DNA of 64,000 nt from a virus (taxonomy: Duplodnaviria; Heunggongvirae; Uroviricota; Caudoviricetes). The translations under genes were made by a program, and so were the position numbers. Below are positions 1-64,000 of the stretch, piece by piece (the first letter of the stretch is position 1; each line of letters begins with the position of its first letter). Below the pieces are notes generated by a model. That model did no database searches. It worked only from the letters and a program-made list of their open reading frames with translations, and was not told where the DNA came from. The stretch lies in the IMG/VR virus record IMGVR_UViG_3300033141_002732; one strand, written 5' to 3'.

Positions 1-38
1 GCATTGGCTTAAAATAAATCATCTAACATTATCCTCCA

Positions 39-953
39 TTATAACAAAAACACATCGTCTTGTTTCTCTTCTTTTTTCTTATCTATAATTTTTGATTTAA
101 TTTTTGATCCATCTTTATCACAAAACTTTTTATATAAACAATATTTACATTGTTTTGTAGTAAACCCAATAGGTTCAGGAACTTCTTTTGTTCTTATACT
201 ATTTTGAAGGAGAGTTGATCTTTCTAGAAAGGATTTAGCTAATTCACTATTAAATTTAATATCAAATGCAACCACTTTTCTTAGATTTCGAAACACATAT
301 ATAATAGTAACATTTTCAATATTATAATTATATTCATTATTCAAAATATAAACATATATAATAGCTTGAAAATAATGTTCTTTATCATAATTATTTTTAA
401 ATCTATTATCATCAACACTTTTTATCTCATAAAGAAACTTATCCTTAATTGCATCAACTCGTCCTTTAACTTTATATATTTCACTAACAACTGTTTTTTC
501 AATCTCAGAAAAATTATAAATATCTTGAATTATATTATGTATTTCATTACCAACTTTTTGCATCATATATAAATATGAAAATTGATATTGTTTCTTTATA
601 TCTACTGGATATTTTAATCTTTTATAATAACTTTCTCTTATACATGAACATAATTCAGTAACAGAGATATATGGTCTTTCATAGCTCTGTATTCTCTTAT
701 GATCATCTATTAATCTAGCTCTCATAAGAGATTCAAACAAATTTACATTAAAACCAACAGAAGAATTATTTCTATAATTATTAATGTCAGCATGAATATC
801 AAAAAATTCTTCTGGAATACTATTTTTTTCTTGCTTAATCTCAACAACTTTTTCTTTTTTCTTTAAATTTTTCGAAATATCTATAACTGTATTACTATTA
901 GGTTTCTGACTTTCTAAATATGAAAGAAGTTCTTTATATTCATTACTTTGCAC
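39..953 (-). CDS. Cas4/RecB-like PD-(D/E)xK nuclease with C-terminal Cys cluster
   Basis: Motifs 'KGRVDAIKDKFLYEIKS' (D...E.K core), N-terminal Cys ('LCSC'), and C-terminal 'CKYCLYKKFC' (C-x2-C-x5-C) typical of Fe-S Cas4-like exonucleases. Confidence 0.45.
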   Translation of the reverse strand: MQSNEYKELLSYLESQKPNSNTVIDISKNLKKKEKVVEIKQEKNSIPEEFFDIHADINNYRNNSSVGFNVNLFESLMRARLIDDHKRIQSYERPYISVTELCSCIRESYYKRLKYPVDIKKQYQFSYLYMMQKVGNEIHNIIQDIYNFSEIEKTVVSEIYKVKGRVDAIKDKFLYEIKSVDDNRFKNNYDKEHYFQAIIYVYILNNEYNYNIENVTIIYVFRNLRKVVAFDIKFNSELAKSFLERSTLLQNSIRTKEVPEPIGFTTKQCKYCLYKKFCDKDGSKIKSKIIDKKKEEKQDDVFLL

Positions 954-1509
954 TATAATTCTCTAAAATAGAAATAGCACTTTCTACAAGATTATCTCTT
1001 AAAATTTTATATGCATCTTCGATAATCTTACCAGTCCAATCATTCAATTTATCATAATTTTTAGATTCAGAAATAGTTCTTGCAATTAGTAAATTATCTA
1101 CTGCTAAAGAAAATGCTTTTTCTCGAATTTTAGTTTCAATCAAATTTGTAACATCAACAGAATCTTTTTTCTTATTTTCTAAAATTTCTTTTAAACTATT
1201 TTTAATATCTTTTCTGGCTTTTTCATTAGAAACTAATTTCTGACAATTTTCTCTGGCAATTTTTGCACTATTTTTAGCCATAGAATGAAGAGATTTTGTA
1301 TCAATTTTTTCCTGAATAGCTTTTGGAGAAAAATCAATAAGTTTAAACATCTCCATAACTACGGACAATATTGCACCTTTAATAGATAAATAATCTTCAG
1401 CCATAATTGGACAACATCCATTTAACTTCTTCACATTCTTTCCAAACAAAACATAATCAAGACTATAAAAATTTTCAAGAATCCTGATTTTTGACTCTTT
1501 AGTTAACAT
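943..1509 (-). CDS. hypothetical protein
   Basis: 188-aa ORF, co-directional with neighbours, no recognisable motif. Confidence 0.4.
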   Translation of the reverse strand: MLTKESKIRILENFYSLDYVLFGKNVKKLNGCCPIMAEDYLSIKGAILSVVMEMFKLIDFSPKAIQEKIDTKSLHSMAKNSAKIARENCQKLVSNEKARKDIKNSLKEILENKKKDSVDVTNLIETKIREKAFSLAVDNLLIARTISESKNYDKLNDWTGKIIEDAYKILRDNLVESAISILENYSAK

Positions 1510-1533
1510 AATATTACACCTCCAAAAAAATTA

Positions 1534-1824
1534 TTATTTATAAGAAAAGCTTGAATTTTCATCTTCAATAACTTCTAATAATACCCGTCTAGAATCAGAA
1601 GGGAACTTAGTATTTTTAACAGCTAAACATAAAACTTTAAGTGCATCAATAGTTCTGCCTTTCTTTCCAATAACTTTACCAAAATCTGAAGTATTTACTT
1701 CAAGTTGAATTATAATTGCTTTTGTAGAAATAGAAATCTTAACTTTTACATTTTCAGAAAAATCAACAATCTTCTCTACATTATACAGAACAAAATCTTC
1801 TAGTAACTGGGACATAGATTTCAT
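1534..1824 (-). CDS. KH-domain RNA-binding protein (KhpA/YlqC-like)
   Basis: 'GKVIGKKGRTIDALKVL' matches the KH-domain GxxG loop consensus (IGKKGrti); 96 aa. Confidence 0.5.
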   Translation of the reverse strand: MKSMSQLLEDFVLYNVEKIVDFSENVKVKISISTKAIIIQLEVNTSDFGKVIGKKGRTIDALKVLCLAVKNTKFPSDSRRVLLEVIEDENSSFSYK

Positions 1825-1920
1825 AAAAATTTCTCCTTTTCATTAATATTTACTTAATTATATATATACCTCTTAATTTTTAATTTGTTCTATATAATAG
1901 TTGTTATTAGAAAGAAATCT

Positions 1921-3210
1921 TTATATAATTTCAGGATCGTATTTCTCTTTAATATCTCTTTGAATAGCATCTTTTGTAAGTTCATCAAAAGCATCTTTAA
2001 AAGTTTCATCAGTTCTATATAAAGAATGTGCATCTTTAGTTCGAAAACTTTTATTTGGTAAATTTATTAAATGACACCATGCAGCTGAATTTATTCTTTT
2101 AGTTTCTTTCAAAAATTCATAATTTGTCCAAAAATTAGAAAAACCTCTAACGAAATCTCCAATAATTTTTACTTCAATATTTGGAGTAAATAGTTTATTT
2201 TTAACCATATTAACTCCAACAAGTATACCATCAAAACCATATGTCTCAGATTTCAATATTCCTCTGATTTTCATTTCAGCTAAATGAAATGAATTATATC
2301 GAAGAATATTTCCACCACCCATTGTTTTACCACTTGATAAAAACCTAAGATCTTTAACCCCAGAAAATGGTCCTATATTAACATCATCTCTTAATTGTTG
2401 AACAGCAATTAAACTGATATTATAATGTCCAAGTTTTGTAATATATTTAGGTAATAACAAAGAAAGTAATTTTGCTTTGTATCCAATTACAGAATTCGGA
2501 TCATCTGCTTCTCTTTCTTTTTGTGATAAAGTATTTGCAATTGAATCCCATATAACAACAGATGGAACGTCAACCATTTTCTTTTGTTCTTTAAATAAAC
2601 ATAACCCCTCTAAAAATTGGAAAACTTTCTCTACAGTAATATCAGTATATGGTTTAATTTTTGGATATCTAACTCCAAGATTTGAAAGTCTAATTGTGGT
2701 TGTAGCTTCTTCAGAATCTAAAAATGCAGAAATTGATTTTCCTTTATATTTTAATTGACTCTGTCCTAAAGTTTGAATTGCTAACATAGACTTTCCACTT
2801 CCAGCTTGACCAACAACTATATTAAATGCTCCAACCGCAAAACCACCACCTAATATAGCATCTAATACATCAATTCCTGTAGGAACAGTCTGTTTTACTC
2901 CAAGATCTTGAACTAAAGTAGTTTTCTTTTCTATAAATGAATTAAATTCAGCATATAAATCATTACTTTCTTTATTTACTTCATCTTTAATTTTATTATC
3001 TTCAACATTCAGATTTTGTTTTTCTTCTTCATTATTTATCTCAACTTTTTCAATCTCTTCTTCATTATCATCTTTTAATTTTATAGAATCCATTACTTCA
3101 TCAACATCTAGATTTGGAAACTCCTTATCATTATTTTCTACAACATTTTTATCTTCTTCAATTATTGAATCACTAGTTTCATTTTGTTCTTCTTGAATGA
3201 TATCTTCCAT
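1921..3210 (-). CDS. RecA-family recombinase (UvsX/RadA-like) with acidic N-terminal extension
   Basis: Walker A 'VVGQAGSGKSMLA', 'FLDSEEA' and 'VVIWDSIA' (Walker B-like) in RecA-fold order. The first ~110 aa are acidic and low-complexity. Confidence 0.6.
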   Translation of the reverse strand: MEDIIQEEQNETSDSIIEEDKNVVENNDKEFPNLDVDEVMDSIKLKDDNEEEIEKVEINNEEEKQNLNVEDNKIKDEVNKESNDLYAEFNSFIEKKTTLVQDLGVKQTVPTGIDVLDAILGGGFAVGAFNIVVGQAGSGKSMLAIQTLGQSQLKYKGKSISAFLDSEEATTTIRLSNLGVRYPKIKPYTDITVEKVFQFLEGLCLFKEQKKMVDVPSVVIWDSIANTLSQKEREADDPNSVIGYKAKLLSLLLPKYITKLGHYNISLIAVQQLRDDVNIGPFSGVKDLRFLSSGKTMGGGNILRYNSFHLAEMKIRGILKSETYGFDGILVGVNMVKNKLFTPNIEVKIIGDFVRGFSNFWTNYEFLKETKRINSAAWCHLINLPNKSFRTKDAHSLYRTDETFKDAFDELTKDAIQRDIKEKYDPEII

Positions 3211-3230
3211 AATTACTCCATAATAATAAT

Positions 3231-3656
3231 TTATGATAAAACAGAAACTTTATCTAATACTTTTTCTTTACTGTCTTCTAATTTATCTCTAGAAAACTTT
3301 TGAAAACTCTCAACTTTCTTAGCTATCTTTTTAATATCTAAAAAATCAGCAATATCATCATCTTTACCGGTTTTATCTAATTTTCTTCTCAACTCAATTT
3401 CATCTTTTACACTTTTAATAATTTCTTTCCTCATATCTAATAAACTATTAAAAAATAATGTTAAAGTTTTCATTCTCTCTTCAAAATAAAATTTAAATCT
3501 TTTATCTATACTTTCTGGAATAAGAGTATTTATATTCTCTTTCAAACTTTCCATTTCAACAATCATATTTTTTATTGCTTGTCTATGAGAATTATATTCA
3601 TTTAATAAACCATCAATCAATAATTCATCTTTATTTTCAACATTATTATTTTCCAT
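3231..3656 (-). CDS. hypothetical coiled-coil protein
   Basis: 141-aa K/E-rich ORF, co-directional. Confidence 0.35.
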   Translation of the reverse strand: MENNNVENKDELLIDGLLNEYNSHRQAIKNMIVEMESLKENINTLIPESIDKRFKFYFEERMKTLTLFFNSLLDMRKEIIKSVKDEIELRRKLDKTGKDDDIADFLDIKKIAKKVESFQKFSRDKLEDSKEKVLDKVSVLS

Positions 3657-3660
3657 ATTC

Positions 3661-3867
3661 TTACTCCATAATAACTTTCATTTTTCCAGTAACATCAAGT
3701 GAATTTCTTAAATATCCAGTATTTATAAAACTACCATCTTCTTTTATAAAATTACATTTAAATTCAGTATTTCTATTTGGATTAGTTCCTTGACAAAAAT
3801 CTATACCATCTCTTACATAAGGACAATTAGCAGAATATTTACAAACTTGACCAGGTTTTAATAACAT
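3661..3867 (-). CDS. small Cys-containing hypothetical protein
   Basis: 68-aa ORF packed between neighbours. Confidence 0.3.
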   Translation of the reverse strand: MLLKPGQVCKYSANCPYVRDGIDFCQGTNPNRNTEFKCNFIKEDGSFINTGYLRNSLDVTGKMKVIME

Positions 3868-4079
3868 TTTTGACTCCTCATTTTATCTACTCTTGATATT
3901 TTTTTAATATTTTTAAATTTTATTTTAATAATTTCATGACCATTATCTTTAACATTATTTATTTCAAAAGCATATTTCAAAGCACATTTTTTAGAACAAA
4001 TCATATTTATCATACAATTTTTACATGGATCAAATAATGGTTTTTTTACTAAACCATATATTGCTTTCAAACATTCCAT
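3858..4079 (-). CDS. small Cys-rich hypothetical protein
   Basis: 73 aa, 'CKNCMINMICSKKC' cysteine cluster. Confidence 0.3.
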   Translation of the reverse strand: MECLKAIYGLVKKPLFDPCKNCMINMICSKKCALKYAFEINNVKDNGHEIIKIKFKNIKKISRVDKMRSQKCY

Positions 4080-4177
4080 ATCAAACCTTTTTAATAATTT
4101 GTTCCAAATTATATTTTACATTTCCCACCTTTCTTTAAAAACATTGAATAAAATATATTTATATATCTATTTTTATA

Positions 4178-5056
4178 TTAACAAATTCTATTAGCTAAAT
4201 TTCCAGTGTTACATTCATCTTTATGTCCGTACTTGTAATGACATTCTTTACAAACAGAAATTCCAAAGTCTGGATCTAATGAGAAAAATGGTTCTAATTT
4301 TTGTGGACGAGTATGATGAACATGTTCTGCTTTTTCTCCACAATAAACACACTTATAATCATCTCGTTTTAGAACAATTTCTCTAAATGTTTGATATTCT
4401 TCTTGATTATATTGAAAACCACTCCCTTTATAAGTTCCCTGTTTTATTTCTACTTCTTTTATTAATTGTGATACTTTTTTACCATAAAGAGGACAAATAT
4501 TTTTACATTCTTTTGAACAATAGAAATTCGATTCACCAAATCCTTTTGGTTTTTCAATAGCTCTTATTCTAGCACTTATTTGATCATTAGTTGGAGTAAA
4601 CCAACCACCTTGTTCTTTCGAATTAAGACAATTATGATTTTTACAATGTACTTGTATTTCTTTTTCTCCAGGTTTATCTGGATTATATCTCATTTCTTCT
4701 ATTTTAGAAAAAAATGGATATTTTTCTCGAATCATTTCAATTGTAAATTTATTTGGTCCCTGTCTTCCTTTACAACTCTTAACTAATTTTTTGGAATACT
4801 TTTGAATTCTTATATCGTTTTCTTTATTTAAACCCTTATTCCATGGTTTCTTACCAAACATTGGATTTGATATTCCAATATTCTTATTTCTTAATCTTTT
4901 AATTGTTTCTTTCGAATGTTTTCTATTTACAGAAGATATTCTAAATTTTTCTCGATTAACTGGACAACTTTGCCAATTCTTTTCACAACAATATTTTTTA
5001 ATATGTTTAAGAAAATATTTTCCTTCTCTTCCACAACCATAATAACATAATTGCAT
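4178..5056 (-). CDS. HNH homing endonuclease with NUMOD3-like repeats
   Basis: C-terminal 'CVYCGEKAEHVHHTRPQ...CKECHYKYGHKDEC' HNH/zinc motif, repeated 'NxGxxxxGKKxWNKG' NUMOD-like segments. Starts 2 nt after the RNR stop. Confidence 0.7.
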   Translation of the reverse strand: MQLCYYGCGREGKYFLKHIKKYCCEKNWQSCPVNREKFRISSVNRKHSKETIKRLRNKNIGISNPMFGKKPWNKGLNKENDIRIQKYSKKLVKSCKGRQGPNKFTIEMIREKYPFFSKIEEMRYNPDKPGEKEIQVHCKNHNCLNSKEQGGWFTPTNDQISARIRAIEKPKGFGESNFYCSKECKNICPLYGKKVSQLIKEVEIKQGTYKGSGFQYNQEEYQTFREIVLKRDDYKCVYCGEKAEHVHHTRPQKLEPFFSLDPDFGISVCKECHYKYGHKDECNTGNLANRIC

Positions 5057-5058
5057 AT

Positions 5059-6795
5059 TTATATCTCACAAGAACCATTAGCACATTTATAATCATCTTC
5101 TTGTCTTTTGCCAAAAACTTCAGAACTATTTGTAGTAAGCTCAAAAGAAACTTCTTCTGAAGTAAGTCTATTTAATATCTGATTATCTCTACTTCCATCT
5201 ACATAAACAGTAACACCTTTTAAATCTTTTATATATTCTAATAAAAGATTATCTAACTCTTGTACAGTTGTATCTTTAGGAAGGTTAATCGTCTTCGATA
5301 CAGCGCCATCAACATATTTTTGAACTATAGATTGAACTTCAAAATGATCTTGCGGTTTAATATCAAAAGAATCTACAAACCATTCTGGAATTTCTTGTCC
5401 ATTTTCAATACATTCTCTATATAAATCATGAATATAAACTCTAGAACTAACTTCATCATCTCTTCTATATGCTTTAGAAAATAAAGGCTCAATTCCACTT
5501 GTAACATCTGCTAATAAAGAGATAGTTCCAGTTGGAGCAATAGCCATACCTGTAACACATCTAACTCCTTTTTTCTTAATATCCATTCTTAATGGAGCTG
5601 GAAGTTTTCTTATAAAAGAAGCTTTTAAATATTGAATTGAATCAAATTTAGGAAAAGCACCTTTTTCTACAGATAATTCAACTAGAGATTCATAAACATT
5701 ATCTCTAATAAATTTCATTAATTTCTCAATTTCAATAATTGATCTTTCAGACCCATATTGAACTTGTTTTGCAAATAAATATTCAGCTAAACCCATAACA
5801 CCAATTCCAATTCTTCTTGAAGTATGAGCTTTTATATCAATTTCTTTTAAAACATATTTATTTACATCTATAACATTATCTAGAAATCTTACTGCAAGTT
5901 TAATTGTTTGACTTAATTTTCTCCAGTTAGTATTTACATTACCCGTAATAAAATTGGGTAAAACAAGAGACCCCAAATCACATACATCATGTGGTGAAAG
6001 TATCGCTTCTCCACATGGATTGGTAGAAACAACTGGATCATAATAATAAGAATTATTTTTTAATAAATTTGTAAAATTTAACAAACCAGGTTCAGCACAT
6101 AATACCATATTTTTAAGAATTTTATTCCATATATCTCTTGCTTTTACTTTTTCATAACTTCTTTGTTTAAATTTAAATTCCCAATCAGAATCCATTTCAA
6201 CACATTCTAAAAATTTATTAGTTATACCAGCTGAAATATTATAGCAATTCAATTTTCCATGAACTAATTTTGAATCTATAAAATTAAGAATTTCTGGATG
6301 AGTTATATCAACACAAGCTAAAGCTGCAGCTCTCCTACTTCCACCACTTTCAATTGTTTCTGCCACAAAATTAGATGCTTCTAAAAAACTAACGAGTCCA
6401 GAAGATGTTCCTCCTTTTCCAAGTATCTCATCACCTTTTGGTCTAAGAGATGAAAAATTTACTCCAACTCCTCCTCCTTCAGACCATAAAATCAAAGCGT
6501 CTTTTATAAATTGTCCTATCTCTTCAATTGAATCTCCAATAGGTAAAACATAACAATTAAATAAAGAACCTCTTGGTCTTCCAGAATTTCTAATAATTCT
6601 GCCACCCGGAAGAAAATCCATATTGTAAATCATCTCATGAAATTTCTTTGTATACTCTGATCTTTTACCAGATTCTGCTTGAGCAACAATATCTGAAACT
6701 CTATATGTAGCAGATTCCCAATTTTCACCATCCAAAAAATATCTTTTTCTTGCTACTTCAAAAGCATTACCTGATAACATAACTTTTTTTGTCAT
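5059..6795 (-). CDS. ribonucleotide reductase catalytic subunit (likely class II, cobalamin-dependent NrdJ-like)
   Basis: Active-site 'TNPCGEA' plus radical-Cys region. 578 aa with no NrdB partner visible, so class II is favoured. Confidence 0.7.
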   Translation of the reverse strand: MTKKVMLSGNAFEVARKRYFLDGENWESATYRVSDIVAQAESGKRSEYTKKFHEMIYNMDFLPGGRIIRNSGRPRGSLFNCYVLPIGDSIEEIGQFIKDALILWSEGGGVGVNFSSLRPKGDEILGKGGTSSGLVSFLEASNFVAETIESGGSRRAAALACVDITHPEILNFIDSKLVHGKLNCYNISAGITNKFLECVEMDSDWEFKFKQRSYEKVKARDIWNKILKNMVLCAEPGLLNFTNLLKNNSYYYDPVVSTNPCGEAILSPHDVCDLGSLVLPNFITGNVNTNWRKLSQTIKLAVRFLDNVIDVNKYVLKEIDIKAHTSRRIGIGVMGLAEYLFAKQVQYGSERSIIEIEKLMKFIRDNVYESLVELSVEKGAFPKFDSIQYLKASFIRKLPAPLRMDIKKKGVRCVTGMAIAPTGTISLLADVTSGIEPLFSKAYRRDDEVSSRVYIHDLYRECIENGQEIPEWFVDSFDIKPQDHFEVQSIVQKYVDGAVSKTINLPKDTTVQELDNLLLEYIKDLKGVTVYVDGSRDNQILNRLTSEEVSFELTTNSSEVFGKRQEDDYKCANGSCEI

Positions 6796-6811
6796 TTATA
6801 TTTACTCCTTA

Positions 6812-7666
6812 TTAATAATCTGTAGTAATTGTTAAATGAAATGGATTAGAACATTCTTTTCTTCTAGACCATAACCACATATCAATATTTGCAATTGACA
6901 TTTTTGTATTTTCTTGTATTTTTTTACAAACTAATATAGTTGCTGATCTAATTTCAGCTTCCATTAATGAACCTTTTTCTATTAGCTCAAAATTTCTTAT
7001 TTTATTTTCTAACCCATAGGAATATGAAATACACCCATAATTTTTAAGAACACGAGGAAGTTGATAATCTGCAGGAACAAATACATTATTTAAATAATTA
7101 TGAAAACAACCAAATTTTCTATTCATTGTGAGAAAAAACAGAGAAGCTCGTTTTAAGAATATGTCTGAAGCATATCCCGGGAAAAATCTAATTAGTTCTT
7201 GTAATGGAGGTTCATATCCATTTTGTAGATGACGTAAAAATATACTAGAAAAGTCAAACCATAATTCATTAACTTCTTTTAAATGTTTTATTCTATCTTC
7301 TAAAAGTGGAAATCTATAAATAATTAATTGATCAATAAAATGATCTAAAAATTCTAAATCACCACCTAATTTAAGATTTTCATAAAATGTTTTATCCAAT
7401 AATTCATACATTTTCATTGCTGAAGAATTTCCAGGTCTAAAATATGGAGAAGCATACCAATAACAATAGTTTATAGAATTAGCAACAAGTTCAAAAGTTA
7501 TCTCATCAATAGTAGGTTCTAAAACTTTAAAAGAATTATTATTCTCAATATTCTGTAATATAATATTAGATAATATTTCAACATTTTCATAATGAATATT
7601 AACATATTTTGGATTTTTCATAAAATAATTTACTGCATCAAAAACACCTTTCCATATATCATCCAT
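6812..7666 (-). CDS. hypothetical protein
   Basis: 284-aa ORF, no confident motif. Confidence 0.4.
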   Translation of the reverse strand: MDDIWKGVFDAVNYFMKNPKYVNIHYENVEILSNIILQNIENNNSFKVLEPTIDEITFELVANSINYCYWYASPYFRPGNSSAMKMYELLDKTFYENLKLGGDLEFLDHFIDQLIIYRFPLLEDRIKHLKEVNELWFDFSSIFLRHLQNGYEPPLQELIRFFPGYASDIFLKRASLFFLTMNRKFGCFHNYLNNVFVPADYQLPRVLKNYGCISYSYGLENKIRNFELIEKGSLMEAEIRSATILVCKKIQENTKMSIANIDMWLWSRRKECSNPFHLTITTDY

Positions 7667-7696
7667 TTAATTCTCCCTTCAATTTCAAAAAAAAAA

Positions 7697-8038
7697 TTAT
7701 ATTAATTCTTCTAATTCTTTTTCTGCTTCATCTTCAGCATTTTCATGTTGGGAATCCAACATTTCTAATAATTCTTCAAATTCTCCAAAATGAACTTTTT
7801 CTTCATAAGCAACATCTAATAATACTTCTTTTACTCGATCATTTGTTGCTATTTGAGCCATTCTCTCATATAAATTTACTGCATCAGTTTCTGCAATAAT
7901 TGCTAATCTTAATAACTGAATATCTTTATAATCACCTGAAGTTTTTTCTATATCATTTAACTTCATAAATAGTTCTGTTAAAATTTTTCCTTTATTTTCT
8001 TTTGTTTCTTGTAATTTATTTAAATAATATTTCAGCAT
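7697..8038 (-). CDS. ferritin-like / rubrerythrin-like diiron protein
   Basis: 'AIIAETDAVNLYERMA...AYEEKVHFGEFEELL' fits the ferritin-like E...EE..H helix-pair pattern. Confidence 0.45.
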   Translation of the reverse strand: MLKYYLNKLQETKENKGKILTELFMKLNDIEKTSGDYKDIQLLRLAIIAETDAVNLYERMAQIATNDRVKEVLLDVAYEEKVHFGEFEELLEMLDSQHENAEDEAEKELEELI

Positions 8039-8040
8039 CT

Positions 8041-8454
8041 TTATTTTTCCTCTTTAGATTTAAATAACATATAATGTTGTTCTTTATAATCAGCAGTTTT
8101 TCTTCTAGTTACTGCTACATTAATAAAATGATATCTTCCTTTAATTTTCTTTCCAAAAAAATCTATAACAATATGTGCATTTGTATATTGTTCAATTTCA
8201 CAAGAACCAATGTCAAATTTTTTAAGAGTTCCAGCACCATAACCAGATTCAATTTTTCCAACAAATAATGCTTCTTTTTCACTATGATCATGAGTTCTAA
8301 TTGCTAAAACTCTTTCACCACTTTTTAATGGAACCCCTTTTCTAATTGCAAATGAAGCCCAATTATTTGAATTTGGAATCCGAAACCTTAGATCTTGATG
8401 CTTCTTAGCTTTTTTTGCATCATGATCAATAACTATAAATTTAGAAGTTGTCAT
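8041..8454 (-). CDS. LigD-type 3'-phosphoesterase (PE) domain protein
   Basis: 'FIVIDHDAKKAKKHQDLRFRI', 'SFAIRKGVPL', 'HDHSEKEALFVGKIESGYGAGTL' and 'GKKIKGRYHFINV' align with the LigD_N consensus (FVVQkHhArrlHYDlRLE / SWAvPKGPS / EDHPleY..FEG.IP.GeYGaGtV / GeKLkGrw.L). Confidence 0.65.
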   Translation of the reverse strand: MTTSKFIVIDHDAKKAKKHQDLRFRIPNSNNWASFAIRKGVPLKSGERVLAIRTHDHSEKEALFVGKIESGYGAGTLKKFDIGSCEIEQYTNAHIVIDFFGKKIKGRYHFINVAVTRRKTADYKEQHYMLFKSKEEK

Positions 8455-8463
8455 AAAATCCTC

Positions 8464-8712
8464 TTATTTTATTTTAAATACTTCTACTGTAAAATGAATT
8501 TCTGGAATTGAATCACCTTGTTTATAAGAAACTTCTTCTTTTAAAATTGGAACAAAATCTCCAGATTTTAAATTTTTTTCTGAAGTTACAAAATCATCTA
8601 TAGGAACTTTAAACAATTCATATTTACCCATTCCCCTATCTTTACTATTTGAGTTTGGAAGTTCTAAATAATCTTTCAAATATATTTCAGGAATATCATT
8701 ATTATTACTCAT
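8464..8712 (-). CDS. hypothetical protein
   Basis: 82-aa ORF. Confidence 0.35.
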   Translation of the reverse strand: MSNNNDIPEIYLKDYLELPNSNSKDRGMGKYELFKVPIDDFVTSEKNLKSGDFVPILKEEVSYKQGDSIPEIHFTVEVFKIK

Positions 8713-8924
8713 TCCTCTCTCCTCTGTATATTTTAATAAATTAGAACCATATAAAGGATTTAACCAAAATTCTCCAACATAAAGAAATAATTCTACTTCC
8801 TTTCCAACAATATCTTTTTCTCTTCATACATAATTAATATTTTTTTTGATTATGTATATCATTCTTAAAACAAAAATCTTTAAATTGTTTATAATTTCCA
8901 GAAATAACCGCTATCTAATAATTA

Positions 8925-9389
8925 TTATTCCTCAAGTGCCAATCTAGCCAAAGAATAAGCATCTGCCAAATTGTCATCATCAAATTCAACTCCCCACTTT
9001 TTAAAAACTTTAAGAAGCATTAAATTTTTTTTCGCATTTCCTTTTCCAGTAACAAATTTCTTTAAAGATCCCGGAGGAATAACTTTATAATTCATTTTAT
9101 TTTGATAAAAATATATTCTTATATAATAATTAAGAGCTCCCATTTCTAAAATAGATTGACCTTTTGATTGATAACTAGGACCCTCAATATATATAGATAA
9201 TAAATTATCATTATTTTTTAGAACGTTATCAATACTTCTAATAATTTCATTAAGTATAAATAAAATTCTAAATTCTATTTCATCTCCTGTTTTACTCTTT
9301 ATTAATTGTTTTTCTATAATCTCAGCACTTTCATTTAAAATAATTAAACCAGTTCCATCAAATGATAAATCTAATCCACAATATAACAT
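8925..9389 (-). CDS. RuvC-like Holliday junction resolvase
   Basis: N-terminal 'MLYCGLDLSFDGTGLIIL' and C-terminal 'DDNLADAYSLARLA' match the RuvC catalytic Asp regions. Confidence 0.6.
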   Translation of the reverse strand: MLYCGLDLSFDGTGLIILNESAEIIEKQLIKSKTGDEIEFRILFILNEIIRSIDNVLKNNDNLLSIYIEGPSYQSKGQSILEMGALNYYIRIYFYQNKMNYKVIPPGSLKKFVTGKGNAKKNLMLLKVFKKWGVEFDDDNLADAYSLARLALEE

Positions 9390-9409
9390 AATAAATCCTT
9401 TATTTTAAC

Positions 9410-10129
9410 TTATCCAAAATCTACTACAATATTCATTAAAGGTCCCATAGAAAGTTTTTCTATTAATTCTCTTTTCTTCTCTTTTCCCTCATCCAAAACA
9501 TCACCTTCTAAAGGAATTTCACCAAATGGAGTTCTTAAATTTCCTCCACCATATTTTTTTCTTATGCGACCTAATATGATCATGATATCAGCCAAACAAA
9601 AATCACAAAATAGAATTTGAAATTCATTTGGAATTCCTCTAAAATCTGATGGTTGCATTCTCTCATATACAACTGTTAATTGTGTTTCATTATTTGGTGT
9701 TGGAGAAATTCTTACTATATTTGGATGTTTAAATTCAAAACCATAATCCCAAGAAGAAAAATGTTTAATCATCATTGAAACTTCGACATCTAAAGCCCAT
9801 TCTCTGAGTTCAGATAATGTAAATGGACCAATGGGAGGATGTCCAAACATAATTAAATTAGACTGAGGAAAAATAATATCAACTACATTTAAAATTTCAA
9901 GACCTTCAGGTTCATTAAGATAATATTCATTGCTTCTTCCAGGAACTTGATTACTTTCTAAAGTAGTATTTAATGACATATTTTTTGGTTGAGGAACATA
10001 ATAAGAAAACTCTCTTAAAGTATATTGTTTTATATGATTAATAATTACATCATCATCCATTTCAACACCAACATATGGAAACCCTAAATTAGATTTTATA
10101 TAATTTAAAACTCTACTTTCATTTAACAT
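9410..10129 (-). CDS. hypothetical protein
   Basis: 239-aa ORF, co-directional. Confidence 0.4.
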   Translation of the reverse strand: MLNESRVLNYIKSNLGFPYVGVEMDDDVIINHIKQYTLREFSYYVPQPKNMSLNTTLESNQVPGRSNEYYLNEPEGLEILNVVDIIFPQSNLIMFGHPPIGPFTLSELREWALDVEVSMMIKHFSSWDYGFEFKHPNIVRISPTPNNETQLTVVYERMQPSDFRGIPNEFQILFCDFCLADIMIILGRIRKKYGGGNLRTPFGEIPLEGDVLDEGKEKKRELIEKLSMGPLMNIVVDFG

Positions 10130-10146
10130 AAAATAAACTCCTAATT

Positions 10147-11277
10147 TTAATTAGAAAAATATAGAACATCAATATCTTCACCAATTATAATTCCAGATCT
10201 TTGTAATGCAAGTTTCATTGACTCTTTGTTAGCAATAGAATTATCAGATAGTATATTTTGAATATGTTTCTTTTTATCTAAAATTTCCGTACTACTAGGA
10301 TCATCTAATTCTCTAGATAATAATTCAAAGGAAACTAATTTCAGATTATTAGAAATAGTACTATTTTTGATCTCTTCATTAATAACAATACTCAAATATT
10401 TGTTCAATTCATTACTAGAATCAATATTAAATATAATTTCATTGTTTCTAACTTTATCATATATAGTATTCATATTTCCAGATAATTTTAATAAATCATC
10501 AAATATACTTATAAATCTCTTAGAACCAATCCCTTTTACTCCATAAACATCATCTCCAGAATCTCCAATAATACTCATAGCTAAAGGTAAAAACTCATCT
10601 GGAATATGAGTATCAACATGTAAAAAAGAAGACATTACTTTTCCACATTTTACCAACTTTTTATGTTTTGGAACTTTAGAAAAAACAGAACAATTTTGTT
10701 TTACACATTGAAATAAATCATGATCATTTGAATAAACTAAATGATAAATATCATCTCCATCTTCAACTAAATTTCTAGTCATCAAATAATATGGTACAAA
10801 ATCAGCTTCTAAATTTGGAAGTCTAATAAATTTTATATTCGGAATTTTATTAAATACTTTTTCAGACAACAAAAAATTAGAATGTAAAACTTGAAAAAAT
10901 AAATCTCTTTTATCTCTATCTAAACCATATAAATCATCAATTTTTCTAGATATTTTATATTTTTTACTAATATTCTTATGATAATAAGATATTCCACTTT
11001 CTAAAAAAATATACACATTTATATTAATATTTCTCTTAACTGCATATATTTTATGAAAAGATAAAAAAGATAATATTGAAGAGAAAACAGATGTATCAAA
11101 CCTTTTAGTTCCTAAAGAACTTTCTACTATATTTAAAATTGCATGTTCCATATATATAGTTTGTAAATTATTTTTCAAATCAATATATATATTTAATGTT
11201 TTACAATCATTTCCAGAAATAACTTCATCAAGAATGCTATAACTTGGATAATAAGATAAAAGGCTAGCAGGATGCAT
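10147..11277 (-). CDS. 5'-3' exonuclease / flap endonuclease (T4 RNase H-like)
   Basis: 'IIGDSGDDVYGVKGIGSKRFISIF' resembles the FEN/5'-3' exonuclease helix-hairpin-helix region 'GDxSDNIPGVxGIGxKTA'. Confidence 0.55.
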   Translation of the reverse strand: MHPASLLSYYPSYSILDEVISGNDCKTLNIYIDLKNNLQTIYMEHAILNIVESSLGTKRFDTSVFSSILSFLSFHKIYAVKRNININVYIFLESGISYYHKNISKKYKISRKIDDLYGLDRDKRDLFFQVLHSNFLLSEKVFNKIPNIKFIRLPNLEADFVPYYLMTRNLVEDGDDIYHLVYSNDHDLFQCVKQNCSVFSKVPKHKKLVKCGKVMSSFLHVDTHIPDEFLPLAMSIIGDSGDDVYGVKGIGSKRFISIFDDLLKLSGNMNTIYDKVRNNEIIFNIDSSNELNKYLSIVINEEIKNSTISNNLKLVSFELLSRELDDPSSTEILDKKKHIQNILSDNSIANKESMKLALQRSGIIIGEDIDVLYFSN

Positions 11278-11280
11278 ATA

Positions 11281-12066
11281 TCACTCCAATGTATCTATAG
11301 AAGATCTTATAAATACATTAACTCCAACATTATTAATACAAGTATTAAATCTACTAATGCAAATATTTTCTCTTTCTCTAAACATATTAAATTTAATATC
11401 ACCATCATGATCTATAATAAATGGTATAACAACTAAATTAGAATATGAATTTTCAATAGAAACATCAGTTTCTACATGAATATTACCAATCAATTTAGCA
11501 AATTGGTCCTTCGATTGAGTTTCAGTAACAAGATCTGCAAACTCCCCATTAAATAAAAGTTGCAAAGAATTCATATTGAAAGATTTAGAAATAATACTTA
11601 TTCTATTTGAAAAAGATTCTTTTATATCAAGTTCTAAAATTGGTGATTGTCCATCTAGAACAAAAATACTATCTAGTTCCTCTTGACTCATAAATTTATT
11701 ATCCATAAATTCAAGATTTGGATTAGCAAACTTTAATATAGTTTGACTATCTGAAAAAGAAAAAGAAGAACTATTTACTTTTATTTCAACAATTTCATTC
11801 AAAAAACATTTTAATAAATCTATTTTTTGTCTTATATTAGTTAATGGTATATTTAAATTAAAAGCTCCAGGCGAATCAGAAATAATATTAGAAATATCAA
11901 TTTCAAAAATACAACTATGGTCATCACTTCTTTGTCTAATTACACCATCCCGAATATCTACATCACTACATAAATCTCTCAACAAAGATATAGTTCTAAT
12001 AAAATCTTCATATTGTTGAGCATCTAAATTTATAATTCTTTCTTCTTGAACTTGAGTATCAGACAT
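11281..12066 (-). CDS. hypothetical protein
   Basis: 261-aa ORF with SD 'aggaaaggag' upstream. Confidence 0.4.
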   Translation of the reverse strand: MSDTQVQEERIINLDAQQYEDFIRTISLLRDLCSDVDIRDGVIRQRSDDHSCIFEIDISNIISDSPGAFNLNIPLTNIRQKIDLLKCFLNEIVEIKVNSSSFSFSDSQTILKFANPNLEFMDNKFMSQEELDSIFVLDGQSPILELDIKESFSNRISIISKSFNMNSLQLLFNGEFADLVTETQSKDQFAKLIGNIHVETDVSIENSYSNLVVIPFIIDHDGDIKFNMFRERENICISRFNTCINNVGVNVFIRSSIDTLE

Positions 12067-12224
12067 TTAACAACTCCTTTCCTATTAAACCTCTTTGATA
12101 TAATTTTCTAACTTTTTTCTTTATTTGTTTTAAATTCATGTCTTCAGTATTATTATAATATGATCTTAAAAGTAAAAGAATTTTTGGGTTTTTAAAAATA
12201 GCTTTATTTATTCTTTTACACATC

Positions 12225-12389
12225 CTACCATTCATAAGCAGTATCCTCCATTAATTCATAAATATCATTAACTTTATTTTCAATATCATGAGAATTTAGT
12301 ATTATCTCTTTAATTTTATTTTTTATTTCAACATTGAAATCTAAACCCTTCTCATATATCTCATCAATAAAATCAAAATATTTTGACAT
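12225..12389 (-). CDS. small hypothetical protein
   Basis: Start trimmed to the internal Met ('MSKYFDF') to avoid overlap with the upstream gene. Confidence 0.3.
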   Translation of the reverse strand: MSKYFDFIDEIYEKGLDFNVEIKNKIKEIILNSHDIENKVNDIYELMEDTAYEW

Positions 12390-12393
12390 AATA

Positions 12394-12774
12394 TTATTCC
12401 TTGTTAATTTTCTTAACAATAGTTATATATACAAATTTATCTTCAGTTACTTCAATAGAATGAACATAATCAAGAGTAACAAAATATTCTTCAGTTTTAG
12501 TTAAAATTTCCATTACTCTTTCAGCAAGTTTTTTCAACCTACTTTCTTCAGTATTGATTGGAATACAAAAAATCATTAATATACTATCAAAACCATTAAA
12601 ATCATATTGAAACATACAAACATTATTTCCAAGAACCATGTGCATTTGATCAGAACTAGCAGCTTTACAAACTAAACTATAATAATTAATTTTATCTAAT
12701 CTACCATCATATTTAATACCAGATTCAACAGTAGAATCAAAAATATCTCTTATCTTTTCTTTAAAAAGGTCCAT
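12394..12774 (-). CDS. hypothetical protein
   Basis: 126-aa ORF. Confidence 0.35.
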   Translation of the reverse strand: MDLFKEKIRDIFDSTVESGIKYDGRLDKINYYSLVCKAASSDQMHMVLGNNVCMFQYDFNGFDSILMIFCIPINTEESRLKKLAERVMEILTKTEEYFVTLDYVHSIEVTEDKFVYITIVKKINKE

Positions 12775-12845
12775 TCTATTTATTTTCCTTAACTAAATTA
12801 ATATAAATTTTATTTTTGTTCATAATTTATACAATATATTCTAAA

Positions 12846-13820
12846 CTAAAGAATTATCTTTGTAGGTTCAACAGATTTACTTCCGAAATCTTTTCCATTT
12901 TTATTATAGTATACAGTTAACGTATCAATTTTAGAAAACTTTTTAATTTTTTTATAATAATCAAGAGAAATACCATTATCAGATAAAATAATAACATCTG
13001 GAAAAAATATAGATTCATAAAACTTTATACTATTAATTAATGAAGCATATTTAGAAGATAAAGCTGATGCATATATAGAAACTTCATCTTTTAAATTTAT
13101 ATAATCAAATAAACTTTCATTAAAAATATCAAAAATACCTTCTGCTAAAATAATTTTTTTACTAAATTTATTATTACCAGGTATCCTATAATAATCAAGA
13201 AATAAAGGATTATATAAATTTAATTTAAAATATGAAAAATTAGAATTGTCATTAATATTTCTAAAAACTACTTTTGATTGATTATTAGTTAAAAATCCAA
13301 CAAAATTAGAATGTAAAAAATCTCTAATTCTAAAAAGAGTTTGATTAATTGGAATATCATTAATATTTAGAAATTCATCTATATCAAAAATCAAACCTTT
13401 AATTTCTGATATACTTATATTGAAGAATTTTAACCTTTTTTTAATATATAAATATTTATTTGAAAATTTATTAATATCAATAGAAGGTATTTTATAATCT
13501 CTTTTTATTTCTATTTTATCATTTAAATTAATATTATTCTGAATATTTCTTACTTTATCTTGATCTACATATTTATTAGAAATATCATATCCAGAAATTT
13601 TTGAAATTAATTTATGTATTAATCCACTTTCTCCACAATCACCAAAAAAACAATGAAATATTGGAGCTTCTAAAGATATATATAAATGATAATGTTTCTT
13701 ATCTTTTTGATATTCACACCATGGACACCTACATACTATATTTTTACTCTTTACTTTTACAGGATCGCCCAAATTTTTTATTAGATAATCAATAAATTCA
13801 TCTTTATATATACCAATCAT
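12846..13820 (-). CDS. DNA primase (T4 gp61-type zinc finger + Toprim)
   Basis: 'CRCPWCEY...HCFFGDCGESG' zinc finger like gp61 'CPVCGD...HCYNCNYH'. Toprim-like 'ILAEGIFDIF' and 'ILSDNG' follow. Confidence 0.6.
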   Translation of the reverse strand: MIGIYKDEFIDYLIKNLGDPVKVKSKNIVCRCPWCEYQKDKKHYHLYISLEAPIFHCFFGDCGESGLIHKLISKISGYDISNKYVDQDKVRNIQNNINLNDKIEIKRDYKIPSIDINKFSNKYLYIKKRLKFFNISISEIKGLIFDIDEFLNINDIPINQTLFRIRDFLHSNFVGFLTNNQSKVVFRNINDNSNFSYFKLNLYNPLFLDYYRIPGNNKFSKKIILAEGIFDIFNESLFDYINLKDEVSIYASALSSKYASLINSIKFYESIFFPDVIILSDNGISLDYYKKIKKFSKIDTLTVYYNKNGKDFGSKSVEPTKIIL

Positions 13821-13822
13821 TT

Positions 13823-14131
13823 TTAACCTCTAAGATTTTGTAGCCAATCTAAAAAACCATGATTATTACATTTTGAACATCCACTTCCATTACAATTATC
13901 ACATATAAATATAAGATTTTCAAAAGAATTACAATCAAATCCAGTTCCATGACAATATTCACATTCACCACCACTCCAAGAAAATCCAAAAGTCATTTTA
14001 TAAACACCTGATAAACCAGTTCCATTACAATGTTTACATTTAGATAGTGGAATAGAAGAATTTTCAGAAAGTCTATTTAAAAAAACAAAAAGAGAATTTT
14101 TATCTATATGTTCTAAATTAATGTTTTCCAT
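13823..14131 (-). CDS. small DnaJ-type zinc-finger-like protein
   Basis: Three CxxCxGxG repeats: 'CKHCNGTG', 'CEYCHGTG', 'CDNCNGSG'. Confidence 0.4.
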   Translation of the reverse strand: MENINLEHIDKNSLFVFLNRLSENSSIPLSKCKHCNGTGLSGVYKMTFGFSWSGGECEYCHGTGFDCNSFENLIFICDNCNGSGCSKCNNHGFLDWLQNLRG

Positions 14132-15110
14132 TTAAAATAGTATTCCTATATTCATTAAGAACTTTAATAATTTCAAATATCATAGACATAAAATTCATTG
14201 ATGGAACCAAACAATTAGAATGTGAATTAGTATATTTATTTATTATAATTTTTGCATGTGATGGAATATTAGAAGTAAAAAATAAAGAAGAATATATTCC
14301 TCTATAATCTAAGTCAAAATCATTTAACAAATTAAGAATGTTATTAATTATTTGACTTATTTTATGTTTCTCACCTTTTTCTAATAAACTAATAATTTCA
14401 ACTATATTTGATATTAAAACCTTTTCATTTGTTGTTATTAATTCTCTATTTACAAATAACTTTCCAGATAATGAAGATTTTTGTAATAAATTAACAATTC
14501 TTCTAATATCTGGATATAAATTATCAACAATAAATTTTATATCATAATCTTCATAAGGAATTGATTCACTTTTTAATATTTCTTTACAATAGTTTACAAC
14601 AAATTCAATTGGTAATTGTTTAAAAGAATATAACATAAATCTTGATTGAATTGGTTCTGGTATTTTAGAAATATAATTACAAGTAAATATAAATCTACCA
14701 CTTTCTTCTTGATATTTATTAATTAAATATCTTAATGAATTAAAACTTGCATCTGTTAAATAATCAGCTTCATCTATAAAAACAATTCTATAATTATCTT
14801 GTCCAGCAGGTGGAATTTTTAGAAATGGTTCTATTACATCATCCACAAAATTAATTCCTCTAGATTTTTTAGCAGAACCATTAATCTCTAGTAAATTATC
14901 TCTTGGATTATTTAAAACACCATTTTTAGATGATAATATTCTAGAGAGAACTGTTTTACCACCACCAGGAGGACCATAAAATAATAAATTACCAATTTCT
15001 TTTTTATAAATACATTTTTCAAAATCTTTTCTATAAACATCTGGTAAAACTAAATCTTCTATTTTTTTTGGTCTATATTTTTCAACCCATATATTATTCA
15101 AAAATTCCAT
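14118..15110 (-). CDS. clamp loader AAA+ ATPase (RFC/gp44-like)
   Basis: Walker A 'LLFYGPPGGGKT', Walker B 'IVFIDEADYL', SRC-like 'PIQSRF' motif. Confidence 0.65.
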   Translation of the reverse strand: MEFLNNIWVEKYRPKKIEDLVLPDVYRKDFEKCIYKKEIGNLLFYGPPGGGKTVLSRILSSKNGVLNNPRDNLLEINGSAKKSRGINFVDDVIEPFLKIPPAGQDNYRIVFIDEADYLTDASFNSLRYLINKYQEESGRFIFTCNYISKIPEPIQSRFMLYSFKQLPIEFVVNYCKEILKSESIPYEDYDIKFIVDNLYPDIRRIVNLLQKSSLSGKLFVNRELITTNEKVLISNIVEIISLLEKGEKHKISQIINNILNLLNDFDLDYRGIYSSLFFTSNIPSHAKIIINKYTNSHSNCLVPSMNFMSMIFEIIKVLNEYRNTILNGKH

Positions 15111-15117
15111 AAAACTC

Positions 15118-15522
15118 CTAACAGTTATAAGTTGGACTAGTATGTAAAATTGCTAGTTGAGTTTGTTCCTTTACAAAATTAGAAATTATTCTTTTTTCTA
15201 TATTTTTTTCAAAATTATTTAATGCATCTTTTCCAAATATTATTTTATTGTTCTCATCAAAATCATGAACTTCTACAACAATAACGTCCTTTAACCACTC
15301 AAATTTATTTAATATTAACATATATAAAGCAGCCTGGTCTGGTAATACTGATACTTTAAATGAAACTTTTATTGAATCACCTTTTTTATCAAAATATAAC
15401 ATCATATCATTATTTGAAAAAACATAACCTTTTTTTATATCAGTAACATTTATAATATTAATATTATATTTAGAAAGTTCTTTTTTAATATCCTCCACTT
15501 TTTTCAATATAATATCCTCCAT
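15118..15522 (-). CDS. hypothetical protein
   Basis: Start placed at the internal Met 'MEDIILKK'; the longer ORF-track start has a hydrophobic low-complexity lead. Confidence 0.35.
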   Translation of the reverse strand: MEDIILKKVEDIKKELSKYNINIINVTDIKKGYVFSNNDMMLYFDKKGDSIKVSFKVSVLPDQAALYMLILNKFEWLKDVIVVEVHDFDENNKIIFGKDALNNFEKNIEKRIISNFVKEQTQLAILHTSPTYNC

Positions 15523-15628
15523 ATTTTTGTATTTTGTTCTAAATGAAAAAAATAAATTCTTTATAACAAAACAACAAAAAAAAGACAATATAATATTTTA
15601 TATTATCTTTTTTAAATACAAAATTAAA

Positions 15629-15859
15629 CTACTTTTTTTTCTTTCTTTGTTTCTGAGGTCTAGTTTTTTTATTATTACTATCAATATAATTTTTCTTTTC
15701 ATTAGTATCAAATAATGGACATTTACCAATTCTCCATCTACTTTGAGGAGAAATATAAGAACAACAAAAATTCTTTTCGTCTTCATTTAAAATTCTTAAA
15801 CAACCATTACATTCAGGAATAATTTCTTCACGAAGATTTTTTAAAGATAAAATTTTCAC
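15629..15859 (-). CDS. small Cys-containing basic protein
   Basis: 76 aa, 'CNGC...CC...C' and K/R-rich C-terminus. The overlapping ORF 15598..15786 is rejected. Confidence 0.3.
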   Translation of the reverse strand: MKILSLKNLREEIIPECNGCLRILNEDEKNFCCSYISPQSRWRIGKCPLFDTNEKKNYIDSNNKKTRPQKQRKKKK

Positions 15860-15882
15860 AATTAAACCTCCCTTTAATAATT

Positions 15883-16212
15883 TTATTCAAATAATTCTCC
15901 TGTAACACTTACAACATTTGGCCATAAAACATCTTTATATGGGCCTGCATTAATATCTGTTTTACTATATTCTATTTGTCTTTCAATTTCATCTATTGCA
16001 TCTAATTTAAGATAATAACTTTTTGATATTAAAAGAATATGACCATATCGATCAAAAACTTCAAAACGAAAACCATGAAAATTTCCTACTTGAATTTTTT
16101 TTGTTAAATTAATATCTATTTTTTTCTGGAATTCGTTCTGGTCCTTTTCATCTACAGTCACTACAAATTTACTGTAATTTTCGATCTTTACACCATCTAT
16201 CTGAAAGAACAC
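15883..16212 (-). CDS. hypothetical protein
   Basis: 109-aa ORF. Confidence 0.35.
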   Translation of the reverse strand: MFFQIDGVKIENYSKFVVTVDEKDQNEFQKKIDINLTKKIQVGNFHGFRFEVFDRYGHILLISKSYYLKLDAIDEIERQIEYSKTDINAGPYKDVLWPNVVSVTGELFE

Positions 16213-16239
16213 CTTCGCATTCTGGACAATATGGTAACT

Positions 16240-16662
16240 TCATTTTTCTACTCTTTTCTTTTTTAATGGAACTATAAACATTTCTTTTGTAACTATTATA
16301 TTACATTTATTTTGAATACCTTCAGCCACAATATTTCTAAAATAAACTTTTCTGATAATCTGATTATAAGATCTTAACATATTATAATCAGCATCTTCAT
16401 AGGTAATATAAATATGAAAACCAGTTTCATATGATTTATTAGAACATACACAACTTAAAAAATTATATGAATAAGAAGGACATCTATAATCTTTTTCATT
16501 CAACCAAACTCCAATAGGTAAATTTTTAGCATCAAAATATAATCCTCTTAATTTACCATATAAATCTTTTTTAAAAATTTTGTAACCAACATTATGTCTA
16601 TTTTCCTTCTGAATGTTTATTTCTTCTATATCTCTACAATAATCTAAACACATAATAATCAT
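16240..16662 (-). CDS. hypothetical protein
   Basis: 140-aa ORF. Confidence 0.35.
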   Translation of the reverse strand: MIIMCLDYCRDIEEINIQKENRHNVGYKIFKKDLYGKLRGLYFDAKNLPIGVWLNEKDYRCPSYSYNFLSCVCSNKSYETGFHIYITYEDADYNMLRSYNQIIRKVYFRNIVAEGIQNKCNIIVTKEMFIVPLKKKRVEK

Positions 16663-16668
16663 ATCCTT

Positions 16669-17892
16669 TCAAAAATCAGATATTATAAATAATTTATCTC
16701 TTGATCTTGTTACAGCAGTATATAACCATTTAGCATAAAAAATATCATCCCAATAATATGATTTCTCTTCAAATAAAATAACTCGATTCCATTCAGATCC
16801 TTGGGACTTATGTACAGAAATACAATATCCAAAATCAAAGAAGTCAATAGAATCAAATAGAGAATCTAATATTTTTTTATTTTTTTTATTACTTTTACTT
16901 GAATTAAATTTATTTATTTCCTCATTATAATTTATTTTATTAAGACAACAATTAGAAATCAATCCTTCATATAAATCAGGAAGTTTATCAAATTCAATTG
17001 TTGATCTATACACATCTTTAGAATATGGTAATAACCATAATAAAGTTCCAATTTGTCCATTCATAACTTTATTATCATAATTATTCTTTAAACAAACTAA
17101 TCTTTCTCCAGGATATGGTTCAATATTATTAAAATTTAATCTCTCTCGAATCATATTATTAATAATAACTCTAGTTCTATTCATACCACAAAGAGAAATT
17201 GTTTCAGAGTCAAAATCAATTGAATTCCAATAATTTTTACAATGTTGGGAATTCCAGGATACTTTAAAAACTTTATTAGAAAACTTTTTGTTATTTGGTA
17301 TGTAACCATTTTTTCTAATAAAATATGATAATTTAATTATAGATGATTCAAATGCTTGTCTATGTATAGTTTTTAATGAAATATGTGGTTTAGACATTAT
17401 ATTAAAATTATCATTACTAACAGGAGGTAATTGAAAATGATCACCAAAAAATACTATAGGAACCCCATAATATTTTAAATCTTGCCAAATTTCTCTAGAT
17501 ATCATAGAAGATTCATCAACAAAAATCAATTCATAATTAAATTCATCATATGATTTTTTCCTCCATCTAACTAAAACTTGTTTTCCATCCTCATCTTTTT
17601 CAAACACTGGTGTATATATCAATTTATGAATAGTCCCTATATAATCATATTCTGAAAAAATACCTATCATCTTTTCAGATAAAACTGATGCAGCTTTTCC
17701 GGTATAAGAACATAAAGCTACTCTATTAATATCTTTTAAAGAATCTCGAATTTTTGATATTAAAGTTGTTTTACCAGTTCCTGCATATCCACCAACAACT
17801 AAATAATTTAAAGTTTTTAAATCTAAACTTTTCCTTATCCAATTAATCACATAATCATAAACAGATTTCTGTTCTTCATTTAATTCTACCAT
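16669..17892 (-). CDS. Dda/RecD-like SF1 DNA helicase
   Basis: Walker A 'VVGGYAGTGKTT', 'LIFVDESSM' (DExx), C-terminal 'CISVHKSQGSEW' RecD/Dda signature. Start placed at 'MVELNEEQ'. Confidence 0.7.
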   Translation of the reverse strand: MVELNEEQKSVYDYVINWIRKSLDLKTLNYLVVGGYAGTGKTTLISKIRDSLKDINRVALCSYTGKAASVLSEKMIGIFSEYDYIGTIHKLIYTPVFEKDEDGKQVLVRWRKKSYDEFNYELIFVDESSMISREIWQDLKYYGVPIVFFGDHFQLPPVSNDNFNIMSKPHISLKTIHRQAFESSIIKLSYFIRKNGYIPNNKKFSNKVFKVSWNSQHCKNYWNSIDFDSETISLCGMNRTRVIINNMIRERLNFNNIEPYPGERLVCLKNNYDNKVMNGQIGTLLWLLPYSKDVYRSTIEFDKLPDLYEGLISNCCLNKINYNEEINKFNSSKSNKKNKKILDSLFDSIDFFDFGYCISVHKSQGSEWNRVILFEEKSYYWDDIFYAKWLYTAVTRSRDKLFIISDF

Positions 17893-18397
17893 TATTTCTC
17901 CAATATATTCTACATTTTCTTTTTGAAAATTTTTGAGCTTCTTTAATTTTTTCCTTACCACCAAAATATATATCAATTCTTTTCGTATATCTTTCATTCA
18001 TTTTATCTAAAACAACTTTTGTACCTATATTTTCAATATAAACTTTAGTATTCCTATTTAAACCTATTTTTAATAAATCTCTTGAAACTGCAATAATATT
18101 TGGTCGAATTTTATCATTCCAAGCACAAATATTTGGAGTATCATCAGTTTGAGATTCTACTGAATTATATGCTGTAACATCAACAATTACAGAATTTAAT
18201 AAAGATTTATCATATAAAACTAATTCCCGAATATTAAGAATATTTGGAAGATTTAATTCTTCTTGATATAACATCATATCAATTTGCAATGCTTTCATTT
18301 CAATTTGTAATATTTTTGGAATATTTCCATCAGAAGATATATTTGGTATGAATAACAAAATAACAAATAATGATAATAATAAAATAACTTTTTTCAT
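17876..18397 (-). CDS. secreted 3D-domain protein (MltA/YuiC-like)
   Basis: N-terminal signal peptide 'MKKVILLLSLFVILLFIP', then 'DVTAYNSVESQTDDTP...IIAVSRDLL...RIDIYF' matching the 3D (Asp-Asp-Asp) domain pattern. Confidence 0.55.
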   Translation of the reverse strand: MKKVILLLSLFVILLFIPNISSDGNIPKILQIEMKALQIDMMLYQEELNLPNILNIRELVLYDKSLLNSVIVDVTAYNSVESQTDDTPNICAWNDKIRPNIIAVSRDLLKIGLNRNTKVYIENIGTKVVLDKMNERYTKRIDIYFGGKEKIKEAQKFSKRKCRIYWRNNGRIK

Positions 18398-18536
18398 TAT
18401 TAAATCTCCATTTTATTTTTTGTTCAGTATTAATGAAACAAATACTATTTATCAAATATTTATATATATAACAAAAAAGATTATAACCAAATAAAAAAAG
18501 AACAAAATTATGAATTAGATTAGAAAAGGAGAATAT
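18398..18536. promoter_or_regulatory. divergent intergenic region at strand-switch (putative bidirectional promoters)
   Basis: All genes to the left are minus-strand and all to the right plus-strand. AT-rich 139-bp spacer with SD 'aaaggag' for the + gene. Confidence 0.35.
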
Positions 18537-18938
18537 TTGATGGCAATAGATCAAGATAGATTAGACAAAATTTTAAAAGAATCAGGAGAATCATTATCAA
18601 CTACAAATTTAACAAATACCGAAAAAGATAAATTAACACAAATAAATAATCAACAATTAATCTCATCAAATAAACCAGATTATTCTTTATCAGCATCTCA
18701 ACCTCAATGTCCACAATGTGGTTTATTTCATCCTCCATTACCTCAAGGAGAAAAATGTCCAAATGCTCCAATAAAAAATCAAGAAGGTAAAGATGTTGAT
18801 ATTAATAAATATTTAACAATATTAAAAGATGTAATAATAAGTCAATCTCAAAAGAAAAATATTCAAGATATAGATGATTTATTTAAAAAAATAATAATTT
18901 TAGTAACAAAATTTTTGGAAAGTATTAAGGTAAAATAA
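18537..18938 (+). CDS. hypothetical protein with CxxC...C motif
   Basis: 'CPQCGLFHPPLPQGEKCPN'; strong SD 'agaaaaggagaatatttg'. Confidence 0.4.
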   Translation: MMAIDQDRLDKILKESGESLSTTNLTNTEKDKLTQINNQQLISSNKPDYSLSASQPQCPQCGLFHPPLPQGEKCPNAPIKNQEGKDVDINKYLTILKDVIISQSQKKNIQDIDDLFKKIIILVTKFLESIKVK

Positions 18939-19877
18939 GTGAAAATAGCAAGTGAAAGAAGCATGAACTGGATTATATCTCCTCTAAAAAAATATGGAAA
19001 TATTATACAATTACCTTTTGAATTTAAAAAATACCATCCATTTAAATCTATTAAACCATATTTAATTATGTATGGATTTTGGGATATTGATTGTTTTAAT
19101 ATGATGGATGTAATATCAAATGAATTCTTAAATCAATATTTCTCTAAAAAAAATGGAGGTTATATACCAAAAAATCCATACGAAGCATTACATATAAATG
19201 AACAATTAAATTTAAATAAAGATGATTTATTTAATATAAATAATGATATATTAAATAAAAAAAAGAAAATTACAAGAATAAAAATATCTGATTTTGAAAT
19301 AAAAAAATATTCTTTTTTTAATCATTTATCTTCTAATAAAATATTTGATATCATGAATAAAATAATGAATTGTAAATTTCAACTTGTTTATGGAGTTCGA
19401 AATTTTTTATTTTTACAAAATAAAAAAATTAAAACAAATTATATAAATTTTAATAATCTGCCAGAAAGTAGATATAAAAACCCTGACCAATTTTGTTTGA
19501 TAAAAATAAATAAAGAACATCAAAAAGCAAATAAACAAATATATGAAAGAGAATATTTAATTGAATTTAAAACTCCATTATCTTTTTTATTTATTAGGAA
19601 TCTTATTTTAATAAATATTGATTGGATTCCTGAAGAAGTTTATTTAATAAAATATAAACCTGCTCAATATCTATATAGATTTTTCTTCACTCATAATAAT
19701 AAGAAAAAAATTAAATTAAACTTGAATGATATAAAATTTCGACTAAATTTGAAAAATAGTAATATTAATCAAATTAGAAATTTAGTTTTAAAATCTATTG
19801 AAGAATTAAAAAATATAGGTATAGTAAAAAAATTTGATTTCATAAATGATAAAAATATACATGTTGAAAATGTATGA
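18939..19877 (+). CDS. hypothetical protein (GTG start)
   Basis: 312-aa ORF beginning with GTG immediately after the previous stop. Confidence 0.4.
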   Translation: MKIASERSMNWIISPLKKYGNIIQLPFEFKKYHPFKSIKPYLIMYGFWDIDCFNMMDVISNEFLNQYFSKKNGGYIPKNPYEALHINEQLNLNKDDLFNINNDILNKKKKITRIKISDFEIKKYSFFNHLSSNKIFDIMNKIMNCKFQLVYGVRNFLFLQNKKIKTNYINFNNLPESRYKNPDQFCLIKINKEHQKANKQIYEREYLIEFKTPLSFLFIRNLILINIDWIPEEVYLIKYKPAQYLYRFFFTHNNKKKIKLNLNDIKFRLNLKNSNINQIRNLVLKSIEELKNIGIVKKFDFINDKNIHVENV

Positions 19878-19960
19878 AATTGTCAACAAAATGTATAGAA
19901 TGCATATAAAAATGTATAAAACGCATATAAAAATGTATAAAACGCATATAAAAATGTATT
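19868..19960. repeat. phased direct repeats, 21-bp period ('aaaatgtata' core; 'gcatataaaaatgtataaaac' x3)
   Basis: 'aaaatgtat' recurs at 19868, 19889, 19910, 19931 and 19952, exactly 21 bp apart. Confidence 0.6.
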
Positions 19961-20191
19961 TTAAATAGAATCAAAAAAATACTGAATTTATAAATAATTA
20001 TAAATACTTATATACATTTGTTTTATTAGTAGTAAAAGGTAAGATTAAAGATTAAAGATTAATATATTTTGTATTCTAAAACATATTCTATTACAAATAA
20101 AAAAAGAATTAAATTAGTATTTAGATTTCTTATAAATTTAAAATCTAGTGATAATAATGTTTATTTTTTAAATTAGTTTTATAATTCAAAT

Positions 20192-20256
20192 ACAACACTT
20201 CCTATATTTGTTAAACCCTCATTTGGGACTCGGGTTTAACAATTCAGAAGTGTTGC
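20192..20256 (+). other. GC-rich composite stem-loop (two stacked 9-bp stems)
   Basis: Outer stem 'caacacttc'/'gaagtgttg', inner stem 'gttaaaccc'/'gggtttaac', 13-nt loop, followed by 'cttttgttc'. Confidence 0.5.
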
Positions 20257-20353
20257 TTTTGTTCTAATTCACTATAAGATTTAATAATAATTATTAGAAC
20301 AAAATATTATAGAATATAGAGTAAAAATAGAAAGGAGATGAAATCAAGAAATT

Positions 20354-22321
20354 ATGAACACTTATTCAAAAGAAGAACAAAAATGGTTTAATCAAGTATT
20401 ACTAACTCACTATGATAATCAATTTCAAAGTAAAGGATATTTAAGAATTTCCTTTTCTAGTAATACTTCAAATTATCAGGATTTTAATCCAATAGTATTT
20501 CAAATAAATATATCAAATGAAAATCATAGTTTAACTCAAATTTTAAATATTCAGAATGCTACTGATTTTTTATTGTCTTGTAAAGATATATTATCTTCAA
20601 ATGATGTATCAGATTTTAGGTTAATAAAAAAATATTCAAAAAGTCAAAATTTAATATTAGATTTTTTAGTAAATAAAGATATTGAGAAGAAATTAGTAAA
20701 AATTCAAATCCTTAGAAATGAATCTGACTTTACTGATGTAATAATTGATTTTCATATATTTCAGGTAATAATTATGAGACTAAAATATTTTGTTAATAAT
20801 TATGATAATTTAGTTTCTAATTATATTAGTTATTTTTTATTAAAAGAAATTTTAATATCTAATAATAATGTTTTAAAAGAAATAAAAGGTTTACCATCAA
20901 AAATAGTTAATAATAATATAGAGTTAGAAAATAATAGTGAAAAAATTGATGAAATAGTAGAAGAAACAACTTTACAAGAAATGTCTTCAACATTAGAAGA
21001 TTTTGATAAATTTATTGGTGGTAATGAAGTAGATAATATAAAAATTCCAGATATAGAAATTGTTGAAAATAAACAAGAGAATAAACAAGAATTTAGTTCT
21101 AAATTTATAAAGATGTTAAATAATAATTTAATAAATTTAGAATCATTATTAGAATCATCTTCTATATCAGATAATCCTATAGAAACATTTCTCAATAATA
21201 TTAAAAATTATTCAAATGATGAAAATTTTAAATTTTTACCAGATATATCTGATAGTGATTATAAATCTCTTATTTACATGTCAAAATGTTTACATAAAAA
21301 TATGTATTTAAATTATATTGAAAATAATACAATACCATCTTCAATACCTGTTTTGAAGTATAATTATGAAAAGAATATAAATAACGAGAATTTTGAACTT
21401 GCTTTAGATTTATTAACAATACAAGGTTATATTAGAATATTAAGAAGTAAATTAGAAAGTAAAATATCTGATTCTTCAGAAAATAAATCTTTAATGTTAT
21501 TACATTTTAGATGTTTTACTGATCCTCTTATATTTACTTTTATTGAAAAACAAGATTCTTTAAAAATATCTAGTCAAATAATATCTAGATATAAATATTT
21601 AGAGAGTATTGGATTTTTTGATGAATATAATGCACTTTTACAAATGAATAATTTATCAATAATAAATGAAGTAGAAATGAATTTGTTTATTGATGAAGTT
21701 TTTGATAAAGTAGTTGGAAAAACCAGTTTTATAAATGAATTGCATAATAAATATTTTAAGAGAGGAAATTTAGATTTAAATCCCGAAAATAATTTTTCTG
21801 TAGAACAAATTACAAAAGAGATAATTCCATTAGAAATTGCTAAAAAAAGTGGAATAAATATAAATAAAGATAAAGAACTTGATAAAATATCTGGTTATAG
21901 TTTTTCAAAAGAATCTTTAGATTACTTTAGAAAGAAACAAAAAGTAAAAAATAAAAGTATAAAATATGTTTCAAATCTTGATCGATATTATTCTACCCAA
22001 TTATATTCTGATGAAGTTCCTGAAATATATAAAGAAAAGTTACATAATGTTATTAGAGATATTGGTAATAATAATTTTGAATTTGAAATGTTAGATTTTC
22101 CATTTTCTGAATTTGGTGAAAATATTATAAAAGCTTTATATTTATGGAAACCAAAAAATAATGAAAAATTACTTAGTTATAAAGAGTTTATGTTACTAAT
22201 AGAAAATGAAATTATGACAAAAGATTTAATATTATCAAGTATATCGAATAAACAAACAAATGAATCTAAAAAAAATGAAAACAATAATGAAGATTGGTCA
22301 GATTTAGTTGATATTATATAA
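20354..22321 (+). CDS. hypothetical acidic protein (655 aa)
   Basis: Long ORF with SD 'aaaggagatg' upstream; no motif recognised. Confidence 0.45.
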   Translation: MNTYSKEEQKWFNQVLLTHYDNQFQSKGYLRISFSSNTSNYQDFNPIVFQINISNENHSLTQILNIQNATDFLLSCKDILSSNDVSDFRLIKKYSKSQNLILDFLVNKDIEKKLVKIQILRNESDFTDVIIDFHIFQVIIMRLKYFVNNYDNLVSNYISYFLLKEILISNNNVLKEIKGLPSKIVNNNIELENNSEKIDEIVEETTLQEMSSTLEDFDKFIGGNEVDNIKIPDIEIVENKQENKQEFSSKFIKMLNNNLINLESLLESSSISDNPIETFLNNIKNYSNDENFKFLPDISDSDYKSLIYMSKCLHKNMYLNYIENNTIPSSIPVLKYNYEKNINNENFELALDLLTIQGYIRILRSKLESKISDSSENKSLMLLHFRCFTDPLIFTFIEKQDSLKISSQIISRYKYLESIGFFDEYNALLQMNNLSIINEVEMNLFIDEVFDKVVGKTSFINELHNKYFKRGNLDLNPENNFSVEQITKEIIPLEIAKKSGININKDKELDKISGYSFSKESLDYFRKKQKVKNKSIKYVSNLDRYYSTQLYSDEVPEIYKEKLHNVIRDIGNNNFEFEMLDFPFSEFGENIIKALYLWKPKNNEKLLSYKEFMLLIENEIMTKDLILSSISNKQTNESKKNENNNEDWSDLVDII

Positions 22322-22333
22322 GGAATTTTTATA

Positions 22334-22954
22334 ATGAGTTTAACATTAGGAAAGTCTTTTGATCGAAACTATAATTTAAGAATTCCATTTTTAGATGGTT
22401 ATTATGATATTGGTTTATTTTTTAATAAGAAGTCTACATTTTTATTATTTAAAGTTGACCATGATTTTCCGTCTATTAGACAAGTTAAAGTAAATATGTT
22501 TAAAAATTTACAAGCTTCTAAATTTTGTGAAACTTTTATAAATTTACATAATTATAAAAAATTTACTTTAGATATAGTGAATCAATTTGATTCTATTAAA
22601 TCAGAATATTTTCATGAATTAAATTCTATAATTAATGAAACTATTTCTTTATCAAAAGTAAAAGTAGATGATAAAGTTTTTTTTGATAATTTAACTATTT
22701 ATGGGTTTACTTTAGTATCATATCTTAATGAATTTTTATTTATAATTACAGAAAGACAAAATGTAATAAAAAAACTAGGTAAAAAAATTGTTAGAACTAG
22801 TGGACTTCAAATTGCAACTTCTAATGCTTTAAAGTTATTAGATGAATATCATGAAGATTTTAAAACATGTGGGAAAGAAGGGATTAAAAATAATTATATA
22901 AATAGTAATTCTGTAATAAAATTATCAGATATTGATAAGGAGTTAAAAAGTTAA
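22334..22954 (+). CDS. hypothetical protein
   Basis: 206-aa ORF, tightly packed. Confidence 0.4.
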   Translation: MSLTLGKSFDRNYNLRIPFLDGYYDIGLFFNKKSTFLLFKVDHDFPSIRQVKVNMFKNLQASKFCETFINLHNYKKFTLDIVNQFDSIKSEYFHELNSIINETISLSKVKVDDKVFFDNLTIYGFTLVSYLNEFLFIITERQNVIKKLGKKIVRTSGLQIATSNALKLLDEYHEDFKTCGKEGIKNNYINSNSVIKLSDIDKELKS

Positions 22955-24183
22955 TGGTTGATGACTCTGATATGATAACGACTCGTTATCATTATTTTTA
23001 TATACATAATGTTTTTGCCAATTTTTATAAAGATGTTCTTGATTATTTTACAACATACTTATATCCGAGATTTGAATGGAAGGTTATAGGAACATATGAC
23101 AAGGCAGTTGAGTATATATCAAAAACAGATCAATATGATCGAGAAACAGATAAACCTAATTTACCAGCACTTATATTAAATCCGAGTGGAGAATTTAATA
23201 TTGCTCAAGATGCTGGGGGACGTCAACTTTGGAGATTTCCAAATTTAGCTCCAGGATTTATCAAAAGATTATTTGATCCAATATATCAAGATCAAAATAT
23301 TATTGTACATGTTGGATTTTCAAGATTTAGAGGAGAAATAGAATTAATAATGCTCTTAAATTCTTTTTATGAATTTTGTGATTTAAGAGTATTTTTATTA
23401 CAAATATTTGGTGGAGTTGATAGAGTAATAGAACCAACTTATTTTTCTAGTTTTATTATTTTACCAGAAGAGTTAATAAATTTTAGATATCATAATGAAT
23501 ATACTCATGTAACATATACTTTAGATTGGGATACTGCTGGAGCATCAGAAAGACTTGTAAAAACTACAAATCAAACAGAATTGGTAGTTCCTGCTACTAT
23601 AAGACCACAATTAAAATTAACAAATATATCTGATGGATCTTCTAGATATGGTGGAACTGATAAAGTAGCAGATTGGAGATTGACAGCAACAGTTGAATTT
23701 GAGATAGAGATGCCAAGCTTTTTAATTTTGGAATCAGATTATTTATTAGAAAAAATTAATTTTGAAATTAGATATGGATCATGTTATTCAAGTTATAATA
23801 GACATAAAGCTCCTGTAAATAGACAATTATTTACAAAACAATGGAGTTGGGGATTAGATGAGACTTCAAATTCTGAATTATTATTAGATTCAACATCTGT
23901 CATTGATTTTACTGGAGAATATGTTTTTAAAACTAGATATTATCATGTTATAACTGAATCTGAAGCAGCTTCTACAACAAATGTTCGAATAAGTCTTCCA
24001 GAACAAATAACTGATAAGAAATCCTTAATAGTAGAATCAAGATGGGGTGAAATGCAATATGGAGATCATTATAGAATTACTAAAAATGGTAACGCAATTT
24101 ATATACAAGTTGATAATGTAGATTTAGAGAAAGATATGGTAATTCAATTATATGTTTATGAGCAAGTATCAACATTATTATAA
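22954..24183 (+). CDS. hypothetical protein (409 aa)
   Basis: ATGGTTGATGA start overlapping the previous stop. Confidence 0.45.
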   Translation: MVDDSDMITTRYHYFYIHNVFANFYKDVLDYFTTYLYPRFEWKVIGTYDKAVEYISKTDQYDRETDKPNLPALILNPSGEFNIAQDAGGRQLWRFPNLAPGFIKRLFDPIYQDQNIIVHVGFSRFRGEIELIMLLNSFYEFCDLRVFLLQIFGGVDRVIEPTYFSSFIILPEELINFRYHNEYTHVTYTLDWDTAGASERLVKTTNQTELVVPATIRPQLKLTNISDGSSRYGGTDKVADWRLTATVEFEIEMPSFLILESDYLLEKINFEIRYGSCYSSYNRHKAPVNRQLFTKQWSWGLDETSNSELLLDSTSVIDFTGEYVFKTRYYHVITESEAASTTNVRISLPEQITDKKSLIVESRWGEMQYGDHYRITKNGNAIYIQVDNVDLEKDMVIQLYVYEQVSTLL

Positions 24184-24193
24184 GGAATTATAT

Positions 24194-24763
24194 ATGGAAA
24201 AATTAACAAGTTATTTAGAAACACTTATTGGTTCTGAAGATAGGGTTAAAAAATTTATACCTGTTACTGCTGCTGTTATAATAAAAAAAGGTGATAATAA
24301 TGAAAATTTAGTTTTGCTTATACAAAGATCAAAAAATGATCACTGGCCAAACTTTTGGGAATTTCCTCGGGGTAAATGTGATAATGCAGGAAAAGGTGGT
24401 CAAGAAAATTTGTTTCATTGTTTAAAGAGAGAAGTAAAAGAAGAAGTTGGTCTTGATATTATTCCTGAAAAACTTATAGATACTTTTGATTATTTAGCAG
24501 ATAAAGGAACTAGAAAATCAACTTGTTATAATTATTTATGTAAAATGAAAGATGAAAATCAAAAAGTTAAACTTAGTAAAGAACATCAAAATTTTAAATG
24601 GATTTCAAATGTTGGTGAATGTGAACTGATGCTTCTTCCAGATCAGAAAAAAACAATTGTTAAAGTTTTAAATACTAATAAAAAAATAATTGATTATCCA
24701 GATAATGAATTTACTAAAAATAATAATATAGAAGAATATCTAAGGTTAATAAATAAATGTTAA
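24194..24763 (+). CDS. Nudix hydrolase
   Basis: Nudix box 'GKCDNAGKGGQENLFHCLKREVKEEVGLDI' (Gx5Ex7REVxEExG); start set at 'MEKLTSY' with SD 'taaggaa'. Confidence 0.6.
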   Translation: MEKLTSYLETLIGSEDRVKKFIPVTAAVIIKKGDNNENLVLLIQRSKNDHWPNFWEFPRGKCDNAGKGGQENLFHCLKREVKEEVGLDIIPEKLIDTFDYLADKGTRKSTCYNYLCKMKDENQKVKLSKEHQNFKWISNVGECELMLLPDQKKTIVKVLNTNKKIIDYPDNEFTKNNNIEEYLRLINKC

Positions 24764-25260
24764 AATTAGAAATTTCAGATAAAGGTTTATATATAGAACT
24801 TGTTGGGTTTACACCTTTTAGAACACCAGCTGAAATTTATATACCTGATACATATTTAAATAAAGCAATAAGTCAATTGAAAAAAAATGGAGTTCAAAAC
24901 TATAAAATAATTTCTGGAGATGAAAAATCTAAAAATAAAGTTTTTATAAAAAGTCCAAAAGTTACTAAAGTTATTAATAGAATAGATAAACAAGAAATTG
25001 ATTTATCACCATTTTTGAATAAGTTTGATATTTTAATAGATAAAATAAATATACTATTAAATAACAAAGAATTTGTAAATGAAAATGATATTATATTTCA
25101 AAAGAAAAAGAAGAAAGAAGAGGAAAAAGATATCGATACATTTATTCCACAAATAGGTTTAGAGGATTTGTCTTCTAATATAAAAGATTCTACTTTTGAA
25201 GAATCAAATTCAGATAAAGAAGATTTAGATGATAGTGCAGATTTATTGTCAAAAATTTAG
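24757..25260 (+). CDS. hypothetical protein with acidic C-terminus
   Basis: 167-aa ORF. Confidence 0.4.
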   Translation: MLKLEISDKGLYIELVGFTPFRTPAEIYIPDTYLNKAISQLKKNGVQNYKIISGDEKSKNKVFIKSPKVTKVINRIDKQEIDLSPFLNKFDILIDKINILLNNKEFVNENDIIFQKKKKKEEEKDIDTFIPQIGLEDLSSNIKDSTFEESNSDKEDLDDSADLLSKI

Positions 25261-25418
25261 TAATAATATATTTAATAATATTAATAACTTAGAAAATTCG
25301 TTATAAAAACTAAGAAACAGCTTTTTTAGTAATTTTTATATTTCTAACTTATTAATTTTATTAATCTTTTTTTATACATTTTTCTTTTGAAAAGTATTTT
25401 TTTATAAGGAGAAATAAA

Positions 25419-26480
25419 ATGTCAGAAAATAATGAAAATACCGAAAATATACAAAAGAATATAGATAATAATATTCTTTGTATTGGTATTGATATTGGTA
25501 CTATGAATATTTGTGTTGCAAGAAGTGATTCTGATAAAATTAGAATTACAAGAAATGTTTTTCTTCCATTAAAAAGTGAAGAAATTTCTATTTCAGAACT
25601 TACAGAAATATCTTATGTAGAAAATGATAATGGAGATCTTTTTATAATTGGAAATGATGCATTTAAATTTTCTAATATATTTGGTCAAGAAGTTTCAAGA
25701 CCAATGAAATCTGGATTAATTAGTTCAACTGAAATTGATGCTGTAGATATATTAACTCTAATTTTAAAGAGTTTAATTGGTAATGTAAAAGATCAAGATA
25801 CTTATTGTAGTTATAGTATTCCAGCAGAAGCTATTGATTCAAATCGTTCAGTAATATATCATGAAAAAGTATTTGGAAGAATTTTATCTGCTTTGGGAGT
25901 TAATTATTCTTCTGTAAATGAAGCAATGGCAATTATTTATTCTGAATGTGCAAAAGAAAGATTTAGTGGTGTTAGTATTAGTTTTGGAGCTGGTATGGCA
26001 AATTGTGCTGTATCATTTAAGGGAATTGAAGCATTAAAATTTTCCACAGCTAGAAGTGGAGATTGGGTAGATAAAAATGTTGCAGAATCATTAAATATTG
26101 TAACAAATCGTGTTACAAGTATAAAAGAAAAACATTTAGATTTAGAAACAGGATTTATAAATATTTCAAATAAAAAAATAAGAAGAGTAGTAGAAGCATT
26201 AGAATATTATTATAATGCTTTACTTGAATATACTGTTAAAAAGATAATTTATGAATTTGAAGATAAAGTTAACTTGGAAATTGATGAAAATATTCCTTTA
26301 GTTTTATCTGGAGGAACTGCATTACCTAATGGTTTTTTAAATTTATTTAAAAAAGTTTTATCTAATTATGAGTTACCTTTTGGTATATCAGAAATAAGAT
26401 TAGCTAAAAATCCGCTTACATCTGTAGTTAATGGATTATTAGTAAAAACATTATCTGATGTGAAGAAGATAAATAAATAA
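25419..26480 (+). CDS. actin-like ATPase (ParM/StbA/Alp superfamily)
   Basis: Phosphate-1-like 'LCIGIDIGTMNICVA', later 'SFGAGMANCAVS' (phosphate-2-like) and 'LVLSGGTALP' (adenosine motif-like); 353 aa. Confidence 0.5.
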   Translation: MSENNENTENIQKNIDNNILCIGIDIGTMNICVARSDSDKIRITRNVFLPLKSEEISISELTEISYVENDNGDLFIIGNDAFKFSNIFGQEVSRPMKSGLISSTEIDAVDILTLILKSLIGNVKDQDTYCSYSIPAEAIDSNRSVIYHEKVFGRILSALGVNYSSVNEAMAIIYSECAKERFSGVSISFGAGMANCAVSFKGIEALKFSTARSGDWVDKNVAESLNIVTNRVTSIKEKHLDLETGFINISNKKIRRVVEALEYYYNALLEYTVKKIIYEFEDKVNLEIDENIPLVLSGGTALPNGFLNLFKKVLSNYELPFGISEIRLAKNPLTSVVNGLLVKTLSDVKKINK

Positions 26481-26493
26481 GGAGGAAAATAAA

Positions 26494-26736
26494 ATGTCTA
26501 AAAAAGAGGTAGTTATTGACATAAAAAAAGTTTTGAAAAATGTTGATAAAATTATAGATGAATGTGTAAAAGTAAATAAAGAAGAGATTGAAATTCAAGA
26601 AAATGAATATCAAGAATTATTTAAAAAGAAATTAAAAGATTTTGGAGTTTCTTCACCTAATGAATTATCTGATCAGAAAAAGAAAGAATTTTTTGATCAA
26701 GTAGATAAAGAATGGAAGTCTAAAAAGGAAAAATAG
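26494..26736 (+). CDS. small K/E-rich hypothetical protein
   Basis: 80 aa; strong SD 'aaggaggaaaataaaatg'. Confidence 0.4.
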   Translation: MSKKEVVIDIKKVLKNVDKIIDECVKVNKEEIEIQENEYQELFKKKLKDFGVSSPNELSDQKKKEFFDQVDKEWKSKKEK

Positions 26737-26738
26737 AA

Positions 26739-27308
26739 ATGACTATAAGTAATAAATTTATAATTTTTCTTATTACTTTATTTATAACATTTTTTCTGCA
26801 TATATTTATAAATATATCTATTATTAATGCTTATGATAAAAGTGATATAGAAAAAATATTTTCTTTTCAAAAAACATGTAAACAAACAAATTTGGAAATA
26901 CAAAAAACTTTATTTGGGAATTTAGAAATTAGAGTTTTACAAAATGAAGAAAATACTGCACAACATAATAATTTTAAATGGTCATATAATTTTCATACTT
27001 TAACTACAAAATATATAAAAAATTATTTAAAATATATTATTTTTACAGTAAAAGAAACTCAGATTTTTTCATCTTACTCTTATAAAGGGTTTGTTTTATG
27101 GTGTTTTGAAGATGATGAATTAGATGGAAAATTTAATAGATATACCCGAGATTATTTTATTTGTAAAAGAAATGGAAATTTTATTATGCCACAATATCCG
27201 AAAGGTTTTGTAAATCAAAAATGGTTTAGACCAGATAGAAAAGAAGTTCAAGAAAGATTTGATCAAGAAGTTAATTTTTGGTTTAAATTTTTTGAAAAAA
27301 ATAAATAA
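26739..27308 (+). CDS. membrane-anchored hypothetical protein
   Basis: N-terminal TM helix 'FIIFLITLFITFFLHIFINISII'. Confidence 0.4.
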   Translation: MTISNKFIIFLITLFITFFLHIFINISIINAYDKSDIEKIFSFQKTCKQTNLEIQKTLFGNLEIRVLQNEENTAQHNNFKWSYNFHTLTTKYIKNYLKYIIFTVKETQIFSSYSYKGFVLWCFEDDELDGKFNRYTRDYFICKRNGNFIMPQYPKGFVNQKWFRPDRKEVQERFDQEVNFWFKFFEKNK

Positions 27309-27342
27309 ATATTATCTAGAAGAAGAAAAGGAGAATATTTAA

Positions 27343-28620
27343 ATGGATATAAAGCAAGAACTTAGTGAATTACAGGAAATGATGAAAATAAAAGGTGTTA
27401 ATTTTAAACCTATATCAGATTCTGATTTCAGAAAGTTTAAAATAAATCCATCTGAAATTAAAAAAGTATCTACAATAGAAGAATTAAGAAATGGAACTCC
27501 AAATATGATTGTTACTGAATCTGTGGCTAATACAACATTTATTCAAAATAATTTTAAGAAACAGAATTTAATAAAGAAGAAAAAATATGTTATGTCTTTG
27601 GGTGTTTATAGTCAACTACATTATGAAATAAATAGAGATGTAAGAATTTTAAAACCTACAAAACCGTTATTTAAGAATATATATAAACCATATTTGGGAC
27701 AAAATCTAAATGGGAAAACGTTATTAGTATGGAGAACTGGAGGAATTGGAGATCTTTTATTTATTAATCCAAACTTAAGATTTTTAAAAGAGAAATATCC
27801 AGATTGTACAATAAAATTTGCTTGTGGACCACAATATCAATCAATGGTTGAAACTTGGGATTTTGTTGATAAAGTCTTAGATTTACCATTTAATATTCAA
27901 CAAGTTATAATGGCTGATTATCATGCTATGTTTGAAGGAGTTATAGAAAGATGTGAAGCAGCTGAAAAAGAAAATGCTTATCGTTTATTTACAAAATGGC
28001 TTAATATTAATTTACCTGATGAATTATTAATACCAAAACAAGAACCAAGAGAAGATAAAGTAAAAGAATGTTATGAAATATTAGATAGAGAATGGGGTTT
28101 AAAAGGAAATGATTTTATATTATTACAACTTAGAGCAAGTTCTCCAATAAGAACTCCAAGACCTGAATTTTCTCAAAATTTAATAAATTTATTAACAGAT
28201 AGAGGACATAATGTTGTTATTACTGATGGTCCACATAAATATCAAGCTATTGAAGATTTAGTTATGAATTTTGTAAAAGATAAAAATAAAGTATTTAATT
28301 TTGCAAATTTTTCAAAAACTTTAGATTATACAATTGCTTTAACTTCATTAGCAAAAGTTGTTGTATCTACAGATTCTGCTCTTATACATGTTGCTCAATC
28401 TTTAGGAATTCCAGCATTTGGAATTTATGGTCCTTTTCTTGGAAGAATTCGTCTTGAAACGTATAAAAATGTTGATTGGATAGATGCACCAAAAAATTGC
28501 TGCCCATGTTTTCTTCATGGACATATGCCTTGCAAACATTCAAAAGATAATTATCCAACCTGTTTTGATACAATAGATTTAAGAGATGTAGTTAATCGAG
28601 TGGAGAAATTAATGATATGA
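27343..28620 (+). CDS. GT9-family (heptosyltransferase-like) glycosyltransferase
   Basis: 'LLVWRTGGIGDLLFINPNLRFLKEKYP' and C-terminal 'STDSALIHVAQSLGIPAFGIYGPF' match GT9 motifs. Confidence 0.6.
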   Translation: MDIKQELSELQEMMKIKGVNFKPISDSDFRKFKINPSEIKKVSTIEELRNGTPNMIVTESVANTTFIQNNFKKQNLIKKKKYVMSLGVYSQLHYEINRDVRILKPTKPLFKNIYKPYLGQNLNGKTLLVWRTGGIGDLLFINPNLRFLKEKYPDCTIKFACGPQYQSMVETWDFVDKVLDLPFNIQQVIMADYHAMFEGVIERCEAAEKENAYRLFTKWLNINLPDELLIPKQEPREDKVKECYEILDREWGLKGNDFILLQLRASSPIRTPRPEFSQNLINLLTDRGHNVVITDGPHKYQAIEDLVMNFVKDKNKVFNFANFSKTLDYTIALTSLAKVVVSTDSALIHVAQSLGIPAFGIYGPFLGRIRLETYKNVDWIDAPKNCCPCFLHGHMPCKHSKDNYPTCFDTIDLRDVVNRVEKLMI

Positions 28621-29424
28621 TTTTATGTGATTATGGTTGTGGAAGAGAAGCAAAATATCAATTTAAAAATGGGAAATGGTGTTGTGAAAATCATTATAGT
28701 AAATGTCTAAAAGTAAGAGAAAAAAGTAGTAAATCACATAAAGGACAAATACCTTGGATAAAAGGTCGAAATCATTCAGAATTAAGTAAAAAGAAAATAA
28801 GTGATAATAATAAAGGAAAAAAAACATTCAGAAAAAACTAAAAGAAAAATATCTAAATCTAATAAAGGATTAACTAAACTTAATATTGAACAAATAAAGA
28901 AAAGATATCCTTTCTTTTCTAAAATAGAAGAAATGAGATATAATCCAAATAAACCTGGAGAAAAAGAAATACAAGTACACTGTAAAAACCATAATTGTCC
29001 TAATTCGAAAGAGATGAATGGTTGGTTTACTCCAACATATAATCAAATACATGAAAGAATAATGGAGATTGAAAAAGACTGGGGAAATGATGGTAAATAT
29101 ATGTATTGTTCAGATGATTGTAAAAAAGAATGTCCTCTATATCATATGAAAACATGTTTATTAAAAAAAGATCAAGAAAATCTTTTTCCATATACTATAG
29201 AAGAATATCAAATATTTAGAGAAGAAGTTCTAAAACGAGATGATTATAAATGTGTTTATTGTGGAGAAAAAGCAGAACATGTTCATCATATTCGTCCGCA
29301 AAAACTAGAACCATTTTTTGCTTTGGATCCAGATTTTGGAATTTCTGTTTGTAAAAAATGTCATTACAAGTACGGACATAAAGATGAATGTAACACTGGA
29401 AACTTAGCTAATAGAATTTGTTAG
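28617..29424 (+). pseudogene. HNH homing endonuclease, second copy, interrupted by +1 frameshift in an A8 run
   Basis: ORFs 28617..28841 and 28801..29424 together parallel the 4178..5056 protein. The frame breaks at A8 (28817-28824) inside a NUMOD3-like 'KGKKHSEKTKRKIS' motif. Confidence 0.55.
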
Positions 29425-30254
29425 GAGAGAAGATGATTAAAATTATGATGACTGTAAGAAATAGATTGAGTATTACAAAGAAAGCAATTTCGGCACTTTT
29501 TCTTCATACAAAAACTCCGTACCAATTATATATTTATGATAACCTTACTGATTTTAGATTAGATGATCATTTCAATTACTTTTATAAATTATATAACCGA
29601 GGAGAAATAACTCAGGTTACATTTAATACTGCTGATTCAACATTTAAAGCATTTTCTAAAGCATCTGCTTGTAATGCTTTTGGTGCACAACATGAACAAG
29701 ATCCAGAAAAAGATAATTATGATTTTCTATTATTTTTAGATAATGATATTATTGTTACTCCTGAATGGGATTTAAGAATATTAAAAGCTTGGAGACAAGT
29801 TAAAAAATTTGGATTAAAAAATATAAAAGCAATATCTCAAAGACCTGGCGGCATTAAAGAAGTTATTGAATATGATAAACCAATTGCTGGTACAAAAGCT
29901 ATTATTGGAAAATTAGGAGGTAGTGGTTTTTGGAGTGTTAAACCTGATTTTTTTAGAGATGTTGGATTTTTAGATTTAAAAAAATTAATTGGTAGAAATA
30001 AGATGCATGATCAATTATATTGGAGAATGATGGATATTTCTACTCAAGGTAAAAAATATATTATGGGTTTGGGTTGTAAATTAGCAATTCATTGTGGACA
30101 TGTTTCTGGATCTATTTGTAATATTTTAGATAAACGTCCTGATGCTTTATATAAAATTAAATTTGAAGAAGCGGAAATAAATATAGATAAAATGTCATTT
30201 GAAGAATTTTATAATTCTATAGTAAATAATAAATTTTTAATAAAAGATTGGTAA
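29418..30254 (+). CDS. GT2-like glycosyltransferase (tentative)
   Basis: N-terminal 'IMMTVRNRLSITKKAISAL...YIYDN' and 'LFLDNDIIVTPEWD' resemble GT2 fold motifs. Confidence 0.4.
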   Translation: MLGEKMIKIMMTVRNRLSITKKAISALFLHTKTPYQLYIYDNLTDFRLDDHFNYFYKLYNRGEITQVTFNTADSTFKAFSKASACNAFGAQHEQDPEKDNYDFLLFLDNDIIVTPEWDLRILKAWRQVKKFGLKNIKAISQRPGGIKEVIEYDKPIAGTKAIIGKLGGSGFWSVKPDFFRDVGFLDLKKLIGRNKMHDQLYWRMMDISTQGKKYIMGLGCKLAIHCGHVSGSICNILDKRPDALYKIKFEEAEINIDKMSFEEFYNSIVNNKFLIKDW

Positions 30255-30281
30255 AATTTTTACAAAAAAAATAAATCTGAG

Positions 30282-30380
30282 GTTTTGTTTCTCCCCCTCT
30301 GATTAGTAGTAGGATACCATTACTTACGTAGCTTGGCACGGCTGACACTTTATTTTCTTCCCGACAGCAAGGAAGAATCT
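30282..30380. other. GC-rich island with hairpin between convergent genes
   Basis: GC content visibly above the surrounding AT-rich sequence (not computed); 'ttcttcc-cgacagcaa-ggaagaa' 7-bp hairpin at 30355-30377. Confidence 0.35.
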
Positions 30381-30381
30381 T

Positions 30382-30816
30382 TCATATGGTTTCTAATTCT
30401 GGACCCATATCAAGACTATTTTCACCATCAGTTAACCAATTTCTTCCACAGCAGTTAAATGTTATATCTCTTTTACATTTATATTTTTTATCTGAATCAC
30501 TTATATATTGTGGAACCTTCAATTTTTTTGGTTCTATTTCTTTTCCGCATTTTCTACAATATACTCCAAACCATTTTATAATAGGTTGTTCTTTAAATGA
30601 AATATATTGTCTTACATCTATGGGAACAATCTCTGAAAATGTTTCTTTTGCTTCTTCCAAAGATGAAAATTTTGATTTATTTAAGATAAATGAAGATATG
30701 ATATTTGATTGTGCTTCTATTATAAATTTTTTCTCTACTTTATTTTCAATAATTTTCCCAAGAAATATTTCTCCAAGATAAACTTTTATTAATGTGATGT
30801 TTTCTTTTTCCAACAT
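30382..30816 (-). CDS. hypothetical protein with zinc-ribbon-like CxxC pairs
   Basis: 'CRKCGKEI...CKRDITFNCC'. Confidence 0.35.
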   Translation of the reverse strand: MLEKENITLIKVYLGEIFLGKIIENKVEKKFIIEAQSNIISSFILNKSKFSSLEEAKETFSEIVPIDVRQYISFKEQPIIKWFGVYCRKCGKEIEPKKLKVPQYISDSDKKYKCKRDITFNCCGRNWLTDGENSLDMGPELETI

Positions 30817-30826
30817 TAAATCTTCC

Positions 30827-31222
30827 TTATTTTTTCAAATCATCAATATGAATTTCTTTTCCATCTGGAAATTTACAATGCAATGTTTTTAAATTGATTT
30901 CGCAACCATATTCTCTTTCAAACTTTTGTATATACCATGGTTTATATATTTGAGCAATTTTTTTAATATGGTTCTTCATTCCATCTGGTAAGTCAATGTT
31001 GTTGAATGTTGACAATCCATTTGTTCCATCTTCTCTTATTGTGTGTTGACATTCATCACATAATGGTTCTCTACAAATAGATTGTCCAAATTCACCACAT
31101 TCATGAGTAGCTGGTTTACCACATGAAACACATTTTAAATCTTTATGTATATCACAATATCTTCCTCCATTTGTTGGAGAATTGCATATTCCTTTCCAAG
31201 CTATTAAAAATTTACAATACAT
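30827..31222 (-). CDS. Cys-rich hypothetical protein
   Basis: Multiple CxxC: 'CVSCGKPATHEC...CREPLCDEC'. Confidence 0.35.
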   Translation of the reverse strand: MYCKFLIAWKGICNSPTNGGRYCDIHKDLKCVSCGKPATHECGEFGQSICREPLCDECQHTIREDGTNGLSTFNNIDLPDGMKNHIKKIAQIYKPWYIQKFEREYGCEINLKTLHCKFPDGKEIHIDDLKK

Positions 31223-31224
31223 TT

Positions 31225-31539
31225 TTAATTCCTTTCTGTAATTTCTGGGGTTGTTCTTCCTATTAACCAGAATTTATTATCATGAAAATAAATAGCTAAA
31301 TATGGAAATTGTTTTTGAAGTGGATTAATTTCAATAACAATAGCTGTTTTATTGATCCATAAAATATGATCTTTATCTAAATAATTAGTAGGAGAATGAT
31401 AAGTAAATGTAATTTGGAATACCCATAATTCTGCAACTTCTTGTGATAATTCACAAATTTGTTGCCAATTTTTTTCTAAATTTGTTGAATAACCTTTTTT
31501 ACATGGATATGAAATATTTTGACCAATAGCTAAATTCAT
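31225..31539 (-). CDS. hypothetical protein
   Basis: 104-aa ORF. Confidence 0.35.
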   Translation of the reverse strand: MNLAIGQNISYPCKKGYSTNLEKNWQQICELSQEVAELWVFQITFTYHSPTNYLDKDHILWINKTAIVIEINPLQKQFPYLAIYFHDNKFWLIGRTTPEITERN

Positions 31540-31606
31540 TATATTTCTCCTTTCTTGAATTCTGTAGAAAATAACTTTTTTATTTCCTACATAATTTATT
31601 ATAAGG

Positions 31607-32293
31607 TTATTTTTTAATTATATCTTTTCTTTGGTTGAGAGCATCTTTTAATATTAAAGTATCTTGTAGTCCGCCAGGTTTAATTGCATCAAAAGGAATT
31701 ACAACAACTGTGTTGTTTGGTCCTTCTGCTAGTTTTACAAGAGTTTCTAATTGTTTCACAGCAAGAATTTCAGGTGTTAGACTTTTTGCTCTAATATTAT
31801 TTGCTGCAGCATCCATTTTAGCTCTTACAAGTTCTGCTTTACCTTGTTCAGCTGCGAGTTCAGCATTCCTTTTTGCTTTTGCTACATTTGCTTTAGCGAT
31901 TGCAGCATTTTCAAGATCTTGAAGTTCAGCTTGTTTAATTGATTCCCTTTTATTTTTGATTTCAATGGGATAGTCAAGATTTGTAATTAAAATATCTGAT
32001 GTTTTGACTGGATATTTTAATTCTTGCATTCTTTTAAGAAATCTGTTTTTGATTTCCTGTCGAATATCTTGTCTCTTTTCCCTGATGTTATCAGTAATAT
32101 AAGGAGACACGACATCTCTTGTAATATTTGAGAGAATATCTTGCATTGTTGTTGAGAAGAATCTATCAAGTGATAAAATAAATCCTTCTGTATCTTCAAC
32201 TTTTGATTTAATAGCAGGAACTTTCTTTTTAATTGTATCAATTGTATTTGGTGAAACTTTGAAAGATCCAATCCATTTTACGCTTACGTCCAT
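31607..32293 (-). CDS. SPFH/band-7 (prohibitin/HflC-like) domain protein
   Basis: Ala-rich coiled segment 'NAAIAKANVAKAKRNAELAAEQGKAELVRAKMDAAANNIRAKSLTPEILAVKQLETL' typical of the SPFH C-terminal region. Confidence 0.5.
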   Translation of the reverse strand: MDVSVKWIGSFKVSPNTIDTIKKKVPAIKSKVEDTEGFILSLDRFFSTTMQDILSNITRDVVSPYITDNIREKRQDIRQEIKNRFLKRMQELKYPVKTSDILITNLDYPIEIKNKRESIKQAELQDLENAAIAKANVAKAKRNAELAAEQGKAELVRAKMDAAANNIRAKSLTPEILAVKQLETLVKLAEGPNNTVVVIPFDAIKPGGLQDTLILKDALNQRKDIIKK

Positions 32294-32319
32294 ATTAATT
32301 TCATCAGCACATAATATTT

Positions 32320-32559
32320 TTAAATCTTTTTTATATGACTTGATTTTTTCATCAACAAAATATGCTCTGGTTCTACCCCTGCACGAAAGGCTTCAGATTC
32401 TTTTACCTGTGTACTTCCATCTGGTTCTACAAGAAGTAATGTCATATCAGGAGGAGCTGTATCACCACAACAACAATCACCACAACCGGTAATGAATATT
32501 GACAACATAAAAATAATACATGCAAATATTATTGAAACTGATTTGAAATTATGAAACAT
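32320..32559 (-). CDS. small lipoprotein with Cys-rich 'CGDCCCGD' segment
   Basis: Signal peptide plus lipobox-like 'FITGC'. Confidence 0.4.
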   Translation of the reverse strand: MFHNFKSVSIIFACIIFMLSIFITGCGDCCCGDTAPPDMTLLLVEPDGSTQVKESEAFRAGVEPEHILLMKKSSHIKKI

Positions 32560-32585
32560 TTTTTTCTCCTTATTGTTTTTTTGTT

Positions 32586-33041
32586 TTAGTTTGATTTTTT
32601 ATTGTTCTTAAATATTTTGTCTATTTCGTCCATTGCTCTATAATTATCTTTTTCTGCTTCCTCTTTTTTTAGATTACTTTTTTCTTTTATCACCTCCCTA
32701 TTTAATTTCTTAATTTCTTCTTTTGAAAGAGTTATAATAGATGAGTCTGGTTCAGCAGTAGTTATTGTTTCTCTTCCTTTTGTTTCAAGAGGATTAGACA
32801 AAAAGGTTATACATACTAATGTTAATATTATAGATGTAAGTAATATAACTATTTGAATAATACGTGTTATATTTTTTACATTATTTATACTTTTATTTAT
32901 AATTGTTTCATTTTTAAACTTTACTTTTTTAATACATTTACAAAAGAAACGAAAAGTAATTTCAAGAGATATAACAATTATAAATGTTAATAAAATAATT
33001 GGTATAATATGCTGTTGTAAATTATCTATAAAACCTTCCAT
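32586..33041 (-). CDS. membrane protein
   Basis: Two predicted TM helices ('IIPIILLTFIIVISLEI', 'IQIVILLTSIILTLVCITFL'). Confidence 0.4.
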   Translation of the reverse strand: MEGFIDNLQQHIIPIILLTFIIVISLEITFRFFCKCIKKVKFKNETIINKSINNVKNITRIIQIVILLTSIILTLVCITFLSNPLETKGRETITTAEPDSSIITLSKEEIKKLNREVIKEKSNLKKEEAEKDNYRAMDEIDKIFKNNKKSN

Positions 33042-33162
33042 AATATAATAAACTCCTTTCTTTTTTTAATAATAAAAACAATCTCACTTTCTATTATTAA
33101 TTTATATATATAATTAGAACAAATTATAAATGAATTTTCTTTCGTTGAAAAGGAGTTAAGAA

Positions 33163-34080
33163 TTGGAGAAAGCTATATTACTTGGTCCTTTTATTGGAGA
33201 GTTTTATTGGGAGTTTGCAAGGTTTGGACCGCTGCTTCCATATTTAAAAGAAAAAGAATTTAAAAATAAAGATATTACTTATATAGTATTTACAAGACAA
33301 GAAAGATATGATATTTATGGAAATTATACAGATATATTTGTTCCATTAAAAATAGATGGTGATTATGATAAATATCAGCCAGATTGTTATAGACTAATTG
33401 GACTTCCAAATTCTGATTATGAAAATTTAGCATATAAACTAAATAGTAAATATTCAAAACGATTTAAAATTATTAAACATATTTACCCTACCTTAAAAAG
33501 AAGATTCTTCGCTCAAAAAAATCAATATCCAATTGATAAAATGTTATTTAAATATTCTCCAAGACAAAATAATTCTTTAGTAGTTGAAAATTATCTTCCT
33601 AAAAATAATAAACCCTTGGTAGTATTAGCCCCAAGATTTAGAAAAGGATTTAGAAGAAATTGGAATCATTGGGGTGAATTTTATGATAAATTATATAATA
33701 ATCAAAATTTAATGAATAATTTTAATTTTATTATTTGTGGAAAAAAAGAAGAATATATTCCAGATGTAAAACATAGATTTTTAGATATGAATGATGTTGA
33801 ATTAATAGAAGGAGTATCAACTGTTGGTATATTAATTGAAATAATGAAGAGATCATTTTTTACATGTGGAAGTCAAAGTGCTATTCCAAATATATCTTTA
33901 CTTTTTGGTATAGAAGCTTTAGAGTGGGGTCATCAAAGAAAACAACATGTAGTATGGTATAATATTAGAAATACCCCAGTAACATATATTGATGATCCAC
34001 ATTATAATATTGATTCTAAGATCATTTTTAAAAAGTTTGAACAAATATTAAATAAGAAATTAAGAAAAAGGAGAGTTTAA
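33163..34080 (+). CDS. paralog family B member 1 (unknown function, TTG start)
   Basis: 'LLGPFIGEFYWEFARFGP...YIVFTRQERYDIYGNYTDIFVPL' is shared with the 34694 ORF. Confidence 0.45.
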   Translation: MEKAILLGPFIGEFYWEFARFGPLLPYLKEKEFKNKDITYIVFTRQERYDIYGNYTDIFVPLKIDGDYDKYQPDCYRLIGLPNSDYENLAYKLNSKYSKRFKIIKHIYPTLKRRFFAQKNQYPIDKMLFKYSPRQNNSLVVENYLPKNNKPLVVLAPRFRKGFRRNWNHWGEFYDKLYNNQNLMNNFNFIICGKKEEYIPDVKHRFLDMNDVELIEGVSTVGILIEIMKRSFFTCGSQSAIPNISLLFGIEALEWGHQRKQHVVWYNIRNTPVTYIDDPHYNIDSKIIFKKFEQILNKKLRKRRV

Positions 34081-34332
34081 ATGCAGAGACTGACTGAAAT
34101 AGGTAATAATGCGTGGTTACAAGCAAATCAAGTAAGAGTTAATAAAGTTTTACAACTTTGTGATGAAAGCTCTTTTCGAGGAGATTTTTCTTCATTACCA
34201 TTACAAACTATAATTCAATTATTAACAGGATCATGTAATGAGATTGGTAAATTACAAAAAGAAGTAGATAGATGTAATAATCTAATGAATCAAAAAGAAA
34301 AATATGTAGATACAATTACAGAAAAAAAGTGA
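34081..34332 (+). CDS. small hypothetical protein
   Basis: 83 aa, ATG adjacent to the previous stop. Confidence 0.35.
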   Translation: MQRLTEIGNNAWLQANQVRVNKVLQLCDESSFRGDFSSLPLQTIIQLLTGSCNEIGKLQKEVDRCNNLMNQKEKYVDTITEKK

Positions 34333-34693
34333 TGAATATAATAATTACAAAAAAATTAGAAATTAGTAATAATAATAAATTTAAAAAGAAATATAAGAAA
34401 GCAAAATTAAATAAGAGAAATAGAATGAAAAATAAAAACGATAAAATTCAAAAAGTGGATAAACGAGGTTCCTGATGATTATGAAATTGTTATATCGAAA
34501 TATATAATTTATATTCAAAGATGAATATTTTTTAGTTGTTGATGATTCTATAATTAGTCTTATATTAAAATAATAAAGAAACCAAAGAAATTAGGTTTGT
34601 TATACAATCAAGTCATAAAAGAGTTTTATCAATAGTTAAAAAAGAAAATGATATGAAAAAGAGTGGGATGGTATTGGAGAAGGAAAATAAAAA

Positions 34694-35512
34694 TTGAGAA
34701 CTCAATGTATGTTATTTGGTCCATTTATTGGTTCATTATTCTGGGAGTTTTACAGATTTGCTCCGTATTCAATATATTTAAAAAAGAAAAATCCAAAGTG
34801 GAATTTAATTGTCTATACAAGACCTCAAAGATTTGATTTATATGGTGAATATGCAGATATATTTGTTCCCTTAAGAACTAGAGAAAGAATGAGAAATTTA
34901 AAGCAAAATTGTTTTTCTTTAGATAATTTTCTTTTAGAAGAATATCAAGAGTTAATATCAGTTTTCAAAGAAAAATATTCTTCTAGATATCATGTTAAAG
35001 CCCATTTTTTTCCTCGAATTGATAATTATAGACATTTAGTTAAGTGGCAATTTCCAAGAAATAAAATGGATTATGATTTTAAAGAAAGAGAAGCTAATCT
35101 ATTATTTTTAGAAGACAAGTTTGATTTAAATAAAAATATTGTATTTTTTGATTCAACTTATGTTTTTTCTAAAAATATAAAATTAAATTATATTAATGAT
35201 ATTATTTCTGATAAAAATATAGAATTAATATTATATGATAAATTTTCAAAATCTTTAAAAAACAATTTAAATAATTATTCTTTTGATAATCTTAATTACA
35301 GTATTTTAGGTTGTATTATTTCAATTATAAAAAAGTCTTTTATAGTAATAAGCGATTTAAAGTCTGATATAGCTAGATTGTCTTTATTATTAAAAACACC
35401 AGTTCTTGTTTTTAAGAAATCGATTTCAGATGATGAATTAAAATTAATAAATCCATTTAATACGGAAGTTGTTTTATTAAAAAATCTAGAGGAATTAGAT
35501 AATTTATTATGA
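34694..35512 (+). CDS. paralog family B member 2 (unknown function)
   Basis: 'MLFGPFIGSLFWEFYRFAP...LIVYTRPQRFDLYGEYADIFVPL'. Confidence 0.45.
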   Translation: MRTQCMLFGPFIGSLFWEFYRFAPYSIYLKKKNPKWNLIVYTRPQRFDLYGEYADIFVPLRTRERMRNLKQNCFSLDNFLLEEYQELISVFKEKYSSRYHVKAHFFPRIDNYRHLVKWQFPRNKMDYDFKEREANLLFLEDKFDLNKNIVFFDSTYVFSKNIKLNYINDIISDKNIELILYDKFSKSLKNNLNNYSFDNLNYSILGCIISIIKKSFIVISDLKSDIARLSLLLKTPVLVFKKSISDDELKLINPFNTEVVLLKNLEELDNLL

Positions 35513-36501
35513 AAATAATAATGAATTTATTTAACGTGGGACTTGGTAATAATGGCGGAAGTATGACATTAGTTAGATCTGCAAATACATTAGTAAATTT
35601 AGGACATGAAGTCATTATAGTTGATGGAGGAAAAAATAAACATACATGGACTAAATTAAAAGCTAAACATTTGATTATTAGAGATACAAATCAAATACCA
35701 GAAGCTGATGTAATAGTCGCTACGGGAATGAAAAGTATTTCTTCAACTAATAAAAGTAAAATTAAAAATAAATTTATATGGTTAAGAGGTTGGGAAACTT
35801 GGGTTTTTTCAGAAGAAAAAATTATAAATATGTTGAAAAATTCTTCTTGTATAAAAATTGTAAATAGTATATGTTTACAAAATAAACTAAATAGTTTTAA
35901 TATAAATTCTGAAATTATTAGACCGGGTTATGATTTTAATGAAATATATCCTTTAGAAATTAAAAAGGGAAAAAATATTATTTTAGGTGGTTTATATTCT
36001 GTTCCAAAACATTTTACTACAAAGAGAACTAAATGGATTTTAGAAGCAGTTTCATCTTTAAAAAGTGATCGAATTTTAAATGTAAAATTATGGATGTTTG
36101 GTTCACCTTCTGATCCGAAAAATAATATTATTGATAAGTATTTTTGCCAACCAGATATTCAAACAAAAAATAAATTTTATAATAAAATAGACATATGGTT
36201 AAGCCCAAATACTTTAGAAGGATTACATATAGTTCCAGCTGAAGCTATGCTGACTGGTTGTCCAGTTATTGGAACGAATTCTGAAATGTCTGGTTTACAA
36301 GATTATCTTATTCATAATTCTACTGGTTTAGTATCTGAAAATGATTTTGATAGATTTTTAGCAAATATAATATATTTAATTCAAAATAAACAAAAAAGAT
36401 TAGAAATGGGAAGAAACGCTAGAAATAAAATTTTAGGAATTGGAGATAGAAAAACAAATATGAAGAAAATGATTTCTTTTATTGAAAGGAATTGTAAATG
36501 A
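35509..36501 (+). CDS. GT4 (GT-B, family 1 superfamily) glycosyltransferase
   Basis: 'EGLHIVPAEAMLTGCPVIGTNSEMSGLQDYLIHNSTGLV' matches the E-x7-E / 'EAMA.G.PVI' GT4 motif. Confidence 0.7.
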   Translation: MKIIMNLFNVGLGNNGGSMTLVRSANTLVNLGHEVIIVDGGKNKHTWTKLKAKHLIIRDTNQIPEADVIVATGMKSISSTNKSKIKNKFIWLRGWETWVFSEEKIINMLKNSSCIKIVNSICLQNKLNSFNINSEIIRPGYDFNEIYPLEIKKGKNIILGGLYSVPKHFTTKRTKWILEAVSSLKSDRILNVKLWMFGSPSDPKNNIIDKYFCQPDIQTKNKFYNKIDIWLSPNTLEGLHIVPAEAMLTGCPVIGTNSEMSGLQDYLIHNSTGLVSENDFDRFLANIIYLIQNKQKRLEMGRNARNKILGIGDRKTNMKKMISFIERNCK

Positions 36502-36696
36502 AAATATTAGTATGTTTAATGATTCTTTTTGTACTTTTACCATTTTTTAATAAATATTTACCAAAATGGTTTTGTTATAAAATGGTTGGCATTTACAACC
36601 AAATGAAATAAAATTTGATGGTTGTTATGATATTTGTTTTAGATGTAATAAGAAAGTTTTACAAGATAGTTAAGGAAATTGGTTTGAGGGAAGTAA

Positions 36697-37542
36697 TTGA
36701 TAATGAATGAAAATGAAAAAATTAAAGTATATTCTGTATCTGTAATAATGGAACATCTAGATAAGTGTATACAAAATAAAGATCCATTTTCTTTAATTAG
36801 ATTTGGAGATGGAGGACTTAAATTTATTCATTCATTAGTGTTTAATGATGATAGACAATTAGAAATAATTTTGAGAAAAGAAGGAATTCCTAGAAGTAAT
36901 ATGATAGAGATCTTTGAAAAATGGGGATATTATGTTAGAAAAGCAGATTATATAGATACTCCACAAGTTTATTTTTCTAAGACATTTTGGCCTCGTTATA
37001 GAAAAAATTTTAAACCTATGAATCCTTCAACTATTTCAAAATTAAAAAATTGGAAAGATTTATATAATAGAGCTGAATTTGATAATGATAATTATTGTAA
37101 TCCAGAGATTAATTATTTATCTATAATTAAAAGAGAAAATAAAGTTAATCTTTTTGATGTAATGAAAAGCAGAAAAATATGTTGTATTACTGCAGTTCCA
37201 GAATGTATGGATAGTTTTATAAATTTAGAAGTTGATATTGTTCAAATAGTAAAACAATATCAAAATCATTATTTAAATTCATATCATGATGTAGTTAGAA
37301 TAATAAAAAAAGCTGCAACCAACTATGATTTATGGTTAGTTGCAGCTGGAGAAATTGGAAGAATATATAGTGGATTAATTAAAGAATATGGTGGTAGATC
37401 TTTTGATATTGGATTTGTTGCGGAATATTGGAAAGATTATGATATACCTATTAGATTAAGTTATTTTTTAAAACCAGATTATAAAAATAAAACACAACTT
37501 ATATTTACAAAATTAGGAGAACCTTATGAGGAGTTAATATAG
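36697..37542 (+). CDS. paralog family A member 1 (possible GT-D/DUF1792-like glycosyltransferase)
   Basis: N-terminal 'DPFSLIRFGDGG', C-terminal 'LWLVAAGEIGRIYSGLIKEYGGRSFDIGFV..YW'. Confidence 0.45.
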   Translation: MIMNENEKIKVYSVSVIMEHLDKCIQNKDPFSLIRFGDGGLKFIHSLVFNDDRQLEIILRKEGIPRSNMIEIFEKWGYYVRKADYIDTPQVYFSKTFWPRYRKNFKPMNPSTISKLKNWKDLYNRAEFDNDNYCNPEINYLSIIKRENKVNLFDVMKSRKICCITAVPECMDSFINLEVDIVQIVKQYQNHYLNSYHDVVRIIKKAATNYDLWLVAAGEIGRIYSGLIKEYGGRSFDIGFVAEYWKDYDIPIRLSYFLKPDYKNKTQLIFTKLGEPYEELI

Positions 37543-37544
37543 AA

Positions 37545-38444
37545 ATGAATCTTATAATTCCAGTTGAGTCGATTTTTCAAAATAAAGGTGGAGTGATATT
37601 ATATAATCCATATAAAAATAAAATTATTGATTATTATATTCATGATAGAAAATGGAGGAGAGTTGGTTGGAGAGGTGGAATTTTATATAATGATTATTTA
37701 ATAGCTACTGATTGGAATGAATTACATTATTTCAATATAAAAAAATGGAAGTATGAATATACATTTAGAAAAAAGAGTTTTAATGATCTTCATTATGTAC
37801 AAGTTAACAAAAATAAATTATTTGTTGTTAATACAGGTATTGATGCAATAGAAATATTTAATAATCCAATGGAACCAAAATTTGAAAGAATTGAATTTGT
37901 ATTTAAATTAAATAAAATGTTTAAAGATAGATATATTGATTTAAATAGAAAATATAATAAAATGTATAAAATAAAACCACATTCATGTCACCCTAATTGT
38001 ATATCTTTTAATGAACATGGAACTTATATTACATGTTTTCAAAGACAACAAAAAATAAATACAGGTCAATTAATTGATATGAAAAGTGGTAAAAAATTGT
38101 TTCATAGAAATATGGATTGTCATGATGGATTATTTTATAAAAATGATTTTTATTTAACAAAAACTAGACAATCAAAAATTTTGAAATTTAAAAATCTGAG
38201 ACCTGTGAAAAATAATATACCAGACGAAATTATTGATATTGGTCATAAAGGTTGGTGGCGAGGTATGGTTATTCATAATGATATAATATTTATTTTTTGT
38301 AGCAGAGGTTATTCTAATAAAAAATCTAAAGCAATTATGGCTATGATAGATTTACAAACACAACATACTACTTTTAAGAAACTTCCAGTGTGTGGTGATA
38401 TACATTGGGATACAATTTATCAACCAAATGTTTTTGAGGGATAA
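37545..38444 (+). CDS. hypothetical protein
   Basis: 299-aa ORF between family-A paralogs. Confidence 0.4.
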   Translation: MNLIIPVESIFQNKGGVILYNPYKNKIIDYYIHDRKWRRVGWRGGILYNDYLIATDWNELHYFNIKKWKYEYTFRKKSFNDLHYVQVNKNKLFVVNTGIDAIEIFNNPMEPKFERIEFVFKLNKMFKDRYIDLNRKYNKMYKIKPHSCHPNCISFNEHGTYITCFQRQQKINTGQLIDMKSGKKLFHRNMDCHDGLFYKNDFYLTKTRQSKILKFKNLRPVKNNIPDEIIDIGHKGWWRGMVIHNDIIFIFCSRGYSNKKSKAIMAMIDLQTQHTTFKKLPVCGDIHWDTIYQPNVFEG

Positions 38445-39233
38445 ATGTTATATAATCTTAATCATATTTTAAAAGATATTGAATATCATTTAAATAATAA
38501 AAAACCATTCTCTTTAGTTCGATTAGGAGATGGAGATATTAAATTATTACATTCAGCATGTCAAGGAATTGTTCATAATGATAAATTTAGAAGACAAGGA
38601 ATCCCAGGAAGTGATTTAAATATAGTTATTCAAATATATAGAAAAAGTTGTAATAATGCTAATTATATTTCTTCTTTTGATGTATATTTTGATGGTAATT
38701 TTTGGTCAAGAAAAAGTTCTTCTGGAACTAGAAAAAAGTTAGAAAGCTGGAAAAAAATTTATAAAAAAATTGGAATTCAAAATCAAAGTTATTGCAATCC
38801 AGAAATTGGTTTTCTTTTGTTTTTAAGATCTAAATATAATTTATTTAACTTAATTAAAGATAAAAAAATATGTCTTATTACTTGTTTTAAGTCTATTGAG
38901 TTAAAATTACGAAAACTTAATTATGATGTGAATACTATATTAATTCCAAAAATATATTCAAATCATTATTCTAAATACAAACCAAATAAATTATTGATAA
39001 AAAGTTCTATTGAGAAAAATGATATATTTTTAATTGGAGCTGGAGGACTCGGAAAAGGTTATTCAAAAGTTATTAAAAGAAATGGTGGGATAGCAATTGA
39101 TATTGGTCAAGTTTTTAATTCATGGGCTGGAAGTGTAATACCTCCTAGAATTTCAAAGTATATGAAATTAAATGAAAAAGATTTGACATTTAGATTTACA
39201 AAAATTGGAGAAAAATTTAGAGAATGGATATAA
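38445..39233 (+). CDS. paralog family A member 2
   Basis: 'KPFSLVRLGDGD', 'IFLIGAGGLGKGYSKVIKRNGGIAIDIGQVFNSWAG'. Confidence 0.45.
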   Translation: MLYNLNHILKDIEYHLNNKKPFSLVRLGDGDIKLLHSACQGIVHNDKFRRQGIPGSDLNIVIQIYRKSCNNANYISSFDVYFDGNFWSRKSSSGTRKKLESWKKIYKKIGIQNQSYCNPEIGFLLFLRSKYNLFNLIKDKKICLITCFKSIELKLRKLNYDVNTILIPKIYSNHYSKYKPNKLLIKSSIEKNDIFLIGAGGLGKGYSKVIKRNGGIAIDIGQVFNSWAGSVIPPRISKYMKLNEKDLTFRFTKIGEKFREWI

Positions 39234-39460
39234 AGAATATTCCAGAAGGTTATTATGTTTGTCCACAATGTAATGGAACTGGTTCTGATTATACTGAAAT
39301 TAGAGAAAATAAAAAATATTCTAGAATTTGTGATAAATGTAATGGTGGTGGAATAATAGATTGGATTACAATGATATTACCTTGTAAACATAATATGTCA
39401 ACTATACGAGAGTATAAACTTACTTTTATACATAACAAAAAAAGAAGGAGAAAAAAATGA
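39224..39460 (+). CDS. small DnaJ-type zinc-finger-like protein
   Basis: 'CPQCNGTGSD...CDKCNGGGII' CxxCxGxG repeats. Confidence 0.35.
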   Translation: MDIKNIPEGYYVCPQCNGTGSDYTEIRENKKYSRICDKCNGGGIIDWITMILPCKHNMSTIREYKLTFIHNKKRRRKK

Positions 39461-40590
39461 AAACAATATTAGTAACAGGCGCTGATGGTTATTGCGGTTG
39501 GCCAACGATTTTAAGATTATTATCAGAAATTCCTATGTGTAAAGTTATAGGAGTTGATAACCAGTCAAGAAGAGAATGGGTTAAAGAAATTGGTTCTGAT
39601 AGTGTAATACCAATTTATAATTTATATGAAAGGTCTAAATTAGTTGATAAAGATAAACTTGAAGTTTTTAAAAATTGTGATTTAACTGATTATAATATTG
39701 TAAATGATTTATTTACAAAATATAAACCAGATATTGTTCTGCATCTTGCTTCACAACCTTCTGCCCCATATTCTCATATTGATATTGAACATTGTAACTT
39801 TACACAACATAATAATCTTCAAATGTTAAGAAATATATTATGGTCTTTAAATAACAATAAAATGGATCGTACTCATTTGGTTGTTACAACAACAACTGGA
39901 ATATATGGCGCGCCTTCATTTAGAATTCCAGAAGGAAATTTAGACATTGTTGATAAATTATTACCATATCCATCAATGGGTGGAAGCTGGTACCATATGA
40001 GTAGAGCACATGATGCAGCAAATTTATGGTTAGCAAATAAACAATTTAATTTTCCTATAACTGAAATGAGAACTTCTATTGTTGTGGGAAGTTCAACTCG
40101 TGAAACGAGAGTAGATCCAATTTTAGCAACAAGAACTGATGTAGATTTTTATTTTGGAGTTGTTACAAATAGATTTGTTGCTATGGCTTTGAAGAATGAA
40201 CCGCTTACAATATATGGAAAAGGTTTACAAGGGAAACCTATGATTTCTTTGGAAGATATGGTTAAATCTATGGTTGATATTTGTAAAGTTGATCCAACTA
40301 GTAGAGAAAATAAATATGAAATATATAACCAAATGGAAAAAGTAGTTCCTATAGTTGATATTGCACAAACTATTAAAGCTACAATGAATATAATGTTTGG
40401 ATTGAATGTCGAAATAAAACATATTCCAAATCCTAGAATTGAAGATGAATCTCATCATATGGAAATGGATAATTTTAAATTTAAGAAATTAATAGGTGGT
40501 AAATTTATTTGTCCTATAGAACAAGCAGTTTCTCAAATGTGTTCAGATTTGTACAAATATAAAGATAGAATAGGAAAGTTTAGTAATTAA
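39457..40590 (+). CDS. NAD-dependent sugar-nucleotide epimerase/dehydratase, SQD1 (UDP-sulfoquinovose synthase)-like
   Basis: N-terminal 'ILVTGADGYCGWPTILRL' resembles the SQD1 'GGDGYCGW' Rossmann motif; 'YHMSRAHD' YxxxK-like region. Confidence 0.55.
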   Translation: MKTILVTGADGYCGWPTILRLLSEIPMCKVIGVDNQSRREWVKEIGSDSVIPIYNLYERSKLVDKDKLEVFKNCDLTDYNIVNDLFTKYKPDIVLHLASQPSAPYSHIDIEHCNFTQHNNLQMLRNILWSLNNNKMDRTHLVVTTTTGIYGAPSFRIPEGNLDIVDKLLPYPSMGGSWYHMSRAHDAANLWLANKQFNFPITEMRTSIVVGSSTRETRVDPILATRTDVDFYFGVVTNRFVAMALKNEPLTIYGKGLQGKPMISLEDMVKSMVDICKVDPTSRENKYEIYNQMEKVVPIVDIAQTIKATMNIMFGLNVEIKHIPNPRIEDESHHMEMDNFKFKKLIGGKFICPIEQAVSQMCSDLYKYKDRIGKFSN

Positions 40591-40607
40591 AAAGGAGATA
40601 TAGAATT

Positions 40608-41606
40608 ATGTTAAATATTACAGTTCTCGGAGGATTAGGTTATATTGGAAGTCATTTAAGTAGAATGCTAGTTGATTCTGGACATAATGTAACAATTTTA
40701 GATATTGCTTGGTTTGGATTTGATCATATAAATGATGTTTTAGAGAAAGAGAATTGTGAATGGATTAATGGAGATATCAGACATTCAGAAGATCTAAGTT
40801 GTGCTATAAAGAATAGTGATGTTGTTGTTCATCTCGCAGGAATAGTTGGAGACCCTGCTTGTTCACTTGATAATGATGAAACATGGTTACAAAATATTGA
40901 ATCTTCTAATTTAATAGTAGATGTTTGTAATCATTATGATATTCAAAAATTTATATTTGCATCTAGTTGTAGTGTATATGGTGCAGCACCATCTGATATT
41001 CTTCTTAATGAAGGATCTTATTTAAATCCTGTTTCCTTATATGCAGAAAGTAAAATAAAATCTGAAAAAATCTTTCTTAGTGAATTTAATAATATATGCA
41101 CAATTTTACGATTATCTACTGTTTTTGGATATTCTGAAAGAATGAGATTTGACCTTGTTGCTAACCTTTTTACAATAAAAGCAATTAAAGAGAAAAAGAT
41201 TCAGGTGTTTGGTGGATCTCAATATAGACCTTTTATTCATTGTAAAGATGTTGCAAGAGCAATTAAAAAAGTTATTGATTTTCCAGATAAAATTAAAATT
41301 GATAAAGAAGTATTTAATATTTCAGTTGAAAATATCTCAATACGAGAACTTGGTATACTAGTTTCTGAATTAACTGATTCTGATATAGAACTTGTTGAGA
41401 CAAAAGAAGATGATAGAAATTATAAAGTATCTGCAGATAAAATAAAATGGTTACTGGGTTATAAACCATATTTTGGTTTAGCTTCTGGTATTTTACATAT
41501 GATAGAATCTATAAAAGGGAAAAGATTTGATGATTGGGTAACAAATAAACAAAAATATGAGAATGTAAATAATCTTCAAGAAAGGAGAAAAACAAACATA
41601 AAATGA
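40608..41606 (+). CDS. NAD-dependent epimerase/dehydratase (SDR family)
   Basis: 'ITVLGGLGYIGSHL' Rossmann motif, 'YAESK' catalytic YxxxK. Confidence 0.65.
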   Translation: MLNITVLGGLGYIGSHLSRMLVDSGHNVTILDIAWFGFDHINDVLEKENCEWINGDIRHSEDLSCAIKNSDVVVHLAGIVGDPACSLDNDETWLQNIESSNLIVDVCNHYDIQKFIFASSCSVYGAAPSDILLNEGSYLNPVSLYAESKIKSEKIFLSEFNNICTILRLSTVFGYSERMRFDLVANLFTIKAIKEKKIQVFGGSQYRPFIHCKDVARAIKKVIDFPDKIKIDKEVFNISVENISIRELGILVSELTDSDIELVETKEDDRNYKVSADKIKWLLGYKPYFGLASGILHMIESIKGKRFDDWVTNKQKYENVNNLQERRKTNIK

Positions 41607-42112
41607 AAAAGGAGTTTTTTATGAAGTATATAGTTTATTTAGTAGGTCAGATTACAGCAAATCCAGAAACATATGCTTGGAGAGAAAGAGTATCATTATA
41701 TTTTAATACTAACAGAAATAAAGTTGATTCTGATATTGAAGTTATTAATCCATGTAATAGTTTGTTTAATAAGAATTTAATTGATAATTGTAGAAATAAT
41801 TCTGTTGAGTATTCAAAATGGGTATTAAAACGAGATCCGAGTTTATTAGTTCCAAAAGATAGAAGATTTGTTAAAAGAGCAAATGTATTATTTGTTAATA
41901 TGAATATGTATTCTCCTGAGAAACCAATGTTAGGATCTTTTTTTGAATTAGCTTGGGCTTATGATTCTCCAGAAAAGATGGTGATTGGAATATTTAATGG
42001 AGATCATGAAAAAGATTTTCAGTGTAGACATCCATTTGTTAGTCAAATTATACATTCTTGGGTTAAAGATGAAATTGAAGCCTGTAAATTATTAGAATAT
42101 TATATTGATTAA
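41603..42112 (+). CDS. nucleoside 2-deoxyribosyltransferase-like protein
   Basis: 'YLVGQI...' N-terminus and 'PMLGSFFELAWAY' resembling the NDT 'GTAFEiGyA' active-site Glu region. Confidence 0.45.
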   Translation: MKKEFFMKYIVYLVGQITANPETYAWRERVSLYFNTNRNKVDSDIEVINPCNSLFNKNLIDNCRNNSVEYSKWVLKRDPSLLVPKDRRFVKRANVLFVNMNMYSPEKPMLGSFFELAWAYDSPEKMVIGIFNGDHEKDFQCRHPFVSQIIHSWVKDEIEACKLLEYYID

Positions 42113-42325
42113 AGTGAATTAAAGTGAGGTGAAAAATTTGAAAGAAATAAAATTTTTATTAAAACATTTATATACAACAGCATTAGTTTCTTCATGATGG
42201 TTATATGTATATATTCCTAATAATTATTCTTTATCTTTATCAACAATTTTTAGTGTAATTACTATTATTTTAGCATGTTGGTATTTAGTTTATCATTGGG
42301 ATGATTGTTAGAAAGGATTTTTGAT

Positions 42326-42568
42326 ATGATGAGAAAAAATGGGTTATTAGATTTTGTTATGGGAGTATTATATGCTACTATATTATGGGCACATTTTACT
42401 TTTAAATTGGAGTGGTTGCTTCCTTTTATTTTAATTAGTACTATTGCTACAGTAATTATGTTTGTAGTAAGATCATTTTTACAAAAGGAAAAAAGAAATC
42501 ATAATAAAACAAATAAAAAAAGTTCTTTAGAAGAAGTAACTAATGTAAAAATAGGACCTTTAGGATAG
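42326..42568 (+). CDS. small membrane protein
   Basis: Two TM helices; start moved to the ATG at 42326 (the ORF-track start is TTG). Confidence 0.35.
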   Translation: MMRKNGLLDFVMGVLYATILWAHFTFKLEWLLPFILISTIATVIMFVVRSFLQKEKRNHNKTNKKSSLEEVTNVKIGPLG

Positions 42569-42582
42569 AAGGGAGTTTTCTA

Positions 42583-43740
42583 ATGATAAAAGTTGCTGAA
42601 CCTATTATTGATGATAAAGAAATAGATGTTGCAATTTCAGTATTAAAATCTGGAAATTATACATCTGGTAAATATGTTCAAAAATTTGAAGAAATGTTTG
42701 CAGAATATATTGGAGTTAAATATGCTGTAGCTGTGAATAGCGGAACTGCTGCTCTACACCTTTCTTTATTATCATTGGGATTAACTAAAGATAGATATTC
42801 AAATGGAGAAGTTATTGTTCCACCAATGACATTTTTTGCAACTATATCTTCTGTTTTAAATGTTGGGTTAATTCCTAATTTTGTAGATACAAATTATATT
42901 TGTAATATTGATCATACATTAATAGAGTCAAATATTAATGAAAATACATTAGCTATTATACCAGTACATTTTTATGGACATCCATGTAATATGAATGAAA
43001 TAATGAAAATAGCTAATAAATATAATCTTTTTGTAATTGAAGATTGCGCTCAAGCACATGGAGCTTCTATAAATAATAAAAAAGTTGGTTCTTATGGTAT
43101 AACTGGATGTTTTTCATTTTTTGCTACTAAAAATATGACTACTATAGAAGGCGGAATGATTACTACTGATGAAAAGTTTATATATGAAAAAGCTAAAAAA
43201 TTAAGAAGTCATGGAATGATTGATAGAGATACACATTCTTTACTTGGTTATAATTATAGAATGAATGAATTATCTGGAGCTATTGGAATTGAACAATTAA
43301 AAAAGTTAGATATGTTAAATAAAAAAAGAATTGAAAATTCTGAATATTTATCTAAAAATATAAAACAAACTAATTTTATACAACCATTGTATAATGAAAA
43401 TTTTTTGACTGTCTCTAATTGTAAAAATAATACATATAAAAATGTCTATTTTTGGTTTCCAATAACAACAATGAAATTTTGTTCTGTTGATTTAAAAAAT
43501 CATTTAAAGAAGAATGATATTGGTTTTAGAAGTAGATATAATGAACCATTATATAAACAACCATTATTTAGAGAATATACATATAAACCAAATAGATGTA
43601 GATGTGAAAATGCCGAATTATTTTCTGGAGTAGTTTTTGGATTACCTAATCATCCAGGTTTATCAAGAGAGGAATTAGATAAAGTTATTGATGTAGTTAA
43701 TACTTTTGAATTTAAAGTATATGATGAATTTGATTTCTAA
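42583..43740 (+). CDS. DegT/DnrJ/EryC1/StrS-family PLP-dependent sugar aminotransferase
   Basis: 'AEPIIDDKEIDVAISVLKSGNYTSGKYVQKFEEMFAEYIGVKYAVAVNSGTAALHLSL' is the canonical family N-terminus; 'FSFFATKNMTTIEGG' has the Lys region. Confidence 0.75.
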   Translation: MIKVAEPIIDDKEIDVAISVLKSGNYTSGKYVQKFEEMFAEYIGVKYAVAVNSGTAALHLSLLSLGLTKDRYSNGEVIVPPMTFFATISSVLNVGLIPNFVDTNYICNIDHTLIESNINENTLAIIPVHFYGHPCNMNEIMKIANKYNLFVIEDCAQAHGASINNKKVGSYGITGCFSFFATKNMTTIEGGMITTDEKFIYEKAKKLRSHGMIDRDTHSLLGYNYRMNELSGAIGIEQLKKLDMLNKKRIENSEYLSKNIKQTNFIQPLYNENFLTVSNCKNNTYKNVYFWFPITTMKFCSVDLKNHLKKNDIGFRSRYNEPLYKQPLFREYTYKPNRCRCENAELFSGVVFGLPNHPGLSREELDKVIDVVNTFEFKVYDEFDF

Positions 43741-43772
43741 TTCTTTGTAATTAAAAATAAGGATATTTAATT

Positions 43773-44627
43773 TTGAAAAAATTAGACAGACAATTATATT
43801 ATATTCATAGTACAGAAGAAATATTAAAAGATTTAAATAATTGTATTAGAAAGAAAAAACCATTTTCTGTAATGAGATTTGGTGACGCTTGTTTGGGAAT
43901 TATGTGTTCTTTTTTAGCTCCAAATTTTATAAAACATGGAAAATGGAAAGGTGGACAAAAGTGTGGTTTAGCTAATTCAATATTTAGACAATTAGGAGTT
44001 CCAGTAAAGAGAAGAAAACTAATATGTAATAAACTTGTAAAATATGCAAATGAAGCTAATTATATAGATTCTTTTGATTGTTATTTTACTGAAATGAAAT
44101 CGAAAAAAGGAATTGGTAATTTAGCATTTAGTTGGAAAGAAATTCATGAATTAATTGGTATTACAAACGAATCTTATTGTAGTACTTTTTTACATTATTT
44201 TTCAATAGTGGATGGAGAATATAATTTATTTAATGTAATGAAAAATAGAAGTGTATTTTGTATAAGTAATCAAGTTCAAGTAACTAATTTATTAAAAGAT
44301 AAGAGTGGAGCTAAAATAATAGATTCATATAAAATACCAAGAAGAGGTGGTAAATTTCATTACCAAAATCATTATAGAAATGTTATAAATATGATTAAAA
44401 AGAATTCTACTAAATATGATCTATTCTTAATTGGAGCTGGATTATTAGGTAAAATATATTGTGGAGTTATTAAAGAGAATGGTGGAAGAGCATATGATGT
44501 TGGACGATTATTTGATTTTTGGGCTGGAATAAGAAAAATTGATTCTAGACCAAAAAGATTTATTCAAATGGATCATTCTAAATTTTTATGTAATAGATTA
44601 AAGAACTTTGGTGGTAAAGTTTGGTGA
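43773..44627 (+). CDS. paralog family A member 3 (TTG start)
   Basis: 'KPFSVMRFGDAC', 'LFLIGAGLLGKIYCGVIKENGGRAYDVGRLFDFWAG'. Confidence 0.45.
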   Translation: MKKLDRQLYYIHSTEEILKDLNNCIRKKKPFSVMRFGDACLGIMCSFLAPNFIKHGKWKGGQKCGLANSIFRQLGVPVKRRKLICNKLVKYANEANYIDSFDCYFTEMKSKKGIGNLAFSWKEIHELIGITNESYCSTFLHYFSIVDGEYNLFNVMKNRSVFCISNQVQVTNLLKDKSGAKIIDSYKIPRRGGKFHYQNHYRNVINMIKKNSTKYDLFLIGAGLLGKIYCGVIKENGGRAYDVGRLFDFWAGIRKIDSRPKRFIQMDHSKFLCNRLKNFGGKVW

Positions 44628-45724
44628 AAGGGAAAATAATGATGAATTGTGTATCTAAATATATAACTATAAAAGATGAAATGAAATTAGAAGCATATTA
44701 TATTAAATCTCCATTACTTTCTGATTATAATTTGTCTTTTGGATCAATTGATTGTTATGATTCAATTTTTGTAATTATATCTGATAATAATAAAATGGGA
44801 ATTGGAGAGGTTACTAATTTATTTAAGTATTCTAGATATACTATTGATGAGGTATGGAATTATACAATCCAATGGTTGTCTGATTTTTCTTTAAATAAAT
44901 TAAATTCAATTGTAAGAAAAAATTTTAAGAGTGTTGCTATTAATCTTGCAATTGAAACATATAATGATGATTTTTTAAATAAAATTTCTAATTTAAAATT
45001 AGAAGTTCCAGTTAGCTATACTTTAACTGATGTAAATGATATTGATATATTAGATATAATTAGTAAATTTGGTGATGTATTTAAATTTAAAATTGGAAAA
45101 GATATTTATCAAGATATTTATAACATTGGTTATATACAATCTAAATTAAGAGGAACTAACTTTAAACTTAGACTAGATGCTAATCAAGGTTACAGTCTTC
45201 TTGATGCTAAAAAATTTCTAAAATGTGTTCTAGATAAAAATATTGAACATTTTGAACAGTTACTTCCAAGAGATCAATCTTATATGAATCGTGAATTAAT
45301 GAAAGAATTTCCGCATAAATTTATATTAGATGAAAGTATTTTTAGTAATAGTGATATAGCAGTTATGTCTGAATCTAAAACAGCACATGGAGTAAAGTTA
45401 AAATTATTTAAACATAATAGTATACAAGAAACAATTGATCTTATATATAATATTCCAGATGAATTTGATATCATTTTTGGAAATGGAGTACAATCTTATA
45501 TAGCAACAATATATGAAATGTATATATTTAATGAAGCAAAAAAAATAAAACAAAATTTAAATCCTATTTCTGAAATTAATGGTATATTAAAATTGTCAGA
45601 ACAACTTGGTGGAGTGTCCTATTCAGGAAATAAATTAATTGTGAATGTAAGAGAATTAATTAATAATTTCTTTAAATTTTTAGAGGAACATTGTAATGTC
45701 AACAATAATAGGATTAGCTTGTAG
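44621..45724 (+). CDS. enolase-superfamily enzyme (MR/MLE-like, e.g. dipeptide epimerase/OSBS-like)
   Basis: 'FKLRLDANQGYSL' (R.DANQ..), 'FILDESIFS', 'KLKLFKHNS', in the order of MR/MLE metal ligands. Confidence 0.45.
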   Translation: MVKGKIMMNCVSKYITIKDEMKLEAYYIKSPLLSDYNLSFGSIDCYDSIFVIISDNNKMGIGEVTNLFKYSRYTIDEVWNYTIQWLSDFSLNKLNSIVRKNFKSVAINLAIETYNDDFLNKISNLKLEVPVSYTLTDVNDIDILDIISKFGDVFKFKIGKDIYQDIYNIGYIQSKLRGTNFKLRLDANQGYSLLDAKKFLKCVLDKNIEHFEQLLPRDQSYMNRELMKEFPHKFILDESIFSNSDIAVMSESKTAHGVKLKLFKHNSIQETIDLIYNIPDEFDIIFGNGVQSYIATIYEMYIFNEAKKIKQNLNPISEINGILKLSEQLGGVSYSGNKLIVNVRELINNFFKFLEEHCNVNNNRISL

Positions 45725-46934
45725 TTTAAGAAGTAAGATTGATGAAAAGTGGGTAGAAAAGGTATGTAAGGAAGAAATAAAAACTGATCAAGATTTACAT
45801 AATCTTATTGAAATACTTGGAAGAGATAAAGTTATTAGTAATTCAGATGCTTGTTTAATTGCTGCTATGTATGGAGTAGTTAAAGAAGAATGTGATATAA
45901 AAGTTATTAGAATGTCAGATTTTCATCCTTCAATATTAGATTCACTTATATTTAGAGGAGTTATTGTGTCTACTCCAGTTTATTTTGGAGATAATTCCTC
46001 ATATTCGAAAAAATTCTTTTATAAGATGAGAGATTTAAAATTATTAAATTCTAAAGTATTTTCTGTATTATCTGTTGGAGCTAAAAGAAATGGTGGTCAA
46101 GAAACAAGTAATATATTTTCATTATATGAAGCACTATCTCAAGGGTGTAGACTTGTAGGAAATGGTTTTGCTATATCACAATATGGTGGGACTGCTTGGG
46201 CTGGCGATCTTGGTTCTGTTAGAGAAGATACATATGGAATTGAAACAAGTTTAAGTACTGGAATGAATAATGCAAGAGTTTCAAATTTATTCATTGAAAG
46301 ATCTTTTAATATAAAAGAAAAAACAAAATTAAATATTACTTTTCTTAATACTAAAAATAGTAATATTTATTCTTTTGTAGATAAGTTACAAAACTTAATA
46401 CCAAAAAATTTAATAGATTTATATGTAAGTTATATTGATATTTCTAGATATTATATTTCTCCTTGTAAAGCTTGTTCAGTCTGTCCAAAACCAAATTCTA
46501 AAATTGATTATAAATGTAGACAAATTGATGAGAATAAAGAAATTTGTGAACGTTTAGTAAATTCAGATCTAATAGTTAAAGTTAATGATCATGATATAGA
46601 TTTTGATATTTTTATGGAAAGAACTAGACATTTGAGAAGAGATAATTATAGATTATCTCATATTCCATTCGTTACTTATATTGATAAACAATGCGATAGT
46701 TCTTTTGTTGTAATTAATGATTTTACTAAATTTATTAGACATAATGTAATTATATTTCCTCCTTTAATAACTACAAATTATAAAAATCAAACATTAAAAG
46801 GTAATGATACTGATGAATATTATGTAAGAAAAATGTTAGATTATATTGCAGAAGCACTTAGAATTAAGAAGAACAAAATAGAAAATAAATCTACTTTTGA
46901 ATATAAACCAATAGGTTATAAGCAGAAAGGATAA
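45696..46934 (+). CDS. flavodoxin-fold (NAD(P)H-dependent FMN reductase-like) protein with Cys cluster
   Basis: 'VIVSTPVYFGDNSSYSKKFFYKM' resembles the FMN-reductase 'SPeYngs..g.lKn..D' region; 'CKACSVCP...C'. Confidence 0.3.
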   Translation: MSTIIGLACSLRSKIDEKWVEKVCKEEIKTDQDLHNLIEILGRDKVISNSDACLIAAMYGVVKEECDIKVIRMSDFHPSILDSLIFRGVIVSTPVYFGDNSSYSKKFFYKMRDLKLLNSKVFSVLSVGAKRNGGQETSNIFSLYEALSQGCRLVGNGFAISQYGGTAWAGDLGSVREDTYGIETSLSTGMNNARVSNLFIERSFNIKEKTKLNITFLNTKNSNIYSFVDKLQNLIPKNLIDLYVSYIDISRYYISPCKACSVCPKPNSKIDYKCRQIDENKEICERLVNSDLIVKVNDHDIDFDIFMERTRHLRRDNYRLSHIPFVTYIDKQCDSSFVVINDFTKFIRHNVIIFPPLITTNYKNQTLKGNDTDEYYVRKMLDYIAEALRIKKNKIENKSTFEYKPIGYKQKG

Positions 46935-46936
46935 AT

Positions 46937-48019
46937 ATGTATAATATATTAATTTCAACTTCTGGTGCTGGAAATGCTAATAATTTGGTTAGAAGTTTAC
47001 AATCATCTAATGATCTTAATATGATTACAAATCTTAATATAATTGGTATAAATAGTTCTGAATATGAATTAAGTAAATCAATAGCGCATAAAAAATATTT
47101 AGTTCCAAAATTTAATAATCCCGAATATGTGAATTCTATTTTAGAAATATTTAATCGAGAAAAAATAGATTTTTTTATACCAAATCATGAATTTGAAATT
47201 GAAGCTTTATATAGATATGATAATCAAGAGATTTTAGATAAATGTTTTTTACCATCTTTTGAAACAGTTGTATTATGTAATAATAAATATAATTTAAATA
47301 AGAAATTACATGAAGAAGGAATTTATGTTCCAGTATCTATAAATATACAAAAATGGTTTGATATAGATTCTTATTTTGATGAACAACTAGTTGAAAAACC
47401 TGCTTGGTGTAGATTAATTAGAGGTGCTGGTTCAGCAGGTGCAACTCTAGTTTATGATAAAGAACATGCTAAATCATGGATTGAGTATTGGATAAGTCAT
47501 AAGGGAGCAGAAATTGATCAATTTATGTTAAGTGAATATTTGCCATTTGAAGATTATCACTTTTTTAGTCTTTGGAAAGATGGAAATATGATAATTGGTA
47601 AATATATTGAAAGATTAGCTTATGTATGTTCTAAATATACTTTAACAGGAACATCTTCTTCACCATCTGTTTGTAAATTAGATAATGATCCAGTAATTAA
47701 AGCGATATGTGAAGAAGCAGTTAAATGTATTGATCCAAATGCAAATGGTTTATTTGGAATAGATTTAAAATGTGATTCTCGACATTCACCATGTATAACA
47801 GAAATTAATATAGGAAGGTTTCCAAGAATTAATCCAATTTTTAGTATGGTTGGAAATAATATAGCAGAACTATTTGTAAAAATTGGATTAGGATTAGAAG
47901 AATATGAAATAGATGAAAAACTTGATGATGATATTTATTATATGTTTAGAGATTTTGATACTGAACCAGTAATAATACATGCAAAAGATTTAAAAAATAA
48001 ATATACTAATTTAAGTTAG
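46937..48019 (+). CDS. ATP-grasp ligase
   Basis: 360-aa ORF with 'ITEINIGRFP' resembling the ATP-grasp C-terminal 'E.N.R' motif and 'DQFMLSEYLP...EDYHF' central-domain-like segments. Confidence 0.45.
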   Translation: MYNILISTSGAGNANNLVRSLQSSNDLNMITNLNIIGINSSEYELSKSIAHKKYLVPKFNNPEYVNSILEIFNREKIDFFIPNHEFEIEALYRYDNQEILDKCFLPSFETVVLCNNKYNLNKKLHEEGIYVPVSINIQKWFDIDSYFDEQLVEKPAWCRLIRGAGSAGATLVYDKEHAKSWIEYWISHKGAEIDQFMLSEYLPFEDYHFFSLWKDGNMIIGKYIERLAYVCSKYTLTGTSSSPSVCKLDNDPVIKAICEEAVKCIDPNANGLFGIDLKCDSRHSPCITEINIGRFPRINPIFSMVGNNIAELFVKIGLGLEEYEIDEKLDDDIYYMFRDFDTEPVIIHAKDLKNKYTNLS

Positions 48020-48062
48020 CAATTTTATAATGTTATTATAAAATTCAGGAGGAGTTATTTTT

Positions 48063-48962
48063 ATGGTTCGTATATTTGGTACCAGATATATTTTAAAACA
48101 TTTAAATAGTTGTATAGTTCATAATAAATCTTTTTCTACTATTAGATTTGGTGATGCTTGTTTATTTATATTATCTTCAACTTTTTGTAGACAATTTGAA
48201 AAGGGAAAAGGTAAAATTTCAAATAAAATTTTTGATGGATTGAATATTCCTCCAAATAAAAGATTAGAAATAGTTCAAGATTTGGTTAAATATGCTAATC
48301 AAGCAGATTATGTTGATGCACAAAGTGCTGTACTAGTTGAGATTCCAAAATTTCTTCCTATTATGGAAGAATTTATAAAAAGTGGAAATACTAATTTTGG
48401 TCAAGTTTGGGAAAGATTATGTTTAAAAACTAAGGGACAAGGAAGAGGTGTAGGAAATGTAATGAGTAGATGGAGAGAAATTTATAAAGAATCTGGAATA
48501 ACAAATAATTCATTTTGTAGTCCTCATCTTCATTCATTTTCTATAATTGATGGTGAATATAATTTATTTGATATAATGAAAAATAGGAATATTTTTTGTA
48601 TAAGTAATAATATTGAAGTTTGTGATAGATTACAAAAAAAGAGTGGTGCTAAGAATATAGATTATTTTAGAGTTGTGAGGAGAGGATCTAAAAAACACTA
48701 TCCATTATATTATCAAAACGTAATGGATATAATATCTAAAAAAGCTATTAAATATGATCTATTCTTAATTGGAGCTGGATTATTAGGAAAGATATATTGT
48801 GGTTATGTAAAAGAATGTGGTGGTAGATCATTCGATGCTGGAAGGTTATTTGATGTATGGAAAGGTAAAAATATTAGATCTATTCCAGCTAGATTTTTAG
48901 TGATGAATAAACAAAAAATGCTTTGTGAAAGAAAGAAAAATAAAAATGGGAGAGTATGGTAA
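48063..48962 (+). CDS. paralog family A member 4
   Basis: 'KSFSTIRFGDAC', 'LFLIGAGLLGKIYCGYVKECGGRSFDAGRLFDVWKG'. Shares a near-identical 53-nt DNA stretch with member 3. Confidence 0.45.
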   Translation: MVRIFGTRYILKHLNSCIVHNKSFSTIRFGDACLFILSSTFCRQFEKGKGKISNKIFDGLNIPPNKRLEIVQDLVKYANQADYVDAQSAVLVEIPKFLPIMEEFIKSGNTNFGQVWERLCLKTKGQGRGVGNVMSRWREIYKESGITNNSFCSPHLHSFSIIDGEYNLFDIMKNRNIFCISNNIEVCDRLQKKSGAKNIDYFRVVRRGSKKHYPLYYQNVMDIISKKAIKYDLFLIGAGLLGKIYCGYVKECGGRSFDAGRLFDVWKGKNIRSIPARFLVMNKQKMLCERKKNKNGRVW

Positions 48963-49162
48963 AAATGGAGAATATAACTGAGAAAGATAAGAAACAAAAA
49001 GAAATAACTGAGAATATAAAAAGATATGTAAAAAATTTAAATTCATTAATTCTTGAAGCTTCAATGAATGACTTAAATGTTTTTTTAACATTATTATTTA
49101 GTAAAAATAATGAAAATATGTATCAACAATTATTAATTGAATATATAGAAAAAACAGGATAG
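48956..49162 (+). CDS. small hypothetical protein
   Basis: 68 aa. Confidence 0.3.
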   Translation: MVKMENITEKDKKQKEITENIKRYVKNLNSLILEASMNDLNVFLTLLFSKNNENMYQQLLIEYIEKTG

Positions 49163-49177
49163 AAAGGTATTTGAAAA

Positions 49178-49480
49178 ATGAAAGGAGCAAATGAAAAATT
49201 CTTTGATAGCAAGAGTGTAAAAAGGAGATTAGAAATACAAAAATCTTCTAAAAAGAATAAAAGTATGTTAGAAATTTTAGAAACTGAAAATGAACAACGA
49301 TATTTAGAGAAAGAAGTTGCTGATAAATTAAGAATAAAAATTAAAGAAATAAATGAAATATTAAAAGAATGTGATAATTTACAAATAGACGTTGATATAA
49401 ATTATAATAATCTTCCAAGTAGAATATATATAAATAATATTAGAAAGATAATAAACTTAGTTGAAGGAGAAATTAAATGA
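49178..49480 (+). CDS. small hypothetical protein
   Basis: 100 aa with SD 'aaaggtatttgaaaaatg'. Confidence 0.3.
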   Translation: MKGANEKFFDSKSVKRRLEIQKSSKKNKSMLEILETENEQRYLEKEVADKLRIKIKEINEILKECDNLQIDVDINYNNLPSRIYINNIRKIINLVEGEIK

Positions 49481-50400
49481 ATATAGTAATAACAGGTGGT
49501 GCTGGTTTTATTGGTTCACATTTAGCAGATAGATTAATAGAATCTAGTTATTTAAATAAAGTTTTTATATTAGATAATTTAATTACAGGAAGAATGGATA
49601 ATGTAAATCCAGAAGCAATTTTTTATAATATAGATATTTCAGATACTGAAAAAGTTGAAGAATTTTTTAGGGGAAAGAAAATTGATATTGTAATTCATGC
49701 AGCCGCTACTGGAGCTGATCCAAATAATTGGAAAATGGATACAATGTCAAATGTTTTAGGAACTGTTAATATAGTTAAACAATCTTTATTGTGTAGAATA
49801 GAAAGATTAATTTATTTTCAAACTTCTCTTTGTTATGGAACTCCTCAAACAAACCCAATAACTTTAGATCATCCAATAAATCCTACTAATAGTTATTCAA
49901 TAACAAAAACAGCAGCTGAAAGATATATTGCAATGAGTGGACTTAATTTTATATCTTTTAGATTAGCTAATTGTTATGGACCTAGAAATTTAGCTGGTGC
50001 TGTTCCAACTTTTTATCATAGGTTAAGTCAAGGACAATCATGTTTTGTATATAATACTCGAAGAGATTTTGTATATATTGAAGATTTGGTTAACATTGTT
50101 ATGAGAGCTGTTTGTGGTTATGGAGAAAAAGGATATTATCATATTTCTACTGGAAAAGATTATCCCATATTAGATATATATAATATTGTTGCAAATCAAC
50201 TTGGAATTGATACAAAACCTGAAATAAAACCAATGATGAAAGAAGATGTTGAAAGTATATTATTAGATCCATCAGTTACTAAAAAAGTTTTTGAAGTGAT
50301 TCCAAGAACTCTCTTAGATTATGGAATTAGAAAAGCAATTAATTGGTATAAAGAGCATGGTATTACTGAAACATATACTCATTTACCAAAGGAGAAATAA
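49477..50400 (+). CDS. NAD-dependent epimerase/dehydratase (dTDP-/UDP-sugar 4,6-dehydratase or epimerase-like)
   Basis: 'MNIVITGGAGFIGSHLADRL', 'YSITKTAAE' (YxxxK). Confidence 0.7.
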   Translation: MNIVITGGAGFIGSHLADRLIESSYLNKVFILDNLITGRMDNVNPEAIFYNIDISDTEKVEEFFRGKKIDIVIHAAATGADPNNWKMDTMSNVLGTVNIVKQSLLCRIERLIYFQTSLCYGTPQTNPITLDHPINPTNSYSITKTAAERYIAMSGLNFISFRLANCYGPRNLAGAVPTFYHRLSQGQSCFVYNTRRDFVYIEDLVNIVMRAVCGYGEKGYYHISTGKDYPILDIYNIVANQLGIDTKPEIKPMMKEDVESILLDPSVTKKVFEVIPRTLLDYGIRKAINWYKEHGITETYTHLPKEK

Positions 50401-50402
50401 AA

Positions 50403-51089
50403 TTGTTATTTACTAAAGATTATATAAATATAGTAGATGGAATATATGATTTTATTGATAAAACAGATGATTATATTGATAATTATGAAGAAATATCAAA
50501 AGATTGGGCTCAATCTCATGTAGATAATAAATCTTTTGTAAGTTTAGAAACTCAAGCAATATTTAATTGTTGTGACCTTTTAGTTCAAAATTATAGACCT
50601 GAAAATGTATTAGATATAGGTTGTGGTTTTGGATATGTCATTAATAATCTTAAATGTAAAAATAAATTTGGAGTTGATATTTCTTTAAATCAATTAAAAT
50701 ATGTAGATTATAATGTAACTAAAATAAGATGTTATGCTAAAGATATTCCATTAAATAATGAATATTTCGATATGATTATTTGTACTGATTTATTTGAGCA
50801 TGTTCTAGAACCTTATATGTTAGTTCTTGAAATTGACAGATTATTAAAGAAAGATGGTATTTTATTATTTGCATGTCCTTGGCAACAAGATTTATCTGTA
50901 TATGAGTCAGAAGAATACAAAGAAAATTTTAAGAATTATAAATATTTACATTTAAGATCTGTAAATGAAAGTGATATAAAATATTTTAAATTTCATTTTA
51001 CTGAAGTTGCATCTACTATGATTACAGTAGCAATGAAAGATATGATGTTTGAACCTTATCCAATAAAATTTATTCAGTTTATAAAATGA
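50403..51089 (+). CDS. class I SAM-dependent methyltransferase (TTG start)
   Basis: Motif I 'VLDIGCGFGY'; 'MIICTDLFEH'; strong SD 'aaaggagaaataaaattg'. Confidence 0.55.
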   Translation: MLFTKDYINIVDGIYDFIDKTDDYIDNYEEISKDWAQSHVDNKSFVSLETQAIFNCCDLLVQNYRPENVLDIGCGFGYVINNLKCKNKFGVDISLNQLKYVDYNVTKIRCYAKDIPLNNEYFDMIICTDLFEHVLEPYMLVLEIDRLLKKDGILLFACPWQQDLSVYESEEYKENFKNYKYLHLRSVNESDIKYFKFHFTEVASTMITVAMKDMMFEPYPIKFIQFIK

Positions 51090-51249
51090 TAGATATAAAA
51101 AAATTAGAAAAACATGTAAAATTATGTAAAAGAAATTTGAACTCAAAAAGAGTAATTTGTTGTGCTTCTTGTCCATTTGAAGATATTATTATTAAATATT
51201 ATCCAGATTTAAAAGAAAAATTCTATAACAAAAGAGAGGAATTAAAAAA

Positions 51250-52497
51250 ATGAATATATCTTATAAATATAAAAATAAGATTTTTAATAACATAAGAGAT
51301 ATTATTGAAAATAATCGATTATATCCAGATTTTCATTTCTTTCAAGAAGAGTTTATTCCATTTCAAGGATTTATGTCTGGAAGAACTTTTTTTGAAGGAG
51401 TGTCTATACATTCGGATATTAAATTTGATGTATTAGATCAAAGACAAGAAGAATTTAATTTTGATTTTTTTGTTACTTGTATTAATAAATATCTTCGTAA
51501 TCATGATTATAAATCTTTAAAGAATCCAATTTCTGCTGTGTCTGGTGGAGTTGATTCTTCTACTATTGCATTAACATTAAAACCATCAACAATATATTCT
51601 GGGTATTATGAAGGAGATGATTTTTTTAGTGAACTTCCATATTCTAGTTTAGTAGCGTCTGCAATTGATGCTAAACATTATAAATTTAAATTAGACGAAG
51701 ATGATTTTATTAACAATTTATCTGATTATTTTGAGGTTATAGGAAATCCAATTGCTGGTATGGGTGGAGTAATGGAATTTACTTTAATTAAGAAGATTCT
51801 TAAAGAAGTAGATACTGATGTAATATTATTTGGAAATGGTGGTGATGAAATATTTTTGGGATATTACTTTAATTATTTTGTAAAAGAATTTTATGAATAT
51901 GGTCAACAAAAACCACTATACATGCCAAATTTTTATCCACAGAAAAAGTCGATTACTAATAATGTTATAGATTTTATGATTCTTTCTTCTCTCAATAGAG
52001 GATCAGTTGATTTTATGTATACTGATTTTGTTTATTCAAAATTACTTCCACAATTAGAGAAAATGAACTCAATTCTTGAAAAGATTTTATATGTTAATAT
52101 TAATTATACTTTACCGTCATTACTACATCCATATAATCAATATTCTCATGAATTTGGAATTAAATGTTTGAATCCATTGTCTAATGAAGATTTTATAAAA
52201 AACTCACTATATCTTAATACTCCAATTTCTGAAGTTCCAAAGAAAAGATTGAGAGATATAAATCCAATTCTACCAGATGAAATTAAATATAATTTTGTTA
52301 AAAGAGGTTTTCCAATGCCAATTAAGAATTGGACTAAATTGAGTAAATTAATAGAAAAATATTATCATAGATTTTTTGATAGAAAAGAAGTTAAAATTAT
52401 AAAACTTCCTTATAATGGAATAGATAGATTCGCTTGGGGTGTATTTCAAGTGGAATGGTTTTTAGAACATTATTTTGATAATAATTTTAAGGGATAA
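51250..52497 (+). CDS. PP-loop amidotransferase (asparagine synthase-like / WbpG-type N-acetyl sugar amidotransferase)
   Basis: PP-loop 'SAVSGGVDSSTIAL'. Confidence 0.5.
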   Translation: MNISYKYKNKIFNNIRDIIENNRLYPDFHFFQEEFIPFQGFMSGRTFFEGVSIHSDIKFDVLDQRQEEFNFDFFVTCINKYLRNHDYKSLKNPISAVSGGVDSSTIALTLKPSTIYSGYYEGDDFFSELPYSSLVASAIDAKHYKFKLDEDDFINNLSDYFEVIGNPIAGMGGVMEFTLIKKILKEVDTDVILFGNGGDEIFLGYYFNYFVKEFYEYGQQKPLYMPNFYPQKKSITNNVIDFMILSSLNRGSVDFMYTDFVYSKLLPQLEKMNSILEKILYVNINYTLPSLLHPYNQYSHEFGIKCLNPLSNEDFIKNSLYLNTPISEVPKKRLRDINPILPDEIKYNFVKRGFPMPIKNWTKLSKLIEKYYHRFFDRKEVKIIKLPYNGIDRFAWGVFQVEWFLEHYFDNNFKG

Positions 52498-52500
52498 AAA

Positions 52501-53262
52501 ATGAAAGTAATAGATTTTCATATACATATAGGTAAAACAGAAAAAACTAGGTTTTATTGTACTTTTGATAATCTTCAAAATAAAATTTCAAGTGGAGAAA
52601 TTGATAAAGCTGTAATTTTTCCGAATGTATCAAGTATAATTAAAGATAGTGAACTAAATAGTAAATTTTTTCATGAAACAGATAATTATTTTGATATGAT
52701 TTCTTCAAATATATATCTTTTTCTTCTTGTAGATCCTAATGATAAAGAAACTTTAAATCAAATTATTAATAATCAAAATGTTATTAATGGAGTTAAATTT
52801 CATCCAAGTATTACAAGAGTAACTGCTGATAGTAGTAGAATGGATCCATTTTGGGAAGTATGTAAAATTCATCATTATCCAGTAATTGTTCATTGTGGGA
52901 GAGATGCAATTAGTAATATAATATATTTAATTACAGCTGCAAGAAAACATAAAGATGTAAACTTTATTGGAGCACATCTTGGAGGAAATGCTACAGATAT
53001 TATAGATAAATCATTATCTATTTTGAAACAAGAAAAAAATTTAGATAATTTATATTTAGATACTTCTTCTGGAAGATTTCCAGAATTAATAAAAACTGCA
53101 GTTGAATCAATAGGAGCAGAAAGAATAATTTTTGGTTCTGATATTCCTTATGCTGATTTAAAAATTAGTAAATTATGTGTAGAGTTTGCTAATATAAAAG
53201 ATAGTGAAAAGGAGTTGATTTTTTATAAAAATGCTGAAATATTATTGGAAAACACTAATTAG
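52501..53262 (+). CDS. metal-dependent amidohydrolase (TIM barrel)
   Basis: 'MKVIDFHIHIG' HxH at N-terminus; 'VIVHCG', 'GAHLGG', 'FGSDIPY' in amidohydrolase_2-like order. Confidence 0.5.
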   Translation: MKVIDFHIHIGKTEKTRFYCTFDNLQNKISSGEIDKAVIFPNVSSIIKDSELNSKFFHETDNYFDMISSNIYLFLLVDPNDKETLNQIINNQNVINGVKFHPSITRVTADSSRMDPFWEVCKIHHYPVIVHCGRDAISNIIYLITAARKHKDVNFIGAHLGGNATDIIDKSLSILKQEKNLDNLYLDTSSGRFPELIKTAVESIGAERIIFGSDIPYADLKISKLCVEFANIKDSEKELIFYKNAEILLENTN

Positions 53263-53812
53263 TTTAATTCGTGGGCTTATATATGGAAAGCAGTTATGTT
53301 TTATTGGAACAAACGTAAAATTGGGAAAGAATGTTAGAATAAGTTATTTGGTTTCAATAGAAGATAATTGTCAAATTGGTAATAATACTTTTATTGGATA
53401 TTGTTGTATATTAAGACCTAATGTTAAAATTGGAAATGATTGTTCTTTTGGTCATTTAACTGTTATTGAGAAAAATGTTATAATTAAAAATCGAGTTTCT
53501 TTTCATGCTCAATGTCATATAACAGAAGGAACATATGTTGAAGATAATGTTTTTGTTGCGCCAATGTTTATGGGAACTAATACAAAAATAATAGATCATG
53601 GAAGAAATTTAAATCCTCCTATTGAAGGTCCTATTATTAGAAGAGCCGTAAGAATAGCCTCTAATGTAAAATTACTTCCTGGAGTTGAAATAGGAGAGAA
53701 TGCTTTAATTGGAATCGGTTCTGTAGTTACTAAAGATGTTCCTCCAAGAGAAATATGGTTTGGAAATCCAGCTAGAAAATTTGGAAATGTGAAGGAAGAT
53801 GAAATTTTATGA
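53231..53812 (+). CDS. hexapeptide-repeat (LbH) acyltransferase
   Basis: Repeating [LIV]-G-x-x-x-x hexads: 'NVKLGKNVRISY..IEDNCQIGNNTFIGY..LRPNVKIGNDCSFGH'. Confidence 0.55.
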   Translation: MLKYYWKTLISLIRGLIYGKQLCFIGTNVKLGKNVRISYLVSIEDNCQIGNNTFIGYCCILRPNVKIGNDCSFGHLTVIEKNVIIKNRVSFHAQCHITEGTYVEDNVFVAPMFMGTNTKIIDHGRNLNPPIEGPIIRRAVRIASNVKLLPGVEIGENALIGIGSVVTKDVPPREIWFGNPARKFGNVKEDEIL

Positions 53813-54138
53813 GAAAAAATGAAAACTCATGTAAAGGATGTGAATTTTTAGGTAGTGATTCATGTAGAGATATATTTTGGTATGTTTGTAGTCATGATTC
53901 CATACTAGAAGAATATCCAGAAGCATTAATATTAAATCAAGATTTAGAAACTCCAGATTGGTGTCCGTTAAGAATTTCTAATGATGATATTGAAATTGAA
54001 AAAGTGATTAATTACATTAGAAAATTTAAAAATCAAATTAAAAGAGTTTATGGATCTTATAATCATGGAAGTGTTTTCTCACCTGTTTATACTCAAGAAA
54101 ATTCCCCACCTGATCAGATAATTATTGTATTTAAATAA
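53809..54138 (+). CDS. small Cys-containing hypothetical protein
   Basis: 109 aa. Confidence 0.35.
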   Translation: MRKNENSCKGCEFLGSDSCRDIFWYVCSHDSILEEYPEALILNQDLETPDWCPLRISNDDIEIEKVINYIRKFKNQIKRVYGSYNHGSVFSPVYTQENSPPDQIIIVFK

Positions 54139-54341
54139 GAAAGAAAAATATGGAAATATTATGTCCACGTTGTGAGAAAACAATAATATTAAATTGATAT
54201 TGAAGGTGGATTATTTGATCCTAGTTTATTACTAAAGAGATTTAAAACAGACCGAGAAAAATGTGGTTTTAGATGTCAAAATTGTAATTTTTTAGTTAGT
54301 GAATATATAATATGGAGAGTTTGTAAAAGGATATTTATATT

Positions 54342-54815
54342 TTGATTGCATATTTAGAAATTACTACATGGGTTGGAAGCTCAGTTGTTTATGGAGAACA
54401 TTATTACGGAAAAATATTTTTTGGACAAGATTATGTTGATGTATATACAATACTTACTAGAACAGAAGCTATAAAATTAAATAAAGCAGAAGAATGGAGT
54501 GTATTTCCATATGGGATCAGATATAAACAAGGAGAAGAAACTTCTAGATTTACTGATAAAAAGAAATTAATTAAATGTGCTACAGAAGTATTTAATAAAA
54601 AAATTAAACCGAAAGGATTTAATATTTTGTTAGAATGTTCTAAATGTATTATAGACCCATGTTATATGATAATAGGACCCGATAATATAAAAAGTAAAGC
54701 TAATAAATTGTGGAAGCAATTTGAAAAATTTAATGGTTGGGAATGTGATAAAGTTAATGAATCTAAAGTTCAAAAGATTTGTGATGAATGGAGTAAATTA
54801 ATAAATGGAGGATAA
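54342..54815 (+). CDS. hypothetical protein (TTG start)
   Basis: 157 aa. Confidence 0.35.
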   Translation: MIAYLEITTWVGSSVVYGEHYYGKIFFGQDYVDVYTILTRTEAIKLNKAEEWSVFPYGIRYKQGEETSRFTDKKKLIKCATEVFNKKIKPKGFNILLECSKCIIDPCYMIIGPDNIKSKANKLWKQFEKFNGWECDKVNESKVQKICDEWSKLINGG

Positions 54816-54818
54816 ATT

Positions 54819-55004
54819 ATGTGGAATCTTAAATTATTACTGAATTATTGTGAAGATAATCATGTTTATTTAAATGGAAAATGGGTTCCATCTCGTCCTT
54901 TAAATGGACAAAAAAATATATATCCTTTTTGGAAACGAATTAAAGATTCTTGGAAAGTATTTAAATGTAAAGCAGAAGCATTTGAGTGGCCAGAAGGACA
55001 ATAA
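54819..55004 (+). CDS. small hypothetical protein
   Basis: 61 aa. Confidence 0.3.
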   Translation: MWNLKLLLNYCEDNHVYLNGKWVPSRPLNGQKNIYPFWKRIKDSWKVFKCKAEAFEWPEGQ

Positions 55005-55360
55005 TGAAAGAATTACTATTTTCAGTAACTAAGAAAGATTTAGACATCCAATTTTTTTCTGGAAAAGGTGCTGGTGGTCAACATAGGAATAAACATCAGA
55101 ATTGTGTTCGTATGGTTCATAAAGATTCTGGAGTTATTGTTACTGGTCAAAATAGTAGAAGTAGAAAAGCTAATATAAAAGAAGCTTTTAATAATTTAGT
55201 TAAACATCCTAAATTTAAAATATGGTTAAATAGAACAGCACAAGAAATTATAAATAATGAAAATATAAACCAAACAGTTGATTCAATGATGGACCTTAAA
55301 AATCTAAAAATAGAAGTTAAAGATAAAGATGGAAATTGGGTAGAAAAAAATAATATTTAA
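55004..55360 (+). CDS. ArfB-like peptidyl-tRNA hydrolase / RF-1 GGQ-domain protein
   Basis: 'SGKGAGGQHRNKHQNCVRMVHKDSGVIV' matches the class-I release-factor GGQ domain 'sGpGGQhVNkt.SaVrl.H'. The ATG at 55004 overlaps the upstream stop (TAATG). Confidence 0.6.
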   Translation: MKELLFSVTKKDLDIQFFSGKGAGGQHRNKHQNCVRMVHKDSGVIVTGQNSRSRKANIKEAFNNLVKHPKFKIWLNRTAQEIINNENINQTVDSMMDLKNLKIEVKDKDGNWVEKNNI

Positions 55361-55411
55361 AAAGAAAATAATACTAATTATTTAGAACATAATAAAAAAG
55401 GAGAATTGTAA

Positions 55412-56116
55412 ATGAACTATTTAGTTTTTGAAACAATGAAAAAAGTTTTGGAATATGGTGCTTTAGTAATACGAGATGTTGATAATGGTGAAGAACCTTT
55501 TTTATATGCATCTGGTAATTGGGGACCAGGATATGTATCAATTAAAGGTTTAGTTTCTAAACCTCGTCTTTTTGAAAGTATGACATTACAGCTTGCTTCA
55601 AAAATATCATATATTACAGAAATAGATATTGTAGCTGGAAATGTTACTGGAGGAGTTCCACCTTCTGTTTTATTATCCAAACAATTATCTATATTTTATG
55701 GAAAAGATGTACCTCTTCTTTATGTTAGAGATGCTAGAAAAAAAGGTGGTATGAAAGAACTTGTAACTGGACACCGTTCTGAATATAAACGTAAACATGT
55801 TTTAGTTACTGAAGAGTTAGTAAACTTTGCACAAACTACTTGTAATAGTGTGAATATTTTAAGAGAAATGAATTATTATGTTGATTGTTCTTGTTGTATT
55901 TTATTTTATAATAATCCAGTTGCTAATGAAATGTTATATAATAATAAAATAACTATAATATATTTATTTACTTTATCAGAATTACTTTATTGTGCAGAAT
56001 CATGTAATTATTTTTCAAAAAATTTAATTGATAAATATAGAAACTTTTTAGAAGATCCACTAGATTGGCAAAAGAAGAAGGGATTAGAACCAGTGAAAGG
56101 TGGGGGAACTAAATAA
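55412..56116 (+). CDS. orotate phosphoribosyltransferase-like protein
   Basis: 'FLYASGNWGPGYVSIKG' (PyrE hood region 'F.L.SG..SPyY.D') and PRPP-motif-like 'HVLVTEELVNFAQTT'. Confidence 0.5.
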   Translation: MNYLVFETMKKVLEYGALVIRDVDNGEEPFLYASGNWGPGYVSIKGLVSKPRLFESMTLQLASKISYITEIDIVAGNVTGGVPPSVLLSKQLSIFYGKDVPLLYVRDARKKGGMKELVTGHRSEYKRKHVLVTEELVNFAQTTCNSVNILREMNYYVDCSCCILFYNNPVANEMLYNNKITIIYLFTLSELLYCAESCNYFSKNLIDKYRNFLEDPLDWQKKKGLEPVKGGGTK

Positions 56117-56796
56117 TGAAATATCCATTTTTGTTTGTTGCTTTAGATAATCTTTTAGATGATGATCCTGAAATATTATATAAATTATCCGAAGTAGATG
56201 GAAATTTTGGTTTTAAAATAAATTTAGATTATCTTTTATTTATGGGTTTAGATATAATTCCATATTTAAAAGCTTTTAATAGACCATTATTTTTTGATTT
56301 AAAAATGTTTAATGGTAAAAGAACAATGAAAAGATTGGTATATAGATTAGTTGATTCACAAATTGATTTTTTCAATTTTCATATGTTAGCTGATAATCAA
56401 ATTGAATTTATAAATGAAATGGATTTAAAAAATACAAAAGTTTTGGGAGTTACTGTTCTTAGTCATATGAATGAAAGTTATTGTAAATTTATGTTTGGAA
56501 AATCATTAATTGATGTAATTGGTATATTAGAAACTAAAGCTTTGAGTTTAGGATGTCATGGGGTTATTTTACCACCATTCGCTCTTGGAAAAATCAGACA
56601 TGGGAATATTATAAAAGTATCTCCTGGAATTAGGCCAGAATGGTATCAAGATTCAATTCATGTTAATCCTTCTACACCAAAATATGCTGTACAAAATGGT
56701 GCAGATATTTTAGTATGTGGATCTCCAATTATGAAATCCAATGATCCAATTTTAGCTTTGAAAAGAGTGTTAGAAGAAATGGAATGTTCAAAATGA
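56116..56796 (+). CDS. OMP decarboxylase-family protein (PyrF/KGPDC/HPS fold)
   Basis: 'LFVALDNL...FGFKINLDYL...FFDLKMFNGKRTM' parallels 'alD...vKvG...f.DlKlhDIpnTv' of OMPDC. Confidence 0.45.
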   Translation: MKYPFLFVALDNLLDDDPEILYKLSEVDGNFGFKINLDYLLFMGLDIIPYLKAFNRPLFFDLKMFNGKRTMKRLVYRLVDSQIDFFNFHMLADNQIEFINEMDLKNTKVLGVTVLSHMNESYCKFMFGKSLIDVIGILETKALSLGCHGVILPPFALGKIRHGNIIKVSPGIRPEWYQDSIHVNPSTPKYAVQNGADILVCGSPIMKSNDPILALKRVLEEMECSK

Positions 56797-57065
56797 AAAC
56801 TCATTGGTTATTTGGAATAGATCCTAATAAGGAAGTTAAATTTAAAAAAGAAATTGATGAAGAAACTGATTGTAATAAATGTATACATAAAAAGGTTTGT
56901 ATGAGAGATATGCCAAAGAGATGTATAAATTTTGAAATGTCAAATTCAAATGCATTTAGTTGTGGAACTTGTGTACATAATTTTACAAGATTCAGTAGAA
57001 ATTCAATTCCCTGTTTTTATTGTAAAGATTTTTTGGAGGAGTTTAATGGAAAAGAAAAAAATTAA
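56784..57065 (+). CDS. small Cys-rich hypothetical protein
   Basis: 'CNKCIHKKVC...CGTCVHNF...CFYC'. Confidence 0.35.
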   Translation: MFKMKTHWLFGIDPNKEVKFKKEIDEETDCNKCIHKKVCMRDMPKRCINFEMSNSNAFSCGTCVHNFTRFSRNSIPCFYCKDFLEEFNGKEKN

Positions 57066-57819
57066 AACAAATGAAGATTTTAGTAATATGTCTGATGTAT
57101 ATAAAGATTATTTAGAAGAGTTAGTAAATTCTTTTCATAGTTCAACAGGTGCCACTATTTCAAAACTTGAAAACTTTTCTAAATATGTTCCTAGATCATC
57201 AATTTCTAGATTTTTATGTAAATATGAAATATTTAAAAAAATATTAAATATACAGGGATCTATTATAGAAGGTGGAGTATTTTTTGGTGGTGGTTTAATG
57301 ACTTGGGCACAATTAAGTTCAATTCTTGAGCCAGCAAATCATCAAAGGAGAATTATTGGATTTGATACTTTTGCTGGTTTTACTACTGTAACAGGATTTG
57401 ATAAAAGTTCAAAATCTTCACATTTAAATGAAGCTGGATATTATTTTGCTGATTCATATGAAGAATTGCAAAATTCTATTAAAATATATGATATGACTAG
57501 ATATATGAATCATATTAAAAAAATAGAATTAGTAAAAGGTAATGTTGTAGAGACTATACCAAAATATATTAAAGATAATCCTCATTTAATTGTAAGTTTA
57601 TTATATTTAGATTTTGATATTTTTGAACCTACTGCAGCTGCTATTAAAAATTTTCTTCCATTAATGCCAAAGGGTTCAATCATTGCTTTTGATGAATTTG
57701 CACAAGAACTTTGGCCTGGTGAAACTCAAGCAGTTCTTCAAGAATTTCCAGAATTGAATAAATGGAAAATTGAAAGATTTCCATTTGGAACTTCTATTTC
57801 TTATACTATTATTGATTAA
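57047..57819 (+). CDS. TylF/MycF-family sugar O-methyltransferase
   Basis: 'LLYLDFDIFEPTAAAIKNFLPLMPKGSIIAFDEF' matches the macrocin-O-MTase 'D.DlYesT...L..l.p.l..GG.ii.DDY' region; start at 'MEKKKIK' with SD 'ggagg'. Confidence 0.6.
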
Positions 57820-57826
57820 AATTTAT

Positions 57827-57905
57827 TCGCTCGTAGCTCAGTTGGATCTAGAGCAGGAGATTTCTAATCTCCAGGTCGCGGGTTCAAGTCCTGCCGAGCG
57901 AGCCA
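57827..57905 (+). tRNA. tRNA-Arg (anticodon TCT)
   Basis: Cloverleaf: acceptor 'TCGCTCG'/'CGAGCGA', D-arm 'GCTC..GAGC', anticodon stem 'GGAGA/TCTCC' with loop 'TTTCTAA', T-arm 'GCGGG-TTCAAGT-CCTGC', encoded CCA. Confidence 0.8.
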
Positions 57906-57917
57906 CTTTCTAATTAC

Positions 57918-58712
57918 TTGATGGAGATATTTTATATGAAAGCTAGTATTATTATGTGTACTAGAAATAAAAATATATGTTTATCAAATACTTTATATTC
58001 CATTAAAAGACAAATAACTAATATACCATATGAAGTTTGTATTTTAGATGAGAATTCTATAATTGATCCAAAACCAATAATTGATAGAATTTTACCAGAA
58101 GCTAAATATAAAAGATTAGAAAAACAAGTTGGCTTTGGTTTAGCACATAAAATGGTTATGAATTTAGTTTCTGATGATTCTGATATTATAATTATTCAAT
58201 CGAGTGATGTAATGTGGATTCAAAAAGATATCTTACAAAAATTATGTAAAAATGTTTTTAAACATACTATATGTTTACCGGAAGTTCATAATTTAACAGT
58301 TAATAGATATTTTTATAAAAATTTTGAAGAAGATGTTTTGTTGAGAAAAATTAAAAGAAGTAAAACTCAAATTTATTCTGGTAGTAAAAGATCCAATGTA
58401 TGGTTCTTTTTTTTAGGTTCTATTCTTAAAAAAGATTTGGAAGAAATTGGTGGAATGTGGTGTGATGTAAGAATGGATAATCTAATGAGATTTTTAAATT
58501 TTAAAGCAAAATATTTAGATAACTTAAAAGCGATTCACCAAAAACATGAAAGAACAAGTAGAGAGAAATGTGGTCTTGAACATATTTGTGGTACATTATG
58601 TAAAGAAAGACGAAGAAGAAATGACGTTATATTAAAAAGATTATTAAGTAACAAAAAAAAAAAGAATGAGAGAATAAAGAAAATTAGAAAATTAACAAGG
58701 AGGAATAAATAA
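57918..58712 (+). CDS. GT2-like glycosyltransferase with poly-basic C-terminus (tentative)
   Basis: 'ASIIMCTRNKNICLSNTLYSIKRQ...CILDENS' GT2-like N-terminus. Confidence 0.4.
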   Translation: MMEIFYMKASIIMCTRNKNICLSNTLYSIKRQITNIPYEVCILDENSIIDPKPIIDRILPEAKYKRLEKQVGFGLAHKMVMNLVSDDSDIIIIQSSDVMWIQKDILQKLCKNVFKHTICLPEVHNLTVNRYFYKNFEEDVLLRKIKRSKTQIYSGSKRSNVWFFFLGSILKKDLEEIGGMWCDVRMDNLMRFLNFKAKYLDNLKAIHQKHERTSREKCGLEHICGTLCKERRRRNDVILKRLLSNKKKKNERIKKIRKLTRRNK

Positions 58713-58713
58713 A

Positions 58714-58890
58714 ATGGCAGGTGCTACTACTAGAGGAGAAAATGCAGGAAAATTACAAGCTAAAGCTATTATAGAATATATACATTTAATGTATCAAAAT
58801 AATACAGCATTATCATATTTAAATGGTTTAATAAATCTATTAATAGAAGAAAAGAATAGAAGAGAAAAAATAAAGGAAATAAAAATATGA
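58714..58890 (+). CDS. small hypothetical protein (58 aa, not in ORF track)
   Basis: Strong SD 'acaaggaggaataaataaaatg'; stop overlaps the start of the next gene (ATATGA). Confidence 0.35.
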   Translation: MAGATTRGENAGKLQAKAIIEYIHLMYQNNTALSYLNGLINLLIEEKNRREKIKEIKI

Positions 58891-59960
58891 AAATATTTTT
58901 AGTTGTTGGGGCTAGACCAAATTTTATGAAAATAGCTCCGCTAATTCGAGAATTAAAAGGATATCCAAATATTGAATACAAAATAATTCATACGGGACAG
59001 CATTATGATTTTACAATGAGTGAAATATTTTTTAGAAATTTAGATATACCAAAACCTGATATAAATTTAGGAGTTGGATCTTCTAGTCATGCTTTACAAA
59101 CTGCTCAAATAATGTCAAAATTTGAGAGAATATGTTTAGAAGAAGGTCCTGATATTGTTATTGTTGTTGGTGATGTAAATTCTACTTTAGCTTGTTCTTT
59201 AGTAGTATCTAAAATTGGTGGAATTAAGTTAGCTCATATTGAAGCTGGTGAAAGAAGTTTTGATAAAAGTATGCCAGAAGAAACTAATAGAATTGTGGTA
59301 GATCATATTTCTGACTATTTATTTTGTGCGACCCAAAAATCTTATGAAAATTTAAAAAATGAAGGACTTGAAAATAAAGCATTTTTAGTTGGAAATATAA
59401 TAATAGATAATTTGCTTTATTATGAGAAAAAAATTGAACTTATTCGTGATAAAGAACCTCATATTTTACTTACAATACATAGAGAATCTAATACAAATAA
59501 TTTAGAAAATCTTCAAAACATATTAATAGCAGTTTCTAAAATAAAAGATAAATCTGGTGTTAATATAATATTTCCAATTCATCCAAGAACTGCAAAACAA
59601 ATAGAAAAATTTAATTTGTTTCATTATTTACATAATATTGATATTGTAGATCCTATGTCATATTTATCTTTTTTAAAATGTATGAAAAGTGCTTCTCTTG
59701 TATTAACAGATTCTGGTGGTATTCAAGTTGAAACAACAGTTTTAAATATACCATGTTTGACTTTAAGAGATAATACAGAATGGATATTTACTTTATCAGA
59801 AGGTACAAATCAATTAGTTGGAACTGACATAATAAAAATTATTAATAAGTCTCTAAAAATTTTATATTTTCAAGATGTTAATTCTAATTTATCTGAAGAA
59901 ACAAAAAAATTACTAGATGGAAATGTATCTAATAAAATTATAAATATTCTAGTAGAATAG
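58887..59960 (+). CDS. UDP-N-acetylglucosamine 2-epimerase (WecB/NeuC-like)
   Basis: 'MKIFLVVGARPNFMKIAPLIREL...IHTGQHYD' is the canonical family N-terminus; 'VVGDVNSTLA', 'LTDSGGIQVE'. Confidence 0.75.
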   Translation: MKIFLVVGARPNFMKIAPLIRELKGYPNIEYKIIHTGQHYDFTMSEIFFRNLDIPKPDINLGVGSSSHALQTAQIMSKFERICLEEGPDIVIVVGDVNSTLACSLVVSKIGGIKLAHIEAGERSFDKSMPEETNRIVVDHISDYLFCATQKSYENLKNEGLENKAFLVGNIIIDNLLYYEKKIELIRDKEPHILLTIHRESNTNNLENLQNILIAVSKIKDKSGVNIIFPIHPRTAKQIEKFNLFHYLHNIDIVDPMSYLSFLKCMKSASLVLTDSGGIQVETTVLNIPCLTLRDNTEWIFTLSEGTNQLVGTDIIKIINKSLKILYFQDVNSNLSEETKKLLDGNVSNKIINILVE

Positions 59961-59994
59961 ACTATAATGTCCATTCTACTAGAATATTTTTATA
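59943..59994 (+). terminator. rho-independent terminator
   Basis: 17-bp stem 'aatattctagtagaata'/'cattctactagaatatt' (one mismatch), then a T-run, straddling the WecB stop. Confidence 0.6.
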
Positions 59995-60217
59995 TTATAA
60001 AATCTAAACTATTTAAGTTAATCAAAGAAGTTTTATTTTTGTTTGTTATAAAACATTGTTGGTAATCGAACTCTAAAGATATATTCATTCTCACTAAATC
60101 AAATAAAAAATGATTATATTTTAAATTAAATGTTTTATTTAAACTCCTATATTAAAAAAGTTATTCTTTTTATATTATAGAACAAAATAATATACTAAAA
60201 ATGGAGGTTTTTATAAT

Positions 60218-60520
60218 ATGTTTAATTCTACTCAAAATAAAGTTACTAATTATTTAGATAATTTATATGAACAAGAGAAAGTAAAAATTCCGGTAAAAGC
60301 TGGAGATTTGGGTTTAAGTTTGGATGATCCTTTAGATTCATATAAAAAACAGATTCTAAATGGAAAAAGTTGGGAAGAAATGAGTCAACAATTAAATACA
60401 TTATATGTTTTCAATAAAAATAAACATCCTGATGTTGCAAAGAAAGCTGAAGATAAAAGAGAAGCTCTTTCTAAATGGGTTGAATCAAAAAGAAAAGAGA
60501 ATCCAGATTTTGCAAAATAA
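60218..60520 (+). CDS. hypothetical protein
   Basis: 100 aa; SD 'aaaatggaggtttttataatatg'. Confidence 0.4.
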   Translation: MFNSTQNKVTNYLDNLYEQEKVKIPVKAGDLGLSLDDPLDSYKKQILNGKSWEEMSQQLNTLYVFNKNKHPDVAKKAEDKREALSKWVESKRKENPDFAK

Positions 60521-60792
60521 AAATATTTCATTATATTTAGAGAAGTTATTTTTATCTCCAAATATAATACGAAATTTAAAAAATCAAAATCCAGAAAGTA
60601 TTAAAAAATTAAATACAAAACAACTTTTGGATTATCATAGAAAATGTCATATGTTATATGAATTACATGAAAATAATTTACAATTTAGAAGAGAGATAAT
60701 TAGAATTCATGATATGATTGTAAAAGAAATGGAAAGAAGAAATCTAAAACATAAAACTCCTTTAAAATAAAAAATGAGAAGATTGGTATTTT

Positions 60793-61086
60793 ATGGATAA
60801 TAGTTTAAAATATTTGAAAATGTGTAAATTAGCATATGAGATACAAGTTAGAAGACCCTTTATTGTATATAATGATCAATATATTATTAAATGGTTTGAA
60901 GGTGAATGTATTTGGGTTGTAAAACAAAGTGATCTTCAAAAGATTGTTGGAGTATATCATGAAACTCAATATGGTAATGAATTTTGTGGGGTATGTACTA
61001 TTAAGAATTTTTTATCTTTTTTAGAGTGGTTTGAAAATATTGAGAAGTCTGAGTTTATTGACTTTGATTCTATGGAACAATTATGA
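60793..61086 (+). CDS. hypothetical protein
   Basis: 97 aa. Confidence 0.35.
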   Translation: MDNSLKYLKMCKLAYEIQVRRPFIVYNDQYIIKWFEGECIWVVKQSDLQKIVGVYHETQYGNEFCGVCTIKNFLSFLEWFENIEKSEFIDFDSMEQL

Positions 61087-61188
61087 CTATCTTATGCCAT
61101 GAAAGTTCTTTCCGATAAATACTGGAACTCTATTTTTTGGGAATCCTATTCTAATAGTTTTTATAACCCCACAAAAACATTACAATAT

Positions 61189-62076
61189 TTATAATGTTTG
61201 TTTTACTATATTTATAACATCGATCATTTGGAGCTTTGTTCCATTTTTTGGTGAGCCAATTATACTACCATTTATTGGCCCACCCCATCCTTTTTCTATA
61301 TAATTTAACTTGTTACATAATATTAAAATATCAATATCCTTTCTCTCTACGGATATTGTAAATTTTGGAAAACCATTGTAATTTGGGTTTTTTATAACGA
61401 TAATATCTGCTTTACTTCTTCTTCTAAGATTTGGTAATAAACCATGAATTTTACTTTCCATAAATACTAAACGATAACCCAGAAGTGTTTTTTCTGTTTC
61501 ATATCCATTTTTTAATTCTTTCTTTTTTTCGTTTACTTTCCTCTCTTTTGTTCTTCTATATTTTTCAAATCCTCTAATTGTTTTGAATACACTTTGTTTT
61601 TCTTGAACTAATTTATGAAATATTTCTATTCCTTCCCAGAATTGAAAAATTTCATTTTTTTCTGAATCTAACATTCCATTAAAAATATCAGTTAATCTAG
61701 GAAATTTTGTTTGTCTAACACTTTTTGAAAAACTTAATTTTGAACTGTCTATAATATTTATATATTTAACTAATTTTTCTATATAGGGGTTATTAAAATT
61801 TTCTTTTGTTTTTTTCCAAACTTGAAATGTGGCTGGTTCTGTAGGACCATTAGGATCATGATGATCCCAATTATTTTTCTCTGTTTGTCCACTTCCACCA
61901 CATTCAATACATATTACGTTTGGATTTTCTAAATCTTCATCTGTTGCTTTATCTATTACTGAAAAAATAACGTCTCTTATTGGGTTACAATTTAAAAGGA
62001 ATCCAACTCCACAAGTATCTAAGTCTATTTTGTTACTAACAACAATTTTCATTTTTTTGTTACCATCCATATGCAT
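61189..62076 (-). CDS. hypothetical protein
   Basis: 295-aa ORF. Confidence 0.4.
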   Translation of the reverse strand: MHMDGNKKMKIVVSNKIDLDTCGVGFLLNCNPIRDVIFSVIDKATDEDLENPNVICIECGGSGQTEKNNWDHHDPNGPTEPATFQVWKKTKENFNNPYIEKLVKYINIIDSSKLSFSKSVRQTKFPRLTDIFNGMLDSEKNEIFQFWEGIEIFHKLVQEKQSVFKTIRGFEKYRRTKERKVNEKKKELKNGYETEKTLLGYRLVFMESKIHGLLPNLRRRSKADIIVIKNPNYNGFPKFTISVERKDIDILILCNKLNYIEKGWGGPINGSIIGSPKNGTKLQMIDVINIVKQTL

Positions 62077-62341
62077 TATGTGGAAATGCTTTTTTAATTA
62101 TTTTTGTAAATTCTTTTCCACCATATTTTAATTTTCGAAATTCTCTGATAGCATCTTTTTCTATATCATTTTTACAATACGTTTCTAGATAAGATGAATC
62201 ACATACAGTTTCTGTGACATGATCTCTGGACATAACTCCTTCTTTACCAGCTTCTTCAAGTGCTCGAAGACAATCTTCAGCAATTATGTTCCATGTTTTG
62301 TTTAATGATAAAATAATAATTTTTTCAGTTTCTGGACTCAT
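62060..62341 (-). CDS. hypothetical protein
   Basis: 93-aa ORF co-directional with its downstream neighbour. Confidence 0.35.
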   Translation of the reverse strand: MSPETEKIIILSLNKTWNIIAEDCLRALEEAGKEGVMSRDHVTETVCDSSYLETYCKNDIEKDAIREFRKLKYGGKEFTKIIKKAFPHNAYGW

Positions 62342-62750
62342 TTTTATATCCTTTCTATTTTTATTTTTTCATCTTTAATTGTTACAATATTTCCATTATC
62401 TTCACTGTTCATTTTTTCTAATTGTGAACGATAATATTTTGCATGTTCACTTAATAGTAACATTTTAGAATCTGGATCTCCAAGTTTTCCACAATCTTTT
62501 ATATTAACCATTCTATATCGAAATAGTCTTCATCAATTGCGAATATTTTAGAATATAGTTTTTTAAATCTTTTATTTTATTAGTTCTTTTATAATGACCT
62601 TTTGCATATAAATATATATGTTTATCTGACCCTTCAACTAATTTTTTTGAATCCATAATTATTTTTTTAACCTCCAGTTTTTATTTTATTAAATATTAAT
62701 ATATATATAGTAGAACAAATATAAAAATAGATTTAATTTGGAGAATATAA

Positions 62751-63440
62751 ATGTCTTATCCAGAAAATCCAGAAACTATTGTTTTAAAAAATAAATTTTA
62801 TTCAAATGGTTTAAAAGAAATAGATATATGGAATTATTATCAAAAGAATAAACGTTTATTATTAGAACAAACAAAGAATAGAGATTTAATGTTTTTTATT
62901 GCAACTGAATTGAATAAATTTGTAATTAGAAGAAAAGGAAAAGATGGATATATTAGGTTGACCCAAAATAATTACAATAATATAATGACGGGTAGAACTG
63001 TTAGTGTTCATTCATCTATTGGTTTATATGAAGATATAGGAATAGTTGATATAGATACTGATAATTGGAGTGAAGCAAAAAGAGCAGCTAAAAATGTATA
63101 TGAAGTTATGTTAGATGCTCCATTTGCAAAAAGGGTTTCAATTAGATATACTGGAAAAGAATCTTTTCATATATTTTTTACATTGATGAGAAAAATAAGA
63201 GTTGATTCTATAAAATTTCTTCTGGAGAATTATTTAAGAAAAACTGACTTAATAAAACAATATACAATTCAACCAAAAAGAACTGGTAAAGTTCCAAATT
63301 TGGATATATGGGCTTCTAATAAATTTAAAGGTAATTTTATTTCTTTATATAGTTTATCTATTTGGGGTTTAAAATGTATGGAAGTTCCATATGAAAAGAT
63401 ATTAAGTTTTAATCAAAGAAATGCAGAAATAAAAGTTTAA
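62751..63440 (+). CDS. hypothetical protein
   Basis: 229-aa ORF. Confidence 0.4.
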   Translation: MSYPENPETIVLKNKFYSNGLKEIDIWNYYQKNKRLLLEQTKNRDLMFFIATELNKFVIRRKGKDGYIRLTQNNYNNIMTGRTVSVHSSIGLYEDIGIVDIDTDNWSEAKRAAKNVYEVMLDAPFAKRVSIRYTGKESFHIFFTLMRKIRVDSIKFLLENYLRKTDLIKQYTIQPKRTGKVPNLDIWASNKFKGNFISLYSLSIWGLKCMEVPYEKILSFNQRNAEIKV

Positions 63441-63441
63441 G

Positions 63442-63480
63442 AAGAGGTTGAGTTTTAATTAAAATTCAACCTCTTCTTTT
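63442..63480. terminator. bidirectional rho-independent terminator between convergent genes
   Basis: 'aagaggttgagttttaa|ttaaaattcaacctctt' near-perfect palindrome, flanked by T-runs on both strands. Confidence 0.6.
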
Positions 63481-63481
63481 A

Positions 63482-63979
63482 TTACAATAATGTAAAATTA
63501 TCTTCTTTTTGTTGTTCAAATAGTATAAATCTTGTTTTTGTTTTATTGAAATATGTTTGATATTGTATACAATCATCTATTATTACATCAATAGCATATT
63601 GTTGACAAATTAAAGATTTTGAAGACCACCAATCTTCTTCTTTATATGTCCACCAATTACCACTTTTATCTTGATATATTGGAACATTATTAAATTTTAG
63701 AAAATCAATTATTGATATCATATGTTCATAATGTGTAATATATTCATAACTCAAATATTGAAGTTGTTCATGAATCTCATTAAGTGGAGGGCCTGAAATT
63801 ATATATATTTCTTCATCCATATATCGAAGAAGACGTAATAATTTTTGGAAAAAACTAATATTGGCATCTAGAGTTCCATGTAAATCGAATGCTATTTTCA
63901 TATTCTTTTTCCTTTCTTTTTTTATATTCTTAGTTCTGTCCACCAATGTACATCTGGTGATTTGTTTAGCATTAACCAT
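63482..63979 (-). CDS. HAD-like hydrolase fold protein (tentative)
   Basis: N-terminal 'MKIAFDLHGTLD' resembles HAD motif I (DxDGTL) with the second Asp replaced by His. Confidence 0.3.
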   Translation of the reverse strand: MVNAKQITRCTLVDRTKNIKKERKKNMKIAFDLHGTLDANISFFQKLLRLLRYMDEEIYIISGPPLNEIHEQLQYLSYEYITHYEHMISIIDFLKFNNVPIYQDKSGNWWTYKEEDWWSSKSLICQQYAIDVIIDDCIQYQTYFNKTKTRFILFEQQKEDNFTLL

Positions 63980-64000
63980 TCACAATCTTGATATTTTCCT

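What the first reader, a model, noticed from the sequence alone, without database searches (positions are those of the whole stretch)
43773..48962. Sub-cluster of enolase-superfamily enzyme, flavodoxin-fold protein and ATP-grasp ligase, bracketed by two family-A paralogs
An MR/MLE-type enolase-superfamily member ('RLDANQGYS'), a flavodoxin-fold protein with a Cys cluster and an ATP-grasp ligase lie between paralog A3 and A4. This combination is characteristic of amino-acid or peptide ligation and epimerisation, for example D-amino-acid-containing appendages. It suggests the glycan, or whatever the real substrate is, carries an amino-acyl or peptide decoration.
Basis: inference. Interest (0 to 1): 0.6.

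Follow-up and report, generated by a model that had tools for sequence, protein, structure and literature searches.

The report
Conserved sugar-acylation cassette in a phage
An uncultured large phage carries, inside a sugar-building gene island, a three-gene unit (enolase-family enzyme, unusual iron-sulfur-type flavoprotein, ATP-dependent amide ligase) that recurs in the glycan gene clusters of many uncultured bacteria and archaea and probably attaches a tailored acid or amino acid to an amino sugar; none of its members has been studied experimentally.

Summary
Five co-directional, tightly packed genes lie at 43773-48962: GT-D-like glycosyltransferase, MLE-subgroup enolase-superfamily enzyme, flavoprotein, ATP-grasp ligase, second GT-D-like paralog. 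All pass Pfam thresholds.

The trio is a recurrent cassette, not a chance neighbourhood. All 12 loci retrieved through the enolase-type enzyme alone have the flavoprotein next to it, and 9 of the 10 with enough flank have an ATP-grasp. Of 33 loci retrieved through the flavoprotein, 29 have a carboxylate-activating ligase within five genes and 19 have the enolase-type enzyme.

The "flavodoxin" is a rare tandem WrbA/Isf-like protein with an invariant CxxCxxC motif. It is the constant core of the cassette. The enolase-type enzyme is a frequent add-on and is absent from the window's closest syntenic relatives.

The enolase-type enzyme keeps the full two-lysine, three-ligand catalytic set. It is closest to N-succinyl-amino-acid racemase and dipeptide epimerases but lacks the dipeptide-epimerase DxD motif, and it is not an OSBS equivalog.

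Best reading: amide decoration of a 4-amino-6-deoxy sugar made by the adjacent dehydratase and aminotransferase, with a redox-tailored and stereo-inverted acid. The acyl group and the flavoprotein's reaction remain unknown.

The parts
39457..40590 (+). SDR related to UDP-sulfoquinovose synthase; putative NDP-hexose 4,6-dehydratase-type enzyme of the island
   Evidence: NCBIfam UDPsulfquin_syn, 312 bits, below the cut-off of 575. Pfam Epimerase. 55-58% identical homologs sit in syntenic loci L025, L034, L041 and L042.
40608..41606 (+). SDR epimerase/dehydratase
   Evidence: Pfam Epimerase 1e-39. Syntenic in L025, L034, L041, L042 and L101.
42583..43740 (+). PLP sugar aminotransferase (DegT/PseC-like) that would make the amino sugar
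   Evidence: Pfam DegT_DnrJ_EryC1 3.8e-106. Best NCBIfam hit is PseC, 257.7 bits, below cut-off. It lies directly upstream of the cassette here and in L002, L101, L025 and L034.
43773..44627 (+). GT-D-like glycosyltransferase, paralog A3
   Evidence: Pfam GT-D-like 1.3e-10. 48% identical to A4.
44621..45724 (+). Enolase-superfamily enzyme of the MLE subgroup. The ORF runs from TTG at 44621; the database gene call starts at ATG 44639.
   Evidence: Pfam MR_MLE_C. Catalytic residues K155/K157, D186, E212, D237 and K261 are invariant across the family. The family profile hits PDB 2p88 at 4.9e-44.
45696..46934 (+). Tandem WrbA/Isf-like flavoprotein with a CxxCxxC...C motif
   Evidence: Pfam FMN_red. 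Family alignment A3 shows invariant FMN-site motifs and invariant C257, C260 and C263. The AF2 model has pLDDT 86 and two flavodoxin-like halves. The profile hits WrbA and the N-terminus of FLR, 7d38.
46937..48019 (+). ATP-grasp amide ligase (PylC-like N-domain)
   Evidence: Pfam. AF2 pLDDT 92.5. Top Foldseek hits are RizA 4wd3 and BL00235 3vot. 47-54% identical homologs lie next to the flavoprotein in L002, L101, L025, L033 and L034.
48063..48962 (+). GT-D-like glycosyltransferase, paralog A4
   Evidence: Pfam GT-D-like 3.5e-9.

Best explanation
The three genes form a conserved cassette that tailors an acid and ligates it as an amide onto a sugar of the phage-encoded glycan. The phage copy belongs to a cassette found in glycan clusters of uncultured bacteria and archaea.

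Proposed steps:
1. The upstream SDRs (39457-41606) and the DegT-type aminotransferase (42583-43740) make a nucleotide-linked 4-amino-4,6-dideoxyhexose. This is inferred from the families and from conserved synteny.
2. The ATP-grasp enzyme activates a carboxylate as an acyl phosphate and joins it to an amine, most likely the new sugar amine. The chemistry is inferred at family level; the acceptor is inferred from context.
3. The tandem flavoprotein binds FMN in its N-terminal half and probably an Fe-S cluster or metal at the CxxCxxC...C site of its C-terminal half. It carries out a two-electron redox step on the acid moiety, for example reduction of a C=C or C=N bond. This step is speculative. 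The WrbA-fold ene-reductase FLR is a precedent.
4. The MLE-subgroup enzyme uses its Mg2+ site and two lysines to remove and return the proton alpha to a free carboxylate of that moiety, inverting its stereocentre as an N-acyl-amino-acid racemase does. This is inferred from the catalytic residues and the nearest characterised relatives. It requires that the acid keeps a free carboxylate, as a dicarboxylic or N-substituted amino acid would.
5. The flanking GT-D-like transferases then place the decorated sugar on a protein or glycan acceptor. This is inferred.
For: - Family assignments pass Pfam thresholds.
- The MLE and flavoprotein genes are adjacent in 12 of 12 loci found through the MLE alone, and an ATP-grasp is adjacent in 9 of the 10 with enough flank.
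- Of 33 non-redundant loci found through the flavoprotein, 29 have a carboxylate-activating ligase within five genes (21 ATP-grasp, 8 AMP-binding). 19 have the MLE and 16 have both MLE and ATP-grasp. DegT or a PIG-L de-N-acetylase, which make or unmask an amine, accompany 13 of the 21 ATP-grasp loci.
- SDR, DegT and the trio are contiguous in three independent contexts: the window, L002 and L101.
- The AMP-binding variants carry a carrier protein plus an MBOAT or Antibiotic_NAT acyltransferase. This points to the acyl donor as the element shared with the flavoprotein.
- One natural flavoprotein-MLE fusion lies next to an ATP-grasp.
- The MLE family keeps KxK, D, E, D and K invariant, and its profile hits N-succinyl-Arg/Lys racemase 2p88 at 4.9e-44 and YkfB at 1e-36.
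- The ATP-grasp model is nearest to L-amino-acid ligases.
- The flavoprotein has conserved FMN-site motifs, invariant cysteines and an invariant Arg-rich ERTRxxRR motif.
- FLR shows that a WrbA-fold protein can be a substrate-specific ene-reductase (PMC7862272).
Against: - No member of the cassette has been characterised, so no substrate is known.
- An aminoacyl amide made through the alpha-carboxylate leaves no free carboxylate for an enolase-type enzyme. The scheme therefore needs a dicarboxylic acid, or action before ligation.
- About half of the flavoprotein loci lack the MLE, including the closest syntenic relatives L025, L034, L041 and L042.
- Some loci (L102, L004) look like 2,3-diamino-uronic-acid pathways, which favours a uronic acid as the carboxylate.
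- MLE-subgroup enzymes with the same residues can also dehydrate (OSBS) or cycloisomerise.
- Cofactor content is predicted, not measured.
- The fusion protein's linker looks like read-through of an intergenic region and rests on a single contig.
Confidence: 0.5

Rival explanations
1. Uronic-acid route. The ATP-grasp activates the C6 carboxylate of a uronic acid residue and adds an L-amino acid through its amino group. The product is an N-acyl amino acid with a free carboxylate. The MLE enzyme then epimerises it to the D or D-allo form, exactly as an N-acyl-amino-acid racemase would. The flavoprotein does a side reaction.
For: - This is the most natural substrate type for the MLE enzyme's nearest relatives.
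- The DxD motif that binds a free N-terminal ammonium is absent (E-x-N instead), as in the N-succinyl-amino-acid racemase 2p88.
- L102 and L004 carry GFO_IDH_MocA, DegT and hexapeptide genes typical of 2,3-diacetamido-uronic-acid pathways.
- AsnB or WbuX-type amidotransferases, which also act on carboxylates, are neighbours in 8 of 33 loci.
- From my own knowledge, not tested here: ATP-dependent amidoligases on glucuronate (C. jejuni Cj1438) and threonine amide-linked to a uronic acid in the Methanococcus N-glycan.
Against: - No UDP-sugar 6-dehydrogenase was found in the window.
- Here and in L002, L101, L025 and L034 the cassette directly follows a dehydratase and aminotransferase pair, which makes an amine, not an acid.
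- The flavoprotein is left without a role.
Confidence: 0.2
2. Dehydration-reduction pair. The MLE enzyme acts as an OSBS-like beta-eliminating dehydratase on a beta-hydroxy or beta-substituted acid. The flavoprotein, physically coupled to it, reduces the resulting enoate or enamine. Together they make a deoxy or stereo-inverted acid, which the ATP-grasp ligates.
For: - The MLE and flavoprotein genes are always adjacent, overlap here, and are fused once, which suggests hand-over of an intermediate.
- The best NCBIfam hits are OSBS models, and there is a weak MenC_N Pfam hit.
- A WrbA-fold ene-reductase is known (FLR).
Against: - The OSBS scores of 52-59 bits are far below the cut-offs of 130-259.
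- The family profile ranks racemases and epimerases above OSBS in the PDB.
- The flavoprotein works without the MLE in about half the loci.
Confidence: 0.17
3. The cassette is unrelated to the glycan. It makes or recycles a free small molecule: a dipeptide or antimetabolite, peptidoglycan-peptide salvage of the L-Ala-D/L-Glu epimerase type, or menaquinone (OSBS).
For: - Dipeptide epimerases and L-amino-acid ligases are the nearest characterised relatives.
- JGI names some homologs 'L-Ala-D/L-Glu epimerase' or 'o-succinylbenzoate synthase'.
Against: - In most loci examined the cassette sits among glycosyltransferases, sugar SDRs, DegT, Bac_transf, flippase-type or NeuB genes.
- No men genes and no Mpl or peptidase partners are present.
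- Curated AEE and OSBS cut-offs are missed by a wide margin.
- The DxD motif is absent.
Confidence: 0.05

Closest known systems
N-succinyl-L-Arg/Lys racemase BC0371 (PDB 2p88) and dipeptide epimerases such as YkfB (1jpm/1tkk); MLE subgroup of the enolase superfamily
   Same: Same fold and the same catalytic set: KxK, the D/E/D metal ligands and a second Lys. The family profile matches 2p88 at 4.9e-44 and 1jpm at 1e-36 over the full length. At the 8th-strand position the sequence reads E-x-N, close to the E-L-T of 2p88.
   Different: About 25-30% identity only. The DxD ammonium-binding motif of dipeptide epimerases is missing. It has its own conserved capping-domain motifs (PYxLSF, LPGYSWE) and a GNGVQ strand motif. 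It is obligately paired with a flavoprotein and lies in glycan clusters, not in amino-acid salvage or peptidoglycan contexts.
WrbA / iron-sulfur flavoprotein (Isf) type flavodoxin-like oxidoreductases, and the WrbA-fold ene-reductase FLR (PDB 7d38)
   Same: The N-terminal half matches WrbA at 1.7e-9 and has FMN-site motifs (TPVYFGD, SVGAKRNGGQET). The C-terminal half matches the Cys-containing N-terminus of FLR at 2.8e-7. Foldseek finds WrbA-type folds.
   Different: Two flavodoxin-like halves sit in one 390-520-aa chain. A helical insert splits the phosphate-binding loop. The Cys motif C-x2-C-x2-C-P-x~10-C is in the second half. There is an invariant ERTRxxRR motif. No solved or characterised protein covers both halves.
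ATP-grasp amide ligases: L-amino-acid ligases RizA and BL00235, PylC; the uncharacterised 'carbamoyl-phosphate-synthase-like' PRK12767 proteins (PDB 2pn1)
   Same: ATP-grasp fold with a PylC-like N-domain. Top Foldseek hits are 4wd3 and 3vot, with PylC 4ffr also listed. The best sequence-profile hit is 2pn1 at 5.2e-10.
   Different: 14-19% identity to any solved structure. NCBIfam scores are far below cut-offs. No PylB or PylD partners are present. The substrates are unknown.
Glycan acyl or aminoacyl decoration systems: Dlt-type D-alanylation (AMP-binding, carrier protein, MBOAT), FemAB-type aminoacyl transfer, and ATP-dependent amidation of uronic acids
   Same: All activate a carboxylate and transfer it to a glycan. 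In 8 of 33 loci the flavoprotein is linked to an AMP-binding ligase instead of the ATP-grasp, some with a carrier protein and an MBOAT or N-acyltransferase, and FemAB-like genes occur in some loci.
   Different: None of the characterised systems contains the tandem flavoprotein or an enolase-superfamily partner. The comparison with the characterised systems rests on my own knowledge of them and was not tested here.

Membership tests
Enolase superfamily, MLE subgroup | Lys-x-Lys at the end of strand 2, and a second catalytic Lys at the end of strand 6 | tested here: met
   K155/K157 (FKFKIG) and K261 (KLKLFK) are invariant in alignments of 19 and 12 sequences.
Enolase superfamily, MLE subgroup | Three carboxylate metal ligands (Asp, Glu, Asp) on strands 3-5 | tested here: met
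   D186 (DANQ), E212 (EQ) and D237 (LDES) are invariant. Pfam MR_MLE_C scores 41.3 bits against a cut-off of 29.4.
o-Succinylbenzoate synthase (MenC) | Score above the curated equivalog cut-off | tested here: not met
   NCBIfam OSBS models score 23-59 bits against cut-offs of 130-288.
o-Succinylbenzoate synthase (MenC) | Menaquinone (men) gene context | tested here: not met
   No men genes were found in the window or in related loci.
Dipeptide epimerase (L-Ala-D/L-Glu epimerase type) | Asp-x-Asp motif after the 8th strand, which binds the substrate's N-terminal ammonium group. That this motif defines the family is from my own knowledge of the literature. | tested here: not met
   Where YkfB has D-F-D, the family has an invariant E-x-N (E318-I-N320 in the window protein). 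NCBIfam A_G_epim scores 29.8 bits against 500.
N-succinyl / N-acyl amino acid racemase | 1,1-proton transfer on an N-acylated amino acid with a free carboxylate | not testable with these tools
   Only similarity is available: 2p88 at 4.9e-44 and NAAAR/NSAR entries at 1e-17 to 1e-21. An assay is needed.
ATP-grasp superfamily | ATP-grasp domain and fold | tested here: met
   ATP-grasp_3 scores 34.1 against 23.2 and PylC-like_N 34.6 against 27. The AF2 model (pLDDT 92.5) superposes on ATP-grasp ligases at E down to 6e-18.
PylC (pyrrolysine ligase) | Co-occurrence with PylB and PylD, and orthology to PylC | tested here: not met
   No radical-SAM PylB or PylD is present in the window. PylC 4ffr ranks only 33rd among fold hits at 14% identity.
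WrbA / FMN_red flavodoxin-like oxidoreductases | Flavodoxin-like fold with FMN-binding loops | tested here: met
   FMN_red scores 34 bits against 24. The motifs TPVYFGD and SVGAKRNGGQET are invariant or nearly so. The profile hits WrbA at 1.7e-9, and Foldseek finds WrbA. Flavin binding itself was not measured.
Iron-sulfur flavoprotein (Isf) | Compact four-Cys motif binding a [4Fe-4S] cluster within a single FMN domain. The motif definition is from my own knowledge. | tested here: inconclusive
   C257, C260 and C263 are invariant and a fourth Cys (274) is mostly conserved. They lie in the second, partly degenerate domain, with about 10 residues before the fourth Cys. No Isf entry appeared among the PDB hits. 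Cluster binding has not been tested.
GT-D glycosyltransferases | GT-D fold domain | tested here: met
   All four paralogs score above the Pfam GT-D-like cut-off. The NCBIfam GT-D_rel scores are below cut-off.

The most novel reading that the evidence does not exclude
The tandem Fe-S-type flavoprotein and its enolase-superfamily partner are a new two-enzyme system, sometimes fused into one chain. It would make a so far undescribed acyl donor for glycans, for example a D-configured, deoxygenated or opine-like dicarboxylic amino acid, which an ATP-grasp or AMP-binding ligase then installs. A large phage has acquired the system to put a non-canonical, protease- or receptor-resistant decoration on its own virion glycan or on the host surface. 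That would define a new function in the MLE subgroup, a new class of WrbA-fold enzymes, and a new type of phage-encoded glycan chemistry.
Probability: 0.3. Interest if true: 0.75.

Novelty: new variant of a known kind. Interest (0 to 1): 0.55.

Why it matters
Amide-linked acids and amino acids on bacterial and archaeal sugars shape antigenicity and phage or immune recognition, yet the enzymes that make most of these decorations are unknown.

This work defines a compact, recurrent and testable cassette for such a decoration. It centres on a rare flavoprotein family with no characterised member (164 representatives in 1.84 billion proteins). It is paired with an unassigned branch of the enolase superfamily, which is a classic target for function discovery.

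Finding the cassette inside a glycan island of roughly 25 kb in a phage of about 150 kb adds to the small body of evidence that large phages build complex glycans of their own. The island also holds four GT-D-like transferases, a dehydratase and aminotransferase pair, WecB, methyltransferases and an amidotransferase-like enzyme.

The practical gain is a short list of proteins to express and a defined candidate acceptor, an NDP-4-amino-4,6-dideoxyhexose.

Tried and rejected
- blastn of the region and tblastn of the flavoprotein against 50,697 phage records gave no match. The cassette is therefore absent from those deposited phage records.
- PHROGs has no family for any of the five proteins.
- A single-protein scan of IMG/VR with the MLE found nothing. 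The flavoprotein profile found 7 loci.
- The genome-contig scan returned only MAGs, no cultured organism with the trio. Bradyrhizobium sp. Cp5.3 has only a lone ATP-grasp homolog. Thiovulum sp. ES has the AMP-binding variant without the MLE.
- phmmer of the ATP-grasp against the PDB gave nothing. The profile gave only the uncharacterised 2pn1.
- Foldseek with the flavoprotein model found only single-domain WrbA-type proteins. The afdb50 library was unavailable.
- Four literature searches for the gene combination found no description of it.
- The promoter and terminator scan was uninformative in this AT-rich DNA.
- OSBS/menaquinone, canonical dipeptide epimerase and PylC identities were considered and rejected (see the membership tests).
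- A link to sulfur chemistry was considered: sulfotransferases near the cassette in L005, L014 and L101, PAPS_reduct in L004, and the SQD1-like gene here. I left it as unexplained co-occurrence typical of marine glycan clusters.

Full report
**Setting**

The window is very AT-rich (about 24% G+C). Its left third, on the minus strand, carries genes typical of a large tailed phage:
- ribonucleotide reductase, a RecA/UvsX-like recombinase, a Dda/RecD-like helicase, a clamp-loader-type AAA+ protein and a 5'-3' exonuclease;
- HNH endonucleases and a virion structural protein, phrog_18911;
- one tRNA-Arg.

The recombinase is only 27-29% identical to those of deposited large myoviruses. The same proteins occur on JGI metagenome contigs of up to 151,964 bp. 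I therefore read the window as part of an uncultured phage genome of about 150 kb.

From about 33 to 60 kb, on the plus strand, lies a sugar and glycan island:
- a GT4-type transferase and four GT-D-like transferases;
- an SDR related to UDP-sulfoquinovose synthase, and two more SDRs;
- a DegT/PseC-like aminotransferase;
- methyltransferases;
- an asparagine-synthase-like enzyme without a glutaminase domain;
- an Amidohydro_2 protein;
- a NeuD/VioB-type acetyltransferase;
- a GT2 transferase;
- a bona fide WecB.

**The observation**

- GT-D-like, 43773-44627;
- MR_MLE_C with a weak MenC_N hit, 44621-45724;
- FMN_red, 45696-46934;
- PylC-like_N plus ATP-grasp_3, 46937-48019;
- GT-D-like, 48063-48962.

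The motif RLDANQGYS is at nt 45170-45196, and the flavoprotein has cysteines at 257, 260, 263 and 274. The two bracketing GT-D paralogs are each other's closest relatives (48% identity). They are 26-35% identical to the other two paralogs.

Spacing suggests one transcription unit with translational coupling. The MLE and flavoprotein genes overlap by 29 nt, and the flavoprotein and ATP-grasp genes are 2 nt apart. No terminator-like site was found.

**Is the trio a real unit?**

Yes. I first took homologs of the MLE-type protein only and looked at their contigs and at genome loci. In all 12 loci a homolog of the 400-500-aa flavoprotein is the immediate neighbour. In 9 of the 10 loci with enough flank an ATP-grasp is adjacent too. 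The carriers are MAGs of Flavobacteriales, Desulfobacterales, other Deltaproteobacteria, Sedimenticola, Bacteriovoracaceae, Nitrospirota and a Heimdallarchaeote.

I then searched in the other direction with a profile of the flavoprotein, which gave 80 metagenome loci and 7 IMG/VR loci. Among 33 non-redundant loci with at least 3 kb on both sides:
- 29 have a carboxylate-activating ligase within five genes (21 ATP-grasp, 8 AMP-binding);
- 19 have the MLE, and 16 have both MLE and ATP-grasp;
- a DegT aminotransferase or a PIG-L de-N-acetylase accompanies 13 of the 21 ATP-grasp loci.

The AMP-binding variants come with a small carrier protein and an MBOAT or an Antibiotic_NAT-type acyltransferase. 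This is a Dlt-like logic.

Other recurring neighbours are AsnB or WbuX-type amidotransferases, a FemAB/GNAT protein, DUF7033, GT-D-like transferases, GSCFA and sulfotransferases.

The flavoprotein family is small, with 164 representatives at E<=1e-30 in 1.84 billion proteins. Its repeated adjacency therefore cannot be chance.

One representative, P0381, is a 922-aa flavoprotein-MLE fusion that lies next to an ATP-grasp and a GT4. Its linker looks like translated spacer, so I treat it as suggestive only.

A more distant MLE homolog, P0035 (30% identity), still has the flavoprotein and an ATP-grasp. P0029 (28% identity) sits in a GntR/ADH/TctC context without them, which marks the edge of the subfamily.

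**Mosaic origin in the phage**

Part of the window island is syntenic with metagenome loci L025, L034, L041 and L042 at 42-59% amino-acid identity for most of the shared proteins; the flavoprotein is only 32-35% identical. The shared order is: 37545-type protein, GT-D, SQD-like SDR, SDR, DegT, GT-D, a variable segment, flavoprotein, ATP-grasp. These loci have 30-33% G+C.

They have no MLE gene. In its place they carry another GT-D, or an SDR-like gene plus a GSCFA gene.

The window's MLE and flavoprotein are instead closest to those of L002 (35% and 43% identity), a bacterial-type cluster with Bac_transf, GT4 and PMT_2 genes. L101, an ENA contig of 151.5 kb, has SDR, DegT, ATP-grasp, flavoprotein and MLE in a row.

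So the flavoprotein plus ligase is the core of the cassette, it is tied to a dehydratase and aminotransferase pair, and the MLE enzyme is a frequent add-on.

**The three proteins**

(a) MLE-type enzyme. Alignments of 19 and 12 family members show the complete MLE-subgroup catalytic set as invariant: K155/K157, D186, E212, D237 and K261 in the numbering of the window ORF.

The family profile ranks solved structures as follows:
- the Bacillus cereus N-succinyl-Arg/Lys racemase 2p88, 4.9e-44;
- YkfB L-Ala-D/L-Glu epimerase, 1e-36;
- other dipeptide epimerases, then muconate cycloisomerases, then NSAR/OSBS entries.

NCBIfam equivalog models for OSBS, AEE, DgcA and MLE are all missed by wide margins. 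Where dipeptide epimerases have D-x-D, the family has an invariant E-x-N, resembling the E-L-T of 2p88.

The protein is therefore a catalytically competent MLE-subgroup enzyme of a new specificity class. It is most like N-acyl-amino-acid racemases. It is neither an OSBS nor a canonical dipeptide epimerase.

(b) Flavoprotein. The family alignment shows an N-terminal WrbA-like FMN domain. It has the motifs TPVYFGD and SVGAKRNGGQET, and a helical insert splits its phosphate loop. A second half carries the invariant C257-x2-C260-x2-C263-P, a mostly conserved fourth Cys, and an invariant Arg-rich ERTRxxRR motif.

The profile hits WrbA with the first half (1.7e-9). With the second half it hits the Cys-containing N-terminus of the flavone ene-reductase FLR, 7d38 (2.8e-7). 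FLR is a WrbA-fold FMN enzyme that reduces a C=C bond (PMC7862272).

The AlphaFold model (pLDDT 86, pTM 0.89) has two flavodoxin-like halves. Foldseek finds only single-domain WrbA-type proteins. From memory, the Cys spacing recalls iron-sulfur flavoproteins (Isf). That is a lead, not a test.

(c) ATP-grasp. The model is confident (pLDDT 92.5). Its best structural neighbours are the L-amino-acid ligases RizA and BL00235, followed by biotin carboxylases, GAR synthetase and PylC. The only sequence-profile hit of note is the uncharacterised 2pn1. Homologs of 47-54% identity sit beside the flavoprotein in L002, L101, L025, L033 and L034.

**Mechanism**

Shown here:
- the families, the catalytic residues and the conserved linkage;
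- the glycan context;
- the link to enzymes that generate or unmask a sugar amine.

Inferred: the ATP-grasp forms an amide through an acyl phosphate. The flavoprotein is linked to two unrelated kinds of carboxylate-activating ligase, and the AMP-binding kind comes with acyl-transfer partners. The element shared across these variants is therefore most simply the acyl donor, so the flavoprotein probably makes or modifies the acid.

The MLE enzyme must act on a carbon alpha to a free carboxylate. It most likely inverts that centre.

In the window and its relatives the acceptor is most likely the 4-amino-4,6-dideoxyhexose made by the upstream genes. This requires that the acid keeps a free carboxylate (a dicarboxylic or N-substituted amino acid), or that tailoring precedes ligation.

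The rivals are:
- amino-acid amidation of a uronic acid followed by epimerisation, which fits MLE chemistry best and fits loci such as L102 but is poorly supported in this window;
- a dehydratase and ene-reductase pair;
- a free small-molecule pathway, which the context contradicts.

**Comparison with what is known, and novelty**

Each protein belongs to a known superfamily, and amide decoration of sugars is a known phenomenon. The combination is not described. The following were absent from the phage collection, PHROGs, the PDB and the papers I could search:
- the tandem Cys-motif flavoprotein family;
- its obligate pairing with a distinct MLE-subgroup branch;
- its alternative pairing with ATP-grasp or AMP-binding ligases.

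I therefore rate it a new variant of a known kind. It is moderately interesting in itself. It would be more interesting if the flavoprotein-MLE pair turns out to make a new acyl donor, or if the phage uses it on its own virion.

Noticed in passing
window 25419-26480 (+): A 353-aa protein matches Pfam Volactin, an archaeal actin-family model, at E 3.9e-66 (224 bits against a cut-off of 35). In NCBIfam it gives only a faint MreBH hit. This is an actin-fold cytoskeletal protein encoded by a phage-like contig.
   Followed up: no
window 39457-40590 (+): An SDR scores 312 bits on the UDP-sulfoquinovose synthase model, below the cut-off of 575. It could be a sulfo-sugar synthase or a UDP-hexose 4,6-dehydratase. 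Sulfotransferases or a PAPS-reductase fragment lie near the cassette in L004, L005, L014 and L101.
   Followed up: partly
window 55412-56796 (+): PyrE-like and PyrF-like genes (orotate phosphoribosyltransferase and OMP decarboxylase, both below curated cut-offs) sit just downstream of the glycan island. They may boost UMP and UDP-sugar supply.
   Followed up: no
window 54986-55360 (+): A 124-aa protein with an RF-1 (peptidyl-tRNA hydrolase, GGQ-type) domain, resembling ArfB or PrfH ribosome-rescue factors.
   Followed up: no
window 51250-54138 (+): A second tight block: an Asn-synthase-like adenylating enzyme without a glutaminase domain, an Amidohydro_2 protein, a NeuD/VioB-type hexapeptide acetyltransferase, and a 109-aa Cys-rich ORF, with overlapping or abutting genes. 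It may form another sugar-tailoring unit.
   Followed up: no
P0381 (JGI sample 3300075153, 5.6-kb contig; no DNA held): A 922-aa protein that fuses the tandem flavoprotein to the MLE-type enzyme. It lies between an ATP-grasp and a GT4 gene. The linker of about 75 aa looks like translated spacer, so the fusion needs confirmation.
   Followed up: partly
L025, L034, L041, L042 (metagenome contigs, 30-33% G+C); L033: These contigs share 42-59% identical homologs of most of the island genes they share with window 37545-48962, in the same order (the flavoprotein only 32-35%), but lack the MLE gene. L033 also shares a homolog of window 62751-63440. They may be related phages.
   Followed up: partly
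L105 (Thiovulum sp. ES, AKKQ01000022.1): The only named organism found with the flavoprotein. There it follows a 77-aa ORF that may be a carrier protein (not confirmed), an AMP-binding ligase and an Antibiotic_NAT acyltransferase. It lies near NeuB and Bac_transf, so this is a nonulosonic-acid type cluster.
   Followed up: partly
window ~18400, ~30300 and ~60000: GC skew changes sign where gene orientation switches: minus-strand replication genes at 1-18.4 kb, plus-strand genes afterwards, and a short minus-strand block at 30.4-33.0 kb.
   Followed up: no
window 4178-5056 (-) and 28801-29424 (+): Two HNH endonuclease genes. One lies next to the ribonucleotide reductase gene and may be a homing endonuclease.
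   Followed up: no

What the first reader, a model, noticed from the sequence alone, without database searches (positions are those of the whole stretch)
55004..57905. Phage-encoded ArfB-like GGQ peptidyl-tRNA hydrolase near a tRNA-Arg(UCU)
A 118-aa protein carries the release-factor GGQ motif ('GKGAGGQHRNK') and looks like a ribosome-rescue factor of the ArfB type. A tRNA-Arg(UCU), which decodes AGA, lies 2.5 kb downstream. Together they suggest the element tunes translation of AT-rich, AGA-rich mRNAs. They could also counteract host defences that stall ribosomes, such as anticodon nucleases or tmRNA depletion.
Basis: partly seen in the sequence, partly recalled or inferred. Interest (0 to 1): 0.55.

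Follow-up and report, generated by a model that had tools for sequence, protein, structure and literature searches.

The report
Phage tail-less GGQ release-factor domain protein
A very AT-rich phage encodes a small protein that is only the catalytic GGQ domain of a bacterial release factor, and it belongs to a family already annotated in phages rather than to the ArfB rescue factors, while the tRNA-Arg 2.5 kb away is a real but ordinary phage tRNA with no demonstrated link to it.

Summary
Both observed objects are real. The ORF at 55004..55360 (+) encodes 118 aa with the motif GKGAGGQHRNK and passes Pfam RF-1 (60 bits against a cutoff of 35). The tRNA-Arg(UCU) at 57827..57905 is called by ARAGORN and by Rfam (63 bits against 29).

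The ArfB reading fails. The ArfB model scores 24 bits against a cutoff of 100. The ArfB/ICT1-specific helix is missing. The C-terminus is a confidently folded, uncharged module, not a basic tail. Sequence and fold sit closer to RF1, RF2, mtRF1, PrfH and C12orf65.

The protein matches PHROG 3122, "RF-1 domain peptide chain release factor", over its full length. It is 38-41% identical to gp202-type proteins of tRNA-rich mycobacteriophages. Hundreds of metagenomic relatives of 110-130 aa exist. The family hallmark is an RF-type GGQ domain plus a roughly 50-aa C-terminal module with invariant W74 and W112.

No conserved partner gene was found. tRNA or tmRNA genes lie within 10 kb in 22 of 86 loci, but not in most of the closest relatives.

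AGA makes up 82% of the window's Arg codons, so the tRNA fits ordinary codon supply.

Most likely function, inferred only: a phage-supplied, codon-independent peptidyl-tRNA hydrolase that acts on the ribosome. This is a new member of a known but uncharacterised family.

The parts
55004..55360 (+). Gene for the 118-aa stand-alone GGQ (RF-1 domain) protein. The stop codon is included.
   Evidence: ORF list and sequence. Pfam RF-1, 60.3 bits. PHROG 3122 over the full length, E = 3.5e-23. An identical protein, P0001, occurs on JGI contigs of up to 152 kb.
54993..54998 (+). Shine-Dalgarno-like GAAGGA, 5 nt upstream of the ATG.
   Evidence: Read directly from the sequence.
55019..55210 (+). RF-type GGQ catalytic domain, residues 6-69. 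The GGQ codons are at 55073..55081.
   Evidence: Pfam match covers residues 6-69. G24, G25 and Q26 are invariant in 47 and in 19 family members. The AF2 model shows strands at 13-18, 34-39 and 44-48 and a helix from residue 54. The best structural matches are RF1, RF2, mtRF1 and PrfH.
55211..55357 (+). Family-specific C-terminal module, residues 70-118. It comprises helices 69-84 and 88-95 and a hairpin at 104-106/112-114. W74 and W112 are invariant and E104 is nearly invariant. It is not basic.
   Evidence: Alignments A1 and A2. Block-mean pLDDT is 91-97 over residues 71-110 and 78 over residues 111-118. The module alone has no credible sequence match in the PDB: one weak hit to a repeat protein at E = 0.005, none of whose matched stretches passes on its own.
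54819..55004 (+). 61-aa ORF whose stop overlaps the GGQ start codon (TAATG). It is a possible translationally coupled neighbour and is not conserved in relatives.
   Evidence: ORF list and sequence. No Pfam hit. No homologue next to the GGQ gene in the other 85 loci.
57827..57905 (+). tRNA-Arg(UCU), 76 nt plus an encoded CCA. It sits 7 nt after the stop of the TylF-like methyltransferase ORF and 12 nt before the GT2 glycosyltransferase ORF.
   Evidence: ARAGORN. Rfam RF00005, 63.3 bits. GC content is 56% against 24% for the window. The closest phage tRNAs are the tRNA-Arg(tct) genes of Pelagibacter phage Mosig and OM43 phage Melnitz, at 78-79% identity.

Best explanation
The 118-aa protein belongs to a widespread, phage-borne family of minimal release-factor proteins: PHROG 3122, the mycobacteriophage gp202 type annotated "RF-1 domain peptide chain release factor". 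It has two parts. The first is an RF1/RF2-type GGQ domain. The second is a compact, family-specific C-terminal module of about 50 residues with two invariant tryptophans. It lacks the stop-codon-reading domains of RF1 and RF2. It also lacks the basic tail that ArfB inserts into the mRNA channel.

Inferred mechanism. The GGQ loop enters the peptidyl-transferase centre through a vacant A site on the 50S subunit. There it triggers codon-independent hydrolysis of peptidyl-tRNA. This would free ribosomes, or split 50S subunits, that stall during infection. Such stalling could arise on host mRNAs truncated during takeover, or at codons whose tRNAs have been depleted or cleaved. The freed ribosomes would return to the pool that translates phage mRNA. 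Because the protein has no ArfB-like sensor, substrate selection must depend on the C-terminal module, on a non-adjacent partner, or on the 50S context.

The tRNA-Arg(UCU) is a separate, ordinary phage tRNA that decodes the phage's dominant Arg codon, AGA. It is embedded in a glycan-biosynthesis gene array and is not functionally tied to the GGQ gene.

What is shown: family membership, domain content, absence of ArfB features, and the tRNA's authenticity. What is inferred: catalytic activity, substrate and biological role.
For: Family and architecture:
- Pfam RF-1, 60 bits.
- PHROG 3122 matched over residues 2-116, E = 3.5e-23.
- 38-41% identity over 98% of the length to mycobacteriophage proteins annotated as RF-1.
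- 422 close homologues of about 110-130 aa.
- 522 clusters at 50% identity with E <= 1e-10. Most of the 150 best are 95-160 aa and match over nearly the whole profile.
- G24, G25, Q26, H39, N57, A61, W74 and W112 are invariant across members that are 31-54% identical.
- AF2 model with pLDDT 89 and a folded C-terminus.
- RF1, RF2, mtRF1, PrfH and C12orf65 are the top matches by sequence and by fold.

Link to translation:
- 22 of 86 loci have tRNA or tmRNA genes within 10 kb. Some GGQ genes sit inside arrays of 22-25 tRNAs (L023, L033). tmRNA genes lie 0.9-3.9 kb away in L009, L056 and L082.
- The cultured phages that carry the family are mycobacteriophage clusters C, M and V. These carry 21-32 tRNAs, and clusters C and V also carry a tmRNA.
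- RF-1-domain genes in tRNA arrays have been noted in the literature (PMC5966550).
- Cluster M phage Nanosmite has an RtcB-like ligase 5 kb upstream.

Timing: in relatives, the neighbours are replication and nucleotide-metabolism genes. DnaB-like, UvsW-like, ThyX and RNR were identified by eye from the sequences. RecA, dUTPase and SbcC were identified from precomputed Pfam hits. This suggests early or middle expression.

tRNA. AGA is 82% of Arg codons. tRNA-Arg(tct) recurs in phages.
Against: - No biochemical data exist for any member of the family, as far as five literature searches could find.
- In ArfB, the C-terminal extension is required for ribosome binding and hydrolysis (PMC3950681). 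A tail-less protein may therefore be inactive on its own.
- No conserved neighbouring partner was found. The 1207 neighbouring ORFs fall into 974 clusters.
- Fine-scale linkage to tRNAs is weak. Within tRNA-containing loci, the GGQ gene has a mean percentile of 0.41 against about 0.5 for random positions (one-sided p = 0.02). The test is biased in favour of linkage.
- 64 of 86 loci have no tRNA within the DNA held.
- This window has only one tRNA and no tmRNA.
Confidence: 0.55

Rival explanations
1. It is an ArfB/YaeJ-type rescue factor. In that case a basic C-terminal tail would probe the empty mRNA channel of non-stop ribosomes and license GGQ-mediated release.
For: It shares the GGQ motif and a small size of 118 aa, against about 140 aa for ArfB. 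There is a weak ArfB model hit of 24 bits over residues 7-38.
Against: - The ArfB equivalog scores 24 bits against a cutoff of 100.
- The family profile hits ArfB chains at E = 0.1, over the GGQ loop only.
- A 4-residue turn lies between strands 2 and 3, where ArfB and ICT1 have an inserted helix (PMC3950681).
- The C-terminus is folded and uncharged. It lacks the Arg/Lys tail residues that are essential in YaeJ.
Confidence: 0.04
2. It is a host-shutoff or translation-aborting factor. A sensor-less GGQ domain would enter any transiently empty A site and terminate host protein synthesis prematurely. A variant of this idea is that it competes with host RF1 and RF2 at stop codons to change termination efficiency.
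For: It has no stop-codon-reading or stalled-ribosome-sensing element. Its position among early- or middle-type replication genes in relatives is where takeover genes usually lie.
Against: Such a factor would equally abort phage translation. The family co-occurs with translation-supporting genes such as tRNA arrays and tmRNA, not with shutoff nucleases. No toxicity data were found.
Confidence: 0.12
3. It is the releasing component of a phage counter-defence against ribotoxins or anticodon nucleases, analogous to PrfH with RtcB2. It would free ribosomes jammed by cleaved tRNA or rRNA, while phage tRNAs or RNA ligases replace or repair the damaged RNA. The tRNA-Arg(UCU) would then be a nuclease-resistant replacement tRNA.
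For: PrfH is among the best sequence and fold matches. An RtcB-like ligase lies 5 kb from the homologue in phage Nanosmite. tRNA arrays and tmRNA occur near some homologues. The published hypothesis that phage tRNAs counter tRNA-depleting defences supports the idea (PMC10264068; PMC7824862).
Against: - The PrfH model scores 42.5 bits against a cutoff of 167, and the N-terminal damage-sensing domain of PrfH is absent.
- No RtcB, Pth2 or CCA-adding enzyme appeared among the roughly 50 window ORFs scanned.
- Most of the closest relatives have no tRNA nearby.
- The anticodon loop UUUCUAA shows nothing unusual by eye.
Confidence: 0.2
4. It is a non-catalytic GGQ protein, for example a decoy for the host GGQ methyltransferase PrmC or a passive ribosome binder.
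For: A GGQ loop is also the PrmC recognition element (established knowledge). No activity has been shown for any member of the family.
Against: Conservation extends well beyond the GGQ tripeptide. R36, H39, S42/G43 and N57 lie in the RF-type core that contacts the 50S subunit. This fits a ribosome-bound enzyme better than a decoy.
Confidence: 0.05

Closest known systems
Phage stand-alone RF-1 domain proteins (PHROG 3122; for example Mycobacterium phage Catera gp202 and Nanosmite gp140)
   Same: Same length and same architecture. The match is full-length (PHROG E = 3.5e-23; 33-41% identity over 98% of the length). They share the GGQ core and the C-terminal W...E...W module. They are likewise encoded by large phages.
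   Different: The host range, GC content and gene neighbours differ. In cluster C phages the gene lies between the DNA polymerase and the UvsX-like recombinase. Here it lies between small ORFs and a pyrE-like/pyrF gene pair. The mycobacteriophage genomes carry 21-32 tRNAs, whereas this window has one.
Domain 3 (the GGQ domain) of class I release factors RF1, RF2 and mtRF1
   Different: It lacks domains 1, 2 and 4, and with them the PxT or SPF codon-reading elements. The prfA and prfB models score 40-47 bits against cutoffs of 370-423. It therefore cannot read stop codons.
ArfB/YaeJ and mitochondrial ICT1
   Same: All are small GGQ proteins without codon-recognition domains. By inference, all carry out codon-independent hydrolysis on the ribosome.
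   Different: It has no inserted helix between strands 2 and 3, no linker and no basic tail. It falls below the family score cutoff and gives weaker fold matches (PMC3950681).
Mitochondrial MTRFR (C12orf65)
   Same: It has an RF-like GGQ domain followed by a helical C-terminal extension. The family profile aligns over positions 6-105 of 119 (E = 4e-9). It is a precedent for a small GGQ protein that acts on split large subunits rather than through mRNA-channel sensing (title of PDB entry 7a5h).
   Different: MTRFR works with a partner, MTRES1, whereas no conserved partner gene was seen here. The C-terminal module here is a compact helix-plus-hairpin unit with invariant tryptophans and near-zero charge.
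PrfH (with RtcB2)
   Same: It has a GGQ domain of similar sequence and fold. It shares the theme of rescuing damaged ribosomes. An RtcB-like gene lies near one phage homologue.
   Different: It has no N-terminal recognition domain. The TIGR03072 model scores 42.5 bits against 166.65. No RtcB gene was found in this window.

Membership tests
ArfB/YaeJ/ICT1 | Catalytic GGQ motif in an RF-type domain | tested here: met
   GGQ at residues 24-26. Pfam RF-1, 60 bits. The motif is invariant in the family.
ArfB/YaeJ/ICT1 | Score above the curated family model cutoff (NCBIfam NF006718) | tested here: not met
   24 bits against a cutoff of 100, matching residues 7-38 only. The profile hits PDB ArfB chains at E = 0.1.
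ArfB/YaeJ/ICT1 | Inserted helix between strands 2 and 3 of the GGQ domain, in place of the short turn found in RFs (PMC3950681) | tested here: not met
   The model has strands at 34-39 and 44-48 joined by the 4-residue turn KDSG, as in RF1 and RF2.
ArfB/YaeJ/ICT1 | Flexible linker plus basic C-terminal tail with conserved Arg/Lys residues that occupies the mRNA channel (PMC3950681) | tested here: not met
   The C-terminal 50 residues are predicted to be folded, with block-mean pLDDT of 91-97 over residues 71-110 and 78 over the last eight. The net charge of the last 30 residues is -1 here, with a family median of -2.
ArfB/YaeJ/ICT1 | Peptidyl-tRNA hydrolysis on non-stop ribosomes | not testable with these tools
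   This needs biochemistry.
Class I release factors RF1/RF2 | Four-domain architecture with a codon-reading domain 2/4 (PxT or SPF) | tested here: not met
   The protein has only 118 aa. The prfB model scores 47.4 bits against a cutoff of 370 and the prfA model 40 against 423.25. Only the positions corresponding to domain 3 are matched.
Phage stand-alone RF-1 domain proteins (PHROG 3122) | Full-length similarity to the family profile and to annotated members | tested here: met
   Residues 2-116 match profile positions 21-131 of 136, E = 3.5e-23. tblastn covers 98% of the length at 38-41% identity to more than 200 mycobacteriophage genes.
Phage stand-alone RF-1 domain proteins (PHROG 3122) | C-terminal module with invariant W74 and W112 and nearly invariant E104 (a hallmark derived here) | tested here: met
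   Alignment A2 includes Catera gp202 and Nanosmite gp140. Alignment A1 also shows it.
PrfH | Score above the TIGR03072 cutoff, an N-terminal recognition domain, and an adjacent RtcB2 gene | tested here: not met
   42.5 bits against a cutoff of 166.65. There is no N-terminal domain. No RtcB was found among the window ORFs scanned.
MTRFR/C12orf65-type | GGQ domain plus C-terminal extension acting with a dedicated partner on split large subunits | tested here: inconclusive
   The profile aligns over positions 6-105 at E = 4e-9. However, there is no conserved neighbouring partner, and the substrate cannot be tested here.
tRNA-Arg(UCU) | Cloverleaf scoring above the Rfam gathering score, with anticodon UCU | tested here: met
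   63.3 bits against 29, covering model positions 1-71. ARAGORN calls anticodon tct.
tRNA-Arg(UCU) | Arginine identity elements (A20, C35) and aminoacylation by ArgRS | not tested
   The D-loop AGUUGGAUCUA and the anticodon UCU are compatible with A20 and C35 by eye. Charging cannot be tested here.

The most novel reading that the evidence does not exclude
The tail-less GGQ proteins of phages would be a mechanistically distinct, virus-specific class of ribosome rescue or release factor. Their Trp-bearing C-terminal module would replace both the decoding domains of RF1 and RF2 and the mRNA-channel tail of ArfB. It might direct the GGQ loop to 50S-bound peptidyl-tRNA, or to ribosomes jammed by host defences or by host mRNA decay. 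Together with phage tRNAs and tmRNA, these proteins would form a portable viral kit for maintaining translation.
Probability: 0.3. Interest if true: 0.6.

Novelty: new member of a known kind. Interest (0 to 1): 0.3.

Why it matters
If the family is active, phages carry their own minimal peptide-release enzyme. It would select its substrates in a way unlike RF1/RF2, ArfB, ArfA-RF2 or PrfH. That would add a viral branch to ribosome-rescue biology. It would also help explain why tRNA-rich phages carry tmRNA, Pth2 and RF-domain genes. For this window specifically, the practical result is a corrected annotation: the protein is not ArfB, it belongs to an already catalogued phage family, and the nearby tRNA is an ordinary codon-supply tRNA.

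Tried and rejected
1. Conserved partner gene. I clustered 1207 ORFs lying within 4 kb of the GGQ gene in 86 loci. They fell into 974 clusters, and no cluster was present in more than 11 loci. The 61-aa ORF that overlaps the start codon here has no counterpart elsewhere.

2. Fine-scale tRNA linkage. Within tRNA-containing loci, the GGQ gene is only marginally closer to a tRNA than random positions are (mean percentile 0.41, one-sided p = 0.02, with a bias towards linkage). In this window the percentile is 0.27. I therefore rejected this as evidence for pairing.

3. Promoter and terminator scan of 53-59 kb. It found 37 promoter-like sites against 44.5 expected. The terminator-like hits lie inside coding regions. 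The scan was uninformative in DNA of 24% GC.

4. C-terminal half alone against PDB sequences. The only hit below E = 0.01 was a repeat protein at E = 0.005, and none of its matched stretches passed on its own. I treated this as noise.

5. Thermodynamic folding of the tRNA. It gave a non-cloverleaf minimum-free-energy structure (z = -3.1). I relied on the covariance-model alignment instead.

6. Literature searches for functional work on phage RF-1-domain proteins. They returned only annotation-level mentions (PMC5966550).

7. Scan of bacterial and archaeal genomes. Full-length relatives occur mostly on MAG contigs. At least one of these is the same contig as an IMG/VR viral contig (L089 = L075, 144,548 bp). 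Partial hits covering residues 8-67 fall in genomes of cultured bacteria and look like ordinary cellular GGQ-domain genes; this was not checked. The scan gave no clue to the host.

8. Other translation or RNA-repair genes in the window. About 50 ORFs were scanned. None was found, apart from a queuosine-salvage homologue.


Full report
**Observation**

The ORF at 55004..55360 (+) encodes 118 aa: MKELLFSVTKKDLDIQFFSGKGAGGQHRNKHQNCVRMVHKDSGVIVTGQNSRSRKANIKEAFNNLVKHPKFKIWLNRTAQEIINNENINQTVDSMMDLKNLKIEVKDKDGNWVEKNNI. A GAAGGA Shine-Dalgarno-like element lies 5 nt upstream. Homologues begin at the same position, so the ATG at 55004 is preferred over the GTG at 54986.

The protein matches Pfam RF-1 (PF00472) at 60.3 bits against a gathering score of 35, E = 2e-16, over residues 6-69.

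ARAGORN finds one tRNA in the whole window, tRNA-Arg(tct) at 57827..57905. Rfam's tRNA model scores 63.3 bits against 29, with a complete cloverleaf at 57827..57902. An encoded CCA follows. Both objects are therefore real and lie at the stated coordinates.

**Context**

The window has 24% GC and is densely coded.

- The minus-strand left arm carries a UvsX-like recombinase, the ribonucleotide reductase large subunit, a clamp loader and a Dda-like helicase. This is a large tailed phage.
- An identical GGQ protein is on record on four JGI metagenome contigs in the 50-200 kb size class. Two were read (128,683 and 63,823 bp), and the longest on record is 151,964 bp.
- The plus-strand region from 33 to 60 kb is a long gene array for sugar-nucleotide and glycan biosynthesis.
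- The GGQ gene sits inside this array. Directly downstream are a weak PRTase-like gene and an OMP decarboxylase.
- The tRNA is wedged between a TylF-like methyltransferase and a GT2 glycosyltransferase. It lies 7 nt after the first and 12 nt before the second.

**What the protein is**

Every comparison places it nearer to the GGQ domain of RF1 and RF2 than to ArfB.

| Comparison | RF1 / RF2 / mtRF1 | C12orf65 | PrfH | ArfB / YaeJ / ICT1 |
|---|---|---|---|---|
| Single sequence vs PDB | 6e-9 to 1e-5 | 5e-7 | 1e-5 | 0.2-0.3, GGQ loop only |
| 47-member family profile vs PDB | 1e-10 | 4e-9 (positions 6-105) | 3e-6 | 0.1 |
| NCBIfam models (bits / cutoff) | prfB 47/370; prfA 40/423 | not applicable | 42.5/167 | 24/100 |

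An AlphaFold2 model built on the family alignment has mean pLDDT 89.3.

- Strands lie at 13-18, 34-39 and 44-48.
- The GGQ loop has low confidence, as expected for an RF off the ribosome.
- Helices lie at 54-67, 69-84 and 88-95.
- A hairpin lies at 104-106/112-114.

**Why it is not ArfB**

Kogure et al. (PMC3950681) define what sets ArfB, YaeJ and ICT1 apart. These proteins have an inserted helix between strands 2 and 3, where RFs have a short turn. They also have a flexible, basic C-terminal extension whose tail helix lies in the mRNA channel. R118, L119, K122, K129 and R132 in the tail, and R105 in the linker, are required for activity.

Here the connection between strands 2 and 3 is a 4-residue turn (KDSG). 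The C-terminal 50 residues are confidently folded. Their charge is about zero: -1 for the last 30 residues, and a median of -2 across 228 family members.

**The family**

PHROG 3122, "RF-1 domain peptide chain release factor", matches over the full length (residues 2-116, E = 3.5e-23).

A tblastn search against about 50,000 phage records finds 240 hits. Of these, 206 are mycobacteriophages, and 209 cover at least 80% of the query. Identity is 33-41%, and most are annotated "RF-1 peptide chain release factor". They include:

- cluster C phages, for example Catera gp202, which lies between the DNA polymerase and the UvsX-like recombinase;
- Nanosmite, genus Reyvirus, which I take to be cluster M;
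- EniyanLRS, cluster V.

In metagenomes there are 422 close homologues of about 110-130 aa. An exhaustive profile search finds 522 clusters at 50% identity with E <= 1e-10. Most of the 150 best are 95-160 aa and match over nearly the whole profile. IMG/VR holds 393 encoding loci.

Across members that are only 31-54% identical, D12, G24, G25, Q26, H39, N57, A61, W74 and W112 are invariant. G22, N29, R36, S42, G43 and E104 are nearly so. The C-terminal module with its two tryptophans is thus a hallmark of the family. On its own it has no credible match in PDB sequences. More distant members carry the RF1/RF2-like motif RSQ..NK, which is consistent with descent from an RF1/RF2-type domain 3. BFVD also contains other small phage GGQ proteins of 64-164 aa.

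**Genomic associations**

I examined 86 loci: the window, 80 IMG/VR loci, 4 metagenome loci and Catera.

Neighbours are very diverse. The 1207 ORFs fall into 974 clusters, and the commonest neighbour cluster occurs in 11 loci. Recurrent neighbours are replication and nucleotide-metabolism genes. RecA, dUTPase and an SbcC-like gene were identified from precomputed Pfam hits. DnaB-like, UvsW-like, ThyX and RNR genes were identified by eye from the sequences. No partner gene is conserved.

tRNA or tmRNA genes lie within the DNA held (up to 10 kb) in 22 of 86 loci. They lie within 1 kb in 9 loci and within 300 bp in 6. Some GGQ genes are embedded in arrays of 22-25 tRNAs (L023, L033). tmRNA genes occur nearby in L009, L056 and L082/L083.

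A within-locus control shows only a marginal excess of proximity: mean percentile 0.41, one-sided p = 0.02, with a bias in favour of linkage. Most of the closest relatives of the window protein have no tRNA within 10 kb.

At the genome level, the cultured carriers are the tRNA-rich mycobacteriophage clusters:

- cluster C: 31-32 tRNAs plus a tmRNA (PMC9583779, PMC9670876);
- cluster V: 23 tRNAs plus a tmRNA (PMC10586154);
- cluster M: 21 tRNAs (PMC7953290).

Morgado and Vicente (PMC5966550) already reported RF-1-domain genes as core genes of some mycobacterial tRNA arrays and speculated about ribosome rescue. I found no experimental work on any member of the family. A systematic survey of release-factor evolution does not mention phage versions (PMC6514570).

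**The tRNA**

AGA accounts for 564 of 689 Arg codons (82%; 32 per 1000 codons) in 69 non-overlapping ORFs of the window. The tRNA therefore decodes the phage's dominant Arg codon.

Its nearest phage relatives are the tRNA-Arg(tct) genes of Pelagibacter phage Mosig and OM43 phage Melnitz, at 78-79% identity (PMC9004378). tRNA-Arg(tct) also occurs in four of the related loci.

Two general explanations exist for phage tRNAs: codon compensation and resistance to host tRNases (PMC10264068). They cannot be separated here because the host is unknown.

Nothing ties this tRNA to the GGQ gene. Four unrelated genes separate them, no informative transcription signals were found, and 27% of random positions within 10 kb on either side are at least as close to the tRNA.

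**Mechanism (inferred)**

GGQ-mediated hydrolysis by this superfamily takes place in the peptidyl-transferase centre of the ribosome. This is established knowledge for RF1, RF2, ArfB, ICT1 and PrfH. The strict conservation of the GGQ loop and of the RF-type core argues for a ribosome-bound enzyme.

Without decoding domains, release must be codon-independent. Without an ArfB-type tail, the protein cannot sense the mRNA channel in the way ArfB does. It must rely on one of three things:

- the Trp-bearing C-terminal module;
- a partner that is not encoded next to it;
- a substrate such as 50S-bound peptidyl-tRNA. The precedent is MTRFR on split mitoribosomal large subunits (PDB 7a5h, listed).

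The likely benefit to the phage is recycling of ribosomes that stall during infection. The placement among early- or middle-type genes and the recurrent company of tRNA arrays and tmRNA fit this reading but do not prove it.

The rivals, and what would refute each, are listed in the rival explanations: an aborting or shutoff factor, a PrfH-like counter-defence component, and a non-catalytic decoy.

**Verdict**

This is a new member of a known, annotated but uncharacterised phage family, next to an ordinary phage tRNA. Interest is modest and would rise only if the family's mechanism proved distinct.

Noticed in passing
window 25419..26480 (+): A 353-aa ORF matches Pfam Volactin (PF25216) at 224 bits over the whole model. 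This is an actin-family homologue, known to me as an archaeal actin, encoded by a phage.
   Followed up: no
window about 33000..60000 (+): A co-directional array of about 27 kb encodes sugar-nucleotide and glycan biosynthesis genes. It includes GT1 and GT2 glycosyltransferases, three NAD-dependent epimerases/dehydratases, a DegT aminotransferase, an enolase-superfamily protein, an ATP-grasp protein, an asparagine-synthase-like protein, a hexapeptide acyltransferase, a TylF O-methyltransferase and a UDP-GlcNAc 2-epimerase. A GT9 glycosyltransferase lies separately upstream at 27343..28620. The array is unusually large for a phage of 130-150 kb.
   Followed up: partly
window 55412..56796 (+): Directly downstream of the GGQ gene lie a weak phosphoribosyltransferase-like ORF (21.5 bits, below the cutoff) and an OMP decarboxylase (68.5 bits). 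They may form a phage pyrE/pyrF pair for pyrimidine synthesis.
   Followed up: partly
window 6812..8454 (-): Three genes sit next to the ribonucleotide reductase gene: a queuosine-salvage homologue (PF10343, 71 bits), a rubrerythrin-like ORF, and a LigD 3'-phosphoesterase-domain ORF (59 bits). The first could bear on tRNA or DNA 7-deazaguanine chemistry.
   Followed up: no
L001-L004 (GGQ gene at 10001..10357) and L085 (Catera, 8010..9436): In several uncultured large phages, the GGQ gene lies between an SbcC-like gene and RecA. In cluster C mycobacteriophages, it lies between the DNA polymerase and the UvsX/RecA-like recombinase. This RF-domain-to-RecA gene order recurs across very distant hosts. 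It is not kept in the window.
   Followed up: partly
L009 14239..14603; L056 11211..11620; L082 14134..14510: ARAGORN predicts tmRNA genes 0.9-3.9 kb downstream of GGQ-gene homologues. One of them is permuted and has the tag ANDYDLALAA.
   Followed up: partly
L079, about 1.8 kb downstream of the GGQ homologue (6844..7176): ARAGORN calls a tRNA with anticodon cta, labelled Pyl. This is a potential amber-suppressor tRNA and hints at stop-codon recoding in that phage.
   Followed up: no
L117 1..899 (Mycobacterium phage Nanosmite gene 123): An RtcB-like RNA ligase lies about 5 kb upstream of the RF-1-domain gene (gene 140), with a DprA-like gene and a metallophosphoesterase between them. This is reminiscent of the PrfH-RtcB2 pairing.
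   Followed up: no
window 54819..55004 (+): A 61-aa ORF has a stop codon that overlaps the GGQ start codon (TAATG). It has no family match and no counterpart next to GGQ genes elsewhere.
   Followed up: yes
window 4178..5056 (-) and 28801..29424 (+): Two homing-endonuclease-like ORFs are present. One has a NUMOD3 motif (26 bits) and the other an HNH domain (22 bits).
   Followed up: no

What the first reader, a model, noticed from the sequence alone, without database searches (positions are those of the whole stretch)
55412..56796. OPRT-like and OMP-decarboxylase-like gene pair inside the island, with an NDT-like protein at 41603-42112
A PyrE-like phosphoribosyltransferase and an OMPDC-fold protein are adjacent, and a nucleoside 2-deoxyribosyltransferase-like protein lies 13 kb upstream. 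These are unexpected in a lytic phage glycan cluster. They may be ordinary pyrimidine-salvage auxiliary genes. Alternatively they could make a non-canonical nucleotide (base exchange or ribosylation of an unusual base), which would favour a DNA or nucleotide hypermodification role for part of the island.
Basis: inference. Interest (0 to 1): 0.6.

Follow-up and report, generated by a model that had tools for sequence, protein, structure and literature searches.

The report
Non-canonical OPRT/OMP-decarboxylase-like gene pair
A T4-like phage carries a tightly coupled pair of enzymes that resemble the last two steps of uridine-nucleotide synthesis, but the pair belongs to an uncharacterised variant family, typical of ultra-small CPR bacteria and DPANN archaea, in which the decarboxylase's hallmark active-site residues are replaced as a block, so it may make a nucleotide other than UMP.

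Summary

The pair is not canonical PyrE/PyrF. Both proteins fall far below the NCBIfam equivalog cutoffs (95 vs 245 bits; 93 vs 193 bits). They belong to two co-evolving subfamilies found mainly in Patescibacteria and DPANN archaea. There the genes are adjacent in 27 of 28 loci, in housekeeping contexts. In giant-virus MAGs and other metagenomic proteins they are fused, in both domain orders.

The OMPDC-like subfamily keeps D11, K34, D61 and K63. It swaps the canonical DxKxxD-I-x-N-T / Ser / Gln / Gly-Arg for DxKxxN-G-x-R-T / His / His-or-Gln / Gly-Ser. This switch is sharp in a ranked search of 1.84 billion proteins.

My best reading is a self-contained module: a carboxylated base plus PRPP gives a nucleotide, which the second enzyme then decarboxylates. 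The phage acquired it horizontally. The substrate is probably not orotate/OMP (about 0.5). The rival is a divergent but genuine orotate-to-UMP route (about 0.35).

No comparative evidence links the pair to the glycan island or to the NDT-like gene.

The parts
55399..55403 (+). Shine-Dalgarno sequence (AGGAG), 8 nt upstream of the PRT-like start codon
   Evidence: Read directly from the sequence.
55412..56116 (+). OPRT-type phosphoribosyltransferase-like gene (234 aa) of the CPR/DPANN subfamily. Signature motifs: FLYASGNWGPGY..IK45, AGNVTGG..P84, Y104-x-R106..R109-K110-K-G-G-x-K115-E, E134-E135-LVNFAQTT, Y166-x-N168-P, DPLxWQ, and a C-terminal GGTK.
   Evidence: ORF. NCBIfam NF001729 95 bits against a cutoff of 245. 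PDB 4ohc E=1.2e-17. 316 homologs, 45-56% identical, named ones from Patescibacteria. Conservation per position. Deviates from its family at only one column that is at least 95% conserved, W86V.
56114..56118 (+). TAATG stop/start overlap that couples translation of the two genes; preceded by GGTGGGGGA
   Evidence: Read directly from the sequence. The same overlapped or adjacent arrangement occurs in 27 of 28 cellular loci.
56116..56796 (+). OMPDC-fold gene (226 aa) with a remodelled active site. D11, K34, D61 and K63 are retained. N66 replaces the third Asp of DxKxxD, G67-x-R69-T70 replaces I-P-x-T, H117 replaces the base-contact Ser, H182 replaces the gripper Gln, and S203 replaces the gripper Arg. 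The window copy also has I181 where 117 of 120 family members have Arg.
41603..42112 (+). NDT/DNPH1-superfamily-fold protein (169 aa).
   Evidence: Pfam PF15891 E=0.009, below cutoff. 64 homologs in phage-like contexts. Invariant Y12, G15, W26, R27, D86, N101, E115. AF2 pLDDT 87. Foldseek hits to 7o62, DNPH1, BcmB and MilB and to many viral proteins named 'nucleoside 2-deoxyribosyltransferase'. Co-occurs with the pair only on this phage's contig.

Best explanation
The two genes are one functional unit. It is a horizontally acquired copy of a distinct and so far uncharacterised two-enzyme module whose home is the reduced genomes of Patescibacteria (CPR) and DPANN archaea. The module also turns up sporadically in phages and, as a fusion protein, in giant-virus MAGs.

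Step 1 (inferred from homology). The OPRT-type phosphoribosyltransferase condenses PRPP with a carboxylated N-heterocyclic base to give a nucleoside 5'-monophosphate. It keeps the PRPP acidic pair (E134-E135), the 5-phosphate loop and the flexible catalytic loop with its invariant Lys (K110).

Step 2 (inferred). The OMPDC-fold enzyme processes that nucleotide, most likely by decarboxylation. It keeps the ribose-binding Asp, Lys and Thr and the catalytic D-x-K.

The residues that in every canonical OMPDC complete the charge network, read the uracil ring and grip the phosphate have been replaced as a block. The partner PRTase has diverged in parallel. For these reasons the intermediate is probably not OMP, and the base is probably not, or not only, orotate. 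Losing one Asp and gaining an invariant Arg shifts the pocket by about two positive charges. That would suit a more anionic base. Quinolinate and 7-carboxy-7-deazaguanine are candidates I can name but cannot test.

In this phage the module is an auxiliary nucleotide-supply gene pair that happens to sit inside the glycan island. It does not depend on the island or on the NDT-like gene.

What is shown: the identity of the ORFs, the fold, subfamily membership, the block switch of residues, synteny, fusions and taxonomic spread. What is inferred: catalytic competence, decarboxylation, and the non-orotate substrate.
For: Both proteins fail the PyrE/PyrF equivalog cutoffs, and so do their cellular relatives.

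A profile search of 1.84 billion representatives finds about 91 subfamily clusters at E<=1e-30, followed directly by canonical OMPDCs. At columns 66/67/69/117 the joint pattern is NGRH in 57 of 71 complete subfamily representatives and DINS in canonical ones. Column 66 is Asp in only 2 of 79 subfamily representatives against 51 of 57 canonical ones. Column 203 is Arg in 6 of 80 against 53 of 56.

The 120 closest homologs conserve N66 (118/120), H117 (119/120), H182 (120/120) and S203 (110/120).

The phage copies are ordinary family members, with only 1-2 deviations at columns that are at least 95% conserved.

The PRT-like gene lies directly upstream of the OMPDC-like gene in 27 of 28 cellular loci, usually overlapping it, as in the window. 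Fusions exist in both orders: PRT-OMPDC in L013, L015, P0335, P0346, P0359, P0362, P0363, P0368 and P0387, and OMPDC-PRT in P0351 and P0408. Both halves always come from the same two subfamilies.

Taxonomy: eight or more Patescibacteria lineages plus Woese-, Pace- and Aenigmatarchaeota.

The fold is OMPDC rather than HPS or KGPDC.

The PRPP motif and catalytic-loop residues are invariant in the PRT-like family.

From established enzymology, recalled and not retrieved here: in yeast OMPDC, Ala substitution of each of K59, D91, K93 and D96 cripples the enzyme (Miller et al. 2001), and Q215, Y217 and R235 form the phosphodianion gripper (work of Richard and Gerlt).
Against: No biochemical data exist for any member, and I found no paper on the family (all returned nothing).

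The closest relatives by sequence and structure are still genuine OPRT and OMPDC.

The closest canonical OPRT subfamily (4ohc / NF001729) already shares some of the 'unusual' PRT-like features, namely SGW.SP and LF.YN, so the PRTase alone does not argue against orotate.

About half of the wider subfamily keeps the gripper Gln and a few members keep the Arg. Only N66, G67, R69 and H117 are therefore universal to it.

A few canonical OMPDCs also have His at column 117.

A 24%-GC phage has a high demand for dTTP, which a plain orotate-to-UMP route would serve, and phage pyrE auxiliary genes are known (PMC9983427).

I could not test whether genomes that carry the pair lack pyrB/C/D or carry a second, canonical pyrE/F.
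Confidence: 0.5

Rival explanations
1. This is an ordinary pyrimidine auxiliary metabolic gene pair. The module is a divergent but functionally orthodox OPRT + OMPDC that converts orotate to UMP, in CPR/DPANN cells and in this phage. In the phage it boosts the pyrimidine supply (ultimately dTTP) for an AT-rich genome. The active-site changes are compensated, for example with R69 or R181 taking over the roles of the lost residues.
Against: The third Asp of the universally conserved DxKxxD network is lost in 77 of 79 subfamily representatives. It is replaced together with Ile to Gly, Asn to Arg, Ser to His and Arg to Ser/Gly/Thr. The switch is sharp, with no gradual series. The partner PRTase co-diverged, which would be unnecessary if the intermediate were still OMP. 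All members fail the curated equivalog thresholds. From general knowledge rather than any test here: the hosts are reduced symbionts usually described as lacking de novo nucleotide synthesis, so a source of orotate is unclear.
Confidence: 0.35
2. The pair is part of a DNA or nucleotide hypermodification pathway and acts together with the glycan island and/or the NDT-like protein. The pair would make a non-standard nucleotide, for example from 7-carboxy-7-deazaguanine or a substituted orotate. That nucleotide would be incorporated into phage DNA, and part of the island would decorate it.
For: Phage contig L045 has the pair between a TET-associated glycosyltransferase, a radical-SAM/SPASM enzyme and DUF2284 on one side and a 427-aa thymidylate-synthase-like protein on the other. 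Phage contig L014 has GTP cyclohydrolase I, MT-A70, radical-SAM/SPASM and a PolA fused to a UDG-superfamily domain near the pair. This phage has Q_salvage in the window, and QueC, a dCMP deaminase and a dGTP-diphosphohydrolase-like domain 4-7 kb past the window end. The NDT fold includes nucleotide N-glycosidases.
Against: The great majority of family members are in CPR/DPANN cells, with no modification genes nearby and no conserved third partner. The other viral loci share no glycan genes with the window. The NDT-like gene never co-occurs with the pair elsewhere. No ThyA-like, TET, TAGT or DpdA gene was seen in the window. Replication and nucleotide modules of large phages commonly carry such genes, so proximity is weak evidence.
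Confidence: 0.08
3. The function is glycan-related. Either the PRT-like enzyme transfers phosphoribosyl from PRPP onto a sugar or glycan acceptor, as in PRPP-dependent ribofuranose incorporation, or the OMPDC-fold enzyme is an HPS/KGPDC-type sugar-phosphate enzyme that serves the island.
For: The pair is embedded among glycosyltransferases and sugar-nucleotide-modifying genes. The OMPDC suprafamily includes sugar-phosphate enzymes, and weak NCBIfam hits to HPS occur (E=0.012).
Confidence: 0.04
4. The genes are decaying or non-functional remnants of captured pyrE/pyrF.
For: The window copy has I181 where 117 of 120 relatives have Arg, and V86 where 97% have Trp.
Against: Both ORFs are intact with good ribosome-binding sites and are coupled. 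The same protein sequences recur on four contigs from two samples. There are only 1-2 deviations at columns that are at least 95% conserved, within the normal range for the families. The unusual residues are the family's conserved signature rather than random damage.
Confidence: 0.03

Closest known systems
Orotidine 5'-phosphate decarboxylase (PyrF, EC 4.1.1.23; Pfam PF00215; bacterial type 1, e.g. PDB 3ru6, 1dbt, 3tr2)
   Different: The third Asp of DxKxxD is Asn. The following I-P-x-T is G-x-R-T. The base-contact Ser is His, the gripper Gln is His (or Gln in part of the family), and the gripper Arg is Ser/Gly/Thr. Scores are about half the equivalog cutoffs. Sequence identity to solved OMPDCs is about 24%.
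Orotate phosphoribosyltransferase (PyrE, EC 2.4.2.10), especially the NF001729 / PDB 4ohc (Burkholderia) subfamily with a C-terminal helical extension
   Same: Full-length homology (E=3.7e-27 and 1.2e-17). A type I PRT acidic pair plus phosphate loop. A flexible loop with conserved Arg and Lys. A shared SGW.SP-like N-terminal motif and an LF.YN motif. The same C-terminal extension.
   Different: 95 bits against a cutoff of 245. Below the Pfam PF00156 gathering score (21.5 against 26.3). Its own invariant motifs are SGN(W)GPGY..IK, AGNVTGG, RKKGGQKE, EELVNFAQTT, DPLxWQ and a C-terminal GGT(K).
UMP synthase (eukaryotic OPRT-OMPDC fusion) and the bacterial bifunctional PyrF-PyrE (NF004034)
   Same: The two activities are fused in one polypeptide, in both domain orders, just as in this family's giant-virus and metagenomic members.
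   Different: Those fusions use canonical domains with DxKxxD, for example P0442. This family's fusions carry the N/G/R/H signature.
Cyanophage pyrE auxiliary metabolic genes
   Same: A phage-encoded OPRT-type gene interpreted as boosting nucleotide supply (PMC9983427).
   Different: The cyanophage genes are host-like canonical pyrE without a pyrF partner. None of 50,697 deposited phage records encodes this subfamily.
Nucleoside 2-deoxyribosyltransferase / DNPH1 / CMP N-glycosidase superfamily (for the 41603-42112 protein)
   Same: The same fold (Foldseek E=1.8e-5 to 8e-4). An N-terminal Y-L-x-G motif and a G-S-x-F-E-L motif with an invariant Glu, at the position where I recall the NDT nucleophile lies (the residue role is recalled, not tested).
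   Different: 10-16% identity. Below the Pfam cutoff. An extra helical insertion at residues 54-92. Substrate unknown.

Membership tests
OMP decarboxylase (PyrF) | OMPDC-type TIM-barrel fold / Pfam PF00215 domain | tested here: met
OMP decarboxylase (PyrF) | Score above the curated equivalog cutoff | tested here: not met
   NF001273 93 against 193; TIGR01740 67.1 against 92.3; NF010386 49.1 against 208. The cellular relative P0079 also fails (117 against 193).
OMP decarboxylase (PyrF) | Complete Lys / Asp-x-Lys-x-x-Asp charge network | tested here: not met
   K34 and D61-x-K63 are present, but the final Asp is N66. N in 118 of 120 close homologs. Asp in only 2 of 79 subfamily representatives against 51 of 57 canonical ones.
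OMP decarboxylase (PyrF) | Phosphodianion gripper Gln and Gly-Arg | tested here: not met
   H182 and G202-S203 in the window protein. In the subfamily, column 203 is Arg in 6 of 80 and column 182 is H in 42 and Q in 39.
OMP decarboxylase (PyrF) | Pyrimidine-contact Ser after strand 5 (TxLTS) | tested here: not met
   H117 (TVLSH). H in 119 of 120 close homologs. Canonical representatives have S in 42 of 58.
OMP decarboxylase (PyrF) | Decarboxylation of OMP to UMP | not testable with these tools
   This needs an enzyme assay or genetic complementation.
Orotate phosphoribosyltransferase (PyrE) | Type I PRT core with a PRPP-binding acidic pair and phosphate loop | tested here: met
   V-L-V-T-E134-E135-L-V-N-F-A-Q-T-T aligns with VDDVITAGT of E. 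coli PyrE and VEDLTTDSRS of 4ohc. Pfam PF00156 is, however, only 21.5 bits against a gathering score of 26.3.
Orotate phosphoribosyltransferase (PyrE) | Flexible catalytic loop with conserved Arg and Lys (E. coli R99, K103) | tested here: met
   R106 and K110 are invariant in the family and align with the E. coli loop RKEAKDHG.
Orotate phosphoribosyltransferase (PyrE) | Score above the curated equivalog cutoff | tested here: not met
   NF001729 95.2 against 245; TIGR00336 59.1 against 106.8. P0204 scores 85 against 245.
Orotate phosphoribosyltransferase (PyrE) | Orotate-binding residues and orotate specificity | tested here: inconclusive
   E. coli K26 and R156 align to W37 and N168. The closest genuine OPRT subfamily (4ohc) has similar substitutions, so these positions do not discriminate.
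CPR/DPANN-type PRT-like + OMPDC-like module (unnamed; defined here) | PRT-like gene directly upstream of, or fused to, an OMPDC-like gene, with both from the two special subfamilies | tested here: met
   The window has a TAATG overlap. 27 of 28 cellular loci are adjacent. Fusions occur in both orders. Identity to family members is 43-55%.
CPR/DPANN-type PRT-like + OMPDC-like module (unnamed; defined here) | N66/G67/R69/H117 signature in the OMPDC-like partner | tested here: met
   All four are present in the window protein. The joint pattern NGRH occurs in 57 of 71 complete subfamily representatives.
HPS / KGPDC branch of the OMPDC suprafamily | Closest structural and sequence similarity, and acidic metal ligands in place of the OMPDC Lys | tested here: not met
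Nucleoside 2-deoxyribosyltransferase / DNPH1 superfamily (41603-42112) | Flavodoxin-like NDT fold | tested here: met
   AF2 pLDDT 87. Foldseek top hits 7o62, 8of6, 9i57, 4jen and 4ohr at probability 1.00. Viral proteins named NDT are also hit.
Nucleoside 2-deoxyribosyltransferase / DNPH1 superfamily (41603-42112) | Pfam family score above the gathering cutoff | tested here: not met
   PF15891 16.8 bits against 30. A few homologs do carry PF15891 or PF05014.
Nucleoside 2-deoxyribosyltransferase / DNPH1 superfamily (41603-42112) | Catalytic Glu nucleophile and N-terminal Tyr | tested here: inconclusive
   E115 (GSFFELAW) and Y12 (YLVGQ) are invariant in the family. Their equivalence to the NDT catalytic residues rests on motif resemblance recalled from memory, not on a residue-level superposition.

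The most novel reading that the evidence does not exclude
The PRT-like/OMPDC-like module is a previously unrecognised two-step route to a nucleotide other than UMP, starting from a more anionic carboxylated heterocycle. Two candidates are quinolinate, giving nicotinate mononucleotide without NadC, and 7-carboxy-7-deazaguanine, giving a 7-deazapurine nucleotide. On this reading the module is a core salvage trait of CPR bacteria and DPANN archaea. Phages and giant viruses have captured it repeatedly to edit their nucleotide or cofactor pools. In this phage it might feed a non-canonical base into DNA alongside QueC, Q_salvage and the dGTP-diphosphohydrolase-like gene.
Probability: 0.4. Interest if true: 0.85.

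Novelty: new variant of a known kind. Interest (0 to 1): 0.63.

Why it matters
OMP decarboxylase is a textbook model of extreme enzymatic proficiency. Its Lys/Asp-x-Lys-x-x-Asp network and its phosphate gripper are treated as invariant. Here is a large, clearly selected clade that has dropped the third Asp and mostly the gripper Arg and gained an Arg and a His, always with a co-diverged OPRT-like partner.

There are two possibilities. The clade may be a natural experiment showing that OMP can be decarboxylated with a different charge network. Or it may be a new nucleotide-forming reaction that genome annotation currently mislabels as pyrE/pyrF or as 'hypothetical'.

This affects metabolic reconstructions of CPR/DPANN 'dark matter' organisms, where a pyrE/pyrF call would suggest pyrimidine capacity. 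It also affects the reading of viral auxiliary genes.

For this phage specifically, the pair should not be used as evidence that the glycan island modifies DNA.

Tried and rejected
- Close relatives among deposited phages: megablast of 54-58 kb found nothing. tblastn of both proteins against 50,697 phage records found only canonical pyrF/pyrE at 23-27% identity, mostly on short unannotated records.

- A conserved third gene next to the pair: clustering ORFs from 31 loci gave mostly antisense shadow ORFs. The only real recurrent neighbour is a MESH1/HDDC3-like HD hydrolase, present in 6 loci. That is too sporadic to define a pathway.

- A second, canonical PyrE or PyrF in the window or in any fetched locus: none found. 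Each locus covers only about 2% of a genome, so this says little.

- Literature: eight searches on CPR/DPANN/giant-virus orotate, pyrE/pyrF and OMPDC mutants returned nothing usable, apart from the cyanophage pyrE precedent. One further search was malformed.

- Decay hypothesis: rejected by leave-one-out conservation counts.

- Shared glycan genes between the window and other pair-bearing viral contigs: none found. There was only a weak GT9 hit (E=1e-4), a clamp loader and an exonuclease.

- PHROGs on ten unannotated window ORFs, to look for hydroxymethylase, TET or TAGT relatives: no hits.

- The upstream flank of the contig could not be fetched, because the ORF as I delimited it is not on record.

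- Model coordinates are not exposed to scripts. I therefore could not measure where R69, N66, H117 and H182 sit relative to the substrate pocket.
Full report
**Observation**

The three ORFs exist exactly as described: 55412-56116 (+, 234 aa), 56116-56796 (+, 226 aa) and 41603-42112 (+, 169 aa).

The first has an AGGAG ribosome-binding site 8 nt upstream of its start. Its TAA stop overlaps the ATG of the second (TAATG), which is preceded by GGTGGGGGA. The two are therefore built to be co-translated.

Sequence context shows a T4-like phage genome of about 24% GC. It has a UvsX-like recombinase, a Dda-like helicase, a gp44-type clamp loader, a gp13-like virion protein and an RNR on the minus-strand arm. 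Most of the long plus-strand arm, from about 33 to 60 kb, is a sugar-modifying island. It contains five GT-D-like proteins, GT1, GT2, three epimerase/dehydratases, DegT, ATP-grasp, Asn-synthase-like, methyltransferase, LbH acetyltransferase and UDP-GlcNAc 2-epimerase-like genes; a GT9 gene lies upstream at 27343-28620. The pair lies inside that island, and the NDT-like gene lies 13.3 kb upstream of it. The same genes recur on four contigs of 64-152 kb from JGI metagenomes 3300033148 and 3300033153. No deposited phage is similar at the DNA level.

**What the proteins are**

The first protein is homologous to orotate phosphoribosyltransferase over its full length (NF001729 E=3.7e-27; PDB 4ohc E=1.2e-17).

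Neither reaches the curated equivalog thresholds: 95 against 245 bits and 93 against 193 bits.

Aligned to solved OMPDCs and to E. coli PyrF, the protein keeps Asp11, Lys34, Asp61-x-Lys63 and Thr70. Its motif, however, is DxKxxN (N66) followed by G-K-R-T instead of I-P-x-T. The base-contact Ser is His117, the gripper Gln is His182 and the gripper Arg is Ser203.

**The changes define a family**

A search of 5.8 billion proteins returned 246 relatives of the OMPDC-like protein and 316 of the PRT-like protein, at 43-56% identity. Those that carry names are almost all from Patescibacteria. In the 120 closest OMPDC-like relatives, N66 occurs in 118, H117 in 119, H182 in 120 and S203 in 110. The PRT-like family has its own invariant motifs.

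A profile search of 1.84 billion representative proteins found about 91 clusters at E<=1e-30. Directly below them in the ranking come ordinary OMPDCs. Along that ranked list the signature switches as a block:

| Columns | Subfamily representatives | Next-ranked canonical representatives |
|---|---|---|
| 66/67/69/117 (joint) | NGRH in 57 of 71 complete sequences | DINS is the commonest pattern |
| 66 | Asp in 2 of 79 | Asp in 51 of 57 |
| 203 | Arg in 6 of 80 | Arg in 53 of 56 |

Column 182 is His in about half of the subfamily and Gln in the rest. The universal core of the change is therefore N66, G67, R69 and H117 together with loss of the gripper Arg.

The phage copies are normal members. 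They deviate at only two (G154P, R181I) and one (W86V) of the columns that are at least 95% conserved in their families. R181I is worth noting, because Arg181 is present in 117 of 120 relatives.

**The two genes form a unit**

In two long Patescibacteria contigs the OMPDC-like gene is immediately preceded, with a 4-bp overlap, by a 249-253-aa gene with no Pfam hit. That gene's product is 47-51% identical to the window's PRT-like protein.

Across 28 cellular loci from one-genome-per-species collections the same order holds in 27. The exception, L027, carries a further-diverged OMPDC-like gene.

In two giant-virus MAG contigs the two are fused into one ORF of 451 and 501 aa. Among representative proteins there are at least seven PRT-OMPDC fusions and two OMPDC-PRT fusions, always built from these two subfamilies. 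Independent fusions in both orders are classic evidence for consecutive steps of one pathway.

Carriers span at least eight Patescibacteria lineages and three DPANN lineages. Their neighbourhoods are housekeeping genes such as SecA, PheST, GyrB, EF-P and ribosomal proteins, and there is no conserved third gene. The only recurrent neighbour is a MESH1/HDDC3-like HD hydrolase, in 6 loci.

**Relation to the glycan island and the NDT-like gene**

The other pair-bearing viral contigs share no glycan genes with the window.

The NDT-like protein is a genuine NDT/DNPH1-superfamily fold. Its 64 relatives sit in phage-like contigs next to PhoH, an amidase and homing endonucleases, not next to glycan genes or the pair. 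It co-occurs with the pair only on this phage's own contig. Similar folds are annotated in many phages and giant viruses.

The pair stands alone as a module.

**Mechanism**

What is shown: fold, subfamily membership, the block switch of residues, operon coupling, fusions and distribution.

What is inferred from the retained elements:
- The PRT-like enzyme keeps the PRPP acidic pair, the phosphate loop and the catalytic loop Lys. It should still join PRPP to a base.
- The OMPDC-like enzyme keeps the ribose-binding Asp, Lys and Thr and the catalytic Asp-x-Lys. It should still bind a ribonucleotide and probably still decarboxylates it.

The residues that complete the charge network and read the uracil ring and the phosphate are replaced. 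One Asp is lost and an invariant Arg is gained. The partner PRTase has co-diverged. I therefore judge it somewhat more likely than not that the intermediate is not OMP (about 0.5). The alternative is a divergent but orthodox orotate-to-UMP route (about 0.35).

The role of the third Asp and of the gripper residues comes from established OMPDC enzymology that I recall (alanine scanning of the yeast charge network; the phosphodianion-gripper work). I could not retrieve those papers with the tools.

Candidate alternative bases such as quinolinate or 7-carboxy-7-deazaguanine are speculation.

**Circumstantial points**

For a DNA-modification connection:
- Phage contig L045 has the pair between a TET-associated glycosyltransferase, a radical-SAM/SPASM enzyme and DUF2284 on one side, and a long thymidylate-synthase-like protein on the other.
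- Phage contig L014 has GTP cyclohydrolase I, MT-A70, radical-SAM/SPASM and a PolA fused to a UDG-like domain nearby.
- This phage encodes Q_salvage in the window. Just beyond its 3' end lie QueC, a dCMP deaminase and a dGTP-diphosphohydrolase-like domain.

Against it: the module's cellular contexts show nothing of the kind.

For the ordinary reading: phage pyrE is a known auxiliary gene (PMC9983427), and a 24%-GC genome needs a lot of dTTP.

**Comparison with what is known, and novelty**

The closest known systems are PyrE/PyrF and UMP synthase. The pair works like them in outline, but it fails several defining membership features of PyrF. I found no publication on this subfamily in the searchable library. 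Public annotations call its members 'OMP decarboxylase / HUMPS family protein', 'hypothetical protein' or, automatically, pyrE/pyrF. None of 50,697 deposited phage genomes has it.

I rate it a new variant of a known kind, with moderate-to-high interest. It is a selected, widespread OMPDC clade without the canonical tetrad, relevant both to enzymology and to how CPR/DPANN and viral nucleotide metabolism is annotated.

**Verdict**

The substrate remains to be determined experimentally.

Noticed in passing
window 6812-7666 (-); L046 14156-14716, 14980-15525, 16296-16664 (about 4-7 kb beyond the window's 3' end on contig Ga0366832_1000077): The phage encodes a Q_salvage (PF10343, queuosine-salvage/Qng1-like) protein next to its RNR. 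Just outside the window it encodes QueC (preQ0 synthase), a dCMP deaminase and a dGTP-diphosphohydrolase-like N-domain (PF18909). This suggests 7-deazaguanine-type DNA modification or dNTP-pool editing.
   Followed up: partly
L045 4586-5368, 5322-6389, 6382-7029, 9992-11544, 11850-13133: In phage contig IMGVR_UViG_3300009788_004654 the pair lies between a TET-associated glycosyltransferase (TAGT), a radical-SAM/SPASM enzyme and DUF2284 on one side, and a 427-aa thymidylate-synthase-like protein on the other. The OMPDC-like ORF there is short (181 aa) and sits 288 nt from the PRT-like gene.
   Followed up: partly
L014 1226-1798, 2829-3371, 3601-4521, 12861-15392: Phage contig IMGVR_UViG_3300012931_000032, which carries the pair, also has GTP cyclohydrolase I, an MT-A70 methyltransferase, a radical-SAM/SPASM enzyme and an 843-aa DNA polymerase A with an N-terminal UDG-superfamily domain.
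   Followed up: no
window 54986-55360 (+): A small (124 aa) RF-1-domain protein (PF00472 60 bits; phrog_3122 E=1.9e-23; weak ArfB/PrfH similarity) lies immediately upstream of the pair. It may be a peptidyl-tRNA hydrolase or ribosome-rescue-type factor encoded by the phage.
   Followed up: no
window about 33000-60000 (+): A very large sugar-modification island lies here, with a GT9 gene further upstream at 27343-28620. It holds five GT-D-like proteins, GT1, GT2, three NDP-sugar epimerase/dehydratases, a DegT aminotransferase, an MR_MLE enolase-superfamily protein, ATP-grasp, Asn-synthase-like, Amidohydro_2, LbH acetyltransferase, several methyltransferases and a UDP-GlcNAc 2-epimerase-like protein. 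The gene set would fit an amino-acid-decorated amino sugar. The target (virion, host surface or DNA) is unknown.
   Followed up: partly
window 25419-26480 (+): A 353-aa protein hits Pfam Volactin (PF25216), an actin-family model, in a phage genome.
   Followed up: no
L024 571-1143; L036 6636-7199; L030 6706-7242 (-); L031 1735-2226 (-); also L023, L032: A protein of about 160-190 aa, resembling the small HD hydrolases MESH1/HDDC3 (PDB 3nr1 E=0.0015; weak SpoT HD hits), lies directly next to the pair in 6 loci from both bacteria and archaea. It may be an accessory phosphohydrolase.
   Followed up: partly
P0147 (408 aa, Aenigmarchaeota); P0163 and P0207 (377-378 aa); L035 1426-2739 (437 aa): Some archaeal and metagenomic PRT-like proteins are tandem or partial internal duplications of the PRT-like domain.
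   Followed up: no
L027 7274-7963 and 8001-8702: This is the one cellular locus without an upstream PRT-like gene. Its OMPDC-like protein is further diverged (DLKMWHDERA, TVLSY). It is preceded by a protein with two H-I-T-L motifs, reminiscent of 2H phosphoesterases. That reading comes from the sequence only.
   Followed up: no
window 53809-54138 (+) and 56784-57065 (+): Two small Cys-rich ORFs (109 and 93 aa, with several CxxC-like pairs) sit near the pair: the 93-aa ORF directly follows it, and the 109-aa ORF opens the run of small unannotated ORFs upstream. Neither has a family hit.
   Followed up: no
window 4178-5056 (-), adjacent to RNR 5059-6795 (-): An HNH/NUMOD3-type homing-endonuclease-like gene lies directly next to the ribonucleotide reductase large subunit.
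   Followed up: no
window about 18000-18500: The sign of the GC skew flips from about -0.3 to about +0.2/+0.3, coinciding with the switch from minus-strand to plus-strand genes. This marks a divergent transcription or replication boundary.
   Followed up: no
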